A stretch of 64,000 bases of DNA from Gammaproteobacteria bacterium (GCA_965221955.1 CBDCTA010000014.1:1-64000); one strand, 5' to 3'. Shown: positions 1 through 64,000, numbered from the stretch's first letter. Numbers and translations are program-made. Notes: generated by a model not told the origin, from the letters alone.

Positions 1-1437
1 TGTTGCACCTTTTTGTTTTCCTTGATGCCAAGCTACCCCCGCAATATCCAAGTGTGCCCAGGTATATTTTTTCGTAAACCTAGAAAGAAAACATGCAGCC
101 GTAATCGTGCCTCCCCAGCGTCCACCAATGTTTGCCATATCTGCAAAGTTGCTATCGAGCTGTGACTGATACTCGTCCCATAGCGGTAGTTGCCAAGTAC
201 GGTCGCCAGTTTGTTCACCTGCTTTGATAAGGTCTTTAGCTAATGCATCATCATTGCTCATTACACCTGAAGGAATTTGTCCTAACGCTACGACACAAGC
301 CCCAGTTAGGGTCGCAACATCAATCACTACTTCAGGTTCATACTTATCAATATAAGTAAGCGCATCACATAACACCAAACGCCCTTCAGCATCCGTATTT
401 AAAATTTCAACCGTTTGGCCGGACATGGTGGTGACTACGTCACCCGGTTTGGTGGCTCTGCCATCTGGCATGTTCTCTGCACAAGCCATTACACCGACTA
501 CATTTAAGGGAAGATCTAATTCACAGCAGGTTTTCATAGTGCCAATGACACTGGCAGCACCACACATATCAAACTTCATTTCATCCATGGTAGCTCCAGG
601 TTTTAATGAGATGCCTCCTGTATCAAAAGTAATACCTTTACCTACCAGAACAATAGGGCGCTCATTCTCATTGCTACCGGTGTACTCCATACAAACTAAT
701 TTTGCAGGTTCAACGCTGCCATTAGAAACGGAAAGCAAGGCACCCATACCCAGTTTTTTCATTTGTGTTTCTTCGAGTACAGAAACTTTTAATTTGCGAA
801 ACTCTTTTTTCAGGGCCAAAGCTTGTTCAGCAAGGTAAGTAGGGGTACATATATTTCCAGGTAAATTGCCAAGTTCTTTTGCCAAATTCATACCGTTTGC
901 GATCGCTTGGCCAATCTCTATGCCATCACGTATATCGGAAAGTTTTTTACGATTACTGGTGATAAGTTTTTGCTTTTTTAAATGTGTTTTAGTTTTCGCT
1001 TTGGGTTTGGTTTCGCTGTAGACATACATCTCAGACGAAATGGAAGTTACACTGACTTGGGCTTTAGTGAGTACATCAGCATTTTTCACAGGTAGTTCAA
1101 TCAGGCAATTAATAATATTGCTGGTTTTATTACGCTTAATTTCACTTGCCACAGCAGACAACGCTTTCTGGTATGCGCTGACAGTGAATTGATCTTCATC
1201 ACCACAGCCAACAATGATGATGCTGTGATGTTTGCTACGACTAGTGTTGTGTAAAGTGGTCACTTGTCCTAGCCCGCCACTGGCAGTGCCGCGTTGGCAT
1301 GCATTCGAAATACTGCCACGATAAATTTTGTCTAATTTTTTAGCGGATTCGCTTAGTCGCTTAGGCTTGAAAATGCCTACTACGACGCAATCAGCAGATT
1401 CTTTATCAATCGATGCGGTTTTGACTATAGTTTCCAT
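1..1437 (-). CDS. pepA: Leucyl aminopeptidase (3' end runs off the window; absent from the ORF track)
   Basis: Minus-strand frame from ATG at 1437 (METIVKTASIDK...) to ...WAHLDIAGVAWHQGKQKGAT at position 1; contains GKGITFDTGG, MKFDMCG and NTDAEGRL; divergent from lptF as usual. Confidence 0.95.
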   Translation of the reverse strand, partial: METIVKTASIDKESADCVVVGIFKPKRLSESAKKLDKIYRGSISNACQRGTASGGLGQVTTLHNTSRSKHHSIIIVGCGDEDQFTVSAYQKALSAVASEIKRNKTSNIINCLIELPVKNADVLTKAQVSVTSISSEMYVYSETKPKAKTKTHLKKQKLITSNRKKLSDIRDGIEIGQAIANGMNLAKELGNLPGNICTPTYLAEQALALKKEFRKLKVSVLEETQMKKLGMGALLSVSNGSVEPAKLVCMEYTGSNENERPIVLVGKGITFDTGGISLKPGATMDEMKFDMCGAASVIGTMKTCCELDLPLNVVGVMACAENMPDGRATKPGDVVTTMSGQTVEILNTDAEGRLVLCDALTYIDKYEPEVVIDVATLTGACVVALGQIPSGVMSNDDALAKDLIKAGEQTGDRTWQLPLWDEYQSQLDSNFADMANIGGRWGGTITAACFLSRFTKKYTWAHLDIAGVAWHQGKQKGAT

Positions 1438-1529
1438 TTTTTCCTCAATTTACTGTCTGTGTTTGCTGCATTATTGCTAATATTGCGATAAATGTAACTG
1501 TATCTGATCTGTTCCAGCAAAAAGCTTAG

Positions 1530-2598
1530 ATGTTTTCCACACTCAATCGCTATTTCTCTAAAGAACTTGCTCAAACTTTCGCCGCTGTGGGCTTGGTTTT
1601 AGTTGTAGTAATTGTGGGTAAATCTTTTGTCAGCCTACTTTCTAAAGTTATGGACGGAAAGTTACCGTCAGATGTGGTGATGTCTTTGCTGGGTTTGGGA
1701 ATATTAAAATCTGCGATTTTGTTAGTTCCCTTCGCATTACTGCTCACCATCATGCTAGTGCTAGGGCGTTATTATCGTGACAGTGAAATTTACGCAATTA
1801 AGGCTAGCGGCATCGGTTCATTTTCGTTGTTGCGTTACGCCAGTTTGGTGGTTATTCCAATTGTCACATTGTTATTTTTCCTGTCAATTTTTTCTGCACC
1901 TTGGACAGCCCAGCAAATCGAAAAAATAAAACTCAGAGCGAAAGGCTTAACCGATATCCATGGTTTAACACCTGGACAATTTATTGAATCTAATCAAGGG
2001 AATTGGGTGGTGTTCGTTGAAGAGGCCGATAAAAGATTCAGGTGAAGTGAAGAACGTTTTTATTTCAGATCGTAGAGAAGGGAAAGTAGCGATCGAAACT
2101 GCAAAATTTGCGGAACAGAAAAATTTATCGGAGTTGGGGGGAGAGTCGCTAATCTTAAAGAAAGGTCAGCGTTATCAAGGTATGCCAGGTGAAGGGGGTT
2201 TTACGGTATTAACCTTCGATCAACATGCGGTGCGAATACCTGAATTTGATCTTAAGCTAGATCATCAAGATCCGGAATTTAAATCAACTACTGCATTACT
2301 GAAATCTAATGCATTAAGTGATGTGGCAGAATTTCAATGGCGTATCTCTGTACCCATTGCAGCCATATTAGTGGTGTTGCTGGCCTTTCCGCTTAGTGTG
2401 TCTAGTCCAAGACAAGGACGGTTTGCCAATCTCGGAATTGCTATTGTTATTTATTTAATTTATTCAAATTTACTTATCTTGATGGAAGCATGGGTAGCAG
2501 ATGGAAAATTCCCTGCCATACCTGGAATGTTCCTAGTGCATATTGGCATGTTGGTCTTAATTATTATTTTAACCATGCGACAACGATTAGGAGCTTAG
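1530..2598 (+). CDS. lptF: LPS export ABC permease LptF, split into two ORFs by a +1 frameshift near 2031-2034
   Basis: N-half has GRYYRDSEIYAIKASG, C-half has AEFQWRISVP and PRQGRF; removing one A from gatAAAAgattca joins the frames; pepA-lptF-lptG synteny. Confidence 0.9.
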
Positions 2599-2599
2599 T

Positions 2600-3709
2600 G
2601 TGATTTTGTTCAAGCACTATGATCGTTACTTAGGAAGAACCGTGTTCATCGGTACCTTGTTTGCGTTACTCGTGTTGTTTTCAATTGATTCCATTATCGA
2701 TTTTATTGATGATGTGGAATCTGTAGATGATCGTGGCTTTACATTTAACCATGTGTTGTTGAGATTGTTTTATGGTATGCCTCAACGTCTTTATGAATTT
2801 ATGCCCACTGCTCTGTTGTTGGGTGCGCTCATCGGGCTAGGGCAGCTTGCAGCCAAAAGCGAGTTAGTTGCTTTACGTTCTGCTGGTATCAGCAAAATGA
2901 GAATCATCTGGTCTGCGCTAAAAGTTGGAATTGTGCTTGTAGCGTTGAGTGTTTGGGTAGGAGAAATGGTGGTTCCTACATCACAAGGTTATGTGAACAG
3001 CTTAAGTAAGAGCCAGGTAAGACATACTAATAGTGATGGCGAGCAAGTCAGTGACATTAAAAAAATATCATTACGTTCAAAATACGGTGTTTGGGTACGT
3101 GATGGTAAGCGTTATGTGAATGCACAAGAAATTTATCCTGATTATCGCATGCGTGATATTTGGGTGTATGAATTAGATGAACAATACAAATTAAAACGTG
3201 CAAGTTTCATCAAACAAGCGGTTTATCAAAATGAAGTTTGGAAATTATCTGATATTAAACATAGTCTAATTTCCCAAAATGGCGTGGAAACCGTTGCGGC
3301 GGAAGAAGAACATTGGGAAAGATTGGTTTCACCTGACCTATTTGATGTGATCACTGTTAAACCGGAATATATGGGGGCTGCAAAGCTTAAAAAATATATT
3401 AATTATTTAGAAGGTAATGAACTTGATGCGCAACGTTATGAGCTTGCATACTACAATCGTTTCGCAAATCCATTGTCTGGTATAGCAATGTTGTTGATTG
3501 CATTACCATTTGTGTTTCGATCAGCGCGTACAGGAGGGTTAGGGCAACGAATTATCTTAGGCGCAGTCATTGCACTTGCATTTAATATATCAAGTAAAAT
3601 GTTAGCAAATTCTAGTGCAGTATACGACATACCGCCGATATTGGGGGCATTTTTACCAACATTGATTGTCATTACGATTGCCACGATTGCGATAAAGAGG
3701 ATGGCGTAA
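2600..3709 (+). CDS. lptG: LPS export ABC permease LptG
   Basis: GLGQLAAKSELVALRSAGIS motif, YjgP/Q-family hydrophobicity, follows lptF. Confidence 0.93.
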   Translation: MILFKHYDRYLGRTVFIGTLFALLVLFSIDSIIDFIDDVESVDDRGFTFNHVLLRLFYGMPQRLYEFMPTALLLGALIGLGQLAAKSELVALRSAGISKMRIIWSALKVGIVLVALSVWVGEMVVPTSQGYVNSLSKSQVRHTNSDGEQVSDIKKISLRSKYGVWVRDGKRYVNAQEIYPDYRMRDIWVYELDEQYKLKRASFIKQAVYQNEVWKLSDIKHSLISQNGVETVAAEEEHWERLVSPDLFDVITVKPEYMGAAKLKKYINYLEGNELDAQRYELAYYNRFANPLSGIAMLLIALPFVFRSARTGGLGQRIILGAVIALAFNISSKMLANSSAVYDIPPILGAFLPTLIVITIATIAIKRMA

Positions 3710-3742
3710 TCTTATTTAAATTGTCTGTATCAGGAAAATTTC

Positions 3743-4087
3743 ATGGCGTTATTTAGATTGTTTTTAATATTTTCATCAGTGGTTATCTTTGTAATTACAT
3801 TCATTGTATTAACAGCAAATGGTGTCAATTGGCCAAGCGTATTTTTTGGCGACATTCTTGATCTAAACTGGCGTTCACAATTCAATGTTGATTTTTTAAT
3901 TCATCTATTTTTGTTAGCAACTTGGATCGCATGGCGTGAAGGCTTTACTCCTAAGAGTTATATATTTGGTTTTCTAAGTATCTTTCTAGGCGGAATGTTC
4001 GGGTTTCTCTATATTTTGTATGCGACTTATCAGACGAATGGAGACCCTAGGGCTTTGTTACTTGGTAAGCGCTTGGATGGTGCGTGA
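3743..4087 (+). CDS. Small membrane protein of unknown function
   Basis: 114 aa, about three hydrophobic segments, WIAWRE motif, RBS-like CAGGAA upstream. Confidence 0.75.
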   Translation: MALFRLFLIFSSVVIFVITFIVLTANGVNWPSVFFGDILDLNWRSQFNVDFLIHLFLLATWIAWREGFTPKSYIFGFLSIFLGGMFGFLYILYATYQTNGDPRALLLGKRLDGA

Positions 4088-4190
4088 GTATAAGGATATA
4101 CGAATATGAGTCGCGTCTAGATGGCGCGAACAAATTAAAGTTAGGTGGAATTAAAAGAGGTATGTTGGTGGATTTAAGTTACTTTTATAA

Positions 4191-4220
4191 AATGACAGCT
4201 AACGACCCAAAGTGTGAGTA
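4191..4220. repeat. 30-bp array palindrome, copy 1 (right arm divergent)
   Basis: AATGACAGCT-AAC-GACC-CAA-AGTGTGAGTA. Confidence 0.65.
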
Positions 4221-4284
4221 CATGGATGGGCGAACATGAGATGCAACAAGGAGGTTGCTTCAGATTCAATATTTCTTTTAATAG

Positions 4285-4314
4285 AATGACTGCTATCGAC
4301 CCAAAGCGGACATT
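4285..4314. repeat. 30-bp array palindrome, copy 2
   Basis: AATGACTGCT-ATC-GACC-CAA-AGCGGACATT. Confidence 0.92.
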
Positions 4315-4343
4315 TATGCAAATTAATAAATCAATAGCAAGAC

Positions 4344-4877
4344 ATGACTTTAATTCGTGACGCAACGAATTTGGATTCTGAATACATCCGCGAAATACAC
4401 ATGCACGCATTCAATAAAGACGAAGCAAAAAAGGTAGCAACACTTGCATGCAATCTTCTTAATGAAGAAACAAATCCTAGAACATTGACAAAGGTAGCTG
4501 AGATAGATGGTCAAGTGATAGGCCACATCGCATTTAGTCCAGTAACTTTTAATACAAATAAGAAATTAAAAGGTTATATTCTGGCTCCACTTGGCGTTAA
4601 ACCTGAGTATCAAAGGCATCAAGTTGGAACAAAACTCGTTGAAAATGGAATAGAACAACTATCAAGAGAAGGAGTCTGCATAATATTTGTTTATGGCGAC
4701 CCAAAATACTATAGCAAGTTAGGATTTAATGAAAAGACTGCAGCTAATTTCTACCCACCTTACAAATTGCAGTATCCTTTTGGATGGTTGGCACTTGTTC
4801 TTAATGAGAAGTGTAATACTGAACACATTGCAAAGGTAACGTGTGTAGCCTCATTGTGTGATCCTACATTATGGTGA
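4344..4877 (+). CDS. GNAT N-acetyltransferase (YhbS-like)
   Basis: GHIAFSPV, LAPLGVKPEYQRHQVG, VYGDPKYYSKLGF motifs. Confidence 0.9.
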   Translation: MTLIRDATNLDSEYIREIHMHAFNKDEAKKVATLACNLLNEETNPRTLTKVAEIDGQVIGHIAFSPVTFNTNKKLKGYILAPLGVKPEYQRHQVGTKLVENGIEQLSREGVCIIFVYGDPKYYSKLGFNEKTAANFYPPYKLQYPFGWLALVLNEKCNTEHIAKVTCVASLCDPTLW

Positions 4878-4898
4878 CTATGTTTTTTGCTGGATATA

Positions 4899-4928
4899 AA
4901 TGACCGCTATTGGCCGAAAGTGGTCATT
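4899..4928. repeat. 30-bp array palindrome, copy 3
   Basis: AATGACCGCT-ATT-GGCC-GAA-AGTGGTCATT. Confidence 0.92.
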
Positions 4929-4979
4929 TGTAAGTATGATCTTTGCTTGATTCTATTTTCTATTTAATGAAGCTAAAGA

Positions 4980-5408
4980 ATGGTCATGAATAATAAAGTC
5001 AAAATAAACGAAATAATAAACAATGAAACTCGAGCCTTTGATACTCAAGATATTGAACTGTTTTTAAGTATTTTACACCCAGATATGGTTTGGCCATGGC
5101 CGCCGAATGTTAATGCTCATGATCCTTTAGAGTGGGTCCTGCCCTGGGGTCGATATAATAAAAAACGTTGGTACTGTTACCTTGAGAAATTTTTTGATAA
5201 ATATGACCTTGTGCATAATGTTAGAGATACAAGGAAAATTGAGATTTCAAAAGAAGGGGATGGTGCATTTGCTGTTGTAGATGTTAATACACTATGGAAA
5301 ACAAAATCTGGAAAGGAATTACACTGGAATGGACGAGCTTGTAAGATATATACGACTTACAATTCAAAATGGGTGATGATTTCTCAAATGGGACTATTAG
5401 ATTATTAA
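4980..5408 (+). CDS. NTF2/SnoaL-like fold protein
   Basis: RAFDTQDIELFLSILHPDMVW start and terminal beta-strands ending KWVMISQMG, typical of the NTF2-like fold. Confidence 0.7.
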   Translation: MVMNNKVKINEIINNETRAFDTQDIELFLSILHPDMVWPWPPNVNAHDPLEWVLPWGRYNKKRWYCYLEKFFDKYDLVHNVRDTRKIEISKEGDGAFAVVDVNTLWKTKSGKELHWNGRACKIYTTYNSKWVMISQMGLLDY

Positions 5409-5420
5409 AATAATATAATT

Positions 5421-5450
5421 AACGTCCACTAACGACCCAAAGCGGACATC
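5421..5450. repeat. 30-bp array palindrome, copy 4
   Basis: AACGTCCACT-AAC-GACC-CAA-AGCGGACATC. Confidence 0.9.
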
Positions 5451-5488
5451 ATTCAGCCAATGAGACCAATTTATATTTAGGAGTAGTT

Positions 5489-5851
5489 ATGAGTTATGTT
5501 GATGGGTATGTACTACCTGTACCTAAAGCTAATTTATCAGCCTATAAAGAAGTTGCAAATAAAATGGGAAATATTTGGATGGAGCATGGAGCCCTAGCTT
5601 ACAAAGAATGTATCGCAGATGACCTTATCCCAGAGGGAATTGATGCTAATTTTTTAGATGCATCTAGTGCAGAGGAAGGTGATACCGTAATTTTTGCATA
5701 TGTTCTATTTAAATCCCGAGAACATAGAGATGAAGTAAATAAAAAAGCCATGGAAGATCCACGCGCAAAAGAAAGTTGTGATAAGGAAAACAAAATTTTC
5801 AATGCAAATAAAATGCTAATGGGTGGGTTTGAAACATTCATCGATTTGTAA
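5489..5851 (+). CDS. DUF1428 (YbaA-like) protein
   Basis: MSYVDGYVLPVP, WMEHGAL, FKSREHRDEVN, MLMGGF; strong RBS AGGAG. Confidence 0.9.
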   Translation: MSYVDGYVLPVPKANLSAYKEVANKMGNIWMEHGALAYKECIADDLIPEGIDANFLDASSAEEGDTVIFAYVLFKSREHRDEVNKKAMEDPRAKESCDKENKIFNANKMLMGGFETFIDL

Positions 5852-5855
5852 GCTT

Positions 5856-5885
5856 AATGTCCGCTTTCGGCCAATAGCGGACATT
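5856..5885. repeat. 30-bp array palindrome, copy 5 (perfect 10-bp arms)
   Basis: AATGTCCGCT-TTC-GGCC-AAT-AGCGGACATT. Confidence 0.95.
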
Positions 5886-6095
5886 CATAGAATTTCAATA
5901 AACTTTAGCCAGCTACACACAGGAGATATGATAGAGGTTGGTTAAAAAGTGCAAATATCCTCCATAAATGTTGAATTTTTATTCTTTCTATACCTGAAAC
6001 CAACAATTAGCTGAGGTAGAACAAGAAACTTTAGCTTAGGAAAGCTTAATCTTCGTTTGTCCATATATCTCACTATTAGGTTAGGCAAGCTTTTT

Positions 6096-6389
6096 ATGAT
6101 TGCACCTGTCTACAAAAAAATGGCTGGCACATCTGCTGTATTTCTCTCTGCAGATTTTGCGAAGGCATCACCTATGGAACGAGATGGAATGATCTGGACT
6201 GCAGAAGAGCTGCATCTCGAGCAGCTTCCCAGCCAGCGGCAGCCAAAATCCGCAATGGCTAACGCACTTGCTTTGGAAGGCTTGGAAGAATATGACATGC
6301 CAAATAATGGTGACGTTCGTAGGGTTGAGTCAATTGGTGCGGAATTCATATATTTTGATTTAATTCGTGGATGGGTCCAACTCAACTAA
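6096..6389 (+). CDS. Hypothetical protein
   Basis: Open frame (ATG 6096 preferred over TTG 6057); stop lies 23 nt before the next repeat. Confidence 0.65.
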   Translation: MIAPVYKKMAGTSAVFLSADFAKASPMERDGMIWTAEELHLEQLPSQRQPKSAMANALALEGLEEYDMPNNGDVRRVESIGAEFIYFDLIRGWVQLN

Positions 6390-6412
6390 GAGCACTCTTA
6401 AAGAAATAGTTT

Positions 6413-6442
6413 AATGAGCGTTAACGGCACAAGACTGACATT
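6413..6442. repeat. 30-bp array palindrome, copy 6 (degenerate)
   Basis: AATGAGCGTT-AAC-GGCA-CAA-GACTGACATT. Confidence 0.75.
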
Positions 6443-6500
6443 ATCGTTATGTAATTAGTAGCTATTTATGTTTTTGCCCTAAAAATTGAGAGAAACAGTG

Positions 6501-6803
6501 ATGGATAAAAGTTGGAATCTTGAAGATGCACAAAAGCTGGTAGATGAGGTTCCACATAAATTTTCTAAACCTTCAAAAGATGTCATTGAACCACTAGAGA
6601 AAGGTCATAAAGTAAAGCTCATGTTTAATTTTAAAAGTGATAATCCTAAAATATCAAGTAATGAGCAATTGTGGGTTGAAATCCTATTAGTACAAGATAA
6701 TAAATTCTTAGGGCAGCTAGAAGATAATCCTGAACACATTCAAGATTTAAAGTGTGGAGAAATAATAGAATTTGAAGAGCGTCACATCATTGATACAGAC
6801 TGA
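6501..6803 (+). CDS. DUF2314-like hypothetical protein, possibly C-terminally truncated
   Basis: VKLMF...EQLWVEI...FLGQLEDNP...LKCGEIIEF...HIID pattern. Confidence 0.6.
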   Translation: MDKSWNLEDAQKLVDEVPHKFSKPSKDVIEPLEKGHKVKLMFNFKSDNPKISSNEQLWVEILLVQDNKFLGQLEDNPEHIQDLKCGEIIEFEERHIIDTD

Positions 6804-6843
6804 AATAACTCAACATGTTCCATGTAGAGATATAATTAAAACC

Positions 6844-7263
6844 ATGAAAGTTAATGAACACGGCTATGGCATAAGAGATAACTCTTACAATGCGGCGGGT
6901 AGACTTGCTGGCATCACATGTCTCGTGGAAAATTTTTTCTCAAACATGGATACATTTCCTGAAGCAAAAACAATCAGAGAAATGCACCCGCAAGATTTAA
7001 CCGAATCACGCAAAAAATTAACATACTTTCTCTGTGGATGGCTGGGAGGCCCAAAACTTTATCACCAACATTATGGCGGAATCAGTATTCCTGAGGTGCA
7101 TAAACATTTGGCTATTGGGGAAACAGAGCGAGATGCGTGGCTTCTTTGTATGCAAAAGGCTATTGACGCTCAACAATATCTGGACTCCTTTAAGGAATAC
7201 CTATTTGCCCAGTTAAAGATCCCTGCAGAAAGAGTTAAACAAACGTGTGAGAATAAAAACTAA
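6844..7263 (+). CDS. Group II truncated haemoglobin
   Basis: IREMHPQDL, KLTYFLCGWLGGPKLY, HKHLAIGETERDAWLLCM. Confidence 0.88.
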   Translation: MKVNEHGYGIRDNSYNAAGRLAGITCLVENFFSNMDTFPEAKTIREMHPQDLTESRKKLTYFLCGWLGGPKLYHQHYGGISIPEVHKHLAIGETERDAWLLCMQKAIDAQQYLDSFKEYLFAQLKIPAERVKQTCENKN

Positions 7264-7320
7264 CAAGTTGGTTCCAACTGCTACGTTGTATGTGTTGTGA
7301 ATAAACCATAGCGTTAATGA
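7257..7320 (+). repeat. Possible degenerate integron attC-like site
   Basis: TAAC overlapping the globin stop ... GCGTTA; inner TGGTT/AACCA boxes each 4 nt inside the TAAC/GTTA ends. Confidence 0.35.
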
Positions 7321-7345
7321 CCGCTATTGGCCGTAAGCGGACATT
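7316..7345. repeat. 30-bp array palindrome, copy 7
   Basis: AATGACCGCT-ATT-GGCC-GTA-AGCGGACATT. Confidence 0.95.
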
Positions 7346-7352
7346 CATTTCA

Positions 7353-7667
7353 CTATAAAGACTTCCCCCATTTTTCAAGTGCAAGAATAATAGGTTTTAG
7401 TGGTTCAGTTTTCTTAGTAAGGCTATATTCAACTTTCGGTGGCACTACTTGATAAACTTCGCGATGGACGAGACCGTCACTTTCTAGTTCACGTAATTGC
7501 TTGGTCATCATTCTTTGTGTAACACCCGGCATAAATTTTCGCAGTTCACCGAAGCGTTTTTTTCCATCCATAAGGTGATACAAAATAACGCCTTTCCATT
7601 TGCCTCCAATTATCCCGAGAGCAGTTTCTACAGGACAATTTTCTGCTCTTTTTTTACGTGTACTCAT
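7353..7667 (-). CDS. HxlR-family winged-helix regulator
   Basis: CPVETALGIIGGKWK, RFGELRK, VPPKVEYSLT. Confidence 0.93.
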   Translation of the reverse strand: MSTRKKRAENCPVETALGIIGGKWKGVILYHLMDGKKRFGELRKFMPGVTQRMMTKQLRELESDGLVHREVYQVVPPKVEYSLTKKTEPLKPIILALEKWGKSL

Positions 7668-7679
7668 TTAGTCGTTCTC

Positions 7680-7725
7680 ATAGTATACATTTAGATACTA
7701 TAGCACTTTAATGTGCCTACTTTAC
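7680..7725. promoter_or_regulatory. Divergent promoter region with dyads (putative HxlR operator)
   Basis: TAGTATAC-ATTTA-GATACTA and GCAC-TTTAAT-GTGC inverted repeats between the regulator and its divergent target. Confidence 0.45.
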
Positions 7726-7786
7726 ATCTATATACTGTAAGCCTAGCATGATAAACAGTTCAAGAAATCCATATAGGGAAAACAAC

Positions 7787-8365
7787 ATGAAAATTTTAAT
7801 AGTGACTGCTGGATACTCAATATTTGAAGCAAAAGGCCAGTTAAATGGTTTTCTTGCTTACCTCACTCAGAAGAATCTCACTGAAAGAGGGCATGAAATC
7901 AAGGTGTCTGATGTCGTAAAAGATACTTGGGATGTGGATCGCGAAGTTGAAAAGCTGTTATGGGCAGATACGATTATCTATATCACGCCCATCATGTGGT
8001 TCAATATGCCTGCGCCCATGGTGAGATGGCTTGATGAAGTACTACTCTATGAAAAAACGTTTGTTATCACGGATGAATACGGTGAAGGTGGGAGGGTGTC
8101 CGCAAATAACTTCATGATTGTGACTACATCAAACTTAAAGAAAAGTGATTTGGGTAATGGGTATGTATTGAATAACGCATCTCACATCGATGATTTATTG
8201 CAGCCACTTATTATGACCAATACTTATCTTAGTGTTCGTAATCAGATCCCAACTTTTCATGCGGATAACGTAATCGCAGGTGATACTAGTTGGATACAAT
8301 CTGCATATGAAAATCATTTGGATATGCACTTTGAAGAAGAAGTTTCTTTAGCGGTTGCTGGTTGA
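7787..8365 (+). CDS. Flavodoxin-fold NAD(P)H-dependent oxidoreductase (MdaB-like)
   Basis: MKILIV, EVEKLLWADTIIYITPIMWFNMPAPMVRWLDEV. Confidence 0.85.
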   Translation: MKILIVTAGYSIFEAKGQLNGFLAYLTQKNLTERGHEIKVSDVVKDTWDVDREVEKLLWADTIIYITPIMWFNMPAPMVRWLDEVLLYEKTFVITDEYGEGGRVSANNFMIVTTSNLKKSDLGNGYVLNNASHIDDLLQPLIMTNTYLSVRNQIPTFHADNVIAGDTSWIQSAYENHLDMHFEEEVSLAVAG

Positions 8366-8374
8366 CAGTAAAAA

Positions 8375-8404
8375 TATTTCCGCTTTTGGCCGTAAGCGGA
8401 CATT
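8375..8404. repeat. 30-bp array palindrome, copy 8
   Basis: TATTTCCGCT-TTT-GGCC-GTA-AGCGGACATT. Confidence 0.9.
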
Positions 8405-8429
8405 TTAATTTAGACTGGCTTTAATCTGA

Positions 8430-8590
8430 TACAACATCCTTGTTGTAGCTCTTATTCGTACTTCCATGTACTCACTAATTGGCCGACAGAAATTTGCTCC
8501 TCGGCAACTGCTCCTGCGTTACTCTACCTCCCGCATCCTTGCAGCCGTGCAATTTCTGCACTTCCGCCATCCATGGTGGTCGAAGCAAAC
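8430..8590. repeat. Structured intergenic element with nested inverted repeats (REP/MITE-like)
   Basis: TACAAC-ATCCTT-GTTGTA, CAGAAATT...AATTTCTG, CGCCATCCATGGTG; recurring CATCC(A/T)TG-like loops. Confidence 0.5.
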
Positions 8591-8597
8591 ATTTAAA

Positions 8598-9026
8598 TTA
8601 AGTACGAACCAATTTCGTTTTCGAAGCGATGTCGTGCCAAGTTCGGTGTTGTTTGTCCCATAAGCTCCAAAGAAAGCCGAGTCCTAGTGCAAGCCAGGAA
8701 AGTGTTGCTACGGAGTAGCGAATCAGTGCAGTGCTCCAACTTATCTCTGAATCATCATCGTTTACTAATTGTATTTTCCATGTGCGCATGCCCAATGTCT
8801 GTCCGTTATGGGTCCAAAACCAAGCAAAGAAAATAAATGCAACAACAAAGATATACGCTTGATATAAAAAGAAAAAAGGATTTTCAGGTTTAAGGTTAAA
8901 GGGAACGACTACTAAGAAAGATGCAATGAATAGAACCGTAATTAACAAAAAGAAATCATACAAAATTGCACCAAAGCGCCTTAATAAAGAAACATGTTGA
9001 ATATTAGATGTGGATGTAGATTTCAT
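8598..9026 (-). CDS. RDD family membrane protein
   Basis: RRFGAILYD, GQTLGMRTWKI, WHDIASKT. Confidence 0.93.
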   Translation of the reverse strand: MKSTSTSNIQHVSLLRRFGAILYDFFLLITVLFIASFLVVVPFNLKPENPFFFLYQAYIFVVAFIFFAWFWTHNGQTLGMRTWKIQLVNDDDSEISWSTALIRYSVATLSWLALGLGFLWSLWDKQHRTWHDIASKTKLVRT

Positions 9027-9117
9027 TGTGGTTTTTAATAACGATGTAAAAGTTGATTTTATTATGTGAAATTCATAAACTTAAACTTTATGAGGTTAAT
9101 AATCCGATTTCAATTAC

Positions 9118-10035
9118 ATGAGTGATACCTCATTTACATTACCATCTGATCAACCCGTAATCGAAGCATTTTTAGATACGCTTTGGGTTGAACACGGTTT
9201 AAGTGAAAACACATTATCCGCGTATCGAAACGATTTGCTTGGGCTTTCTAAGTGGCTGTCCAAGATGACGGTCAATATTACTGAGGCACGTCGGGATCAT
9301 TTATTAGATTATTTATCCTATCGAGTGCAACAAGGCAGTATGCCGCGCACTTCGGCAAGATTGTTATCCAGTATTCGTCGTTTTTATCGTTATTTAGTGC
9401 GCCAGGGTGCAGTGCAAAAAGATCCGTCTGCACAAATCGAGTTTCCAAAACTTGGACGTCCTTTGCCCGAAACGTTAACCGAAGAAGAGGTTGAGCGTCT
9501 GCTTGCTGCACCGAATACTAATAAGGCACAAGGTGTACGTGATCGAGCCATGTTAGAAGTGCTCTATGCATGCGGGTTGCGAGTTAGTGAGTTGATTGGT
9601 TTAACCTTAAGTCAGGTTAATTTAAATCACGGCGTGATTCGTGTAATTGGAAAAGGTAACAAAGAACGCTTGATTCCATTTGGAGAACAGGCCAACGAGT
9701 GGATTTCTAAGTTTATAAATGAAGCGCGTGCAGATTTATTAAAAAATAATCGCCAATGTGATGCGTTGTTCATCACCAATCGTGGTGCTGCAATGACAAG
9801 GCAAGCATTTTGGCATTTGATAAAAAAGCACTCTAAGAATGTAGGGATTACTAAACACCTCTCACCACACACGCTGAGACATGCATTTGCAACACATTTA
9901 TTGAATCATGGAGCTGATTTGCGCGTGGTGCAGATGTTATTAGGGCATAGTGATTTGTCTACCACCCAGATCTATACGCACGTCGCGCAGGCTAGATTGC
10001 AGGAATTACACCGACAGCACCATCCCAGAGGATAG
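9118..10035 (+). CDS. xerD: Site-specific tyrosine recombinase XerD
   Basis: RDRAMLEVLYACGLRVSEL, GKGNKERLIP, HTLRHAFATHLLNHGADLRVVQMLLGHSDLSTTQIYTH; dsbC downstream. Confidence 0.95.
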   Translation: MSDTSFTLPSDQPVIEAFLDTLWVEHGLSENTLSAYRNDLLGLSKWLSKMTVNITEARRDHLLDYLSYRVQQGSMPRTSARLLSSIRRFYRYLVRQGAVQKDPSAQIEFPKLGRPLPETLTEEEVERLLAAPNTNKAQGVRDRAMLEVLYACGLRVSELIGLTLSQVNLNHGVIRVIGKGNKERLIPFGEQANEWISKFINEARADLLKNNRQCDALFITNRGAAMTRQAFWHLIKKHSKNVGITKHLSPHTLRHAFATHLLNHGADLRVVQMLLGHSDLSTTQIYTHVAQARLQELHRQHHPRG

Positions 10036-10196
10036 ATATAACTTAGCTAAATCTGTGTCTGGGCGGCTATTTTGGCCATTCTAAAGGCTGAAATTATTCT
10101 TCTCGATTCGGGTCCTATATAGTACGGCTGTAATCGGCCTACGATAATCTAAAAATCCATAATATTTATTTCATATTAAATAGGGAATTAACAGTA

Positions 10197-10928
10197 ATGT
10201 ATAAGTTGATCATTTCTTTCGTACTCGTTTTATTTTGCACACAAGTTGCCTACGCGGATCAGGCAGAACATGTTGCAAATATTATGGAGCGTTTAGAAAA
10301 GCTAGCGCCGCAAGAGAAACCAGATTCAGTAAAACCTACAGCTGTAGCTGGTTTGTATGAAGTGGTATTTGGTTCGGAGATTTTTTATGTTTCCTCTGAT
10401 GGTCGATATGTTTTACAAGGAGCGCTGTTAGATTTGGATACCAATGAAAACATGACTGAGACCACAAAAGCTTCATTGCGTAAAACTGCGATGAGTCAGC
10501 TAAAAGAGTCTGAAATGATTGTGTTTTCTCCTGAAAAGCCTCGTCATACACTTACAGTGTTTACCGATATTGATTGCGGTTACTGTAGAAAATTACACGC
10601 AGAAATGGATCAGCTAAATAGTTATGGTGTGAAAATTCGTTATATGATGTTTCCACGTAGTGGGCCCAACACCCCATCTTTCCAAAAGGCCGTAAATGTT
10701 TGGTGTGCTAAAGATCAACAAGTATCAATGACCAAAGCGAAGGCGGGCGAAAGTGTTCCTCAAGCGAACTGTGATAATCCTATCGCATCTCAATTTAATG
10801 TCGGGCAACAATTAGGTGTTACTGGGACACCTGCATTGTTACTTGATGATGGGACTTTAATTCCTGGTTATCGTCCGGCGAAAGATTTGGCTGCGATGTT
10901 GGATGAACAAGCTAAGAAGACTAATTAA
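10197..10928 (+). CDS. dsbC: Thiol:disulfide isomerase DsbC
   Basis: Signal peptide, VFTDIDCGYC, GVTGTP. Confidence 0.93.
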   Translation: MYKLIISFVLVLFCTQVAYADQAEHVANIMERLEKLAPQEKPDSVKPTAVAGLYEVVFGSEIFYVSSDGRYVLQGALLDLDTNENMTETTKASLRKTAMSQLKESEMIVFSPEKPRHTLTVFTDIDCGYCRKLHAEMDQLNSYGVKIRYMMFPRSGPNTPSFQKAVNVWCAKDQQVSMTKAKAGESVPQANCDNPIASQFNVGQQLGVTGTPALLLDDGTLIPGYRPAKDLAAMLDEQAKKTN

Positions 10929-13900
10929 TTAACTCTTCCTCTGAAAAATCATACTGTGCTGGAATCGACGTAAATAAGATCGAAGCTCGTATTGCTTTCT
11001 CAGGATAAAGTTTCGTTACGGCATTACGATAAGTGTTGATCTGATTTAGATATTGTTTAGCATGTTCTTGCATAGTCTCAATAGCCACATCGCTCGTGGT
11101 TTTATAGTCAATGACCCAAGCGGTCGAATCTGTAATGATCAGTAGATCGATGATGCGATAAAAAACGTTGTCTTTGTTGGTGAAGCTGATAGGTATTTCT
11201 TTTAAAATTTCTTTTCCAGGAGCTTCAGAAAATAACTCGTGTAGCTTGGGGGTTTCCAAACAATTTTTAACCTCATCAAGAGCGCGATCAAATTCTTGTG
11301 ATGTTGTTGTGGTGCCCAGTGCGGTATCTACTACAAATTTTAATTCCTCATAATCTTGATTCTGGAAGTGCTTTTGTTCCGCGAGCTCTAGAATCTTATG
11401 TACTAGCGTTCCATAATCTGCTTGCTGCTCATCTATTGCAGCAAGTTGTTCAGTGGAAGGGTTTGTTACATCCGTTATAGGGAAGGGTAGGCTTAGATCG
11501 AAGTTTAGATCTAATTCTGGAGGCCCTTCTGTACTAGTTTGATTATTTGGTTTTTTTGCTGCTGTGGGAGTGCCAAAACTAAACTCTAATGGCTCACCGT
11601 CGTCTGCTTTCTCAAACGCATCTTGAATGATAGAGTGCCATGAAAATGTATTGTGTTTCGATGCAGTGCCGCTGACAAATAAATATTGTTTGGCGCGTGT
11701 AAGCGCTACATAAAGCAAATTAAGTTCTTCAAGATAATCCTTATTTATTTGGTGCTTAATAATGGCTTGTGTATCTTTATCTATGTCATCTTTACGTCCC
11801 AATATGAAGAACTGCTCGGGCTGTTGTGCGCTTGGTGGCCAATTAATAATGGATTGATAAGTACGCGGTTTGCTTTTTTGTGGACCAGTGTCGATTAAAA
11901 ATACTACCGGTGCTTCCAAGCCTTTTGCTGAATGAATCGTCATGATTTGTACAGCGTTTTCACTCTGTTGTGGTTTATTGCTTGACAGTGAACTACTGGC
12001 ATTTGGATTTTGTAAAGCTTGTAGAAACGATTGAATGCTTGAGTATCTGCCTGCATCTAAATCTAAACTCAGTTGTAATAAAGAGGTTAAATTTTCCAAT
12101 ACCTGTATTTTTAACTCCTCAGAGCCTTCATTGCTGATGCAATGAGAATAACGAGTGAGTAGATTCGTTTGAAAATAGATTTGATCTAGTAGGTCATGAA
12201 CCGGTAATGAATTTGCAATTTTTCTCCAGCTTTCTAATTGTTCAACTGCTTGTCTTGCAATGGAGTTATTGGCTTGCTTGGAATAGGTTTCAAGCTTTTC
12301 ATGCCACGTAGGTTCTTTCTGCATAGCTATTTGCATCATTTTTTCATCACTGATGGCATACAATGGTGAGCGTAATACTTGTGCTAGTGCTAAATCATTA
12401 TGAGTCTGAACAAGATAAGTCAGCAGCGCCAAAATATCTTGAACCTCCAAAGACGATAAAAAATCTTTGTCATAAGTACTGTTATAGGGGATCCTTTGTT
12501 CTCGTAAGGCAAGCTCAAGCTGTGCAAGATGAGTGCGATTTCTGGCGAGGATCATAATGTCGCGATACTCAATAATACGCGCACCAGAATCATTGAGAAT
12601 ACTGGTTGTGCTGTTTACTAATCGAGTGATCTTTTTTGCAACTTGCTGACTTTCTATAAAGTGACAATCATATTCAATGTCTTGCTTGCCTTTGATCAGC
12701 GGATTGCGAAAAGAAGTTTGCTTGGCTTTGTCGTTGCCTAAGTCTTCTATAGAGATGAGCGGCTCAACATGCACTTCACCCCACAAATTAGACTGAATGG
12801 CACGATGCGGGTTGAAATTACTCAGTTCGATTTTTTCTTGAGAAAAAATTTGATTAACAAATTTTATAATTGCGGGTGATGAACGATAAGAGTCATCCGT
12901 TTCAAGCAAATCTGCATTCAGGTGTTGTTTGGCCCAATCGGCCGCGGTAAATTGCAGCTTTGAATTAGCGCGACGAAACCCGTATATGGATTGTTTGGCA
13001 TCACCTACAAAAAATAAACTTCTATGATTGTCGTGAGCGTCGATCGCGAGCTCATCAAGTAAAGGTAATAGTAACTTCCATTGTGTGGGATTTGTGTCTT
13101 GGAATTCGTCGATTAAAATATGTTGAATGCGTTGATCGAGTTTGTATTGTACCCATGCAGCACTTTCATGTTGATTGAGTAGTAGATAGGTATACCACTC
13201 TAAATCATCAAAATCTAAAGTATGTTGATTAAATTTGAGAGATTGATATTCGTCTAATAATAGCTTGCCTGCATAATACCAAGCTTGGTTAAACTCAAAT
13301 AGAGCTTGTTTCTTTGTGTAATCAATATATTCCAAGAGTTGTTCGCAAATAGTTTCGTGCAGTACAAGAAACTTATGCATTTTCTCGGTACCCAAACTTT
13401 TTTCTAACGCTTTGCCAGTTTTAAGTTGACGTTTTTCAAATTTTCTGGTTAAAAAAACGTAGAAAATGGTATTGAGATGCTGAATATCAGGTTGTTCTAG
13501 AAAACGAGACAGAGATTCACCATGACGCTGATTGGTTGCAGTTTGATGTAAAAATAGATATGAGGAATATTCTTGTGTTAGAGGTGTTATCGTTGTGATA
13601 AATGCTGCTTGATCAAAGGGTTTATTAAATAAGAGTTTGTGTAAGCATTTCTCTGCATATGCAGTAGGATCAGTTTGGTTTTCGGTAAAGCTCCACCAAT
13701 CGCTTCTGGAGTCTAAAAAGGTATCTAGGACTTGATGGAAATTATTGACACTATTGCAATGATCAAGCAGTTTGAATAATGTCTGGTTTAATTTTTCATG
13801 CTTTTCAGATTGCGCGAGTTTAAATAATCGTTTGCGCGCCTCCTGCTTGAGAGTCAATGTGTTTTCTGTAACTCGAAAGCCTGCAGGTACACCAGCATGA

Positions 13901-14307
13901 ATTGCGAAGCGTTTTAGAATATCCTGGCAAAATGCATGAAAAGTAGTAATCCGTATCTCATGTTCTGCAAATAATAATTCTTCATATAACTTCCTCGCTT
14001 TTGCTATGCTTGCGTTGTTATATGAATGTGAAAGATCTTTTAGTGTTGTCTCTAATTGTGAGTCATCTGCAGAAGCCCATTCAGCCAATACTTTCATCAA
14101 ACGTTCCTGCATTTCCGCAGCAGCTTTGCGAGTGAACGTAATGGCTAAAATATGTGCGGGTTCAACACCATTAAGTAAAAGTTTTAATATACGGTGAACA
14201 AGAAGATAGGTTTTGCCGCTGCCTGCCGAAGCAAATACCGCAATATTTGCATAAGGGTCTGTGGCGCGTTTAGTCTTATTAGTTTGTTCAATATTGGAGC
14301 CCGTCAT
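10921..14307 (-). CDS. UvrD-type helicase with C-terminal PD-(D/E)xK nuclease (AddA/RecB-like)
   Basis: ASAGSGKT, LAITFTRKAA, IDEFQD, VGDAKQSIYGFR, YVALTRA, IDLL...IDYKT. Confidence 0.88.
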   Translation of the reverse strand: MTGSNIEQTNKTKRATDPYANIAVFASAGSGKTYLLVHRILKLLLNGVEPAHILAITFTRKAAAEMQERLMKVLAEWASADDSQLETTLKDLSHSYNNASIAKARKLYEELLFAEHEIRITTFHAFCQDILKRFAIHAGVPAGFRVTENTLTLKQEARKRLFKLAQSEKHEKLNQTLFKLLDHCNSVNNFHQVLDTFLDSRSDWWSFTENQTDPTAYAEKCLHKLLFNKPFDQAAFITTITPLTQEYSSYLFLHQTATNQRHGESLSRFLEQPDIQHLNTIFYVFLTRKFEKRQLKTGKALEKSLGTEKMHKFLVLHETICEQLLEYIDYTKKQALFEFNQAWYYAGKLLLDEYQSLKFNQHTLDFDDLEWYTYLLLNQHESAAWVQYKLDQRIQHILIDEFQDTNPTQWKLLLPLLDELAIDAHDNHRSLFFVGDAKQSIYGFRRANSKLQFTAADWAKQHLNADLLETDDSYRSSPAIIKFVNQIFSQEKIELSNFNPHRAIQSNLWGEVHVEPLISIEDLGNDKAKQTSFRNPLIKGKQDIEYDCHFIESQQVAKKITRLVNSTTSILNDSGARIIEYRDIMILARNRTHLAQLELALREQRIPYNSTYDKDFLSSLEVQDILALLTYLVQTHNDLALAQVLRSPLYAISDEKMMQIAMQKEPTWHEKLETYSKQANNSIARQAVEQLESWRKIANSLPVHDLLDQIYFQTNLLTRYSHCISNEGSEELKIQVLENLTSLLQLSLDLDAGRYSSIQSFLQALQNPNASSSLSSNKPQQSENAVQIMTIHSAKGLEAPVVFLIDTGPQKSKPRTYQSIINWPPSAQQPEQFFILGRKDDIDKDTQAIIKHQINKDYLEELNLLYVALTRAKQYLFVSGTASKHNTFSWHSIIQDAFEKADDGEPLEFSFGTPTAAKKPNNQTSTEGPPELDLNFDLSLPFPITDVTNPSTEQLAAIDEQQADYGTLVHKILELAEQKHFQNQDYEELKFVVDTALGTTTTSQEFDRALDEVKNCLETPKLHELFSEAPGKEILKEIPISFTNKDNVFYRIIDLLIITDSTAWVIDYKTTSDVAIETMQEHAKQYLNQINTYRNAVTKLYPEKAIRASILFTSIPAQYDFSEEELIN

Positions 14308-14385
14308 GCAGTTAGCATACTGACGTGATGGGATTCCTACAATTACTATATTTATAAATCAAAAATTGAAATTTAAAGGAAGTAA

Positions 14386-16272
14386 ATGGTAGGTAAATAC
14401 GACGCTTCTGATATTGAAGTATTGAGCGGGTTAGACCCAGTCCGCAAGCGACCTGGTATGTACACTGATGTGACGCGCCCTAACCATTTGGCGCATGAGG
14501 TGATCGACAACAGTGTCGATGAAGCAATTTCGGGGCATGCAAAATCTATCGACGTAAAACTTTATAAAGATGGTTCGCTAGAGGTTGCAGATGATGGCCG
14601 TGGCATGCCAGTAGATAAACATCCTAAGTTAAAACTACCTGGCGTCGAAGTTATCCTCAGCACTTTGCACGCAGGCGGTAAATTTTCGAATAAAAATTAT
14701 TCTTTTTCGGGTGGTTTGCATGGCGTAGGGGTTTCGGTGGTCAATGCTTTATCAAAAAATCTTGAGATTTGGGTGCGTCGCGGTGGTAAAGAATACAACA
14801 TGGCCTTTAAAGGCGGTAAGAAAAGTTCCAAGCTTGAAGTTGTGGGGAGTGTGGGACAAAGAAATACTGGTACGACAATACGTTTTTGGCCAGATGCAAA
14901 GTATTTTGAAAGCGATAAATTTTCGGTTCCAAAATTGCTGCACACCATGCGGGCCAAAGCCATTTTATGTCCTGGATTAAAAATTACTTTTGATGATCAG
15001 CAAAATAAGAAAAAGCACGAATGGTATTTTGAAGATGGCTTAAAAGATTATTTGTTGGAATCCGTAGAAGGTATTGAACATATTCCACAAGATTCATTTT
15101 GTGAGCATTTTGAAGGTGAACAAGAAACGGTTGAATGGGCCATTACCTGGTTGTTGGAAGAAGGTGAGGGTTTAAAAGAAAGTTATGTCAATCTTGTACC
15201 AACTGCGCAAGGGGGCACACATGTTTCAGGCTTGCGTACTGGACTTACCGAAGCTTTGCGAGAGTTTTGTGAGTTTCGAAAACTTTTACCACGCGGTGTA
15301 AAACTTACACCTGAAGATGTTTGGGAAAGACTGTGCTATGTACTATCCGTCAAAATTAAAGACCCTCAATTTGCTGGGCAAACAAAGGAACGTTTAAGTT
15401 CGCGCGAAACAGCAGTGTTTGTTGCGGGAGTTGCTAAAGATTCATTTGGTCATTGGCTGAATCAAAATGCTGAGTCTGGGGAACAAATTGCTCAACTGGC
15501 GATTAGTAATGCTGAATCACGTTTGCGTAAAAGCAAAAAAGTGGTACGTAAAAAAATTGCCAGCGGTCCAGCTCTACCTGGAAAGCTTGCTGATTGTACT
15601 TCTGAAGATTTATCGCGCACCGAATTATTTTTAGTAGAAGGAGATTCTGCAGGTGGCTCAGCAAAGCAAGCACGCGATCGTGTGTATCAAGCCATTATGC
15701 CGTTGCGAGGGAAGATATTAAACACTTGGGAGGTAGCTTCGGAGCAAGTGTTAGGTTCACAAGAGGTGCACGATATATCGGTTGCGATTGGTATTGAGCC
15801 AGGCAGCTCTGATTTGTCTGGATTGCGCTATGGAAAAATCTGTGTGTTAGCCGATGCGGATTCAGATGGATTGCATATCGCGACCTTGCTGTGTGCATTG
15901 TTCTTACAACATTTTCGCGCTTTAGTTGAAGCAGGGCATGTGTATATGGCGATGCCACCTTTGTATCGTATCGATGTAGGCAAAGAAGTGTTCTATGCGT
16001 TGGATGATGAAGAACAACAGGGTGTGTTAGATCGTGTTAAGGCTGAAAAGAAAACTGGTAAGATAACCATTACGCGCTTCAAAGGTTTGGGTGAAATGAA
16101 TCCTATGCAGTTACGTGAATCGACAATGTCGGTGGATACCCGTCGCCTTGTACAGCTTTCATTAACAGATCAAAAGAAAACTGTTCAATTAATTGATATG
16201 TTGCTAGCAAAAAAACGTGCTGCGGATCGTAAGAAATGGCTGGAGAAAAAAGGAAACTTGGTGCGAGTATGA
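14386..16272 (+). CDS. parE: DNA topoisomerase IV subunit B
   Basis: GLDPVRKRPGMY, GGLHGVG, VEGDSAGGS, PLRGKILN, DADSDG; followed by parC. Confidence 0.96.
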   Translation: MVGKYDASDIEVLSGLDPVRKRPGMYTDVTRPNHLAHEVIDNSVDEAISGHAKSIDVKLYKDGSLEVADDGRGMPVDKHPKLKLPGVEVILSTLHAGGKFSNKNYSFSGGLHGVGVSVVNALSKNLEIWVRRGGKEYNMAFKGGKKSSKLEVVGSVGQRNTGTTIRFWPDAKYFESDKFSVPKLLHTMRAKAILCPGLKITFDDQQNKKKHEWYFEDGLKDYLLESVEGIEHIPQDSFCEHFEGEQETVEWAITWLLEEGEGLKESYVNLVPTAQGGTHVSGLRTGLTEALREFCEFRKLLPRGVKLTPEDVWERLCYVLSVKIKDPQFAGQTKERLSSRETAVFVAGVAKDSFGHWLNQNAESGEQIAQLAISNAESRLRKSKKVVRKKIASGPALPGKLADCTSEDLSRTELFLVEGDSAGGSAKQARDRVYQAIMPLRGKILNTWEVASEQVLGSQEVHDISVAIGIEPGSSDLSGLRYGKICVLADADSDGLHIATLLCALFLQHFRALVEAGHVYMAMPPLYRIDVGKEVFYALDDEEQQGVLDRVKAEKKTGKITITRFKGLGEMNPMQLRESTMSVDTRRLVQLSLTDQKKTVQLIDMLLAKKRAADRKKWLEKKGNLVRV

Positions 16273-16290
16273 AAATATTATGCGAGGTCA

Positions 16291-16327
16291 GGTTAGAGAA
16301 AAGGGAAACTTAGCTCGAGTGAACTAA
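16291..16327 (+). repeat. Degenerate direct duplicate of the parE 3' end
   Basis: GGTTAGAGAAAAGGGAAACTTAGCTCGAGTGAACTAA vs GGCTGGAGAAAAAAGGAAACTTGGTGCGAGTATGA at 16238-16272. Confidence 0.6.
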
Positions 16328-16339
16328 CTAGTATTTAAT

Positions 16340-18607
16340 ATGAGTGATAATTTAGAAATGGACTTTGAACAGTCCGAAAAACTACCTATTCAAGAATTTG
16401 CTGAAAAAGCATATTTGGAATATTCCATGTATGTGATTCTGGATCGTGCTTTGCCAAATATTGGTGATGGCTTGAAGCCTGTGCAGCGCAGGATAATTTA
16501 TTCCATGTCAGAACTTGGTTTGTCTGCAGCTTCGAAACATAAGAAGTCTGCACGTACAGTCGGTGATGTTATCGGAAAGTACCACCCACATGGTGACAGT
16601 GCTTGCTATGAAGCGATGGTGCTTATGGCGCAGTCTTTTTCGTATCGTTATCCATTGATTGATGGGCAAGGGAACTGGGGTTCAACGGACGATCCAAAAT
16701 CATTTGCTGCAATGCGTTATACCGAGTCGCGTTTAACTAAATATGCTAAAGCTTTATTGCAAGAGCTGGATCAGGGTACGACAGAATGGATTCCTAACTT
16801 TGATGGAACGTTATCGGAGCCATGTGTTTTACCTGCGCGTTTGCCGAATGTTTTGTTGAATGGAGGTATGGGTATCGCAGTAGGGATGTCTACTGATATT
16901 CCACCGCATAATTTAAATGAGGTTGTGAATGCTTGTGTGCATTTGCTTGATCACCCTAAAGCAACGGTTGCTGAGCTCTGTAAACATATAAAAGGGCCAG
17001 ATTATCCAACAGGTGCTGAAATTATTTCTGATCCGAAAGAAATCAAAGAAATCTATACAACAGGTACAGGCTCTGTACGCATGCGAGCAGTGTATCAAAA
17101 AGAAGATGCGGATATTGTAGTGACTGCGTTACCTCATCAAGTATCTGGTGCGAAAGTGTTAGAGCAAATTGCACAACAAATGCAGGCGAAAAAATTACCT
17201 ATGGTTCAAGATTTGCGTGACGAATCTGATCACGAAAACCCAATTCGCATCGTGATCACTCCGCGCAATAATCGCATCAATGTTGATGACTTAATGTCGC
17301 ATATTTTTGCTACCACTGATTTAGAAAAAAATTATCGTGCTAATTTAAATGTAATTGGTATCGATGGGCGTCCGCAGGTAAAAAATCTACGTGATCTGCT
17401 AAAAGAATGGTTAGAGTTTAGAAAAGACACTGTAAAGAAACGCTTGCAGTGGCGTTTAGATAAAGTGGCTAAACGTTTGCATGAATTAGACGGCTTGTTG
17501 ATTGCTTATTTAAACATTGATGAAGTGATTAAGATTATTCGCAATGAAGATGATCCTAAAGCTAAGTTAATGAAAAAATTCAAGCTTAGCGATGAGCAAG
17601 CTGAATATATTTTAAATTTAAGGTTACGCAATTTAGCAAAAATTGAAGAAATAAAAATAAAAACCGAGAAAAAAGAACTCGCAGCAGAACGAAAATCACT
17701 AGAACAAACACTAGGTTCAAATGCACGTTTGAAAACCTTAATTAAAAAAGAGCTTAAACAAGATGCTGAAGAGTTTGGAGACGAGCGTCGTTCTAAATTA
17801 GTAAAACGTGAAGCAGCAACGGCAATTGATGAATCCAAATTAGTGCCTTCAGAAGCCATTACAGTAGTGCTATCACAAAAAGGTTGGGTACGCGCAGCTA
17901 AGAGTAATGATGTGAATGCGCGTGAGTTGAATTATAAGTCTGGCGATGCGTATCAGGACCATGCTTATGGAAAATCAAACCAAAATGCATTGTTCATTGA
18001 TTCACGTGGTCGTTGTTATGCTTTGCCTGCGCACACACTACCTTCGGCGCGGGGCCAGGGTGAGCCTCTCAGTGGCAAACTAAAACCAGCTGATGGTGCG
18101 CAATTTGTAGGGGTAATGATGGGTGAACCTGCCGATTATTACTTGCTCTCTAGCAGTGCAGGTTATGGGTTTGTAGCTAAACTTGAAGATATGTTTACAC
18201 GTAATCGTGCGGGTAAAGCGATGTTATCAGTACCTAAAGGCGCACAAGCATTGCCACCTATACGGGTGCGTGATATTGAAGAAGACTGGATTATTTCCAT
18301 TGGTTCTGCAGGAAATATGCTGGTGATTCCATTGAATGAAATCCCAATATTGCCAAAAGGAAAGGGTAATAAAATCATTAATATTCCAAGCAAGAAAGTG
18401 GTCAGTGGCGAAGAATCCATGCGTGCGATTGCATTAGTGCAAGATGGAGAAACCATTACTATATATGCAGGTAAACGTACTAAGAAAATGAAGGGCGATG
18501 AGATTGACACTTTTGTAGGTGAGCGTGGTCAAAGAGGGTTGAAGCTTTCACAAGGGTATCGAAGTGTGGATGCAATTGAGGTACACATAGAAGAGGATGA
18601 GGAATAA
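16340..18607 (+). CDS. parC: DNA topoisomerase IV subunit A
   Basis: [33 protein letters not shown]. Confidence 0.96.
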
Positions 18608-18699
18608 GGCGCTTGAATTTATTAAAGTTAGGCTCCATATATTGATAACATATATAAAGACTAAATTAGCATTATCTAAGAATTTTTGAGGACTGATGA

Positions 18700-19584
18700 A
18701 TGGCTACACGAATTTTTCTACTGATCGCGACTAACTTTGCAGTAATTGTTGTATTGGGTATCGCTGCACAGCTATTTGGGCTGGATAAAATCATGGCGCA
18801 AAATGGCATGTCAGGCCAGTTAACTGGTTTATTTATTATGTCTTTAATTATTGGTTTTGGCGGTTCGTTTATTTCTTTAGCCATGTCTAAGTGGATGGCA
18901 AAAAGATCAATGGGTGTACGCATGATTGAGCAGCCCTCTAACCAAGTTGAACAATGGCTGATGGATACAGTGCAACGTCAAGCAGAACAAGCCAATATTG
19001 GTATGCCGGAAGTTGGAATTTTTGATACTCCTGAAGTGAATGCGTTTGCGACTGGAATGCGCCGTAACAATGCTTTAGTTGCAGTAAGTACTGGCTTATT
19101 AAATGCTATGAGTCATGATGAGGCGGAAGCGGTCATGGCGCATGAAATTAGTCATGTCGCAAATGGTGATATGGTAACGATGGGACTGATACAAGGTGTG
19201 TTAAATACCTTTGTAGTATTCTTGTCTCGTGTGGTTGGAATTATTGTAGATAAAGCAGTATTTAAATCTAGAAGTGGTTTTGGTCCAGGCTATTACATTG
19301 TCAGCATCATCGCGCAAATTGTATTAGGTGTTTTGGCGAGCATCATTGCGAGTTGGTATTCACGTCGACGAGAGTATCGTGCCGATGCCGGGGGGGCGCA
19401 ATTAGCTGGGCGTGAAAAAATGGCAGCAGCATTGGAGCGCTTAAAAGCCCAACACGAGCCTCAAGAGTTGCCTGGTCAACTTGCCGCGTTTGGTATTTCA
19501 GGTGGCATGAAAGATGGGCTTAGAAAATTGTTTAGTACTCATCCTCCGTTAGAAGATCGGATTGCGGCACTCAGAGAAAGCTAA
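18700..19584 (+). CDS. htpX: Zinc metalloprotease HtpX
   Basis: NAFATG, HEISH, RREYRAD, THPPLEDRI. Confidence 0.95.
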   Translation: MATRIFLLIATNFAVIVVLGIAAQLFGLDKIMAQNGMSGQLTGLFIMSLIIGFGGSFISLAMSKWMAKRSMGVRMIEQPSNQVEQWLMDTVQRQAEQANIGMPEVGIFDTPEVNAFATGMRRNNALVAVSTGLLNAMSHDEAEAVMAHEISHVANGDMVTMGLIQGVLNTFVVFLSRVVGIIVDKAVFKSRSGFGPGYYIVSIIAQIVLGVLASIIASWYSRRREYRADAGGAQLAGREKMAAALERLKAQHEPQELPGQLAAFGISGGMKDGLRKLFSTHPPLEDRIAALRES

Positions 19585-19631
19585 AAAGGAAATAGCCGAA
19601 GAAAAAACTAGACTAGTTGTAAGATTTCTAT

Positions 19632-21704
19632 CTAGAGAGAAAAGTCGTAATTAGGCTGTTCGCCTGGAGGCTGTAAGAAATTACCTTGTGTGTAATTGAT
19701 GCCTAAACTCCAAAGTATGGATAAAGTATCTGCATCTTCTATGAACTGAGCGATCACTTTAGTCCCAACAGGTTTGAGTGCTTCTGCAATTTCGCGAATT
19801 GCAGTTTGGTTTTCTTCATTGTCACTCACGCCAGACATCAAGCTGTGGCAGATTTTCACATAGTTTGCCGGTATGGCCTTTAAAATTTTCGCTGGGTTTT
19901 CGCCTGCACCAAATGAATCGATCGCAATTTCAGCTTTCATGTCTTGTAATGCAGTAACTAATATTTTTGATTCTTTAAAGTGTGATATGAGCACAGATTC
20001 TTTAACTTCAAAACATACGAAATTAGGTGAAATGCCATTGGTATTAAACTGCTCGCCTAACCACGCCGGAAGATCTTTATCCAAAATTGAGTTTGAACTC
20101 AATTTGATAAACAAACGCATATCTGCACCTTTGTTACGAAGTTCAGATAGTTTTTTCAGAGCATTGAGAATAATCCAGCGGTCTAACATTTTGCCAAAGC
20201 CAGTACGTTCAATACGCATGACGAATTCACTGGCTGGAACTAGCTCATGGTCTTTATTGCGAAGAGCGGTGTAAATTTGATAGCGCTCTCCAGGTTCTCC
20301 ATGCAAACTAATTATGGGTTGATACAAAAGTGCAAGTCGATTTTCTTTAACTGCTTCGCGTAACTTAAGTGTCCAACGCTCATCTTTTTCTTGTTCGCCC
20401 ATCTGTTCATCATCAGGCTTGAAGATGACAATTTCATTTTTGTCATTTTCCCAAGCTTCATCACAACAAGTTTTAGCTTTGTTTAAAATATCAGGAACAT
20501 CTGCTGTGAATTGATCGATTTTGACCGCACCAACAGCAGGTTTGATGGAAATGTAATCGCTGCCAGATGAAGTCATTAGTTCCCCGATGCTTTTAATTAC
20601 ACTGGCACCGAATGCTTGCAAGTCTTTAAGATCAATATTGGTTGTGAGTACGCCAAATGATTCTTCGGTTAATTTAGAGAGCGTTTCTCCCTGTGTGCAA
20701 CACTGGCGTAATGTTTTGGCTACATCGTTGCTTACCTTGTCAATTGCAGCAATGCCAAATTTGTCTTTAATATCACTGAAGTTTGCGATATCAATCTGAA
20801 TAAAGGCTTGGGAGGCCTTGCCTTGTTTAGCTTCGTTTGCAGCAGCATCAAGCTGGTCCATGATAGAACGACGGTGATAGAAGCCGGTGTGAACATCGCG
20901 CTCGCTTAAATAGTTTAGTTGTTCTTCTAAGTCCTTGGTGTCACCGCCACTTTCTGAACTTTGAATGACAATCTGAATACATTCTTCACCATTTAAATTT
21001 ACTGCATTGTAATTAAATTTTGCGCTGAACGTTTCGTCATCACCTTTTCGGAAATTAAGACTTGTTTCGCCAGACTCCTTAGACTTGGAAAATGTTTTTA
21101 GCAAGTCTTTCATCTTGTTTTGATCATCTGGTGCGATCAAATCCATGATAGACAAACCATATAATTCTTCGGTGTCTGTGTAGCCAAATTTTTCTAAGTA
21201 TTTTTCATTCGCGTAAGTATGCATACCTTCATGCAAATAACAAATTGCATCACGTGAACTTTCCATGAGTTTCTTGCAACGTACTTCTAACTCATCGCAA
21301 TTATCAGCTATCTCTTTGAGTTGCTGAATATGAAACTGCGTTTTTGCAGTGCTGTTTACTACGAGTTGTAAATGTTCAGGATTATTTTTATTTACTAAAC
21401 TTGAAGCACCTTGTTGCATGTAAGCGACTGGATCTGCTTCAGGTGATTTTGTCAGTGCAATGATAGGAATCTCGGGTGCACGACCATTAATTGTTGAAAC
21501 AGTTTGCTCTAGAGTAACTTCGTTATCTTCAAGTGCATGCAGAATAATATGTGGCTGGGTTTCGCCAAGCAGGGTGGTAAGATCATCCGCGTCTTGCGCA
21601 ATTCGTGAGCGCACAGCAACCCCAGATGTTTTGATGGTGCTAACCATCATTTCAACATCATTAGGACTGCTGTCAACGAATATGAGTTGCAGCGGTTGAT
21701 TCAT
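19632..21704 (-). CDS. FimX-like REC-PAS-GGDEF-EAL protein with degenerate catalytic motifs
   Basis: Domain order matches FimX; GGDEF position reads TEESF, EAL position reads QIYTALR, DDFG reads DSFG. Confidence 0.78.
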   Translation of the reverse strand: MNQPLQLIFVDSSPNDVEMMVSTIKTSGVAVRSRIAQDADDLTTLLGETQPHIILHALEDNEVTLEQTVSTINGRAPEIPIIALTKSPEADPVAYMQQGASSLVNKNNPEHLQLVVNSTAKTQFHIQQLKEIADNCDELEVRCKKLMESSRDAICYLHEGMHTYANEKYLEKFGYTDTEELYGLSIMDLIAPDDQNKMKDLLKTFSKSKESGETSLNFRKGDDETFSAKFNYNAVNLNGEECIQIVIQSSESGGDTKDLEEQLNYLSERDVHTGFYHRRSIMDQLDAAANEAKQGKASQAFIQIDIANFSDIKDKFGIAAIDKVSNDVAKTLRQCCTQGETLSKLTEESFGVLTTNIDLKDLQAFGASVIKSIGELMTSSGSDYISIKPAVGAVKIDQFTADVPDILNKAKTCCDEAWENDKNEIVIFKPDDEQMGEQEKDERWTLKLREAVKENRLALLYQPIISLHGEPGERYQIYTALRNKDHELVPASEFVMRIERTGFGKMLDRWIILNALKKLSELRNKGADMRLFIKLSSNSILDKDLPAWLGEQFNTNGISPNFVCFEVKESVLISHFKESKILVTALQDMKAEIAIDSFGAGENPAKILKAIPANYVKICHSLMSGVSDNEENQTAIREIAEALKPVGTKVIAQFIEDADTLSILWSLGINYTQGNFLQPPGEQPNYDFSL

Positions 21705-21885
21705 AATTCTCGAGTATTCCGTACTTTAGATAGTTTTTGACGTCAATGGTCATTTTGGCAACTGACACTCGCTATGCAACAGGCAGACGACAATGCCTTT
21801 ATTTACACTTCTGAACGGTATCAGGCTCGGCCAGATCGCGTAAATTACTTGATAATTCAGGGACTTCAAAGAGTTAGTCATGCTT

Positions 21886-23700
21886 CTAGTGCTCGTCTTC
21901 ATCTGGCATAGCAGGCATCTCACTATACAAAAACCTGGTAAAGGAAATGGTCTGTTCTAGCTTGTCTTGAAAAATAATGTTTTTACGTTTTCTGTTTTGT
22001 TGCACTAGTAAATTAGCACCGGACACTATTGCATTGGGCGGGGTGATAAGGGTTTTGTTGGTTCCGTTAGAAGTCTCCTCGGTGATCTCTAATACATGAT
22101 CAAAACCACCTCTAAGCTTGTCTGAGCTTTGCTGGATATCAACGACTTCTAGCACTTGGGCGGAGCCATGTAAGGTTTCAATGCCCATTTTTACACCCTG
22201 CTCAGATAGGGATTGCATCCACCGAATCACACCAAGACGCCATTTGTCATTAGGTTTGTCTTCAAGTCGAAGCAAAATAATATCGCCAACTTGGGATTGG
22301 TAATCGGAGATATTGTTGGAATTTAAACAGTAGCCACCCTTACTTGCATTGCTAATATCCCAAGTCTGAATTACTGGATTGAGTGTTACTTTATCAGCCA
22401 CTTTTTCCTTTTCTTTTTCAGGATTCGAATTTTTTGTCTGGTTTTGATCAGCGATAACATTACCTTTGCTAATCCAATCCCAAGCATTTGCGCTTGAGAT
22501 TTCATAACTTTCATCTTCTTGCTCAGAATTGAGATTGAGAAATTGACTTGTGCGACTACTTTCGATAGGCATTAATTCCAAATTAGACCTATTGTCACTC
22601 ACAAAATTTGTATTACTGTTACTGATAATGTTTCCAGTTTGTAAGACTTCTATTGCATCGCGTAACCCTATGACTATATGCACTCTGCCTTTAGGTGGTA
22701 CAGCGCGTTTAGAGCTTCGAATAGGTTTATTAGTTAGTTTGTTTAGTAAACGAGCAGCTAATGACCTGTTTAGTTCATCAGAAGAAGTGGTTAAAGCACT
22801 TTCTCCATCTTCTTCAAGATTGACAGTTTCTTTTAATGCGTGAATCAATGCCGAAGCACTGATATAACGGTTTTTTGATGAAATGGGTATTTCTTGTTCG
22901 GGTATCAAGCGTACAGGCTTCGCGAGAGCTAAGTTTATGTAAAACGTGTACTCATCATTTTCTGGCAGTACATCTGAAAAATTTGTTAGGTGTACGGATT
23001 TATTTATATATGCTGAGATCTTTCCTGCTTCGCCATGTCCGTAAGTGTGTAAATTAGATAAGGATAATAAACATGCCTGAGTAAATAAAGATTTAGGAGA
23101 TGATTTTGAATTTAATTCATCAATATCGTTTTTTATTTGAGTATCTGCAAATTTAAAATGTTCAGAAATTTCATAAAGCTGACATAAGTCCTGCCAGAAG
23201 CTTTGTGGTGGTTCAGAGTAAACTTGAGACAAAGTAATATATTGTTCGAGTTGATAGTAGATTGCGTGATGAACGCAAACGACTAATTTTTTATTGCTGA
23301 GATGATTGTCGCGATTTACAGTTTCTTGAATAATTATTTTATAGGCTACTGCTAATTCATTTAGAATGTTTTGCTGTAACTTTAAAACTTCATTTGCTTT
23401 TTTAGATAATGGAAATGGTTGGGTCTGTAAATACTTGCGCTGTTGTTTAAGAAAGTCATGAGCAACAGGCCGCATTGTTTCGATTGCAGCAAGTCTTTGT
23501 TTAGATGAATGAGCTTGACGATTTGAACGTTTTAAGCCGTTATAAAATTGTTGTACGGCTTGATCTTGGTCTACATACGGTAAGTTTTTTATCCACTTGC
23601 GCAAATCGCGTGGCAATAATGAAAATTTATTTTCTGCCAAAGGGTCCTGATTCGGCATGGAAATGTGAGTATCGAGAAGCATAATTCCTTCAGTAAACAA
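21886..23700 (-). CDS. FimW-like c-di-GMP-binding protein (C-terminal PilZ-like)
   Basis: WIKNLP, WQDLCQLY, RSSKR, NASKGGYCL, WRLGVIRW; adjacent to the FimX-like gene. Confidence 0.65.
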   Translation of the reverse strand: MFTEGIMLLDTHISMPNQDPLAENKFSLLPRDLRKWIKNLPYVDQDQAVQQFYNGLKRSNRQAHSSKQRLAAIETMRPVAHDFLKQQRKYLQTQPFPLSKKANEVLKLQQNILNELAVAYKIIIQETVNRDNHLSNKKLVVCVHHAIYYQLEQYITLSQVYSEPPQSFWQDLCQLYEISEHFKFADTQIKNDIDELNSKSSPKSLFTQACLLSLSNLHTYGHGEAGKISAYINKSVHLTNFSDVLPENDEYTFYINLALAKPVRLIPEQEIPISSKNRYISASALIHALKETVNLEEDGESALTTSSDELNRSLAARLLNKLTNKPIRSSKRAVPPKGRVHIVIGLRDAIEVLQTGNIISNSNTNFVSDNRSNLELMPIESSRTSQFLNLNSEQEDESYEISSANAWDWISKGNVIADQNQTKNSNPEKEKEKVADKVTLNPVIQTWDISNASKGGYCLNSNNISDYQSQVGDIILLRLEDKPNDKWRLGVIRWMQSLSEQGVKMGIETLHGSAQVLEVVDIQQSSDKLRGGFDHVLEITEETSNGTNKTLITPPNAIVSGANLLVQQNRKRKNIIFQDKLEQTISFTRFLYSEMPAMPDEDEH

Positions 23701-23907
23701 TGATTTAAATAGTGCTCAAGAGCGATAAAAATGTTCTTTACTAAGTGTATAGGCTTATACGCTTGGACAGTGCAATTTGCCCTGCGACTTATCTCTAATT
23801 CTTGAAGGTTTGTCCGGAATGAGGTGTCATTTTTGCCATTTACAAGCATAAATGTGACGGTGTTGGCAAATTATGTTGGTTAGGAATTGGTTCTAAATTT
23901 CAGCCGA

Positions 23908-24951
23908 TTAATAGCAAATTAAGCTTTTAGCATGTCTGCCTGGTAATTCTTCAACCAGCTTGGGAACTAAGTAGCCTGGTAAATGTTTTGCAACTACTTG
24001 CATGAGCTTACAAGCTTGTGTTTTAGGTACATCAAAATGCGCAGCTCCTTCTACTTTGTCTAACAAATGCAAGTAATAGGGAAGTACTCCACTGCCAAAT
24101 AATGCTTCGCTAAGTGCGACTAAGGTGGATGGCTCGTCATTGATATTGCGAAGCAGTACGCTTTGATTTAACAGTGTGCAATTTATATCTGTTAATTGTT
24201 GAAGTCTATCATGTAGCTCTTGGTTGATTTCTTGTGGATGATTGATGTGAAGCACTATGATAATTTTGGTTGGGGAAGTTTTTATCCAATCTAATAATTC
24301 ATCGCAAATACGGCTTGGAATCACTACAGGTAGTCGTGTGTGGATACGTACTCGTTTGATATGTTGGATAGAAGATATTTTTTTAATTAATTCGCTAAGT
24401 TCTGAGTCACTTAACACAAGAGGGTCACCGCCACTAAGAATGACTTCATGAATACTGCTGTCATATTCTAGTTCATGCAGTGCTTGTTGCCATGAGTCGT
24501 GTCGTGGATTTTGTACTGAATAAGGGAAGTACCTGCGAAAACAATATCGACAATGAATCGCGCATAAACTTGTTGCTAATAAAAGTGCGCGACCTTTGTA
24601 TTTTTGCAATAAACCTGTCGATTTAACGCTTTGTAAATCACCTACTGGATCTTTTATAAAACCACTAACTTTCTGTTGTTCATATATGGTGGGTAAAATT
24701 TGTAATAATAATGGATCGTTGGGGTTGGATTTTTGTATGCGTTGTAGATAACTTTTAGGTGCACGTAATTTGAATGACTGTTGTGATGTCAGATTGATGG
24801 GTAATTGATCAACTTTTAGTTCTAATATTTGACAGAGTTCCTCGATGTTTGTAACAGAGGATTTGTATTCTTGTTGCCAACCACATAGGGTTTTAAATTC
24901 AGTAGCAGGTTCTTGAAGCGCGTATTCTCGTGTTAGACTATATACATTCAT
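23908..24951 (-). CDS. epmB: EF-P beta-lysylation radical SAM enzyme EpmB
   Basis: [19 protein letters not shown], divergent from efp. Confidence 0.93.
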
Positions 24952-24984
24952 TACACTTATAAAATCTCATCTAATAATATTAAT

Positions 24985-25554
24985 ATGGCAAGTTACAATA
25001 CTAATGAATTTCGTGCTGGCTTAAAGCTAAATTTAGACGGCGAACCTTATTCCATCGTAGAAAATGAATTTGTAAAACCAGGTAAAGGTCAAGCTTTTAA
25101 TCGAGTTAAAATTCGCAACCTTAAAACGGGGCGGGTAGTAGATCGCACTTTTAAGTCAGGGGAATCCGTTGAGGCTGCTGATGTGATGGATACCGATATG
25201 CAATATTTGTACAGCGATGGTGAAGAATGGCATTTTATGGAGCCTAAATCTTACGAGCAATTTGCAGTCTCAAAAGAAGCAATGGGGGATGCATCGCAAT
25301 GGTTAAAAGGGCAAGAAGATTGTGTAGTAACTCTATTGGATGGAGTGCCATTGTCAGTAACGGTGCCGAATTTTGTTGAATTACAAATTTCTCAAACGGA
25401 TCCTGGTGTGCGTGGAGATACTGCACAAGGAGGTACGAAGCCAGCAACCTTAGAAACGGGTGCGGTGGTGAAAGTGCCTCTGTTTGTAGAAGAGGGAGAA
25501 GTTTTGCGAATTGATACTAGGACTGGGGAATATGTATCGCGCGTAAAAGACTAA
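24985..25554 (+). CDS. efp: Elongation factor P
   Basis: [26 protein letters not shown]. Confidence 0.97.
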
Positions 25555-25557
25555 TGT

Positions 25558-25682
25558 CGGGAAACTCTGATTAATCATGACACTTCGTTAAAAAAATTTC
25601 TCGAAATTGCTCATGTATATACCAATACACTTCGCTCTTCTCGAAATATTTTGCCTCATTTTATAATCAATCAGGATTTCCG
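25558..25682. repeat. About 125-bp MITE-like repeat with terminal inverted repeats, copy A
   Basis: CGGGAAACTCTGATT...AATCAGGATTTCCG; homologous to 47105-47230. Confidence 0.75.
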
Positions 25683-25694
25683 TTAGCTATTCTT

Positions 25695-26627
25695 ATGAGT
25701 TGGGAGCCAAGAGCGTCACAATGTGCTTTAGAGGCACGCGCTTATGTGAATGAACAAATTCGTGCGTTCTTTCGCTCAAGGAATGTATTAGAGGTAGAAA
25801 CTCCGATTCTTAATACTCATGCGGTTACGGACCAGCAAATAGACAGTATTGCAACTGAGTATTCGCATTTTCTGCATACTTCCCCAGAGTATGCGATGAA
25901 AAGACTCTTGGCTTTTTATCAAACAGATATCTACCAACTGTGTAAAGTTTTCCGTGCCAATGAACAGGGCAGTCACCATCATAACGAGTTCACCATGCTG
26001 GAATGGTATCGCGTGTCATGGAGTTATAAGGATTTAATACAAGAAGTTGCTAGCTTGGTAAAGACTTTGTTGAGTCGAAGCCATGCATCACTTGAAATAC
26101 AGTTGATTAGTTATCAGCAGATATTCAAAAAACACCTAAATATTGATGTGCAAAACGCCAGTCAGGCAGAATATTTACAAGCTTGTACAGACCATTCAAT
26201 ACGCTTGAATACTGCGTTGACCATACAACAGTATCAAGAGTTGGTGCTCGATCAAATTATTGTTTCAAAGCTACAAGAAAATTGTATGACTTTTATCTAT
26301 GACTTCCCTGCTGAACAAGCAGCATTGGCAAAAATAAATTCAGCCGGTGATGCCGAGCGCTTCGAGTTATATCTGAATGGTTTGGAGTTAGCTAATGGTT
26401 TTCAAGAACTCACTGATGCGCGCCAACAGCAGTTGCGTTTTGAAGAGGATAACCGCAAGCGTTTACAAGAAAACAAGAGTGCGATTGAAATAGATAACCA
26501 TTTTATTGCCGCACTTGAAGCAGGCCTTCCAGAAAGCGCAGGGGTGGCGTTAGGTGTAGATCGTTTGTTGATGATTATGTTGGATGTTAGTCATATTGAT
26601 GAGGTCTTAAGCTTTCCAGCAGCTTAA
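25695..26627 (+). CDS. epmA: EF-P lysine aminoacylase EpmA
   Basis: LHTSPEYAMKRLL, EFTMLEWYR, ELANGFQEL, GVALGVDRL. Confidence 0.95.
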   Translation: MSWEPRASQCALEARAYVNEQIRAFFRSRNVLEVETPILNTHAVTDQQIDSIATEYSHFLHTSPEYAMKRLLAFYQTDIYQLCKVFRANEQGSHHHNEFTMLEWYRVSWSYKDLIQEVASLVKTLLSRSHASLEIQLISYQQIFKKHLNIDVQNASQAEYLQACTDHSIRLNTALTIQQYQELVLDQIIVSKLQENCMTFIYDFPAEQAALAKINSAGDAERFELYLNGLELANGFQELTDARQQQLRFEEDNRKRLQENKSAIEIDNHFIAALEAGLPESAGVALGVDRLLMIMLDVSHIDEVLSFPAA

Positions 26628-26629
26628 CT

Positions 26630-27475
26630 CTAATCTGTGGTTTTGCCTAAAGGCTGCCCCATTTTAATTTCTTGTTGCAGTTGCAAATGGTTATGCCATG
26701 TTACTTTGTTTGCTTCGAATGCCATGATTGCAGTCGAGCCCATATTGAAAATGCCAAGTTCTTGACCTTTTTTTAATTTTACATCCGAATAGGTTTTGCG
26801 CGTTATTCGTTTACCGCGAGGTGGAGTGACTAAGCCTTCCCACGCCATTTCTATTGCGGCTACATTGACAGCGCCGACCATTACTACTGCCATGTAACCA
26901 ATTTTAGTAGAAAAGATTGAAACTACGCGTTCGTTTCTACTATATAAACCTTTAATTACTTCTGCCGAATAAGGTGCAACACTAAAAAGTCGACCAGGCA
27001 CATAAATCATTTCCACTAATTCACCATCAAAAGGCATGTGGACGCGATGATAATTTTTAGGCGATAAATAAATCGTGGCAAAGCTACCTATATTACACAG
27101 TGAGCCGTAATTATTATCTCCACCGAGTAATTGCGACATGGAGAAGTATTGCCCCTTTGCTTGAATCACTTGGCCATTTTCATAGTTCTGAATTTGGCTA
27201 ATTCGACCATCGGCCGGGCAAATAATTGAGTTTGTGTCACTGTCAATTGGTCGAGCATTGGCAATTAATTCACGCGTAAAAAATTTATTGAAGCTCAAAA
27301 ATTGTTCGGGTGCTTGTTGAACAGCCTCGCTCATGTCCACATCAAATGCGCGAATAAAAATTCGAATAGCAGGATTTTTTAATGGTGTTTCTAAACGCGT
27401 TAACCAAAAAGTAAATCGCGACATTAAATGATGAGGGAATAGGTGGAATAAAAATCCCTTAAGTTGCTTCCACAT
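26630..27475 (-). CDS. psd: Phosphatidylserine decarboxylase
   Basis: FNKFFTREL, CPADG, YLSPKNYHRVHMP, FNMGST cleavage motif. Confidence 0.95.
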   Translation of the reverse strand: MWKQLKGFLFHLFPHHLMSRFTFWLTRLETPLKNPAIRIFIRAFDVDMSEAVQQAPEQFLSFNKFFTRELIANARPIDSDTNSIICPADGRISQIQNYENGQVIQAKGQYFSMSQLLGGDNNYGSLCNIGSFATIYLSPKNYHRVHMPFDGELVEMIYVPGRLFSVAPYSAEVIKGLYSRNERVVSIFSTKIGYMAVVMVGAVNVAAIEMAWEGLVTPPRGKRITRKTYSDVKLKKGQELGIFNMGSTAIMAFEANKVTWHNHLQLQQEIKMGQPLGKTTD

Positions 27476-27483
27476 ATTGTTAA

Positions 27484-28173
27484 TTAACTTTTTTGTTTTT
27501 GATTATACGCAGAGTTAATAATTTTAAAGTCATCTGCAATGACATTTGCATCATGCGGAGTGCTAAACAATGCGGTTAGTTTGCCATCGGGTGCGATTAC
27601 GAAAATATGTGCACTGTGGTCTACTAAATAATTTTCATCTTCATCATTAGGGATTGAATAAATTGCACCCAAGCTTTGTGTAAGGCTTTTGAGTTGTTCA
27701 TTGCTCCCCGTTAAGCCAATCATGTCATGGTTAAAGTGTGAGACATATTCTTTTAACTTTTCAGGAGTATCACGTTTAGGGTCAACGGAGATCAAAATAG
27801 TTTGTGATTTTATATTTTCTTCTAACTTGCTGCTTGCCTGATCTAAAACGCTTAATGTTATTGGGCATACATCTGGGCAGTGAGTGAAACCAAAAAAAAT
27901 AAAGCTCCATTTGTTGTTAAGATCTTTGTTAGAAAATTCACTGCCAAGGTGATTGGTCATAGAAAAGTTTGGTAGTTCACGAGGATTTTCATTTAAAGAA
28001 ACTGCTTTCTGTAAGTTTTCTATATTGGCTGAATTTTTTTTGATGTGCTGATAAGCGTAAACAGCAATACCGATAGCAAATGCTGCGATTGCGGCGAGCA
28101 TAATAGACGAGGTGCTGCCATGCTGTTGTGCATGCTTGCACAGAGAAGTTGGATTTGCAGTAAATAAATTCAT
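27484..28173 (-). CDS. SCO/SenC family copper chaperone
   Basis: FFGFTHCPDVCP, ISVDPKRD, YLVDHS. Confidence 0.92.
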   Translation of the reverse strand: MNLFTANPTSLCKHAQQHGSTSSIMLAAIAAFAIGIAVYAYQHIKKNSANIENLQKAVSLNENPRELPNFSMTNHLGSEFSNKDLNNKWSFIFFGFTHCPDVCPITLSVLDQASSKLEENIKSQTILISVDPKRDTPEKLKEYVSHFNHDMIGLTGSNEQLKSLTQSLGAIYSIPNDEDENYLVDHSAHIFVIAPDGKLTALFSTPHDANVIADDFKIINSAYNQKQKS

Positions 28174-28254
28174 CCTATTATTATTCCATAGCTGGCATAG
28201 GTGTATATCAAGCGAAGTAGATAGTTCAGTGCGACAAGATGTTACAATTATAAA

Positions 28255-29355
28255 ATGTCAGGTAATTCAATTGGTAAACTTTTCACGGTCAGCTCCTTTG
28301 GCGAAAGTCATGGTAAAGCCATAGGCTGCATTGTGGATGGTTGTCCTCCAGGCTTGACGCTTAGTGAAGAAGATTTGCAAAGTGATCTAGAGCGCCGTCG
28401 ACCTGGCAAGTCACGGCATACCACTCAGCGACGCGAGCTCGATCAAGTAGAAATTCTTTCCGGTACTTTTGAGGGAGTCACTACAGGTGCGCCGATAGGT
28501 CTGATCATTTATAACCAAGATGCGCGTTCCAAAGATTATTCAGAAATTAAAGATAAGTTTCGCCCTGGGCATGCAGACTACACCTACTTGAAGAAATATG
28601 GTTTGCGTGATTATCGAGGAGGGGGGCGTTCTTCTGCCAGAGAAACGGCTATGCGCGTTGCCGCAGCAGGAATCGCGCGTAAATACTTAAAAGAAAAAAT
28701 AGGAATCGAGATACGTGCATACCTTGCGCAATTGGGTTCTATTGTTATTGAGCATCAAGATTGGAATGTGGTTGAGCAAAATCCTTTTTTCTGTCCAGAT
28801 GAAAATAAGGTGTCCGAGCTAGAAAGTTATATGGATGATTTACGTAAGCAAGGTGATTCCGCAGGTGCGCGTGTAAATGTAGTCGCTAACAATGTGCCAG
28901 TAGGGCTAGGCGAACCTGTGTTTGATCGTATCGATGCTGATATTGCGCATGCCATGATGAGTATCAATGCGGTTAAAGGTGTAGAAATTGGTGCAGGCTT
29001 TAATAGTGTTGCACAAAAAGGTTCTGAGCATCGTGATGAAATTACACCACAAGGTTTTGTTACCAATCATGCAGGTGGTACCTTGGGTGGAATTAGTTCG
29101 GGGCAAGATATTTTAGTGAGTGTAGCGTTTAAGCCAACATCAAGCATTCGTATTCCTGGGAAAACGATTAACAAAGAAGGTGATGCAACAGAGATTGTAA
29201 CTACAGGCAGACATGATCCTTGTGTGGGTATTCGTGGCGTGCCAATAGTCGAAGCAATGCTTGCTTTAGTTTTAATGGATCATGTATTGCGTCATCGCGC
29301 TCAAAATGCTGATGTAACTTGCACAACACCAGACATTCCATCTGCAGTTAAATAA
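28255..29355 (+). CDS. aroC: Chorismate synthase
   Basis: [28 protein letters not shown]. Confidence 0.97.
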
Positions 29356-29384
29356 TTCAGTACTCGCTTAACGTTTTTTAATTT

Positions 29385-30548
29385 ATGTTTGGTAAGAAGA
29401 ATACTGCCGAGCACCGTTCGCTTGCGGGTTTTTATTTTTTTTACTTCGCTAGTATTGGCGTTTTTCTTCCTTATTGGAATTTATATTTAAAGCATCTCGA
29501 TTTTTCCGCCAGACAGATTGGCGAGTTATCGGCAGTTTTATTAGCCACAAAAATTTTTGCGCCATACATTTGGGGTTGGATTGCGGACCATACCGGTAAA
29601 CGAGTGTTGGCAATTCGACTGGCTGCATTTATAGGCTTAAGTATTTTTGCTGTTGTCATAGTCTTGCGAGACTATTGGTCGTTGTTCATTGTTTTAACTG
29701 CTTTTAGTTTTTTTTGGAATGCAACCTTGCCGCAATTTGAAGCAGCCACGATGAACAATTTGGGTGAAAAAAAACATTTATACAGCCGTATACGTTTATG
29801 GGGTTCTATCGGCTTTATTGTCACCGCTTCATTGTTGGCTCCATTGATTGAAAACTTTGGCATCCAACATTTACCGTGGATTATTTTGGGAATTTTATTG
29901 CTGACTTGGTGTAATACCTTATTTGTGAATGAAACGGTGCAAAGTGCAAAGAACAGTAATTCATCTTCAATGTTGAAGACATGTTTAAAACCATCAGTAC
30001 TTGCATTGTTACTTGCCTGTTTTTTAATTCAGGCTAGCCACGGTCCTTATTACACTTTTTTCAGCATTTATGCCGAAGATAATGGCTATTCACGCACCTT
30101 GATAGGGCAATTATGGTCTTTGGGCGTCATTGCAGAAGTGGCTGTGTTTTTCTATGTGCATCGATGGCTGCCTAAATTTGGGGCTAAAAGCCTGCTGGTG
30201 ATTGCAATGTTGTTAACCGTGATTCGTTGGTGGTTAATTGCCTTCTATGTGGAATATTTACCTGTACTTTTATTTGCGCAATTATTGCACGCAGCATCCT
30301 ACGGACTGTTTCATGCATCGGCCATTCACCTTATCGATGAATATTTTTCTGGCAGTATTCAGGGGCGTGGGCAGGCATTGTTTTCAAGTATCAGCTTTGG
30401 ATTGGGTGGCTCGCTAGGCAGTTTAGTGAGCGGGTATACTTGGAACTCAATTGGGCCTTCCTATGTATATATATTAGCGATGTGTATTGCCTTAGTCGCT
30501 ATGCTCCAGTTCATATGGATTGCAAAACCTCATTTAAAAGAGGCATAG
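29385..30548 (+). CDS. MFS transporter (MFS_1-like)
   Basis: About 12 TM segments, YSRIRLWGSIGF, QGRGQALFSS. Confidence 0.88.
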   Translation: MFGKKNTAEHRSLAGFYFFYFASIGVFLPYWNLYLKHLDFSARQIGELSAVLLATKIFAPYIWGWIADHTGKRVLAIRLAAFIGLSIFAVVIVLRDYWSLFIVLTAFSFFWNATLPQFEAATMNNLGEKKHLYSRIRLWGSIGFIVTASLLAPLIENFGIQHLPWIILGILLLTWCNTLFVNETVQSAKNSNSSSMLKTCLKPSVLALLLACFLIQASHGPYYTFFSIYAEDNGYSRTLIGQLWSLGVIAEVAVFFYVHRWLPKFGAKSLLVIAMLLTVIRWWLIAFYVEYLPVLLFAQLLHAASYGLFHASAIHLIDEYFSGSIQGRGQALFSSISFGLGGSLGSLVSGYTWNSIGPSYVYILAMCIALVAMLQFIWIAKPHLKEA

Positions 30549-30569
30549 ATTTATTATTGTTTGAAAGTT

Positions 30570-31952
30570 ATGAATAAAACTCTTTATGACAAAGTTTGGC
30601 AAAGTCACGTTGTGCATGAGCGCGACGACGGTATGACGTTGTTATACATAGATCGACATCTTGTGCATGAAGTTACTTCGCCGCAAGCCTTTGAAGGTTT
30701 ACGCTTGGCTAAGCGTGACTTATGGCGTAAAGATTCTATTTTGGCGACTGCGGATCATAATGTTCCCACTACCGACCGCAGTGCAGGTATCGATGACATT
30801 ATTTCTAAAACTCAAGTCGATGCTTTGGATCAAAATTGTAAAGATTTTTCATTAACTCAATTTCCAATGCTTGATGTACGCCAAGGAATTGTGCATGTCA
30901 TAGGGCCTGAGCAAGGTGCGTCGTTACCTGGCATGACGATAGTTTGTGGCGACTCACATACTTCCACACATGGTGCATTAGGTGCACTTGCGTTTGGAAT
31001 CGGTACTTCTGAAGTGGAACATGTATTAGCGACACAATGTTTGTTGATGAAAAAATCAAAAAACATGTTGGTGCAAGCCAATGGAGTTTGTGTACCGGGT
31101 GTAACAGCAAAAGATATAGTATTAGCCATCATTGGTAAATTAGGTACTGCGGGTGCTACCGGTCACACAATAGAGTTTGCGGGAAGCGCTATACGTGCTT
31201 TATCCGTTGAAGGGCGTATGACGATTTGCAATATGGCGATCGAAGCGGGTGGTCGTGCAGGCATGATAGCAGTCGATGACACAACAATTGAATATGTTGC
31301 TGGGCGTCCTTTTGCGCCGCAAGGTGGGCAGTGGGAGCAAGCCGTAGCGCAATGGCGTGGATTGCACTCTGATGAAGGTGTGCAATTTGATTCGGTGATT
31401 GAAATCGATGCAAATAATTTGAAACCGCAAGTGACCTGGGGTACTTCACCAGAGATGGTAGTCAATGTGGATGAAACAGTGCCAACTAAAATCAGCTCTG
31501 ATCAGCAACGTGCATTAGAGTATATGGATCTACAGCCAGGTACACCTATTCAAGAAATTAAACTTGATAAAGTGTTTATTGGTTCATGTACTAACTCTCG
31601 TATTGAAGATTTACGTGCGGCAGCAAATGTAATTCAAGATAAAAAACTTGCAGAGAACATTAAACTTGCCATGGTGGTTCCAGGTTCGGGTTTGGTAAAA
31701 CAGCAAGCTGAGCAAGAAGGCTTGGATAAAGTTTTTAAAGCAGCAGGTTTTGAATGGCGTGAGCCTGGTTGTTCCATGTGTTTGGGAATGAATGCAGATC
31801 AATTAGCGCCGGGTGAGCGTTGTGCATCTACTTCAAATAGAAACTTTGAAGGTCGTCAAGGCAAAGGAGGGCGTACACATTTAGTGAGCCCAGCAATGGC
31901 AGCAGCAGCAGCTGTGTATGGACATTTTGTTGATATAAGAGGGTTGATGTAA
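30570..31952 (+). CDS. leuC: 3-isopropylmalate dehydratase large subunit
   Basis: [38 protein letters not shown]. Confidence 0.97.
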
Positions 31953-31967
31953 GTAAGGTTTAATGTA

Positions 31968-32606
31968 ATGAAAGCTTTTACTCACATAACTTCCAGTTTG
32001 TTGCCGCTTGATCGCAGTAATGTCGATACCGATGCCATCATTCCGCAACAATATTTAAAATCGGTGGAACGCACAGGTTTTGGTGTCGTGCTATTTGATA
32101 ATTGGCGTTACTTAGACCCTGGTGTTCTTGGGCAAGATCATGGTCAACGACAGTTGAATAATGACTTTGTGTTGAATCGACCTGAACACCAAGATGCAAA
32201 AATTATTTTAGCTAGAGAAAACTTTGGCTGTGGTTCTTCGCGAGAACACGCGGTGTGGTCGATTTTAGACTATGGATTTGAAGTTGTGATTGCCTCTAGT
32301 TTTGCCGATATTTTTTGCAGTAACTGTTACAAGAATGGTTTATTACCCGTCGTTTTAAAAGAAAGCGAAGTAGATTATTTGTTCGATCAGGTGAAGGCGA
32401 ATGCTGCGTTTAGCTGTAAAGTGGATTTGAATGAGCAAAAAGTTATTGATGAAAACAATAGTGTTTTTGAATTTCAAATTGATGAGTTTAGAAAATATTG
32501 TTTATTGAATGGTTACGATGAAATTGATCTTACTTTGCAACATGCAGACAAAATTAAAAATTACGAAAGCGAGTTACGAAAAACTTCACCTTGGTTAATT
32601 GCATGA
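31968..32606 (+). CDS. leuD: 3-isopropylmalate dehydratase small subunit
   Basis: [20 protein letters not shown]. Confidence 0.97.
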
Positions 32607-33670
32607 GTAAAATTTTATTGTTACCTGGTGATGGTCTTGGTCCTGAAGTTGTCGCGCAAGCTAAAAAAGTGCTCACACATTTGTCGGCTGAGCATGGATT
32701 GAAAGCTGAACTTGAAGAGGCCTTAATTGGGGGTGCAGCTTATGATGATTGTAAAAACCCTTTGCCTGAAGCCACATTGAATCTGGCAAAAGAAAGTGAC
32801 GCCGTGTTGCTAGGTGCTGTAGGCGGACCTCAGTATGAGTCTGCAGAACGCGATTTACGACCTGAAAAAGGCTTGTTGCGTATTCGTGCAGAATTAGACC
32901 TGTTTGCTAATTTGCGACCTGCCATTTTATATAAGTCTTTAGCAGGTGCATCTTCACTAAAGCCAGAACTCGTCGCTGACTTAGACATAATGATTGTGCG
33001 AGAACTTACGGGTGGAATTTATTTTGGAGAGCCACGTGGTATCCGTACTTTGAGTGATGGGGTGCGAGAGGGGTTTAATACGTTAGTCTATGATGAAAAC
33101 GAAATTGCGCGCATTGCGCATGTAGCCTTTCGAATTGCGCAAAAACGTGAAGGTAAATTATGTTCAGTGGATAAAGCGAATGTGTTGGAGGTTTCCGAGC
33201 TTTGGCGAGAAACCGTTGATGCGATTCATGCTGAATACAATGATATTTCTCTCAATCATATGTATGTTGATAATGCGGCAATGCAGTTAGTGCGAGAACC
33301 GAATCAATTTGACGTAGTATTAACCGGAAATTTATTTGGCGATATTCTGTCTGATGCAGCAGCGATGTTGACCGGATCTATCGGCATGTTGCCTTCGGCA
33401 TCATTAGATAGTAATGATAAAGGGATGTATGAGCCTATCCATGGTTCAGCGCCGGATATCGCGGGTAAAAATATTGCCAACCCATTGGCAACGATACTGT
33501 CTGTTGCCATGATGTTGCGTTATAGCTTGAATGAAGTAGAGCTCGCTGACAAAGTTGAACGAGCTGTACAGCATGTGATTGAAACAGGATTACGTACTGC
33601 TGACATTGCAAATGGTTCTTCAGTTGTTGGTACTGAAGAAATGGGTGATGCGGTAGTCGAAGCATTATAA
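32603..33670 (+). CDS. leuB: 3-isopropylmalate dehydrogenase
   Basis: [37 protein letters not shown]; ATG overlaps the leuD stop. Confidence 0.97.
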
Positions 33671-33740
33671 TTTACATGCCCGAGAATTATTCGCTTAAGT
33701 ATAAATCAGGGCTTCTAAGAAAAAACAGATGAACTAAAAA

Positions 33741-34760
33741 ATGAAGAAATATGATGTTGCAGTAGTCGGTGCTACTGGTGCAGTAGGCGAGCAAATGCTT
33801 GCGATCCTTGCGCAAAGAAAGTTTCCTATGAACAATGTTTATGCCGTAGCGAGTTCGCGTTCTGCGGGAAGGAAAGTTTTGTTTGGTGAAACTGAACTAG
33901 AAGTTCAAGATCTCGCGAGTTTTGATTTTTCTAAAACTCAAGTAGGCCTTTTTTCACCGGGTGCAAGTGTTTCAAAAGAATATGCACCAAAAGCTGCCGC
34001 TGCAGGGTGTGTAGTGGTAGATAACACATCACAGTTTCGTTACGACGATGATATTCCTCTAGTTGTTCCTGAAGTGAATGCGCATCAAATTGCTAACTAT
34101 AAAACCCGTGGCATCATCGCTAATCCTAATTGTTCCACTATCCAAATGCTTGTGGCCTTAAAGCCATTGCAAGATGCGGTGGGTATTGCGCGCATTAATG
34201 TGGCGACCTATCAAGCTGTGTCAGGGACCGGCAAAGAAGCTATTGATGAGCTCGACATTCAAACCAGAAGTATCATTAACAATGAGCCGATTAATTGTGA
34301 CGTTTATCCGAAACAGATTGCCTTCAATGCCTTGCCACATATAGATAAGTTCATGGATAACGGCTATACCAAAGAAGAAATGAAGATGGTCTGGGAAACA
34401 CAAAAGATCATGGAAGATGACTCTATTTTGGTGAACCCAACTACTGTTCGCATCCCAGTTAAATACGGGCATTCTGAAGCGGTGCATGTTGAGCTAAAAG
34501 AGAAATTATCTGCTCAAAAAGCGCGCGATTTATTAGCAGCTGCTCCAGGAGTTGAAGTGGTGGATGAACACCAAGATGGTGGCTATCCCACGGCGGTTAC
34601 CGAAGGGGAAGGCACAGATCCTGTGTATGTGGGGAGGATTCGAGAAGATATATCGCACCCTAAGGGTCTGAATATGTGGGTGGTGAGCGATAATCTAAGA
34701 AAAGGTGCTGCTTTGAACAGCATCCAGATAGCTGAGGTTTTGATAAAAAACCATATTTAA
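33741..34760 (+). CDS. asd: Aspartate-semialdehyde dehydrogenase
   Basis: VGATGAVG, IANPNCSTIQ, DNLRKGAALN. Confidence 0.97.
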   Translation: MKKYDVAVVGATGAVGEQMLAILAQRKFPMNNVYAVASSRSAGRKVLFGETELEVQDLASFDFSKTQVGLFSPGASVSKEYAPKAAAAGCVVVDNTSQFRYDDDIPLVVPEVNAHQIANYKTRGIIANPNCSTIQMLVALKPLQDAVGIARINVATYQAVSGTGKEAIDELDIQTRSIINNEPINCDVYPKQIAFNALPHIDKFMDNGYTKEEMKMVWETQKIMEDDSILVNPTTVRIPVKYGHSEAVHVELKEKLSAQKARDLLAAAPGVEVVDEHQDGGYPTAVTEGEGTDPVYVGRIREDISHPKGLNMWVVSDNLRKGAALNSIQIAEVLIKNHI

Positions 34761-34880
34761 TTTATAGTTGCCCGGTGGATTATTTAGATAACTCAAAGAA
34801 ATTCTTAGAGTTTTTGTTGCACATATATTACTTACGAACAAGCTTTTAAGCATTCAACGCAAAAAAGGTGGAGCACAAAA

Positions 34881-37800
34881 ATGGTGCGTAAATCATCTAT
34901 TTATTTTTTCATTATTTTCTTTTTACTTTTGATACCTGGGCATTTGTTGTCTTTGGGCCTTGGCGATATAGAAGTTAATTCTGCGTTGAACCAACCTCTC
35001 AATGCGCAAATTAATTTAATCGCTGCACGTGAAGATGAATTTGAAGAAATGCGTGTTGAATTGGCTCCAGCAAATGTTTTTGATCGTGTAGGTGTGCCGC
35101 GACCCTACTTTTTAACTCAATTAAAGTTTCAACCTATTAAGTTACCAGGTGGAGGTACGGCAGTTCGGGTAACTTCAAAAGATCCAGTTCGTGAACCATT
35201 CTTAACATTCTTAGTAGAAATCACTTGGCCGAAGGGAAGACTATTAAGAGAATATACTGTTTTACTTGATCCGCCTGAATTTGCGCAACAACAAGCGCCA
35301 CAAGTTGCCACACCAGCCACTACTCCTGTGGAACAACAAGTCGAAGCTGAGCCCGTTCCTCAAGTTGCAACTCAAACAGAAGAAGTTACTAGTGAAGAAG
35401 ATTTAGCTGCACTGCGTGAGAAAATGGATAGGGAGTTAGGTATCGATGACTCCGCTGTGGTTGAGGAAGCTCCAGTTGTTGAAGAAGTTATTGAGGCAGA
35501 GGCCGTTGTAGAAGAAACTGTCGTTGAAGCTGAGCCCACTGTAGAAGAACTTGAAGATGCGGTGGTTGAGTCAGTAGAAGAATCTCAATCTGAAGCTGTG
35601 GCTGAGGATGTTGTTGCGGAAGAGTCGGTTGAGGTTGCGGATACGCAGGACCTTGAAACTATCCGTAAACAAATGGATGAAGCGCTTGGTATTGATGGTT
35701 CGGAGCCTATTGAGCGTGATGCTGAATCTGAAGTTACTGCAGAAGCTGAGGTAATTTCTGAATCGGAAGTGTACACGCAAGATGCTATAGCTGGAGATGT
35801 GGTAGTTGGGAAGGGTGATACCTTGTATGCCATTGCTAAGTCTGCAACTTCTAGCGATGTGTCAGTTAATCAAATGATGTTGGCGATCCAACAAGCTAAT
35901 CCAGATGCATTTATCAAAAACAATGTAAATTTATTAAAGAAAGGTGCGGTGTTACGCATCCCGAGTTCAGGTGAAGCGCAAAGTCTATCTGCTGGAGAAG
36001 CACGTAAAGAAATTGCTCAACAAAATGCATTGTGGAAAGAATACCGAGGTGTAGTTACACAAGCTCCTGCTAAAAATGTTGATGCGCCGGAGCTGGTCAA
36101 AGAAGAAAGTGGTTTGGCTAAAGAGGCCAAACAAGCCCTTCAAGAGACTGATGAGAAGCCTGCTGAGGCTAAGCAAGATTTAAATATTTTGGCTTCCGAG
36201 GATGCGAAGCAAACCGCTAATACACAAGTTGCTGGTGGGGAAGAACTTAAGAAATTACAAAATGAAGTAAATCTTTCAAAAGAGCTTGCTGAATCTCGCG
36301 CCAAGGAAAACGAAGAACTCAAGAGTCGTGTTGAAGCACTTGAGTCTATGTTGGAGAAGAAAGAGAAAATCCTCAATATTCAAAACCAACAACTTAAAGA
36401 TCTTCAAGAGCAGTTAAGTACTGAGACAGATAAAGCTGCAGCCGCGGAAAAAATGCTAAAAGAAAAGGCTGTAAAAGAAGTAACTAAGCCTGAGGTTAAA
36501 TCAGAAGCTAAACCGGAAGCTGAACCTGTTTCAGAGCCGATAGCTAAAGAAGTAATTAAAAAACCTGAAGTTGAACCACTGCCAGATTTTTCCGAACCTC
36601 TAGTAGCAGAAGAGAGTATAAATAAACCAAGGTTAGAACCTCTTCCAGATTGGGACTCCTTGCCAGAGATAGAAGAGCCAGTCGCAGAACAAGTTGCTGA
36701 AGCTAAACCAGAAGAAAAACCCGCAGAAGTCAAACCTACCGAAACAAAACCTGAAGCTGCTGAAAAGCCATCTGAAGTTAAAACGGCAGAAGCTCCAAGT
36801 TCTACTGAAGCTTCGTCCGGAATCCTGAGTTTTTTAGACCCAATTAAAGAATATAAAACCTATCTTCAGTTTGGAATGGGTGCCTTAGCAGTATTATTAG
36901 GTGGAATTTGGTTTTGGCGTAAAAAACAAGTTAAAACGGTAGAGCTTACTGGTTTAGGTGAGATGCCGATGGAGGCTATGGAAGATGGTGAAGATTTTGA
37001 TGATATCTTAGATGAGACCATTGTTACGCCACAGAGAGCGGATGCAGAAGCGAGTGTCGAAGATAGTGATATAGCTGCGGTGGATGATTTGCCTGAGGAA
37101 GATAATGACTTTAGTTCTGTTGCAGATGCATCCAGTGATACAGGGATAGGTGAAGACATCATTGACGAAGCAGACGTATACATTTCTTATGGCTTACATC
37201 AGCAAGCGCAAGATTTATTAAATGATGCCATTGCTAAAGATCCTGATCGTAGCGACTATAAAGCAAAACTTGCTGAAGTTTATTACAGTCAAAAAGATCA
37301 ACAAGGTTTCGAGCAATATGCTGAAAAGATTAAAGATGAAGTGGGCGAGTCTAGTAGTGAGTGGCAAAGCATTATGGCGATGGGCAAAGAACTTGCACCT
37401 GCCAGTGCCTTGTTTGCTGGTGCTGCAGCCGTGGCCGCTAAAGCTGCAGTAGATAAACCTGAAGAAGCAGATATCGATATTGGTTTGCAAACGGCTATTA
37501 ATGAGCCCTTATCCGATGCGAATTTAGAAGACACACTTTTGGACAATGATGCTGAAGAAGATGATGGTGGCTTAGATTTCAACGTTGACGATATGGCTGA
37601 AGACAATGTAGTTGAGGAAGCACTCGAAGATGATCCTGTTGCAAGTAAGATCATGGAGGCCAATGAGACTTCTGATATTCTAAACTTTGATGTTGATGAT
37701 TTAGCAGATGAAGTAGTGAATGAAGATGATGTTGATACTGAAATTGACGCTATCACAACTGGATTGCATGAAACAGCCAGCATGGATGAATTGACAGAAG

Positions 37801-38273
37801 AGTTAGAGCAAATTGGCATGCAGACTACGATGAATGATCTTAAGCCTTTAGATGTCGATGAAGATGATTTAGATGTCGGAGATGCTTTGAGTGACACGAT
37901 CGCAATGCAAGCTGATGAATTAGGTATTGATACTGGCATTTCAGAACCTGACCCGGATGCCACAGCTGCTTATACATCAAGTTCTCTAAGTGGTGATCTC
38001 GATCAAGCCACAGAACAGTTTGATGCCAGCAATATGGATACTGAGTTTCTTGATCCAGCTGAACAGACTGTAGCGCAAACACACACTGATCTAGAAGAAC
38101 TAGGTCCTCCATCTTTAATTGAAGAAGTAGGTACTAAGCTAGATTTAGCTAAAGCATTTGTGGACATGGGTGACTCAGATGCTGCGAAAGAAACTTTGAT
38201 TGAAGTGATTAATGAAGGCGACGAATCACAAATCAAAGCGGCTAAAGATTTAATGGACAAGCTTGGCGGTTAA
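34881..38273 (+). CDS. fimV: FimV/HubP polar landmark protein
   Basis: LGLGDIEVNSALNQPL, LLREYTVLLDPP, LysM (GDTLYAIA), one TM helix, acidic linker, EADVYISYG, TKLDLAKAFVDMGD; asd-fimV-truA synteny. Confidence 0.92.
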   Translation: MVRKSSIYFFIIFFLLLIPGHLLSLGLGDIEVNSALNQPLNAQINLIAAREDEFEEMRVELAPANVFDRVGVPRPYFLTQLKFQPIKLPGGGTAVRVTSKDPVREPFLTFLVEITWPKGRLLREYTVLLDPPEFAQQQAPQVATPATTPVEQQVEAEPVPQVATQTEEVTSEEDLAALREKMDRELGIDDSAVVEEAPVVEEVIEAEAVVEETVVEAEPTVEELEDAVVESVEESQSEAVAEDVVAEESVEVADTQDLETIRKQMDEALGIDGSEPIERDAESEVTAEAEVISESEVYTQDAIAGDVVVGKGDTLYAIAKSATSSDVSVNQMMLAIQQANPDAFIKNNVNLLKKGAVLRIPSSGEAQSLSAGEARKEIAQQNALWKEYRGVVTQAPAKNVDAPELVKEESGLAKEAKQALQETDEKPAEAKQDLNILASEDAKQTANTQVAGGEELKKLQNEVNLSKELAESRAKENEELKSRVEALESMLEKKEKILNIQNQQLKDLQEQLSTETDKAAAAEKMLKEKAVKEVTKPEVKSEAKPEAEPVSEPIAKEVIKKPEVEPLPDFSEPLVAEESINKPRLEPLPDWDSLPEIEEPVAEQVAEAKPEEKPAEVKPTETKPEAAEKPSEVKTAEAPSSTEASSGILSFLDPIKEYKTYLQFGMGALAVLLGGIWFWRKKQVKTVELTGLGEMPMEAMEDGEDFDDILDETIVTPQRADAEASVEDSDIAAVDDLPEEDNDFSSVADASSDTGIGEDIIDEADVYISYGLHQQAQDLLNDAIAKDPDRSDYKAKLAEVYYSQKDQQGFEQYAEKIKDEVGESSSEWQSIMAMGKELAPASALFAGAAAVAAKAAVDKPEEADIDIGLQTAINEPLSDANLEDTLLDNDAEEDDGGLDFNVDDMAEDNVVEEALEDDPVASKIMEANETSDILNFDVDDLADEVVNEDDVDTEIDAITTGLHETASMDELTEELEQIGMQTTMNDLKPLDVDEDDLDVGDALSDTIAMQADELGIDTGISEPDPDATAAYTSSSLSGDLDQATEQFDASNMDTEFLDPAEQTVAQTHTDLEELGPPSLIEEVGTKLDLAKAFVDMGDSDAAKETLIEVINEGDESQIKAAKDLMDKLGG

Positions 38274-38274
38274 T

Positions 38275-38306
38275 TTTTACGCTAGCGTTCTAATTAGCGT
38301 ATAAAA
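38275..38306 (+). terminator. Putative terminator hairpin after fimV
   Basis: TTTTTACGCTA...TAGCGTATAAAA dyad. Confidence 0.4.
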
Positions 38307-38380
38307 CCTTCTAAACAAAGCTGTTGATTTAGTCTGCGTTTATCGCATACTGGCTAAGCACTTTCTAAAATATATTATCA

Positions 38381-39169
38381 ATGATGCGTATTGCTATTGG
38401 TGTCGAATACAATGGCAGTCAGTACTGTGGTTGGCAACGCCAGACAAATGCTGATTCAGTTCAACAATGTCTCGAACAAGCCATTTCAAAGGTTGCAGAT
38501 ACTCAAACATTTGTACAAGCAGCAGGAAGAACCGATACGGGTGTTCATGCTACGGAACAAGTTGTTCACTTTGACTGCGAGAATGATCGCGAATTAAAAG
38601 CATGGGTAATGGGAGTTAATTCCTACTTACCCAATTCTATTAGTGTCTTGTGGGCGAAGCATGTAGAAGATGAGTTCCATGCAAGATTTAGTGCACGGTC
38701 AAGACGTTATCGTTATCTGATTTATAACCATGATACGCGTCCAGCATTATATGATGGCTTATTAACTTGGGAGTATGTGGCATTAGAGTTAGAAAAAATG
38801 CAGCAATCGGCTAAGCATTTGATTGGCACTCATGATTTTACTTCATACCGCACAGTTGCATGTCAGGCAAAAAGTCCGGTGCGTACGGTACACGATATTG
38901 TTATTCGTCAGCATCGTGAATATATTTTGATGGATATACATGCAGATGGATTTCTTCATCATATGGTTCGAAACATAGCGGGTGTGTTGATAACAATTGG
39001 GAAAAACGAGCAAAATGAAAATTGGTCGTTAGAAGTATTAGAAAAACGTGACCGCACACTGGGTGGAATAACGGCGCCTGCGGCAGGATTGTATTTGGTT
39101 AAAGTGCACTATGATGAAAAGTTTGATCTGAACCCAGCCATTAGGTGGCCAGCCATAGCAAATATATAA
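38381..39169 (+). CDS. truA: tRNA pseudouridine(38-40) synthase
   Basis: GWQRQ, AGRTDTGVHA, FLHHMVRNI. Confidence 0.96.
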   Translation: MMRIAIGVEYNGSQYCGWQRQTNADSVQQCLEQAISKVADTQTFVQAAGRTDTGVHATEQVVHFDCENDRELKAWVMGVNSYLPNSISVLWAKHVEDEFHARFSARSRRYRYLIYNHDTRPALYDGLLTWEYVALELEKMQQSAKHLIGTHDFTSYRTVACQAKSPVRTVHDIVIRQHREYILMDIHADGFLHHMVRNIAGVLITIGKNEQNENWSLEVLEKRDRTLGGITAPAAGLYLVKVHYDEKFDLNPAIRWPAIANI

Positions 39170-39197
39170 AGATATTTTCAATTTTTTTTTAAATGGT

Positions 39198-39815
39198 ATG
39201 AAAACACGAATTAAATTTTGTGGAATGACACGAGCACAAGATGTGCAAATAGCAGTTGCATTGGGTGTCGATGCATTAGGGTTTGTGTTTGTTGAAGGTA
39301 GTGCGCGTAATTTAGATATTGATGTTGCAGAAAAGCTTATTCGTGAAGTGCCACCTTTTGTGGTTAAGGTTGGTTTGTTTATGAATGCGGAAACTGAAAC
39401 AGTTAAAGAAGTAGTGAAGAGTGTAAAGCTAAATTTGTTGCAGTTTCATGGTGAGGAAGACGAGAAATTTTGCACGCAGTTTGAAATGCCGTATCTAAAA
39501 GCAGTGCCAATGGCGAGCATTACATCGCTAAGTGATTATTGTCAGGACTATGCAAGGGCTAGCGGATTTATTTTAGATAGTCATGCTAAAGGCGAAATGG
39601 GGGGCAGTGGCGAAACATTTGCTTGGGGCGATATTTCGATTGAGGTCGACAGGCCGGTTATTCTTGCTGGCGGGCTTACCGCTGAAAATGTCGCAGAGGC
39701 GATAAAAGTAGTACATCCCTATGCGGTAGATGTAAGTAGCGGTATTGAGGCTGGTAAAGGCATCAAAGACCCCGCTAAAATGGAGCAATTCATTAAGGAA
39801 GTACATCGTGACTAG
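39198..39815 (+). CDS. trpF: Phosphoribosylanthranilate isomerase
   Basis: [26 protein letters not shown]. Confidence 0.96.
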
Positions 39816-41049
39816 GACAGCATCACAACACGCTGCGGATAAGAAAGCTCATAAAGCACAACAAGTGCCAGACGATCAAGGTATGTTTGGTGAGTATGGT
39901 GGACGTTATGTTGCAGAAACCTTAATCGAACCTCTAGCAGAATTAGAGCAAGCGTACTTTCACTATAAAGATGACCCTACTTTTATCAGCGAGTTTGATG
40001 CAGATCTCAAACATTATGTAGGACGACCAAGCCCTCTTTACCATGCACAGCGATTAAGCCAAAAGTATGGAGGCGCGCAGATTTATTTAAAGCGTGAGGA
40101 CTTAAACCATACCGGCGCGCATAAAATAAATAACACAATTGGTCAAGCATTGTTGGCTAAACGTATGGGTAAACCGCGCATCATTGCTGAGACAGGTGCA
40201 GGTCAACACGGTGTTGCTAGCGCAACTGTGGCAGCGCGCCTTGGACTTGAATGTGTTGTGTATATGGGTGAGCAAGATATTTATCGCCAAGCACCCAATG
40301 TATATCGAATGCGCTTGTTAGGAGCAGAAGTGGTTCCTGTAACTTCGGGTTCGAAAACATTAAAAGATGCGTTAAACGAAGCATTGCGTGATTGGGTGAC
40401 CAATGTTGATAACACGTTTTATATTATTGGCACAGTTGCAGGTCCTCATCCTTATCCATTATTAGTGCGCGACTTTCAAGCCATTATCGGTCGTGAAGCT
40501 CGACAGCAAGCACTTGAGCAAACGGGAAAATTACCCGATGCACTTGTAGCGTGTGTGGGTGGTGGTTCAAATGCTATAGGTTTGTTTCATCCATTTATTG
40601 AAGATGAAAGCGTAAAAATGTTTGGTGTTGAGGCTGCGGGCTTAGGTGTTGATACAGATAAACATTCTGCACCGCTGAATGCAGGTCGCCCAGGTGTGTT
40701 ACATGGTAATCGCACCTATTTAATGGAAGATGATGATGGGCAAATTATCGAGACTCATTCTATTTCGGCAGGCTTAGACTATCCTGGTGTAGGACCAGAG
40801 CATGCATGGCTAAAAGATATTGGACGTGTGCAGTATGATGCTGTGACAGATGAAGAAGCTTTATCTGCATTTCATGAATTAACACGCATTGAAGGAATCA
40901 TACCTGCATTGGAAAGCAGTCATGCGGTTGCTTATGGATTAAAACTTGCTACTTCAATGACTTGTGAACAAAATATCATAGTAAATTTATCCGGGCGGGG
41001 GGATAAAGATATTAATACGGTGGCGGATATTGAGGGAATATCAATATGA
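39808..41049 (+). CDS. trpB: Tryptophan synthase beta chain
   Basis: [30 protein letters not shown]; GTG start assumed at 39808. Confidence 0.97.
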
Positions 41050-41885
41050 GCCGTATACAATCCTGTTTTGAAGAATTAGCAAAAGCAAACCGCAAGGCGC
41101 TTATTGCCTATATTACTGCTGGAGACCCGCATCCAGATCAAACCGTTTCATTAATGCATACATTGGTGGATGCGGGTTCTGACATTATTGAACTGGGTGT
41201 GCCATTTTCTGACCCCATGGCAGATGGGCCAGTGATTCAAGCAGCATGTGAACGTGCATTAGTTCATCACACAAGTTTGCAACAAGTATTAGATATGGTT
41301 GCAGAATTCCGCCAGCAGAATGAAAAAACACCAGTAGTGTTGATGGGTTATCAGAACCCAATCGAAGTGATGGGTGTGGAAGTGTTTGCTAAAGCGGCCC
41401 AACAAAACCAAGTAGATGGCATTCTTACCGTAGATGTACCTATCGAACAAGCGCATGAGACGGTAAGTACCTATAAAAAACACGGTCTCGATAATATATT
41501 TCTTGTCGCACCGACCACCAGTGCGCAGCGGATTCAGAATATTTGTCAACAATCTTCAGGTTTTGTCTATTATGTTTCTTTGAAAGGAGTTACTGGAGCC
41601 GGCCACCTTGATACCTCTGAAGTTGCAAATAAGCTTGCAGAAATCAAACAAGCAACCTCGTTACCTGTAGGCGTTGGTTTTGGCATCAAAGATGCCGATA
41701 GTGCAAGTAAAGTAGCTAGAATCGCTGATGCTGTAGTCGTGGGCAGTGCGATTATCCGTGAAATTGAAGCACATGCCGAAGATCAAGATAAAATGTTGAA
41801 AAATATTAAAACTTTACTTTCTGATATGCGTGTAGCAATGGATAATGCGATGAACGAAAAGCAAACAAATAAAGAAGTCGCTTAA
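41046..41885 (+). CDS. trpA: Tryptophan synthase alpha chain
   Basis: [32 protein letters not shown]. Confidence 0.97.
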
Positions 41886-41899
41886 ATGAGCAGATCCCT

Positions 41900-42818
41900 A
41901 TGAGTTGGTTAGAGAAATTAATGCCTTCGCGTATCCGCACAGAAGGCACGAGTAAGCGCAAAGTTCCAGAAGGCTTGTGGGATAAATGCCTAAGCTGTGG
42001 TGCAGCTTTATATCGTCCCGACCTAGAGCGAAATTTACAAGTCTGTCCTAAATGCAATCACCATATGCGTATTGGCGCACGTGTTAGACTTTTAGCATTG
42101 CTAGATGAAAATAATTTAGAAGAGATTGCTGAGAATATTGAATCTCAAGATTTTCTAAAATTCAAAGATAGCAAGAAATATAAAGATCGCTTAACCGCAG
42201 CGCAAAAGGCCACTGATGAAAAAGAGGCTTTAGTCGCATTCAAAGGTAGTATAAAAGATTTACCACTTGTAGCAGCAGCTTTTGATTTTAATTACATGGC
42301 GGGAACCATGGGTTCTGTTGTAGGAGAAAAGTTTTTGCGTGCAGCACAAGTTGCCGTAAGTGAACAAATACCAATGGTATGTTTTTCGACTAGTGGTGGA
42401 GCGCGTATGCAAGAGGCGCTGATGTCGCTTTTCCAAATGAGTAAAACAAGTGCAATATTAGAGCGTATGCGTGAACAAGGTTTGCCTTATATCTCTAGTA
42501 CTTACAGACCCAACTACTGGGGGGGTTTCTGCAAGCTTAGCGATGTTAGGTGATCTAAATATTGCTGAGCCAAATGCCCTGATTGGTTTTGCAGGGCCTA
42601 GAGTAATTCAACAGACTGTACGAGAAACCTTACCTGAAGGCTTCCAAAGAAGTGAATTTTTGCTTGAGCATGGCGCACTCGATATGATTGTCGATCGGAA
42701 AGATATGCGAGATCAGCTGCACGAGTTACTCAGCATACTTACACATGTAGAAATTACGCAACAAGATACATCGATAGAACAAAGAAATTCTGACACACAA
42801 GATCAGAGTGAAAATTAA
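41900..42818 (+). CDS. accD: Acetyl-CoA carboxylase carboxyltransferase beta, split by a +1 frameshift near 42497
   Basis: Zn finger (WDKCLSC...VCPKC), SGGARMQE, then [13 protein letters not shown] in the next frame; one extra base in atc-tct-A-gta-ctt. Confidence 0.92.
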
Positions 42819-42970
42819 AACTATAAAAATAATAATAAAATTTTAGTTATAAACGCTTTATAACTATTTAACTACCACTGCAATCCATATTTAATTCTTT
42901 ATTTATATTGAGATTTAAATATCTCTGAAAATATTTATTAGGATTGCTTTGTTTTTCTATAGCAACTGTT

Positions 42971-44236
42971 ATGAGATTTAAACGTTTACAAGAATGGTTA
43001 GATTGGCAACAGACATTGCATTCTCAAAAAATTGAGTTGGGTCTTGAGCGTATAGCAGAAGTTGCGAATAGCATGGGGGTTATTCAACCCGAATATAAAA
43101 CGATCGTTGTTGCGGGTACGAACGGTAAAGGATCTATCGTTTCTATTTTAGAGTCTATTTACCATCATGCAGGTTATCGTGTTGGTGGTTATACCTCTCC
43201 ACATTTACTGCGTTACAACGAGCGCATACGAATTCGACAACATAATGTCGATGATGAAGCTTTGTGTAATGCCTTTGATAAAGTAGATCGTGCTCGAGGA
43301 GATACTAGTCTTAGTTATTTCGAATTTGGAACGCTTGCGGCCATGCAAATATTTAGTGAATCAGATTTAGATGTTGCGATTTATGAAGTAGGGCTAGGTG
43401 GGCGCCTTGATGCAGTGAATATACTCGATTCAGATTTAGCATTTGTTTCGAGTATAGGCATTGATCACGTGCAGTGGCTGGGCTCTACACGAGAATCTAT
43501 CGCTTATGAAAAAGCAGGTGTGTTTCGAGCGGAGCATTGTGCAGTATGCGGTGATCTTGATCCTCCTGATAGTCTGATAAATTATGCAACTGAATTGGGT
43601 ACAGAGTTATTGTTAGTTAATAAAGACTTCTCATACCAAAAGCATGACGACGACTCATGGTCATTTAACAGTGAAAAAGTAATTTGGGAAAACCTGCCTA
43701 TGCCAAATTTGCACGGTGATGTGCAACTTGGAAATACTGCGACTGCGTTAATGGGAGTGGCCTGTATAGATGAAATATTACCTGTAACCCGTGAAAGTAT
43801 AGACCGAGGTTTAGTTAACATCAGTTTGCCGGGTCGCTTTCAGCGCATTCAAGGCCCGTGCGAAATCATTCTAGATGTTGCGCACAATTTAGATAGTGCG
43901 GAAGTATTAGTAAAGAATCTTCAGGAATTACCCCCAGCAAAGAAAACCATTGCAGTATTTGCGGTGTTAGCAGATAAAGATATATGCGGCATTATAGAGT
44001 GTGTAGCAGGTGTTTTTGATGAGTGGCATATTTCACAATTAAAATCTGAACGAACCTTAGATAAGGAAAGCTTAAAAAAACAGTTAGGTGATAATTGTCC
44101 TGATTGTGTGATCTATTCTCATGACACCATATCTGAGGCCTATGACGCAGCTAAAAAAGATGTTGATAAGTCCATGCGCATAGTAGTATTTGGCTCATTT
44201 TTAACAGTAGCAGAAGTGCTAAGCCAAGAAGTATAA
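42971..44236 (+). CDS. folC: Folylpolyglutamate synthase/dihydrofolate synthase
   Basis: VAGTNGKGS, YTSPHL, EVGLGGRLDAVN, LDVAHN, VFGSF. Confidence 0.96.
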   Translation: MRFKRLQEWLDWQQTLHSQKIELGLERIAEVANSMGVIQPEYKTIVVAGTNGKGSIVSILESIYHHAGYRVGGYTSPHLLRYNERIRIRQHNVDDEALCNAFDKVDRARGDTSLSYFEFGTLAAMQIFSESDLDVAIYEVGLGGRLDAVNILDSDLAFVSSIGIDHVQWLGSTRESIAYEKAGVFRAEHCAVCGDLDPPDSLINYATELGTELLLVNKDFSYQKHDDDSWSFNSEKVIWENLPMPNLHGDVQLGNTATALMGVACIDEILPVTRESIDRGLVNISLPGRFQRIQGPCEIILDVAHNLDSAEVLVKNLQELPPAKKTIAVFAVLADKDICGIIECVAGVFDEWHISQLKSERTLDKESLKKQLGDNCPDCVIYSHDTISEAYDAAKKDVDKSMRIVVFGSFLTVAEVLSQEV

Positions 44237-44335
44237 TTTCGATATTACATAAATATGGGCCGTTAAAAGTGCAAGCTTATAAAACTGATGATGAGTACAG
44301 TGGTCTAAGCTTCTCCAATACTTAAGATAACTTTT

Positions 44336-44950
44336 ATGGAAACTACTTTAAAACAACGTTTGATTGGTGCAGTGGTGATCATTGCATTGGCGGTGATATT
44401 CGTGCCAATGATATTAGATGGTTCAGGTCGTGATGAGTCCGTAGCACTAAATATGGAAGTTCCACCCGAGCCAACCTTTACTTTTGAGAGTGAATTGCCC
44501 GACCCTAAAAAATTAGATGAACTGCCGCCAATAGAAAAATCTCCAGAACAATCTATAAAAACAAAAGCTTCTGAAGAAACGGCTTCTAAAACTGTAGAAA
44601 AACAGCCTAAAGAAGAAAATACAGCAACAGAAAAGCAGCCAGAAAAACAAGTTGCTACAAGTAGTCAGGTTGTTGATGCAACAGAAAATCATATTGAGAC
44701 CAATCCCGCATTAGCCGCATGGGCGGTTCAAGTTGCGGCTTTTGGTGAAAAAGATAAGGCAATTGCTTTACAAGACAAGCTATTAGCAAGCAATTTATCT
44801 GCTTTTACTGAACAGTCTGGTAAAGGCAACAAAATGATTTATCGAGTAAAAGTTGGCCCTGAGCTGAAGCGTGAAAACGCCGAGAAATTACGTGATAAGA
44901 TTGAAAAAGAGCATGGGCTGAAAGGTAGTTTTGTTACTAATCATCCTTAA
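44336..44950 (+). CDS. dedD: SPOR-domain cell division protein DedD
   Basis: KQRLIGAVVIIALAVIFVP, WAVQVAAF, YRVKVGP; folC-dedD-cvpA-purF synteny. Confidence 0.9.
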   Translation: METTLKQRLIGAVVIIALAVIFVPMILDGSGRDESVALNMEVPPEPTFTFESELPDPKKLDELPPIEKSPEQSIKTKASEETASKTVEKQPKEENTATEKQPEKQVATSSQVVDATENHIETNPALAAWAVQVAAFGEKDKAIALQDKLLASNLSAFTEQSGKGNKMIYRVKVGPELKRENAEKLRDKIEKEHGLKGSFVTNHP

Positions 44951-45013
44951 CTTAATAAGTAATGCTAAGGTTAGTTTCCGCATTACTCAGTAAACTCGAG
45001 TATAAAGACAGTT

Positions 45014-45580
45014 ATGGAATTATCTTGGATTGATATAGGGATTATTATCATTCTGTTGATTTCAATCGCTATAGCAATTTTTCGTGGTTTTGTGAAAGAA
45101 GCCGTTTCGCTTGCAAGCTGGATTGCTGCAATTTGGTTAGCCATGACCTTTTCACATCAAGTGGCGTTATTTTTGCCCACAAGTATTGATGAAGCCTCTA
45201 TCAGCTTGTCTCAGGCAGATGTCGAAGTAAGTAAATTGCGTGTAGGCATTGCTTTTGTGCTTATTATCATTGGTACTTTAATAGCGGGTGCTCTACTTAA
45301 TTATATTCTTAGCCATATCACTAAAAATCGTGCGCTACGAGGAATTGATCGACTCTTAGGTGGATTTTTTGGTTTTTTCCGTGGTACAGCAATTATCGTT
45401 CTACTTATTTTAGCGGCCTCTTACACAAATTTTCCGTTATCTGAAACTTGGAAGTCATCTCAGATTCTTCCTCCATTTGAATTATTGGCGAAAAAAGCAA
45501 TTGAAATTATGCCATCTGAATTTTCAAAATATTTCTCACTAGGTGAGCCTGATTTGCAAGCTTCCCATTATCATTTTTAA
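45014..45580 (+). CDS. cvpA: CvpA family membrane protein
   Basis: [24 protein letters not shown]. Confidence 0.92.
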
Positions 45581-45597
45581 AATTATTGAGTCATAGT

Positions 45598-47103
45598 ATG
45601 TGTGGAATAGTAGGAATCGTTGCGAATAGCGCGGTTAATCAAGACTTATACAACGCATTGCTGATGTTGCAGCACCGAGGACAAGATGCTGCAGGTATAG
45701 TGACCTACGATAATGGCAGGTTGTTCCAGCGAAAAACGATAGGGTTAGTGAGTGACGTATTTCAAAGTCGTCACATGGAGCGTCTAAAGGGAAATATGGG
45801 GATTGGTCATGTGCGTTATCCAACTGCGGGAACTTCATCTTCAGCAGAGGCGCAACCTTTTTATGTAAATTCACCTTTCGGAATTTCACTAGGACATAAC
45901 GGTAATTTGATTAATGCCAAGCAGCTTAAAAAAGAGCTTTTCTTAGAAGATCGGCGTCATCTCAATACGGAATCAGACTCTGAAATTCTATTAAACGTCT
46001 TTGCGCATGAGTTAGCTAAGCAAGAATCTTTGCAATTACGTCCTGAAGATGTTTTTGAAGCCGTGCGAGGTGTGCACCGGCGTTGTAAGGGCGCTTATGC
46101 GGTGGTTGCCATGCTTACAGGTAGAGGCATTGTGGCATTTAGAGACCCAAATGGAATTCGTCCATTAGTATACGGTGTGCGAGAGTCCAAATATGGCATG
46201 GAGTATATTGTGGCATCTGAAAGTGTTGCATTAGATGTTTTGGGCTATAGTTTGGTTCGCGATATTTCACCAGGTGAAGCCATTTTTATTAATGAAAATG
46301 GAAAAATTTCTAGCCAACAATGTGCAACAGATGCTGTACATACACCTTGTATTTTTGAGTATGTATATTTTGCAAGGCCTGACTCAGTTATCGAAGATGT
46401 ATTTGTACAAAAAGCACGTATGCGCATGGGCCAATGTTTGGCGAAAAAAATTCTGCAAGAATGGAAGGAGCATGATATTGATGTTGTCATGCCGATTCCG
46501 GATACGAGTCGCACGACTGCAATTGAAATCGCTTATCTCTTAGGCGTGAAGTATCGTGAAGGCTTTATCAAAAACCGTTATATTGCCCGAACTTTCATCA
46601 TGCCCGGGCAAAAGAAACGCAAAAAATCTGTACGCCAAAAGCTTAACCCTGTAGGTCTAGAATTTCGGGATAAAAATATTCTACTCGTAGATGATTCTAT
46701 TGTACGTGGTACGACTTCACGTGAAATTGCGCAGATGGCAAGAGATGCAGGTGCCAGAAAAGTTTACTTTGCTTCTGCTTCGCCACCGGTTCGTTATCAA
46801 AATATTTACGGCATCGATATGCCTGCACGTAGTGAGTTTATTGCACATAATCGTAGTGTTGATGAAATATGCAAAGAAATTCAAGCTGACGGTTTAATTT
46901 ATCAAGATTTGAATGATCTAATCTGGTCTGTGCAACAGGGTAATTTGCGTTTAGAAAGATTTGATACTTCTGTGTTTAATGGTAATTATGTTACTGGCGT
47001 TGAGGAAGGTTATTTTGAAAGTCTTGAAAACTCACGCAATGATCAATCGAAGCAAGAACGCGAAAGAGAATATGCAGGGATTGATTTACATAATAGTAAT
47101 TAA
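45598..47103 (+). CDS. purF: Amidophosphoribosyltransferase
   Basis: [25 protein letters not shown]. Confidence 0.97.
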
Positions 47104-47104
47104 T

Positions 47105-47230
47105 TCAGGAAGCTCTGATTTACCCCAATACATCGTTAACATATGATCTCAATTTCATTCATGTATAAATACATACACTCGCTCATTTCGCCATATTTTG
47201 CCTCGTCTTAAAATAAATCAGATCTTCTGA
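47105..47230. repeat. About 125-bp MITE-like repeat, copy B
   Basis: TCAGGAAGCTCTGATTTA...TAAATCAGATCTTCTGA; shares internal TCATGTATA...ATACACT-CGCTC...ATATTTTGCCTC with copy A. Confidence 0.75.
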
Positions 47231-47238
47231 GACTTAAA

Positions 47239-47820
47239 ATGGTTTTTGGGTCTAACGAAAAAACAGCTGAAAAGCTGTTGCCAGTTTTACAGCAAGCCTG
47301 TGAACAATATCCACAACATGCAGAATACCCTGCTGCAATCGTTAAAGTGGGTGAACAAGCGCTTTATTTATTCATTGATAATAAATATTTTACAAAATAT
47401 TCTGTCTCGACATCACGGCACGGTGTGGGTCAACTAGAAGGGTCTTATCAAACACCTTTAGGGGTGCACTGCGTTAAAGAAAAAATCGGTGCATCGGCAA
47501 ATCTTGGTGAAATTTTTGTATCACGAGAACCTTGTAAGAGTATTGCGGTCATTGAGCACGATGCAGTTTGCACTGAAAAAGAGTGTATTACTTCACGCAT
47601 TTTATGGTTATCAGGTCTAGAGCAAGGTTTCAACAAAGGGCTAAATACTGAAGGTAAGTGTGTAGATAGTCATGATCGTTTTATTTATATCCATGGTACA
47701 CATGAGGAGGGATTGATTGGTCAAGCCGCTTCAATTGGCTGCGTGCGCATGAAAAATAAAGATGTCATAGATCTTTTTGATCATTTACAGCTTTCTTCTT
47801 TAGTAATCATTGAAAACTAA
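47239..47820 (+). CDS. L,D-transpeptidase (YkuD) family protein
   Basis: TPLGVH, ITSRILWL, IYIHGT...ASIGCVRM. Confidence 0.9.
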   Translation: MVFGSNEKTAEKLLPVLQQACEQYPQHAEYPAAIVKVGEQALYLFIDNKYFTKYSVSTSRHGVGQLEGSYQTPLGVHCVKEKIGASANLGEIFVSREPCKSIAVIEHDAVCTEKECITSRILWLSGLEQGFNKGLNTEGKCVDSHDRFIYIHGTHEEGLIGQAASIGCVRMKNKDVIDLFDHLQLSSLVIIEN

Positions 47821-47829
47821 GGTTGAAAA

Positions 47830-48624
47830 ATGCTTCCAGTATTTCAAACAGCGATCGATTGTTTATTGCTAAAAGATCCAAATGAAAAATGCCAAGCGGT
47901 ATTTACCTTTCAACAACGACTCGACTCAGAAAATGTGGATTTAAAAAATAAAATTGATGTTGGTGCAATTTGTATTCCTGGTCGGCCTGATGTGCCAACA
48001 CTTGTTGCCCCGCAAAATGTTCCACGACGTAAATTAGGTACTGAAGAAGGTCGTATAGCGTTAATTCATGCGATTACACATATTGAGTTTAATGCCATCA
48101 ACTTAGCTTTGGATGCCATGCTTCGTTTTCAAGATATGCCACTACAGTATTATAAAGATTGGATGCAAGTAGCAGTTGAGGAAGCGCAGCATTTCACAAT
48201 GTTACGCAAACGCTTACAGAAACTTGGTTGTGATTATGGAGACTTTGATGCACATAATGGTTTGTGGGAAATGGCCATGAAAACCCGTGATAATGTAATT
48301 GCGAGAATGGCGCTTGTTCCTCGTGTATTAGAAGCGAGAGGCTTAGATGTTACTCCCAATATGATGAAGCGTTTAGAAAGCCATGGCGATGATGAAACGG
48401 TAGAAATTCTAAAAATTATCTTTGAGCAAGAAATAGGGCATGTAGCGATAGGCAGTCGATGGTTTAATTATGCCTGCGCACAAGAAAATGTAGAGCCAGA
48501 AAAAACATTTCAGCGTTTACTCAATGAATATATGTCTGGCGAATTACGAGGCCCTTTCGAATTAGAGGCTCGCAAAAAAGCGGGATTTAGTAATGCTGAG
48601 TTAGAAGCTTTACGGAGTGTATAA
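47830..48624 (+). CDS. Ferritin-like DUF455 protein
   Basis: HAITHIEFNAINLALD, EEAQHF, LEARGLD, EIGHV. Confidence 0.9.
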   Translation: MLPVFQTAIDCLLLKDPNEKCQAVFTFQQRLDSENVDLKNKIDVGAICIPGRPDVPTLVAPQNVPRRKLGTEEGRIALIHAITHIEFNAINLALDAMLRFQDMPLQYYKDWMQVAVEEAQHFTMLRKRLQKLGCDYGDFDAHNGLWEMAMKTRDNVIARMALVPRVLEARGLDVTPNMMKRLESHGDDETVEILKIIFEQEIGHVAIGSRWFNYACAQENVEPEKTFQRLLNEYMSGELRGPFELEARKKAGFSNAELEALRSV

Positions 48625-48808
48625 GTATTCTGGTCAATTAGAAACTATCATTTTACTCAAAAAGGTTTAAGTATAAGAAGACAAATGAAAATACCTGCAA
48701 GGCTGGGATTAAAGAGTTAACTTATGGTCTGAATGGCATAGGTTAAATAAACTCTGACAACTTACACACCATATAGGTTAAGGTTTTCTCTATCGAGGCT
48801 AAGTATTG

Positions 48809-49531
48809 TTAGACACTGATTGTCTCAAGGTGCAAATTCTCTGGGGTGCAGATCAGCACACTTCCTCGCTCATACCAGTCTCCAAGTACAATTCTCTTAT
48901 ATTTAGCGCCATTGAGTGTGAATTCATGTTCGCCAGGACGATGGGTATGGCCATGAATTAAGCAGTCGACATTGTGTTTTTGCATCGTGTTTTCAACCGT
49001 CTGTTGATTCACGTCCATGATCTCTTCGGGTTTTTCTTGGGTCGCTGATTTGCTCTTATTGCGTAACCGTTCAGCAATTTTTAAGCGTTGTTTAACGCTT
49101 AACATCGATAAAGTTTTTTTTATAAATGGGTTGCGTGCTTTGGTGCGGTATTTTTGGTAAGCAATGTCATCGGTGCAAAGTGTGTCACCATGCATGATTA
49201 AAGTAGGCGTGCCATAGAGATCAATAACGGTTTCCTCTTGCAGAATTTTGCAATGTGTCTGTTTAGAAAAGCGTTTACCAATTAAAAAGTCACGGTTGCC
49301 ATGGATGAAATAAACTGGTGTACCGGTTTCACTGAATTTTTGAATTGCCTCGATCGCAAGTTCTAAACCAACTGCAGGGTCGTCATCACCAATCCAGTAT
49401 TCAAACAGATCGCCTAAAATATACAGTGCATCGACATTAGAATTGTCTTGTAAGAAACGACAAAAGGCCGCAACGATGTGCGGCCTTTTTTGATCAAGAT
49501 GTAAATCCGAGATAAATAAAGTTTGCGCCAT
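48809..49531 (-). CDS. lpxH: UDP-2,3-diacylglucosamine hydrolase
   Basis: FISDLHL, GDLFE, GNRDF, HGD, HGHTH; downstream of the cyclophilin. Confidence 0.95.
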   Translation of the reverse strand: MAQTLFISDLHLDQKRPHIVAAFCRFLQDNSNVDALYILGDLFEYWIGDDDPAVGLELAIEAIQKFSETGTPVYFIHGNRDFLIGKRFSKQTHCKILQEETVIDLYGTPTLIMHGDTLCTDDIAYQKYRTKARNPFIKKTLSMLSVKQRLKIAERLRNKSKSATQEKPEEIMDVNQQTVENTMQKHNVDCLIHGHTHRPGEHEFTLNGAKYKRIVLGDWYERGSVLICTPENLHLETISV

Positions 49532-49557
49532 TACCTCATTACTTATCGCGTTTAGAT

Positions 49558-50136
49558 TTACTCAACAACAGTCACTTTCTCAATGATAACCGTTTCAGAT
49601 GGCACATCTTGATAAGGTCCTTTTGTAGTGGTAGGCACATCTTTGATTTTATTCACCACATCCATGCCTTCCGTTACTTTTCCAAATACCGCATAGCCCC
49701 AGCCTTGTGGAGTTTCGCTACTGAAGTTTAAGAAATCATTGTCTTTAACATTGATAAAGAACTGCGCCGTTGCAGAGTGGGGATCTCCCGTTCTGGCCAT
49801 AGCGATGGAACCAACATCGTTCTTCAACCCATTATTGGCTTCATTATTAATTGGGTCATTAGTGGTTTTTTGACTCATGTCCTCAGTGAACCCGCCACCT
49901 TGGATCATGAAATTTGAGATCACTCGATGAAAAATCGTGCCATCATAAAAACCTTCTTTTGCATAAGTTAAGAAATTTGCCACTGTGTTAGGAGCGTTTT
50001 CAGCATCGAGTTCGAGCATGATCGTCCCGTGGTTTGTGTCCATTTTTACCATTGTAGTTTCTGCCTGAGAGTTAGTTGTAATCATGAAAAATGATATGAA
50101 TACGAACAGAAGAAGTTGCTTACGCAATGATTTCAT
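49558..50136 (-). CDS. Cyclophilin-type peptidyl-prolyl isomerase (PpiB/PpiA-like, N-terminal signal-like extension)
   Basis: [39 protein letters not shown]; RBS GGAGG before ATG at 50136. Confidence 0.93.
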
Positions 50137-50361
50137 TTCGCCTCCAATATGTTTGTGGGTGTGAATAATTTCATATATTGGTCTTGAAAACCAGCCATAA
50201 AGTTCATCCAAAAATTTTGCTGGGATACGCTATATAACGGGTTTGACCACATATATAGCTTAGTAAACACGTGTGGATCATTAGTGACATTGACCTAAGG
50301 AATCACTAACACGTATGATCCGCAATCGATCAGACCTGTTCATGTGGGTCATATCAAACAT

Positions 50362-50438
50362 CGGGGCATAGCGCAGTCTGGTAGCGCATCTGCTTTGGGA
50401 GCAGAGGGTCGGGGGTTCGAATCCCTCTGCCCCGACCA
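50362..50438 (+). tRNA. tRNA-Pro(TGG)
   Basis: CGGGGCA/TGCCCCG acceptor stem, anticodon arm TCTGC-TTTGGGA-GCAGA, GTTCGAAT T-loop, encoded CCA. Confidence 0.97.
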
Positions 50439-50915
50439 ATTTTCAACACCGCTCATCGTTTAATTACAAGTATTTACTGGCAAAACTTACGCACATCTTC
50501 TTTTTTAAATCGTTGATTTCTGGAGAGTGCTCCCATGCTGCTACCAGTGTGTCCAATATGGAGAGATTGAATCTAGTGAGTTTGAATGATTTTTGATCAT
50601 ATGGTATAGCACAGTCTAAATATTTAAAGTCTTATTACTACGAATAAATAAAGAATTTTATGTATACGTTGTTGCACTCTTAACTAGATTATTAATGTAT
50701 TTATTCATCTGTCGCTGTAGATTGTTCGCATACACCAAATATAGATAAAAATTACTGCAATTTGTGATTTAAGTTGAAACTAAATTTATTCATACGTTGA
50801 CTAATTTTTATGAAATTGCATCGCATACCTATTATTCGATTACTTGCATTATTACTCCTTGTAGGGCCTTTGCAGGCTAAGTAAATATTTACTTGTGGAA
50901 TTATGGCTGCGACAT

Positions 50916-51284
50916 TCATCGTTTTCTAGTACGTTGCCTTGAGTTTTTATTTATTGAATGAGGTCGATTTCCATTTTCGTTAATCCAGTCCGACAAGTCT
51001 TCCAAAATATGTAAAAGTTTGGGGTCAGGTAAGCAGTAATAAATAAATGCACCACGACGCTCGGGTCGAACTAAACCTGCTTCTCGCAAGGCGCGTAGAT
51101 GAAATGATACGTTAGTTTGTGACAAGCCCGTTGCTTCTACTACATCTGAAACGGGCCGACACTCTAACCCAAGACTGTAAAGAATCCGTAATCGATTTGG
51201 CTCCCCCAGTAATTTGAATATTGGGGTTAGATGCTTGACAGTATCCATAGATATGCGTGTAAACTCATATGTGTGGCGGCTCAT
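50916..51284 (-). CDS. ArsR/SmtB family regulator
   Basis: FKLLGEPNRLRIL, SQTNVSFHLRALREAGLV, RRGAFIYY. Confidence 0.92.
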   Translation of the reverse strand: MSRHTYEFTRISMDTVKHLTPIFKLLGEPNRLRILYSLGLECRPVSDVVEATGLSQTNVSFHLRALREAGLVRPERRGAFIYYCLPDPKLLHILEDLSDWINENGNRPHSINKNSRQRTRKR

Positions 51285-51374
51285 GTATTTGATACATTAT
51301 GATGTTAACGAAAAACCGTCAATACATCACTTATTCAAATTAGCTATCTTATTCAAATTGAGGAGGAGTTAATA

Positions 51375-52586
51375 ATGAAAAAGATATTCGTCAATTTACA
51401 GTACTTAGTATTACCAGTCTCACTTGTATTGACATTATTTGGTGTTGTAATCGGTGGACTTTGGGTTTGGACAGGACTGGCATTGCTTGTAGTAGCAATT
51501 GTTACCGATACGCTAGTAACTTCTCATACACAAGGGACAGGCTATGATAGTAATGGGAAGTCGTTAGCAAGCCCGATATTTCTTAATACTCTTTTGTATG
51601 GGGCTGTACCCCTCAACATAATGCTTTTTATCGCTGTTGCCTGGCGAGTGAATGAATACGCAACAGGTGTTCCAATAAATATTATTGAAGTCGGCGGCCT
51701 TACCATTCAACAAGGTACTACTGGGTTAGAACTTAACGGTGCAATGATGTCCGTAGCAGTTTGGTTGGGATTGACGATCAGTATTTGGCATGAGATTGGA
51801 CATCGAGGTGGGGTTAGTTTCGTTATTGCTCGCTGGATGATGGCATTTGTAGGGTCTGCTCATTTTCCATATGCACATATCTACGATCATCATCTAAGCC
51901 TTGGTTTAGAACGTGATCCAGCAACACCACCAAGAGGACGAAATGTGTTTACACATTTTATTCTTTCTTACTATGGGCAATGTAAATATCTTTTCAAATT
52001 TGAAAAAGATCGCCTTACCAAACTTAATAAGTCCTATATTTCATTGCAAAATGCTTGGATTCGTGGGTGGTTGATGTGCGTGCCGGTGATCGCTCTATTT
52101 TGGTTTGCAGGAGGATGGATAGGACTTGGTGTGCTGCTTTACCTTTGGGTAATTCCAAACTTTGAATTGGAAGCGTTGAATTATCTTGAACATTATGGAT
52201 TGATCCGTGAAGAAGGAAAACCGTATGGCCCAAGACATTCATGGTGTACTACAACCGCTTTTTCAGACATGCTGTTTTTTGAAATCGGACGACATTCAGA
52301 CCATCATGAACGTGGAGAAATAGAGTTTTGGAATTTGAAAAGCTTGGGCGCACCTAACATGGGAAAAGGCTATCTTCCCATGTTTGTATTGGCATTGATT
52401 CCTCCCTTGTGGCATCGATACATGAAACACGTATTGGCGGAATGGGATGAAAAGTACGCAACAGATGGAGAGCGACAAATTGCGAAAAAAATAAATAAAC
52501 AAATAGGCTATGAACTTGATCCATCCGAACGAAAGCATGATCGAGTTTATTTAATTGACGATACGAGGGGATTAGCTGGTGCGTAA
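51375..52586 (+). CDS. Membrane di-iron hydroxylase, AlkB/XylM family
   Basis: His boxes HEIGH, HIYDHH, NYLEHYG, RHSDHH plus DPAT; RBS GAGGAG. Confidence 0.88.
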   Translation: MKKIFVNLQYLVLPVSLVLTLFGVVIGGLWVWTGLALLVVAIVTDTLVTSHTQGTGYDSNGKSLASPIFLNTLLYGAVPLNIMLFIAVAWRVNEYATGVPINIIEVGGLTIQQGTTGLELNGAMMSVAVWLGLTISIWHEIGHRGGVSFVIARWMMAFVGSAHFPYAHIYDHHLSLGLERDPATPPRGRNVFTHFILSYYGQCKYLFKFEKDRLTKLNKSYISLQNAWIRGWLMCVPVIALFWFAGGWIGLGVLLYLWVIPNFELEALNYLEHYGLIREEGKPYGPRHSWCTTTAFSDMLFFEIGRHSDHHERGEIEFWNLKSLGAPNMGKGYLPMFVLALIPPLWHRYMKHVLAEWDEKYATDGERQIAKKINKQIGYELDPSERKHDRVYLIDDTRGLAGA

Positions 52587-52608
52587 TCACATATTTTTTG
52601 GCACATAA

Positions 52609-53466
52609 ATGAAACAGAATGTAAAACTTACGGATAGCGAAATCAAAAAGATAACCAAAGCACGTTATGGAAAATGTGCTGAATCCGGCGTTGCAAGTTC
52701 TTGTTGCGCTATTGATGCATCCCAATCGTCCAGTTTCGCAATAGAACACGGGTTGTATACAAAAGAGGACATATCATTAATACCAGATACGGCGCTGAGC
52801 TTATCAAGAGGTTGCGGTAATCCCACCGGTTTTGCGGAATTACAACCAGGAGAAATTGCAGTGGATTTCGGGTGTGGGGCGGGGATTGACGTTGTTCTTG
52901 CAGCAAAAAAAGTAGCACCAAGCGGAAAAGTATTTGGAGTAGATTTTGCCCCTGAAATGATTCAGAGAGCAAAGCAAGCCGTGATCGAAGCGGAAGTTGC
53001 AATCATAGTCGATTTGTATGTTTCTGATTTAGATAAAACAGACCTTTCCGATAGTTTTGCTGATGTAGTAATGTCAAATTGTGTAATCAATTTGTGTCCA
53101 GATAAAGAAGAAGTTTATCGAGAAGCCTTTCGCATTTTAAAACCCGGGGGTCGTCTCGCCATATCCGATGTTATTTATACTGAGAAACTCGATCCGCAAA
53201 TTCATGAGCGTTTTAAAACAGCTTGGTCCGGTTGTGTTGGAGGTGCAATCGAAAAAGACAGGTATTTTAATATTATTGAAAATATTGGATTTATAGATCT
53301 TAAAATTGTATCCGAACATCTACTTGCATCGAATGAGCTAAACGAAATGGCATGTTGTCCCGGCGCCGAATATACTCCGGTTCCTGCAAAAGAAGACTTA
53401 GCTGTTACTGAAAACAAAATTGAAAGTGTAAAATTTACTGCAGATAAGCCACTCGGGTCTAATTGA
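52609..53466 (+). CDS. arsM: Arsenite methyltransferase-like SAM-dependent methyltransferase
   Basis: SSCC, GCGNP, DFGCGAGID, SNCVINL, LKPGGRLAISD, WSGCVGGA. Confidence 0.8.
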   Translation: MKQNVKLTDSEIKKITKARYGKCAESGVASSCCAIDASQSSSFAIEHGLYTKEDISLIPDTALSLSRGCGNPTGFAELQPGEIAVDFGCGAGIDVVLAAKKVAPSGKVFGVDFAPEMIQRAKQAVIEAEVAIIVDLYVSDLDKTDLSDSFADVVMSNCVINLCPDKEEVYREAFRILKPGGRLAISDVIYTEKLDPQIHERFKTAWSGCVGGAIEKDRYFNIIENIGFIDLKIVSEHLLASNELNEMACCPGAEYTPVPAKEDLAVTENKIESVKFTADKPLGSN

Positions 53467-53487
53467 GAAGTATATTTAAGTAGTGTG

Positions 53488-53769
53488 TATGACCGCTTTT
53501 GGTTACCGAATCAATCGGTCAGTGCAACACCTTGTCAAACCTTTGTTTGTAATGAGGCAGACTCAAACGGATGGTAATTTAGTATTGGATTGTTTTTAGA
53601 TGAACTGGATTAATCAAATACCACATGATTACTTGCTTTGAGCCATAAAGTTTCAATCATTTTCTTAAAAGATTGATGCAATTGCACTTTTATTATAATT
53701 CGCAGCCTTTTCTTCTCGATACTAAAGTGTTGCATCGACCCATTGAGACCACGGCCAAAAGCGGACATT
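53488..53769. repeat. 30-bp array palindrome, copy 9, interrupted at its centre
   Basis: Left half TATGACCGCT-TTT-GG(TT) at 53488-53504; right half GGCC-AAA-AGCGGACATT at 53753-53769. Confidence 0.85.
53505..53752. mobile_element. 248-bp non-autonomous element with IS30-family-like 26-bp terminal inverted repeats
   Basis: Left ACCGAATCAATCGGTCAGTGCAACAC vs right reverse complement GTGGTCTCAATGGGTCGATGCAACAC; right end reads SVASTH*, like IS30 transposase C-termini that end inside the IR. Confidence 0.7.
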
Positions 53770-54071
53770 CTAAGTAAAGAGCATTTACTATCGGATAGAT
53801 ACATCGAAACGCCAATATAGGATGATGTTTTGAGTAGACTGCTCATTTTTACTGAACTATATCGAAATATCTTATTTCAAAATAAAAAAAGAATTAAGCG
53901 GTACTCAAATGATAAGTATATCTTGGCTTACATTAATACGCTGCTAAAATATTTTAGATTATTTAGAGACAATGCCTTTATGTCTTGGGAGTTTGCGACA
54001 GCAGTATAGAATTCATCTTGTCGAATATTCGCAGAATTATAAAAGCTTGCTTGCCACTGTCAAAATTTGAT

Positions 54072-54438
54072 CTAACTTAATGGTTCAATAACTTTTATTA
54101 TTTCTTGACCATTTGCTGGTTTTTGTAAAACAATCGCACCTTTATCTGCGGCTTCCTTTGCATGCAGGCAATCTGTATCTGTAGCTAGTATAATAAATGG
54201 AATATTATTTTCTAAGTTATTAACAGCATTTTGAATTCCAATACTGTTTTTTTTTTAGCATATCAAGATTAAGCAATATTGCATTTGGCAGATGTTTGTT
54301 ATCCAATTCATTTAGGAACCCTTATGCAGATGCATGTAAATCTGTCGTCAACCCATATGATTCCAGCAATAGATTAATTGCGTCACGTGTATCATCACGG
54401 TCATCGATAATACTAATTATTCCTTTGGTATTAGGCAT
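54072..54438 (-). pseudogene. Receiver-domain (FixJ-like) response regulator pseudogene
   Basis: MPNTKGIISIIDDRDDTRDAINLLLESYG..ASA-stop-GFLNELD..ILLNLDML, frameshift in a poly-A run, then ..NIPFIILAT..GAIVLQKP. Confidence 0.7.
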
Positions 54439-54768
54439 ATAGGTATCATGCCTGTCTATGTTTAAAACAAATATGATCTAGATCAAATCGATTGAGGACT
54501 TTGGTGTACATGGCAAAATCGTAGCTTATGCAGGATCGCGGCAATTCAAATCGGCAAGCAAGCATAATGTTTCTTATGTTTTATTCAACGGCATACAATC
54601 TCATTAACTTTTTTCGATACTTAGTGCCAGCAAAATTTTTCGCACTGGAGTTTTGCAGCGGAATTATAGGATATAGTTTTTATCTAAGATTCGTTAAAAT
54701 GAAAATGTTAAATTTTCAGTACTGATTAATTATTTGAATGACTGGGAAAGTTAATTAAGGAGAACATT

Positions 54769-54921
54769 ATGCCACAACATCATAATGACCACTTCTTTGC
54801 ACATTGGGAATTTGGGCTCGTTCATTGGCTTGGTCATTGGGCTGTAGAACTACTGTTTTGGGTTGTAATTATTTGTATGATTATTATTGTTGCTAATTGG
54901 ATTTTTAAAAATAATGAATGA
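54769..54921 (+). CDS. 50-aa His/Trp-rich single-TM peptide (below the ORF-track cutoff)
   Basis: RBS AAGGAG; MPQHHNDHFFAHWEFGLVHWLGHWAVELLFWVVIICMIIIVANWIFKNNE. Confidence 0.6.
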   Translation: MPQHHNDHFFAHWEFGLVHWLGHWAVELLFWVVIICMIIIVANWIFKNNE

Positions 54922-54965
54922 AATGCAAATCAAAGTAGCATTTGAATTATAAAGCGAAATTATAC

Positions 54966-55883
54966 ATGCCAATCTTAATATTTTCAGGGGCAATTTTAGT
55001 AATGCTTCTTTGGTCACTTTGTTTCCCTTTCATAAATATCGGATTAAATTATTCTCCACCATTATTTTTTGCAGCAATTCGTGCATTATCTGCAGGTTTA
55101 GTTTTGCTTATTTTCGCAATTGGTTTACAAAAGCGTTTACCTCGTGAAGGCTCAGTATGGGCTGCAATTGTGGTAGTGGGCATTACTGCCACCAGTCTTG
55201 GTTTCTTTGGTATGTTTATTGGAGGTGGTCTTATATCACCTGGAATTGCAACAGTTATATCAAATACTCAACCACTTATTGCCTCAATATTTGCTTACAT
55301 TTGGCTTAAAGAGTCACTTAGCAAAAGACAAAAAGCAGGTCTTGCAATAGGATTTTTAGGGATTGTTTTAATAAGCATGGGGGTTAATGATGATCAGGCG
55401 ACTACTCATTTGATTGGGATTTTTTATATTTTGATAGGAGCGATTGGGGTGGCATTGAGTAATGTCACACTCAAATGGTTGGCCGGTCGTGGAGACGTAT
55501 GGATGTTGATGGGATTGCAGCTAGTAATAGGAAGTATTCCTTTATTTGCATTAAGTTATATAGTGGAAAGCCCAATAAATGTACTTTGGGATATTCAATT
55601 CATTTATGCTCTTTTAATTTTAGCGATTTTAAGCACTGCTTTTGCCTCAGCACTTTGGTTTATATTGCTTAATTATGTCGAACTTAATAGATTAAATGTA
55701 TTTACATTCTTAACGCCAGTTTTTGGTTTGATCATTGGTTTTGTATTTTTTGGCGAGTCATTTGGTGGTCTTAAATTTGTTGGCGCAGGCTTGGGAATTA
55801 TCAGTATTTATTTAGTAAGTATTCAAGGTAAAAAGATCTTGCGGACTTTAATAAATTCTTGTATATGGCGAATTAGTCATTAA
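54966..55883 (+). CDS. EamA/DMT family transporter
   Basis: About 10 TM segments, PPLFFAAIR, NTQPL, FLTPVFG. Confidence 0.9.
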   Translation: MPILIFSGAILVMLLWSLCFPFINIGLNYSPPLFFAAIRALSAGLVLLIFAIGLQKRLPREGSVWAAIVVVGITATSLGFFGMFIGGGLISPGIATVISNTQPLIASIFAYIWLKESLSKRQKAGLAIGFLGIVLISMGVNDDQATTHLIGIFYILIGAIGVALSNVTLKWLAGRGDVWMLMGLQLVIGSIPLFALSYIVESPINVLWDIQFIYALLILAILSTAFASALWFILLNYVELNRLNVFTFLTPVFGLIIGFVFFGESFGGLKFVGAGLGIISIYLVSIQGKKILRTLINSCIWRISH

Positions 55884-56374
55884 ATAGTTTATAGATCAAT
55901 AGATCAATTTCAGAAATTAAAAAATATGTTATTTCAACATCGAAAGTGAGATCGATAAGTTCATGGAGTTCAATTTTAATAGCGATGAATCCCATTAAGC
56001 TTCTTCCGTGATGCGGTTATCCGCTAAATGATAAGCACGCTTTCTTCCTTTTTTAGATCTTCAATACGAGCGTATAGGATACGCTTAAGCACTAAATGTT
56101 ATAGAACATAATCAACAGTTGAATTATTAATAAATTAATTTGAATAAGTTCAGCATAGTTTTTAAATATTTTTTCGACAATATTTTTCTTATTAGATTAA
56201 GAAGTTATTTTTTGAATATGTGATTTTTAGCCTCAATACTTAGGTATATTCATAAATAATTGGTGACGTCTATGAGTAACACTATTAACATTCTATAACT
56301 CCATCAACATTTTAGAAATGTTATAGATTGATTTAAGTCAAAACAATATTTAACTTAGTCGGTGAAGATGTAGC

Positions 56375-57142
56375 ATGGAAAACAAAACATCAGGTGGCAT
56401 CAAATATAAGAAAGAGCTGAAAAAGCTGCAAATTGAGCTAGTTAAATTTCAACACCACTTAATTAAATATAATCATAAGATATTAATAATATTCGAGGGG
56501 CGAGATGCATCAGGGAAAGATGGTGTAATCAAGCGAATAATTCAACATTTGAGTCCTCGTGAAACACGAGTGGTAGCTTTAGGGAAACCTTCAGATCATG
56601 ATAAAAAAGGCTGGTATTTTCAGCGTTATGTGCCACATTTGCCTGTAGCCCAAGAAATGGTGTTATTCAATCGTAGTTGGTACAACCGTGCAGGAGTTGA
56701 GTGGGTAATGGGATTTTGTAATGAAATAGAGTATAAAAACTTTTTAAAAGATGTCGTTGTATTTGAATCATTATTGGTAGATTCTGGCATTCAGTTATTT
56801 AAATTTTACCTTGATATTTCAAAAAAAGAGCAAGCAAGAAGGTTAAAGGCTCGTAAAAAAGACCCTCTTAAACAGTGGAAAACAAGCTTTATAGATGAAG
56901 TAGCATTAGTACATTGGGATGACTACAGTAAGGCGCGTGACACGATGTTAGATCAAACCAATAGTGAAGTAGCACCATGGGTTATTATTAACGCTGATTG
57001 TAAAAAACAAGCTCGTCTTAATGTTATTCGATATCTGATGGCAAATATTTCATGTCCGGATAAGGATGAACACATAACGCATCCAGACTCAAAATTTTCA
57101 TATGAATATGCTAGTAGCGTTAAAAATAAGCTATCGACGTAA
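56375..57142 (+). CDS. ppk2: Polyphosphate kinase 2
   Basis: FEGRDASGKDG, WYFQRY, FNRSWYNRAGVE, DPLKQWK. Confidence 0.93.
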   Translation: MENKTSGGIKYKKELKKLQIELVKFQHHLIKYNHKILIIFEGRDASGKDGVIKRIIQHLSPRETRVVALGKPSDHDKKGWYFQRYVPHLPVAQEMVLFNRSWYNRAGVEWVMGFCNEIEYKNFLKDVVVFESLLVDSGIQLFKFYLDISKKEQARRLKARKKDPLKQWKTSFIDEVALVHWDDYSKARDTMLDQTNSEVAPWVIINADCKKQARLNVIRYLMANISCPDKDEHITHPDSKFSYEYASSVKNKLST

Positions 57143-57287
57143 AAAAGTTAAGTGAATTACCACTCAAGGTTTGTTGTAAGGTAAGTGTCACAAATGACGC
57201 AAAGCAAGTTTTATATAACTACGTAATGTTTTCCCCAAATTCGAAGTGCAATAGTAATTTACCTAAATAGTTCAGAATTTTTAGTAA

Positions 57288-58739
57288 TCAACAAGAATGG
57301 ATTTTTGGTAGTTCCAACACCGCTTCTAATCCACCTTCATTTCGGTTATGAAGATATATTTCACCTCCACTAACTCTAGCTATATCTCGGGCAATCCCAA
57401 GTCCTAAACCTACACCTCCAGATGATCGATTACGCGATGATTCTAATCGAAAGAATGGGTCAAAAATATGTTCCATTTGCTCTTCAGGTATCCCTGGGCC
57501 TTCATCTACTATTCTAATTGATAACATTTTTGCCGATTCTTCAATGTAGATGGTTGCCTTGTCACCATAACGAACGGCATTTTCCATTAAGTTTGTAAGA
57601 CATCGCTTCAATGCAAGCGGATACCCATTATGAAGTTTTTGTTCTCCTTCATTGAATTCTATTTCATGCCCAGCTTCTCGCATATCTTGGGTGATACTAC
57701 TAATTAACGCACTGACATCTATTTTTTGTATAGGTTCAGTTTTATCCTGGCCGCACATATAGTCTAACGTTTCGTTAACCATGCTTTGCATGTCATCTAA
57801 GTCACTTAAAAATTTATTTGCCAATTCTGTATCATTAAGTAATTCCGTGCGCAACCGCAATCGTGTAATTGGTGTTTTTAAGTCATGTGAAATTGCTGCA
57901 AGTAATCGACCTCTATCTTCTATGTGCTGATTAATTTTGGCTTGCATAATATTAAAAGCACGTGCGGCTTTGCTTACTTCTTGCGGGCCACTTTCATCGA
58001 TTGGAGCACGTTCAATATCTCTCCCTAGCTCATCTGCTGCGAATGCTAAAGCGTTAATTGGTTTAGTAATTTTGTGCACAATAAACAAGGATAAGAAAAA
58101 TGCAGTAACCACTAATATTAATAGTGTGGTGATAATGCGATGAGGAAAATTAAACAAGGCCTCGGGAAAATGTTGTATAAAACTTACCCATGATCCATCA
58201 TCTAATTTAACTTGAATTAGAATATGATACTCTGTAAACGACCATGTACCCATCATTTCGTATACCATTTTTAACGCTCTATTAATACCATAGCTTATTC
58301 TAGAGTTATTCGAATTGTCTGATGAGCCATTTTTTTTTGTTTCAAAATTGTTATTAATCTGATGTTCATGTTTTTCGATAAACTGAATGTGAATGGGATA
58401 ATTTTGATCTAATACGTTGGCAAATGAATTACGTATAGACTTTTGTATCTGGTTACCGTTTTGGGTTGATTCTTGGAGTGGTTTAATATCAAAAGAAACG
58501 CGTAGATCAGATGAATTAAATGCTTTAATGGCTTTTTCTCTCGCTTGCGGTGTAAGTTCATTTAAAAAACGCACCATTGAAGATACTTGTTCTACGGACT
58601 TTAACTCCAATATCTTGTGAAGAGACTGTCCTCTCTCATAGTATAAAATTATTCCGCTTATTATTTGAGCCAACGAGAGTATGACTAGAAGCGTTATCAT
58701 TAGTTGAGCAAACAATGATTGTGGCCACAATCGAGACAT
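57288..58739 (-). CDS. Sensor histidine kinase (HAMP-HisKA-HATPase)
   Basis: GPQEV, ISHDLKTPITRLRLR, NLMENAVRYG, DEGPGI, GLGLGI. Confidence 0.93.
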   Translation of the reverse strand: MSRLWPQSLFAQLMITLLVILSLAQIISGIILYYERGQSLHKILELKSVEQVSSMVRFLNELTPQAREKAIKAFNSSDLRVSFDIKPLQESTQNGNQIQKSIRNSFANVLDQNYPIHIQFIEKHEHQINNNFETKKNGSSDNSNNSRISYGINRALKMVYEMMGTWSFTEYHILIQVKLDDGSWVSFIQHFPEALFNFPHRIITTLLILVVTAFFLSLFIVHKITKPINALAFAADELGRDIERAPIDESGPQEVSKAARAFNIMQAKINQHIEDRGRLLAAISHDLKTPITRLRLRTELLNDTELANKFLSDLDDMQSMVNETLDYMCGQDKTEPIQKIDVSALISSITQDMREAGHEIEFNEGEQKLHNGYPLALKRCLTNLMENAVRYGDKATIYIEESAKMLSIRIVDEGPGIPEEQMEHIFDPFFRLESSRNRSSGGVGLGLGIARDIARVSGGEIYLHNRNEGGLEAVLELPKIHSC

Positions 58740-59458
58740 TATTTTTCTACCTTTACATTAACAGCAAATATATAACCTTCATTTCTAACTGTTTGGATAA
58801 TTTTCGAGTTTTTAGTGTCATGAAGTGAACGACGTAATCTACTCACCATAACATCTATACTGCGATCAAATGGCTGCATCTCACGGCCATGGGAAAGATC
58901 AAGTAACTGATCACGACTTAGTACTCTATTTGGATGTGTTAAAAAAATATACAGCAATTGATATTCACCTCCACTTATTGGGACTACAATATTCTCAGGG
59001 GAGATAAGATGTCTATTTACAGTATCTAACCTCCAATCACCAAAGAGAAAATATCTAGAAGTTTGTTGAATTGTGGATGATGATAAAGTGCGGGTTCGCC
59101 GTAATATACTTTTAATTCGTGCTAAAAGTTCGCGTGAGTTAAATGGTTTTGCTAGATAATCATCCGCGCCCATCTCTAGCCCAATAATGCGCTCGGTCTC
59201 TTCGCCACGGGCTGTAAGCATAATTACTGGAATAGTAGATTTCGATCTGAGATTGCGACACAACACAAGCCCATCATCCCCGGGTAACATTAAATCGAGA
59301 ACGATCAGGTCAATTTTACTTTTATCCAGAACAGCCCACATCTCTTTACCATCCGATGCAGTTATCGTTCGAAAACCCTCTTTTTTTAAGTAATCACTGA
59401 GTAAATTGCGGATCTCAAGATCATCGTCAACGATCAAAACAGTGTCAGTTTTGTCCAT
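58739..59458 (-). CDS. OmpR-family response regulator
   Basis: LIVDDD, LDLMLPG, GADDYLAKPF, DRSIDV, TVRNEGY. Confidence 0.95.
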   Translation of the reverse strand: MDKTDTVLIVDDDLEIRNLLSDYLKKEGFRTITASDGKEMWAVLDKSKIDLIVLDLMLPGDDGLVLCRNLRSKSTIPVIMLTARGEETERIIGLEMGADDYLAKPFNSRELLARIKSILRRTRTLSSSTIQQTSRYFLFGDWRLDTVNRHLISPENIVVPISGGEYQLLYIFLTHPNRVLSRDQLLDLSHGREMQPFDRSIDVMVSRLRRSLHDTKNSKIIQTVRNEGYIFAVNVKVEK

Positions 59459-59639
59459 CTGGAAAGTGTAAGCATTAAATGAAATCTTTCAATAAATATT
59501 TTTGTAACGCTTTATTACTGAATCCCAATAGGAAATATTAGGTTACAAAAGCCCGAGTTTTCGAAATTATCCCGTTACAAGGGAATGGTTTACTAAGCAT
59601 AACCAAGATAGAAAAGCAGATGAGGTCGAGAGATAGGTT

Positions 59640-60122
59640 ATGGCGGGGCTTTACATTAATTTCAATCTTAAAGTATTAACATCGATGGTTGGCTTAGCTG
59701 TTGTAATTCTATTGAGTAGCATTATTACAACGGGTTGTGCAACCAATCGAATTAATCTAGCGAATACAGAGCAGATTGAAGTTATAAAAAATTCGTCAAG
59801 GTCCGCAAAAATTACAAAACTTGCAGTTTATTCTAACAACTCAGGCATTTCTGTGTCGGGAGAATTACGCAAACGTATACCTAGTAGAGGACGTCTATAC
59901 GGTCATGTGGATGTTGGTGTCTTATCGCCTGATGGCAAAGTACTTTTCACAACGAATACTAGTTACCATCGTAAAAAACGCAAATCTTACACGTCAAAAT
60001 TCACTGTAGACATCCCTTTCGTGCTGGAGCGCGGTAGCACAATTCGCGTAACTCATCACCGTGTCCCCTTAGGGTGGCATAAATCTATTATTTTAAATAT
60101 TCATTCAATCAATAGGAGTTAA
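59640..60122 (+). CDS. Putative lipoprotein
   Basis: Hydrophobic leader ending ITTGC (lipobox-like); GHVDV motif. Confidence 0.65.
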   Translation: MAGLYINFNLKVLTSMVGLAVVILLSSIITTGCATNRINLANTEQIEVIKNSSRSAKITKLAVYSNNSGISVSGELRKRIPSRGRLYGHVDVGVLSPDGKVLFTTNTSYHRKKRKSYTSKFTVDIPFVLERGSTIRVTHHRVPLGWHKSIILNIHSINRS

Positions 60123-60124
60123 AC

Positions 60125-60619
60125 ATGAAAACATTAAAAACAATATCACTCGCACTGTTCATGAGCATTGCGTTTGCAATGATCACGACAGTGAGCGCAT
60201 CAGAAATGAAGCATGAACATAAGGGAACTACTAGTTCCGAATCTCACCAAGCGCATGCAAATATGCAAAAAATGCATGCGCATATGCAGAAAATGCAGAA
60301 GGAAATGGATGCCATCCGTGCAGAAAAAAATCTAGATAAACGCAAAGAGCTTATGCAAGCGCATCGTAAGAGCATACGCGAAGGCATGGAAATGATGATG
60401 CAAGATGATAGCGGCAAAGGAATGATGGGTAAGACAAAAGGAGATATACATGAGGCCATGAAAAAAGAAGGAAAAATGGATGCACATGCGCGAGTAGGAA
60501 ATATGGAAGAACATTTAGATTTGATGCAACAGATGATGGAGCAAATGATGCAACATCAAAATGAGGCTTATGAATTATTTGAAGCGTATAGAGAGCTTGA
60601 CAGAGATCTTGGGTCTTAA
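60125..60619 (+). CDS. Met/His-rich periplasmic helical protein, paralogue 1
   Basis: Signal peptide; MHAHMQKMQKEMDAIRAEKNLDKRKELMQAHRKS; MQQMMEQMMQHQ. Confidence 0.8.
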   Translation: MKTLKTISLALFMSIAFAMITTVSASEMKHEHKGTTSSESHQAHANMQKMHAHMQKMQKEMDAIRAEKNLDKRKELMQAHRKSIREGMEMMMQDDSGKGMMGKTKGDIHEAMKKEGKMDAHARVGNMEEHLDLMQQMMEQMMQHQNEAYELFEAYRELDRDLGS

Positions 60620-60726
60620 TTAATTGCTTTACGTTGATCAGATTTAAAAGTATTAAATAAAAAAATTAAATAAAAATACTTCTGAATACTAACTTCAAAC
60701 TCATACTAAATTATATGGAGAGAAAT

Positions 60727-61248
60727 ATGAAAACATTAAAAACTACATTAATCGTGCTATCTATGAGCATGTTAGCACTGATAACTACAATAGCTTATGC
60801 GGAAGAAAACAAGCATGAGCACAAAAGAACGTCAACTTCTGAGTCGCACAAAAGCCATGCGCATATGGAAAAAATGCACGAGCACATGAAAGAAATGCAG
60901 GAGCAAATGCAGGCTATTCATGCAGAAAAAGATCCTGAAAAAAGAAAGGAACTCATGGGGGCACATCGCAAAAGTATGCATGAACATATGCAGATGATGC
61001 ATGGCATGATGAGTGATGGAAAGATGGGTGGCGGAATGATGATGGGAATGCACGGTGGTGCTGATAAAAAAGGCCATGGTGACAAACCTAAGCATGGAAA
61101 AAGTGCAATGATGGATCCTGAGTCACGCATGGGCATGATGGAAAAACGTATGGACATGATGCAAATGATGATGGACCAAATGATGCAACATCAGGAAGCA
61201 AGGATTAATACCACTGAGGAATACTTAAAAAAAGGTAGTCCTAGATAG
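60727..61248 (+). CDS. Met/His-rich periplasmic helical protein, paralogue 2
   Basis: Signal peptide; MHEHMKEMQEQMQAIHAEKDPEKRKELMGAHRKS; MQMMMDQMMQHQ. Confidence 0.82.
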   Translation: MKTLKTTLIVLSMSMLALITTIAYAEENKHEHKRTSTSESHKSHAHMEKMHEHMKEMQEQMQAIHAEKDPEKRKELMGAHRKSMHEHMQMMHGMMSDGKMGGGMMMGMHGGADKKGHGDKPKHGKSAMMDPESRMGMMEKRMDMMQMMMDQMMQHQEARINTTEEYLKKGSPR

Positions 61249-61274
61249 TATTAGCCTAGCTTGAGTTCGATGAA

Positions 61275-61308
61275 GGGAGTCAGCGATTAATTATGCTGGC
61301 TCCCATTT
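61275..61308 (+). terminator. Putative intrinsic terminator
   Basis: GGGAGTCAGC...GCTGGCTCCC stem followed by ATTT. Confidence 0.55.
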
Positions 61309-61356
61309 GGCTGACTTATCATCATAGGAAGATAGGTACATATTGGTCAAAATGTA

Positions 61357-61388
61357 TTGAACTCTAGACTCAGGTCCAGACTTAAGCT
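61357..61388 (+). promoter_or_regulatory. MerR-type promoter with long spacer and operator dyad
   Basis: -35 TTGAAC, 20-bp spacer, -10 TAAGCT; dyad ACTCTAGACTC|AGGTCCAGACT. Confidence 0.7.
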
Positions 61389-61411
61389 TTTGTGACCAAG
61401 GAGGTAATTGG

Positions 61412-61819
61412 ATGCTAACAATTGGTAAATTAGCTAAAGCTACCAATGCGAGTATCGATACGATTCGATATTACGAGCGTATGGGACTGGTAAGCCCTGA
61501 TGCTCGATCTGCTCATGATTATCGAATGTATGAAGAGTCTGCAATCAATCGTTTACGTTTTATTAAAAATGCACAGCAGTTAGGGTTCTCACTTTCAGAA
61601 ATTGAAAAGCTACTCACTTTTGGCGCCTCTAACAATGGTTCTGCTAGTGACATCTTGAACCTCACTCAAGAAAAAATCTTAGCGCACAGAAATAAGATTA
61701 AAGAATTGCAAAAAATACAAGCAGTGCTTACCGATTTAGCAAAACAGTGCTCAGGTAAAGGCCCTGCTAAAGATTGTCCGATTCTTCAAGCGTTATACCC
61801 TGATTCAGGTGAAAAATGA
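61412..61819 (+). CDS. MerR-family metal-responsive regulator (CueR-like)
   Basis: TIGKLAK, TIRYYE, RLRFIKNAQQLGFSLSEI, C-x8-CPI metal loop. Confidence 0.9.
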   Translation: MLTIGKLAKATNASIDTIRYYERMGLVSPDARSAHDYRMYEESAINRLRFIKNAQQLGFSLSEIEKLLTFGASNNGSASDILNLTQEKILAHRNKIKELQKIQAVLTDLAKQCSGKGPAKDCPILQALYPDSGEK

Positions 61820-61840
61820 AAGCAGTCACAGGAGCAAAAT

Positions 61841-62113
61841 ATGACAACAAATAAAAATGTAAGCACAGGTCAGCATGATGGGAATATGAATAGCAGTACA
61901 CCCAATACATCATTCTTCTCGCGCAACTGGGCAATAATACTAATATCTGGTGTGATTGGATTTTACTTGGTTACGGAACACACGGCTCATTTATTAGGGG
62001 CACTACCTTGGCTGATTTTATTGGCCTGTCCTTTGATTCACGTATTTATGCATCGAGGTCATGGTGGGCATGATCATACACAACCTCATCAAAAAGAGGT
62101 GAATGATGAATAG
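61841..62113 (+). CDS. DUF2933 family membrane protein
   Basis: EHTAHLLGALPWLILLACPLIHVFMHRGHGGH. Confidence 0.88.
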   Translation: MTTNKNVSTGQHDGNMNSSTPNTSFFSRNWAIILISGVIGFYLVTEHTAHLLGALPWLILLACPLIHVFMHRGHGGHDHTQPHQKEVNDE

Positions 62114-62774
62114 CCATGATGCGATTCAAAGTTATGGTTTATGGGGTTTAGTCATCATTAACTCCCTAGTATTTATTATCTTCGCGTTTAGCTTTACGAA
62201 ACCAAACACATCAAGAGACTGGCGTTCCTTTGGTGCATTTTCAGCCTTTATCGTTGCGCTGTTTGCAGAGATGTATGGATTTCCGTTGACGATATATTTT
62301 CTATCAGGTTGGTTAAGTGCGAATTACCCAAGTGTAGATTTATATTCTCATGAAAATGGGCATCTTTGGCATTTATTAATAAACCTTGGTGGCGATCCAC
62401 ATTTCAATTTAATTCATATACTCAGCATTGCATTAATCCTTGCAGGGTTTTTCTTACTCTCCGCTTCTTGGAAAGTTCTTTATGCCGCACAAAAGCAACA
62501 CCAGCTTGCAACAACAGGGCCTTACTCGCGTATCCGTCATCCTCAATATATTGGGTTTTTCCTCATCATGCTGGGATTCTTAGTGCAATGGCCAACTATA
62601 CTTACGCTACTCATGTTTCCCATTTTGACATACATGTATTACCGGTTAGCAAAAAAAGAAGAACGAGAAGTAGAGGATGAATACGGAGAAATATATACAA
62701 AGTATGCTGAACGTGTTCCTGCCTTCATTCCTAAATTTGGAGAACGATATGATGCTTATCGCGAACAAAAATAA
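62103..62774 (+). CDS. Isoprenylcysteine carboxylmethyltransferase-family membrane protein (copper-operon type)
   Basis: YGLWGLV, ALFAEMYGFPLTIY, GPYSRIRHPQY, EE...YG..Y..Y...VP.F. Confidence 0.88.
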   Translation: MMNSHDAIQSYGLWGLVIINSLVFIIFAFSFTKPNTSRDWRSFGAFSAFIVALFAEMYGFPLTIYFLSGWLSANYPSVDLYSHENGHLWHLLINLGGDPHFNLIHILSIALILAGFFLLSASWKVLYAAQKQHQLATTGPYSRIRHPQYIGFFLIMLGFLVQWPTILTLLMFPILTYMYYRLAKKEEREVEDEYGEIYTKYAERVPAFIPKFGERYDAYREQK

Positions 62775-63216
62775 TGATTGGATGCGAGCACACTATTTAA
62801 GACCACTTTATGTGTCTTTGATCTTATCGGTATTCGCAGAACTTATTTTGTTTCTTTATTTTGGTGTTCTTATAAACGATGAAGGGAACATGCTAAATAA
62901 GTTTCTGTGGTCAGTTATTTTTTGTGGAATTGGAATGGGGAGTGTATTTGGGATAGCAATCTTAGTATTTGTGTTAGATCGTATGACTGGGTGGTTTGCA
63001 ATATCGATGACAACAGCACTTGCAATTATTTTCTTCGGTGTTTGTAACTTTATATGTTTTAGATTAGATCAAAAATTTAATTACTTTGGAGGTATAAATA
63101 ATCCTGAACTATTTCTATTTACTGGATGGTTGCTGTCTATTCTCGGAGGTTTACTGATTGGAACGCTTTTGTTTACAGACACTGGAAACAGACTATTGAA
63201 TCGGCTAGGCATTTGA
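62749..63216 (+). CDS. Hypothetical multi-pass membrane protein
   Basis: About four TM segments; start codon uncertain. Confidence 0.7.
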   Translation: MMLIANKNNDWMRAHYLRPLYVSLILSVFAELILFLYFGVLINDEGNMLNKFLWSVIFCGIGMGSVFGIAILVFVLDRMTGWFAISMTTALAIIFFGVCNFICFRLDQKFNYFGGINNPELFLFTGWLLSILGGLLIGTLLFTDTGNRLLNRLGI

Positions 63217-63268
63217 ATATAAAGACAGCATCCTGTAATTGATGAAATTTTAAACAAAGGAGATAGCT

Positions 63269-63502
63269 ATGGCTCAATTTTTAGGAGATATAGCATTTAT
63301 ATTGGAATCGATGCTACTTGTAAGTGGCTTAGTTATTTATTACTTCGCATTAGAGAGAAAATCGAAGTTGCTCAAGTTTACAGCGATTATCGCAATAATC
63401 ATTAGCTTGCTAGGTATGCTATGTACGGGATATTACTGGTTTAGTTATCTATCGCAAGGTGCATTTCAAACAGCATTTCTAAATGTACCTGCTAACACAT
63501 AG
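63269..63502 (+). CDS. Small two-TM membrane protein
   Basis: RBS AAGGAG, 77 aa, hydrophobic. Confidence 0.7.
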   Translation: MAQFLGDIAFILESMLLVSGLVIYYFALERKSKLLKFTAIIAIIISLLGMLCTGYYWFSYLSQGAFQTAFLNVPANT

Positions 63503-63538
63503 TCTTAATATTTATTTAAATACAAAGGAGAACAAATC

Positions 63539-63892
63539 ATGAGAAAAGCATTAACAACTATGCTACTTATCTTATTCGTAGCCAGTGCAACTAGTTATGC
63601 AAAAGATTCATTAATGCATCAATCGCATGAAAAGTTACAACAAGTACAACAAGAAATGTTGGTCATTAAGAAAACAGAAGATCCAGTGAAACGCAAACAA
63701 TTACTTGATGAGCATTTAAAAACTATGCAGGAATTTAGCGACATTATGCTACAAGTACAACATGATCCAAAACGTGGAGAAGAAAGCGTAATAATGGGAG
63801 AAATTATGTTTGAACGAATTAAATATTTAGAAAAGATGATGCACCAATTACTCGAGTATCAAAGTGAACGAGCAAAAATTAAAGATATGTAG
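63539..63892 (+). CDS. Periplasmic helical protein, distant paralogue 3 of the Met/His-rich family
   Basis: Signal peptide; QEMLVIKKTEDPVKRKQLLDEHLKTMQE; RBS AAGGAG. Confidence 0.72.
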   Translation: MRKALTTMLLILFVASATSYAKDSLMHQSHEKLQQVQQEMLVIKKTEDPVKRKQLLDEHLKTMQEFSDIMLQVQHDPKRGEESVIMGEIMFERIKYLEKMMHQLLEYQSERAKIKDM

Positions 63893-63979
63893 TAATACGC
63901 TTAGATGAATGAGTGTATATCAATTCAATATAGAAATTAATTAATTATTAGTTATTTCACTATTTTTAAGGAGCACACT

Positions 63980-64000
63980 ATGACACATCATGACGGGGGA
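63980..64000 (+). CDS. Start of an ORF truncated by the window end (MTHHDG...)
   Basis: RBS AAGGAG then ATG. Confidence 0.45.

What the first reader, a model, noticed from the sequence alone, without database searches (positions are those of the whole stretch)
4191..8404. Integron-like gene-cassette array delimited by a non-attC 30-bp palindrome, with no integron integrase
Seen: eight copies of a fixed-length 30-bp imperfect palindrome (starts 4191, 4285, 4899, 5421, 5856, 6413, 7316, 8375; consensus AATGWCCGCT-WWY-GRCC-NWW-AGCGGACATT). After a short non-coding unit between copies 1 and 2, they bracket one small gene or a two-gene unit: GNAT; NTF2-like; DUF1428; hypothetical; DUF2314-like plus globin; HxlR plus oxidoreductase. 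The copies closing these six units lie 4-52 nt after a stop codon, and all genes but HxlR share a strand. Known: this layout and cargo type are typical of integron arrays, and lptG and RDD are often direct neighbours, so the block looks inserted. The sites lack the RYYYAAC/GTTRRRY boxes of attC, are shorter than attC, do not match dif, and lack consistent U-tails. Inference: they are recombination sites of a possibly undescribed cassette capture/shuffling system, with the recombinase encoded elsewhere. I do not know of a named family for this site.
Basis: partly seen in the sequence, partly recalled or inferred. Interest (0 to 1): 0.9.

Follow-up and report, generated by a model that had tools for sequence, protein, structure and literature searches.

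The report
Palindrome-bounded mobile gene cassettes, no integrase
A conserved 30-base palindrome brackets small accessory genes in this marine bacterium and in many distant Proteobacteria, forming movable gene cassettes and integron-like arrays without any recognisable integrase or transposase, so the machinery that moves them is unknown.

Summary
Six good and two degenerate copies of the 30-bp palindrome lie at the stated places and bracket the stated genes; chance expectation is 0.

The repeat is not local. This 2.7-Mb genome holds 189 copies in 59 clusters. They fall into two polar subtypes. B lies about 29 nt before a gene's start and A about 6 nt after its stop. In larger arrays the units are joined as A-linker-B.

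B-gene-A behaves as a mobile cassette:
- The same cassette occurs at different loci, with homology ending at the repeats.
- Two co-assembled strains share 99% identical flanks but carry different cassettes.
- A metagenome contig lacks one cassette, with the joint inside the repeat.
- lptG and RDD are adjacent in five relatives.
- A DUF1428 cassette is 85-92% identical across genera whose LptG is about 35% identical to the window's.

The 30-mer is nearly invariant from GC 36% to GC 69% genomes, alphaproteobacterial MAGs included. Its stems show no compensatory changes.

It is not attC, dif or RAYT-REP. No enzyme was found. The mechanism is inferred, not shown.

The parts
2600..3709 (+). lptG, conserved left flank of the hotspot
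   Evidence: ORF. Orthologues of 57-84% identity across the family. Directly beside RDD in G019, G015, G001, G022 and G044.
3743..4087 (+). ORF of 114 aa with no Pfam family; part of the variable block
   Evidence: No tblastn match at this locus in any of the 12 relatives' loci.
4083..4140 (+). Outer copy of the genus-restricted 57-nt repeat M1
   Evidence: nhmmer E=4.5e-9.
4191..4212 (+). Truncated subtype-B site (first 22 nt) fused to M1
4213..4270 (+). Inner M1 copy; forms the inverted pair with 8419-8476
   Evidence: nhmmer E=4.2e-14. Inverted repeat I1, 63 nt, 78% complementary.
4285..4314 (+). 30-mer, subtype B; first full site of the array
   Evidence: Identical in the second strain; homology between strains ends 3 nt after it.
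4344..4877 (+). GNAT acetyltransferase cassette gene
   Evidence: Pfam PF00583, E=6e-11. A 29%-identical homologue in another MAG locus (L096) is also flanked by two 30-mers.
4899..4928 (+). 30-mer, subtype A
4980..5408 (+). SnoaL/NTF2-like cassette gene
   Evidence: Pfam PF12680, E=2e-5, below the curated cut-off.
5421..5450 (+). 30-mer, subtype B (3 mismatches)
5489..5851 (+). DUF1428 cassette gene
   Evidence: Pfam E=1.6e-31. Found in 7 of 56 family genomes. In the 8 homologous loci outside the window no neighbouring ORF is shared. In 7 of those 8 loci (often decayed) A- and B-like sites flank the gene, at near-identical offsets in the five minus-strand loci L166-L169 and L172.
5856..5885 (-). 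30-mer, subtype A in inverted orientation (0 mismatches)
   Evidence: In the second strain its loop has the opposite orientation although the right flank is 98.7% identical.
6057..6389 (+). Hypothetical cassette gene of 110 aa
   Evidence: no family.
6413..6442 (+). Degenerate 30-mer (5 mismatches)
6486..7263 (+). Two-gene unit: DUF2314 plus bacterial globin
   Evidence: Pfam PF10077 and PF01152. The block 5854-7345 is shared with the second strain at 98.7%.
7316..7345 (+). 30-mer, subtype A
7353..8365 (.). Unit of HxlR (minus strand) plus a flavodoxin-like-fold reductase (plus strand); polymorphic in the population
   Evidence: Pfam. Absent from contig C23 and from a 1556-nt metagenome contig that joins 7320 to 8380.
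8375..8404 (+). 30-mer, subtype A; last site of the array
8419..8476 (-). M1 copy in inverted orientation, closing the array
   Evidence: nhmmer E=2e-13, I1.
8477..8600 (-). Further repeat module (M0), beginning with a fragment of an A-type loop
   Evidence: 82-86% identical copies at C17:40248, C22:168241, C22:41256 and C3:28647; junctions.
8598..9026 (-). RDD-family gene, conserved right flank
   Evidence: Pfam PF06271.
9118..10035 (+). xerD, conserved neighbour; no evidence that it acts on the sites
   Evidence: 80-98% identical in relatives.

Best explanation
The repeats belong to a genome-wide family of a 30-bp quasi-palindrome. It marks the two ends of mobile, mostly single-gene cassettes.

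Subtype B has the loop AACGACCCAA and two unlike half-sites. It sits a median 29 nt upstream of the start codon. Subtype A has the loop ATTGGCCGAA and is almost perfectly symmetric. It sits a median 6 nt after the stop codon, and in ten units it overlaps it. Cassettes stand alone or are chained through a 29-53-nt linker (A-linker-B) into co-oriented arrays. The window's lptG-RDD block is one such array. It lies in a hotspot specific to this genus and is bracketed by inverted copies of a second, genus-restricted repeat (M1).

Shown: the anatomy, the polarity, that cassettes occur in different contexts, that arrays turn over between strains and species at the repeats, that at least one cassette moved between genera, and that the site is conserved across Proteobacteria.

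Inferred: the 30-mers are cis-acting sites read in a sequence-specific way by a protein. Cassettes are gained and lost by recombination between like sites (A with A, B with B). The observed loss or gain of the HxlR/reductase unit between two A sites is an example. The enzyme is not an integron integrase, a RAYT or any of the transposase families tested, and it remains unidentified.
For: Anatomy
- 189 copies in 59 clusters. 170 are classified: 39 B, 38 A, 48 b and 45 a, where lower case means the inverted orientation.
- Contig C5 carries 11 consecutive ORF-A-linker-B units, all on one strand.
- 31 close-spaced site pairs (28 of them A-B or b-a) have discrete start-to-start spacings: 73 nt (14), 83 (10), 72 (2), 82 (2), 59 (2) and 71 (1).

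Polarity
- The largest ORF reads from B to A in 25 of 27 BA units and 25 of 29 ab units.
- 0 of 170 classified copies lie inside an ORF of 150 aa or more.

Mobility
- C5:748-1536 matches C26:69643-70422 at 85.6%. C5:3076-3670 matches C17:16509-17104 at 77.9%. C5:25760-26117 matches C11:2700-3057 at 96.9%. In each case homology ends at the outer edges of the two sites.
- Two cassettes that lie on different contigs here sit 1.4 kb apart in one array in another MAG locus (L029).
- Strain pairs C14/C23 and C10/C29 have flanks 98.7-99.7% identical but different arrays, with breakpoints at the sites.
- A metagenome contig joins 7320 to 8380.
- The site is empty in 5 relatives, and the content differs in G010, G014, G011, G002 and G013.
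- DUF1428 occurs in 7 of 56 family genomes with no shared neighbours. It is 85-92% identical between genera g1 and g7, whose LptG is 34-36% identical to the window's.
- Cassette ORFs average 34.6% GC, against 39.5% (sd 3.2) for ORFs of 200 aa or more.

Sequence-specific recognition
- The whole 30-mer, centre included, is kept in loci of GC 0.36-0.69.
- Stem variation is one-sided, not compensatory. At pair 5/26 in this genome there are 63 consensus pairs, 80 one-sided changes and 9 double changes (4 of them Watson-Crick) against 15.3 expected.
- In G013 (same genus, 0 copies) and in genus g7, the sites beside the same cassette are decayed.

Distribution
- Genus: 13 of 14 genomes. Family: 18 of 24. 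Phylum sample: 26 of 401. The reversed control pattern gave 0 hits everywhere.
Against: - No enzyme was found. The repeat-rich genomes G000 and G010 (G010 is one contig and 100% complete) have no IntI, Y1/RAYT, IS110, IS66, rve, Rpn, TnpB or DDE_Tnp_1 match. The only tyrosine recombinases they share are XerC and XerD.
- The third integrase and the large serine recombinase are sporadic.
- No recurrent gene lies beside or inside cassettes in 117 distant loci.
- No circular or excised form was seen; only assembled contigs were available.
- The three strain-level breakpoints do not fall at one position in the site. They lie after position 30, within positions 24-30, and between positions 5 and 11.
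- Genome-wide dispersal, two subtypes and linkers of fixed lengths are also what REP/BIME elements show.
- The promoter reading of the linker is weak. Only 1 of 11 linkers passes the consensus scan, and promoter-like sites are not enriched: 24 found against 34.8 expected.
Confidence: 0.45

Rival explanations
1. REP/BIME-type extragenic palindromes with no dedicated recombinase. The 30-mers spread and persist as selfish or structural intergenic elements, acting for example as mRNA-end hairpins or protein-binding punctuation. Cassette turnover is then a by-product of general homologous recombination between the repeats or the roughly 100-nt composites, possibly after uptake of foreign DNA.
For: - Hundreds of extragenic copies in two subtypes, paired through linkers of fixed length.
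- No recombinase or transposase was found in complete repeat-rich genomes.
- Strain breakpoints fall at varying positions within the site.
- A single 30-mer folds as a stable hairpin: -9.5 kcal/mol, z = -4.4.
Against: - No RAYT in G000, G010, G004, G014 or G019.
- The sequence is kept across classes and across GC 36-69%, which is unlike species-specific REPs as I recall them.
- Stems show no compensatory changes, and subtype B carries a fixed A/A mismatch.
- The strict B-upstream, A-downstream polarity.
- Copies usually differ at 1-3 positions, leaving little perfect identity for RecA.
- No A copy on the coding strand of the C5 array is flagged as terminator-like, although the scan's loop limit of 8 nt works against a 10-nt loop.
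Confidence: 0.28
2. The mobile unit is the roughly 100-nt A-linker-B composite, a MITE-like element whose two ends are the palindromes. It inserts between genes, and genes merely become bracketed by neighbouring insertions.
For: - A and B act as imperfect terminal inverted repeats of a 89-113-nt unit with a conserved internal motif.
- Gene-free M1-linker-30-mer-M1 units exist at C29:575436-575616 and C22:45728-45953.
Against: - Many loci hold only B-gene-A, without full composites on either side.
- Homology between copies of one cassette covers B to A inclusive and not the linkers.
- Cassette genes are accessory and AT-richer than the genome, and they move between genomes.
- No cognate transposase was found.
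- Target-site duplications were not seen by eye; this was not tested systematically.
Confidence: 0.1
3. Xer-dependent modules, as in the pdif modules of Acinetobacter plasmids. The 30-mers would be unusual XerC/XerD sites, and the host XerCD, encoded next to this array, would move the cassettes.
For: - XerC and XerD are the only tyrosine recombinases common to the repeat-rich genomes.
- The site is 30 bp long and subtype B has two unlike half-sites.
- xerD lies 700 bp from the array.
Against: - The genome's own dif-like site (C4) and those of four relatives are canonical, and their arms bear no resemblance to the arms of the 30-mer.
- XerCD is also present in relatives with no copies, such as G013.
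- The xerD neighbourhood is conserved in relatives with an empty site, so the adjacency is ancestral synteny.
Confidence: 0.06
4. Degenerate integron cassettes (a CALIN). The composites would be atypical attC sites, served by an IntI that was lost or lies in unassembled DNA.
For: - Co-oriented small accessory genes are separated by roughly 100-nt imperfect palindromic composites.
- These can fold as one long bulged hairpin. One of the two composites folded does so on both strands.
- In ten units the stop codon overlaps the site.
Against: - 0 of 31 composites have RYYYAAC and GTTRRRY at their ends, and 1 of 189 single sites has either box.
- No IntI over the cut-off.
- There are dozens of loci instead of one platform.
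- The sequence is conserved, whereas attC is conserved in structure.
- The sites occur in alphaproteobacterial MAGs, a class in which 243 genomes had no integron, In0 or CALIN (PMC4889954, passages read).
Confidence: 0.04
5. Operator or punctuation sites for a DNA-binding regulator. B overlaps the start of transcription of each cassette, and A marks its end.
For: - B has a fixed position 29 nt before the start codon.
- A conserved GGTTGGAAT motif lies 17 nt before a YAAAAT that overlaps B.
- Sequence is conserved, not hairpin structure.
Against: - This does not explain cassette mobility or turnover.
- Only 1 of 11 linkers passes the promoter scan.
- The 15-nt linker seen in alphaproteobacterial loci showed no promoter-like arrangement on reading by eye, a check that rests on no tool call.
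- This reading could coexist with the best explanation.
Confidence: 0.05

Closest known systems
[quoted passage not shown]
   Same: - Arrays of small, mostly co-oriented accessory genes of diverse function.
- Each gene is followed within a few bases by an imperfect palindromic site.
- Arrays turn over fast between strains.
- The stop codon sometimes lies inside the site.
- No integrase lies nearby, as in a CALIN.
   Different: - The sites are conserved in sequence, lack the R''/R' boxes, and come as two subtypes at the 5' and 3' ends of the gene.
- Cassettes are scattered over dozens of loci, many of them single.
- There is no IntI anywhere in the genome.
- The sites are present in alphaproteobacterial MAGs.
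REP / BIME elements with their RAYT transposase
   Same: - Short extragenic imperfect palindromes in 100-200 copies.
- Two subtypes combined through linkers of fixed length into mosaic units.
- Located at gene ends.
   Different: - No RAYT in five repeat-rich genomes.
- The sequence is shared across classes of Proteobacteria.
- Fixed 5'/3' polarity around single accessory genes.
- The bracketed genes behave as mobile cassettes.
pdif (Xer) modules of Acinetobacter (PMC12907356 seen as a search listing and abstract only; the rest recalled)
   Same: - Discrete gene modules are bounded by 28-30-bp sites of two orientations or kinds.
- The modules are moved without a dedicated element-encoded recombinase.
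   Different: - The arms of the 30-mer do not resemble the genome's own dif-like site.
- The modules here are chromosomal and number in the dozens.
Neisseria intergenic mosaic elements (dRS3/RS arrays) and Correia elements (recalled only)
   Same: - Short palindromic repeats delimit repeat units in arrays downstream of genes.
- Companion repeats, such as M1 and M0 here, build mosaics.
   Different: - Here the units between the sites are protein-coding cassettes.
- The site is not confined to one genus.

Membership tests
Integron / attC (CALIN) | Integron integrase (IntI) in the genome or beside the array | tested here: not met
   TIGR02249: the best hits of 83 and 77 bits are XerD and XerC; the cut-off is 265 bits. 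The genome is 96.6% complete.
Integron / attC (CALIN) | R'' (RYYYAAC) and R' (GTTRRRY) boxes at the two ends of each site | tested here: not met
   0 of 31 composites carry both boxes; 1 of 189 single 30-mers carries either.
Integron / attC (CALIN) | Match to the attC covariance model (IntegronFinder) | not testable with these tools
   The model is not on hand. Rfam has no such family and gave 0 matches at E<=1 over 3500-9200.
Integron / attC (CALIN) | Site of 57-141 nt that folds as a bulged hairpin on one strand | tested here: inconclusive
   One of two composites folds as a long A-B hairpin on both strands; the other prefers separate hairpins. In the window itself the junctions are single 30-mers.
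REP/BIME with RAYT | Extragenic imperfect palindromes in many copies | tested here: met
   189 copies; 0 of 170 classified copies lie inside ORFs of 150 aa or more.
REP/BIME with RAYT | Cognate Y1 (RAYT) transposase gene | tested here: not met
   PF01797: no match in G000, G010, G004, G014 or G019; one match in G015.
REP/BIME with RAYT | Hairpin maintained by compensatory changes | tested here: not met
   Double changes are not above expectation, and one-sided changes dominate.
Xer (dif / pdif) sites | XerC and XerD binding arms around a 6-8-bp centre | tested here: not met
   The genome's own dif-like site and those of 4 relatives share no arm similarity with the 30-mer. Only the 30-bp length fits.
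MITE / IS-derived element | Cognate transposase in the genome | tested here: not met
   No IS110, IS66, rve, TnpB or DDE_Tnp_1 in G000 or G010. The near-identical duplicated stretches examined are core genes from a second strain.
MITE / IS-derived element | Target-site duplication at the ends | not tested
   Flanks were only inspected by eye; none was evident.

The most novel reading that the evidence does not exclude
A previously undescribed, integrase-independent gene-cassette system. A sequence-conserved pair of 30-bp sites (B and A) defines self-contained cassettes. An unknown, probably chromosomally encoded protein inserts, excises and exchanges them. The system operates in patches across Alpha-, Beta- and Gammaproteobacteria and beyond, including lineages where integrons have not been found. 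In IS-free streamlined marine genomes it would be the main route of accessory-gene turnover.
Probability: 0.35. Interest if true: 0.9.

Novelty: new variant of a known kind. Interest (0 to 1): 0.75.

Why it matters
Integrons are the only well-understood system that stockpiles and shuffles single genes. The study I read found none in 243 alphaproteobacterial genomes (PMC4889954).

Here, arrays and single cassettes are bounded by one conserved site. They occur in genomes that have no integrase, no RAYT and none of the transposase families tested. At least one cassette has moved between genera.

If a dedicated protein reads this site, it is a second, independent solution to gene capture. It would also offer a ready-made 30-bp recombination or binding target.

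If no such protein exists, the case shows how far plain repeats can organise accessory genes in streamlined marine bacteria.

Either way the site is a practical marker. It can be used to find flexible genes in metagenomes, and it explains why assemblies of these organisms break there.

Tried and rejected
Enzyme hunt. All candidates were negative or uncorrelated:
- IntI, Y1/RAYT, IS110, small and large serine recombinases, IS66, rve, Rpn/Transposase_31, TnpB and DDE_Tnp_1.
- The third tyrosine integrase has an orthologue (59-67% identity) only in G014; ten of 41 other genomes show only distant hits.
- The large serine recombinase sits in a prophage-like block with a terminase and a ParB-methylase. 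Close homologues occur in only 4 of 41 genomes.
- Clustering ORFs of 150 aa or more from 117 distant loci gave no recurrent neighbour except ABC substrate-binding proteins.
- Clustering 292 + 130 cassette ORFs gave no recurrent 'autonomous' gene.
- Of the 56 families hit by 76 cassette proteins, only the top 25 could be seen. None of those is a DNA enzyme.

Other searches:
- Complementarity to stable RNAs: 11-mers of the site match only degenerate or half copies elsewhere in the genome.
- Rfam: 0 matches over 3500-9200.
- Plasmid and phage collections: no match to a composite at E<=0.01. Viral contigs: 3 stretches in 2.9 million.

Sequencing runs:
- No RNA holder was listed.
- All four runs laid were assembled contigs, so circles, transcript ends and rare variants could not be seen.
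- Most short 'joints' (sides of 22-35 nt) are repeat-to-repeat matches. I did not count them.

Replication orientation:
- B/b copies follow the GC-skew-inferred leading strand in 53 of 71 cases, against 867 of 1403 ORFs.
- In G019 they follow it in 44 of 53 listed copies. I counted these by hand from the partial list, using the dif position.
- This is suggestive but not independent of gene orientation, so I dropped it as evidence.

Covariation between the inner arms of A and B was checked by eye on 11 composites and rejected. The variable positions are CpG sites.

Promoter in the linker; the support is weak.

Literature:
- Sequence strings of 10-14 nt from the site gave only unrelated primer hits.
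- Topic searches returned nothing that describes this site.
- These searches cover open-access text only, and sequences printed in figures or supplements are not seen. Supplements were closed.
- I therefore cannot state that the site is undescribed, only that I found no description.

Full report
Observation

The 30-bp palindrome is real. Six copies match AATGWCCGCT-N10-AGCGGACATT with 0-3 mismatches at 4285, 4899, 5421, 5856, 7316 and 8375. None is expected by chance: 100 shuffles gave a maximum of 0. The copy at 6413 has 5 mismatches. The copy at 4191 is a truncated site, 22 nt long, fused to another repeat. The copies follow stop codons by 4-52 nt.

Genome-wide picture

The window is contig C14 of a 2.69-Mb assembly in 29 contigs, 96.6% complete with 4.3% contamination.

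A relaxed pattern finds 189 copies in 59 clusters, 26 of which are single copies. None of the 170 classified copies lies inside an ORF of 150 aa or more.

By their central ten bases the copies fall into two subtypes:
- A has the loop ATTGGCCGAA and is almost perfectly symmetric.
- B has the loop AACGACCCAA. Its two half-sites differ, typically AATGAC on the left and AATGTC on the right when read inwards.

They follow a grammar. On the plus strand the order is B-[gene]-A and A-[short linker]-B, and the mirror image holds on the minus strand. Contig C5 shows it in pure form, with eleven consecutive ORF-A-linker-B units all on one strand.

In 53 B-to-A units:
- the median length is 538 nt (range 275-2326);
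- B ends a median 29 nt before the start codon;
- A begins a median 6 nt after the stop codon;
- in ten units A overlaps the stop codon.

The largest ORF reads from B to A in 25 of 27 BA units and 25 of 29 ab units.

The 31 close-spaced site pairs (28 of them A-B or b-a) have discrete start-to-start spacings: 73 nt (14), 83 (10), 72 (2), 82 (2), 59 (2) and 71 (1). The linker carries a conserved GGTTGGAAT motif at a fixed distance from B. It resembles a weak sigma-70 promoter, but only 1 of 11 linkers passes a consensus scan, and such sites are not enriched.

The window's array reads B A B a (degenerate) A A. It is a reduced version in which single sites stand at the junctions.

Cassette behaviour

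1. The same cassette occurs at different loci, with homology confined to B through A:
   - C5:748-1536 and C26:69643-70422, 85.6%;
   - C5:3076-3670 and C17:16509-17104, 77.9%;
   - C5:25760-26117 and C11:2700-3057, 96.9%.

2. The assembly holds two co-assembled strains. Several contig pairs are 97-99.8% identical, and those examined carry core genes such as rpoB, sucA and lpd.
   - C14 and C23 are two versions of this very locus. C14 1-4317, 5854-7345 and 8380-19227 match C23 at 98.7-99.5%.
   - Between those stretches C14 has GNAT, SnoaL-like and DUF1428, where C23 has 11 kb of other cassettes.
   - C23 lacks the HxlR/reductase unit.
   - C10 and C29 differ in the same way.

3. A 1556-nt contig from a public metagenome joins 7320 to 8380, which is the C23 form.

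4. In relatives:
   - lptG and RDD are adjacent in G019, G015, G001, G022 and G044.
   - lptG abuts xerD in G017 and G023.
   - In the window's genus the gap is 0.8-6.1 kb in the five species examined (G002, G010, G011, G013, G014), with 0-5 sites, and contains none of the window's cassette genes.

5. DUF1428 occurs in 7 of 56 genomes of the family.
   - Its eight other loci share no neighbouring ORF.
   - Seven of the eight keep A- and B-like sites, at near-identical offsets in the five minus-strand loci L166-L169 and L172.
   - The proteins are 85-92% identical between genera g1 and g7, whose LptG is 34-36% identical to the window's.

6. Cassette ORFs average 34.6% GC, against 39.5% for long ORFs. 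Their cargo is diverse: GNAT, M23 and M48 peptidases, cyanate lyase, a bicarbonate transporter with P-II, Hsp20, OsmC, hydrolases and others.

Distribution

The pattern, with up to 2 mismatches, occurs in:
- 13 of 14 genomes of the genus and 18 of 24 of the family;
- 26 of 401 genomes in a phylum-wide sample, concentrated in one family of small genomes.
A reversed control pattern gave 0 hits everywhere.

The records are labelled Alpha-, Beta- and Gammaproteobacteria, Nitrospinaceae, Mariprofundaceae and an Acidobacteriota MAG. A few are cultured strains.

Across loci of GC 0.36-0.69 the whole 30-mer is kept, including the centre (TTGGGTC or GGCC).

In an alphaproteobacterial locus (L098), three consecutive ABC substrate-binding genes each have B upstream and A downstream, with a 15-nt linker.

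No match was found in the plasmid or phage collections. Three stretches were found in viral contigs.

What the site is not

- Not attC: 0 of 31 composites have the R''/R' boxes, and there is no IntI. A published survey found no integron, In0 or CALIN in 243 alphaproteobacterial genomes (PMC4889954; passages read).
- Not Xer: the genome and four relatives each have a canonical dif-like site with quite different arms.
- Not RAYT-REP: there is no Y1 transposase in five repeat-rich genomes.
- Not a plain structural hairpin: variation in the stems is one-sided and not compensatory, and subtype B carries a standing mismatch.
- Not IS-derived as far as tested: IS110, IS66, rve, TnpB, DDE_Tnp_1 and Rpn are not found in G000 or G010.
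- G013, the one genome of the genus with no copies, has decayed sites beside its DUF1428 cassette. It carries four IS families that the repeat-rich genomes lack.

Companion repeats

The array is closed by inverted copies of a 57-nt repeat, M1, at 4213-4270 and 8419-8476. M1 has about 59 copies in this genome and brackets many arrays and single cassettes. It is nearly restricted to this genus: 13 of 14 genomes, plus one weak hit in genus g11.

Gene-free M1-linker-30-mer-M1 units exist. They may be remnants or landing pads.

A further module, M0, follows at 8477-8600.

M1 and M0 join truncated sites at fixed positions: after base 22 and before base 13-14.

Mechanism

I infer that a protein reads the 30-mers in a sequence-specific way, and that cassettes are gained and lost by recombination between like sites. 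The polymorphic HxlR/reductase unit between two A sites fits this. The hybrid site in C23 has the left arm of the first A and base 11 of the second.

The evidence against is serious:
- No enzyme was found.
- No circles were seen.
- The three strain-level breakpoints do not map to one position in the site.

The main rival is a REP/BIME-like family whose copies serve general recombination. I put the dedicated-system reading at about 0.45 and this rival at about 0.28.

Verdict

I found no description of this site in the papers I could search. That is not proof that none exists.

Noticed in passing
window 1-19227 and contig C23 (locus L149); also C10/C29, C11/C26, C8/C18, C1/C25, C12/C13: The assembly contains second, 97-99.8% identical versions of several regions. 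Those examined carry core genes (rpoB, sucA, lpd). So two strains were co-assembled, and contigs tend to break at the repeat arrays.
   Followed up: partly
window 4083-4140, 4213-4270, 8419-8476; about 59 copies genome-wide: M1 is a 57-nt repeat nearly restricted to this genus (13 of 14 genomes, plus one weak hit in genus g11). It brackets arrays and single cassettes as an inverted pair. Gene-free M1-linker-30-mer-M1 units lie at C29:575436-575616 and C22:45728-45953.
   Followed up: partly
window 8477-8600: A further repeat module (M0) has 82-86% identical copies at four other loci. It is fused to a fragment of a site loop.
   Followed up: no
G000 contig C26:85304-90595 (locus L147:7305-12596): A prophage-like block holds a large serine recombinase, DUF2924, a terminase large subunit, DUF5681 and a ParB-N6 methylase. 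Orthologues of the recombinase are 70-76% identical in G010, G011 and G019 only.
   Followed up: partly
relative G013 (contig C7:90765-92180 and others): The one genome of the genus without the 30-mer carries IS110, IS66, rve and DDE_Tnp_1 transposases, which the repeat-rich genomes G000, G010 and G015 lack. One of these IS copies lies beside a DUF1428 cassette whose flanking sites have decayed.
   Followed up: partly
relative G019 (dif-like site at 1911911) and this genome: The orientation of B sites switches near the dif-like site in G019: 44 of 53 listed copies are co-oriented with replication, counted by hand. In this genome 53 of 71 follow the GC-skew-inferred leading strand, against 62% of long ORFs.
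   Followed up: partly
G000 contig C22:1-1926 and C29:662144-663592: Long tandem repeats with periods of about 339 and 294 bp appeared in the self-comparison. They were not examined.
   Followed up: no
G000 contig C4:89618 (minus strand): A canonical dif-like site (28 nt, 4 differences from the pattern used). Similar sites occur once each in G019, G010, G001 and G014.
   Followed up: yes
window 5856-5885 and C23:12284-12313: The same junction site has its asymmetric loop in opposite orientations in the two strains, although the flank on one side is 98.7% identical. Either the breakpoint lies in the last few bases of the site, or the loop can flip.
   Followed up: no
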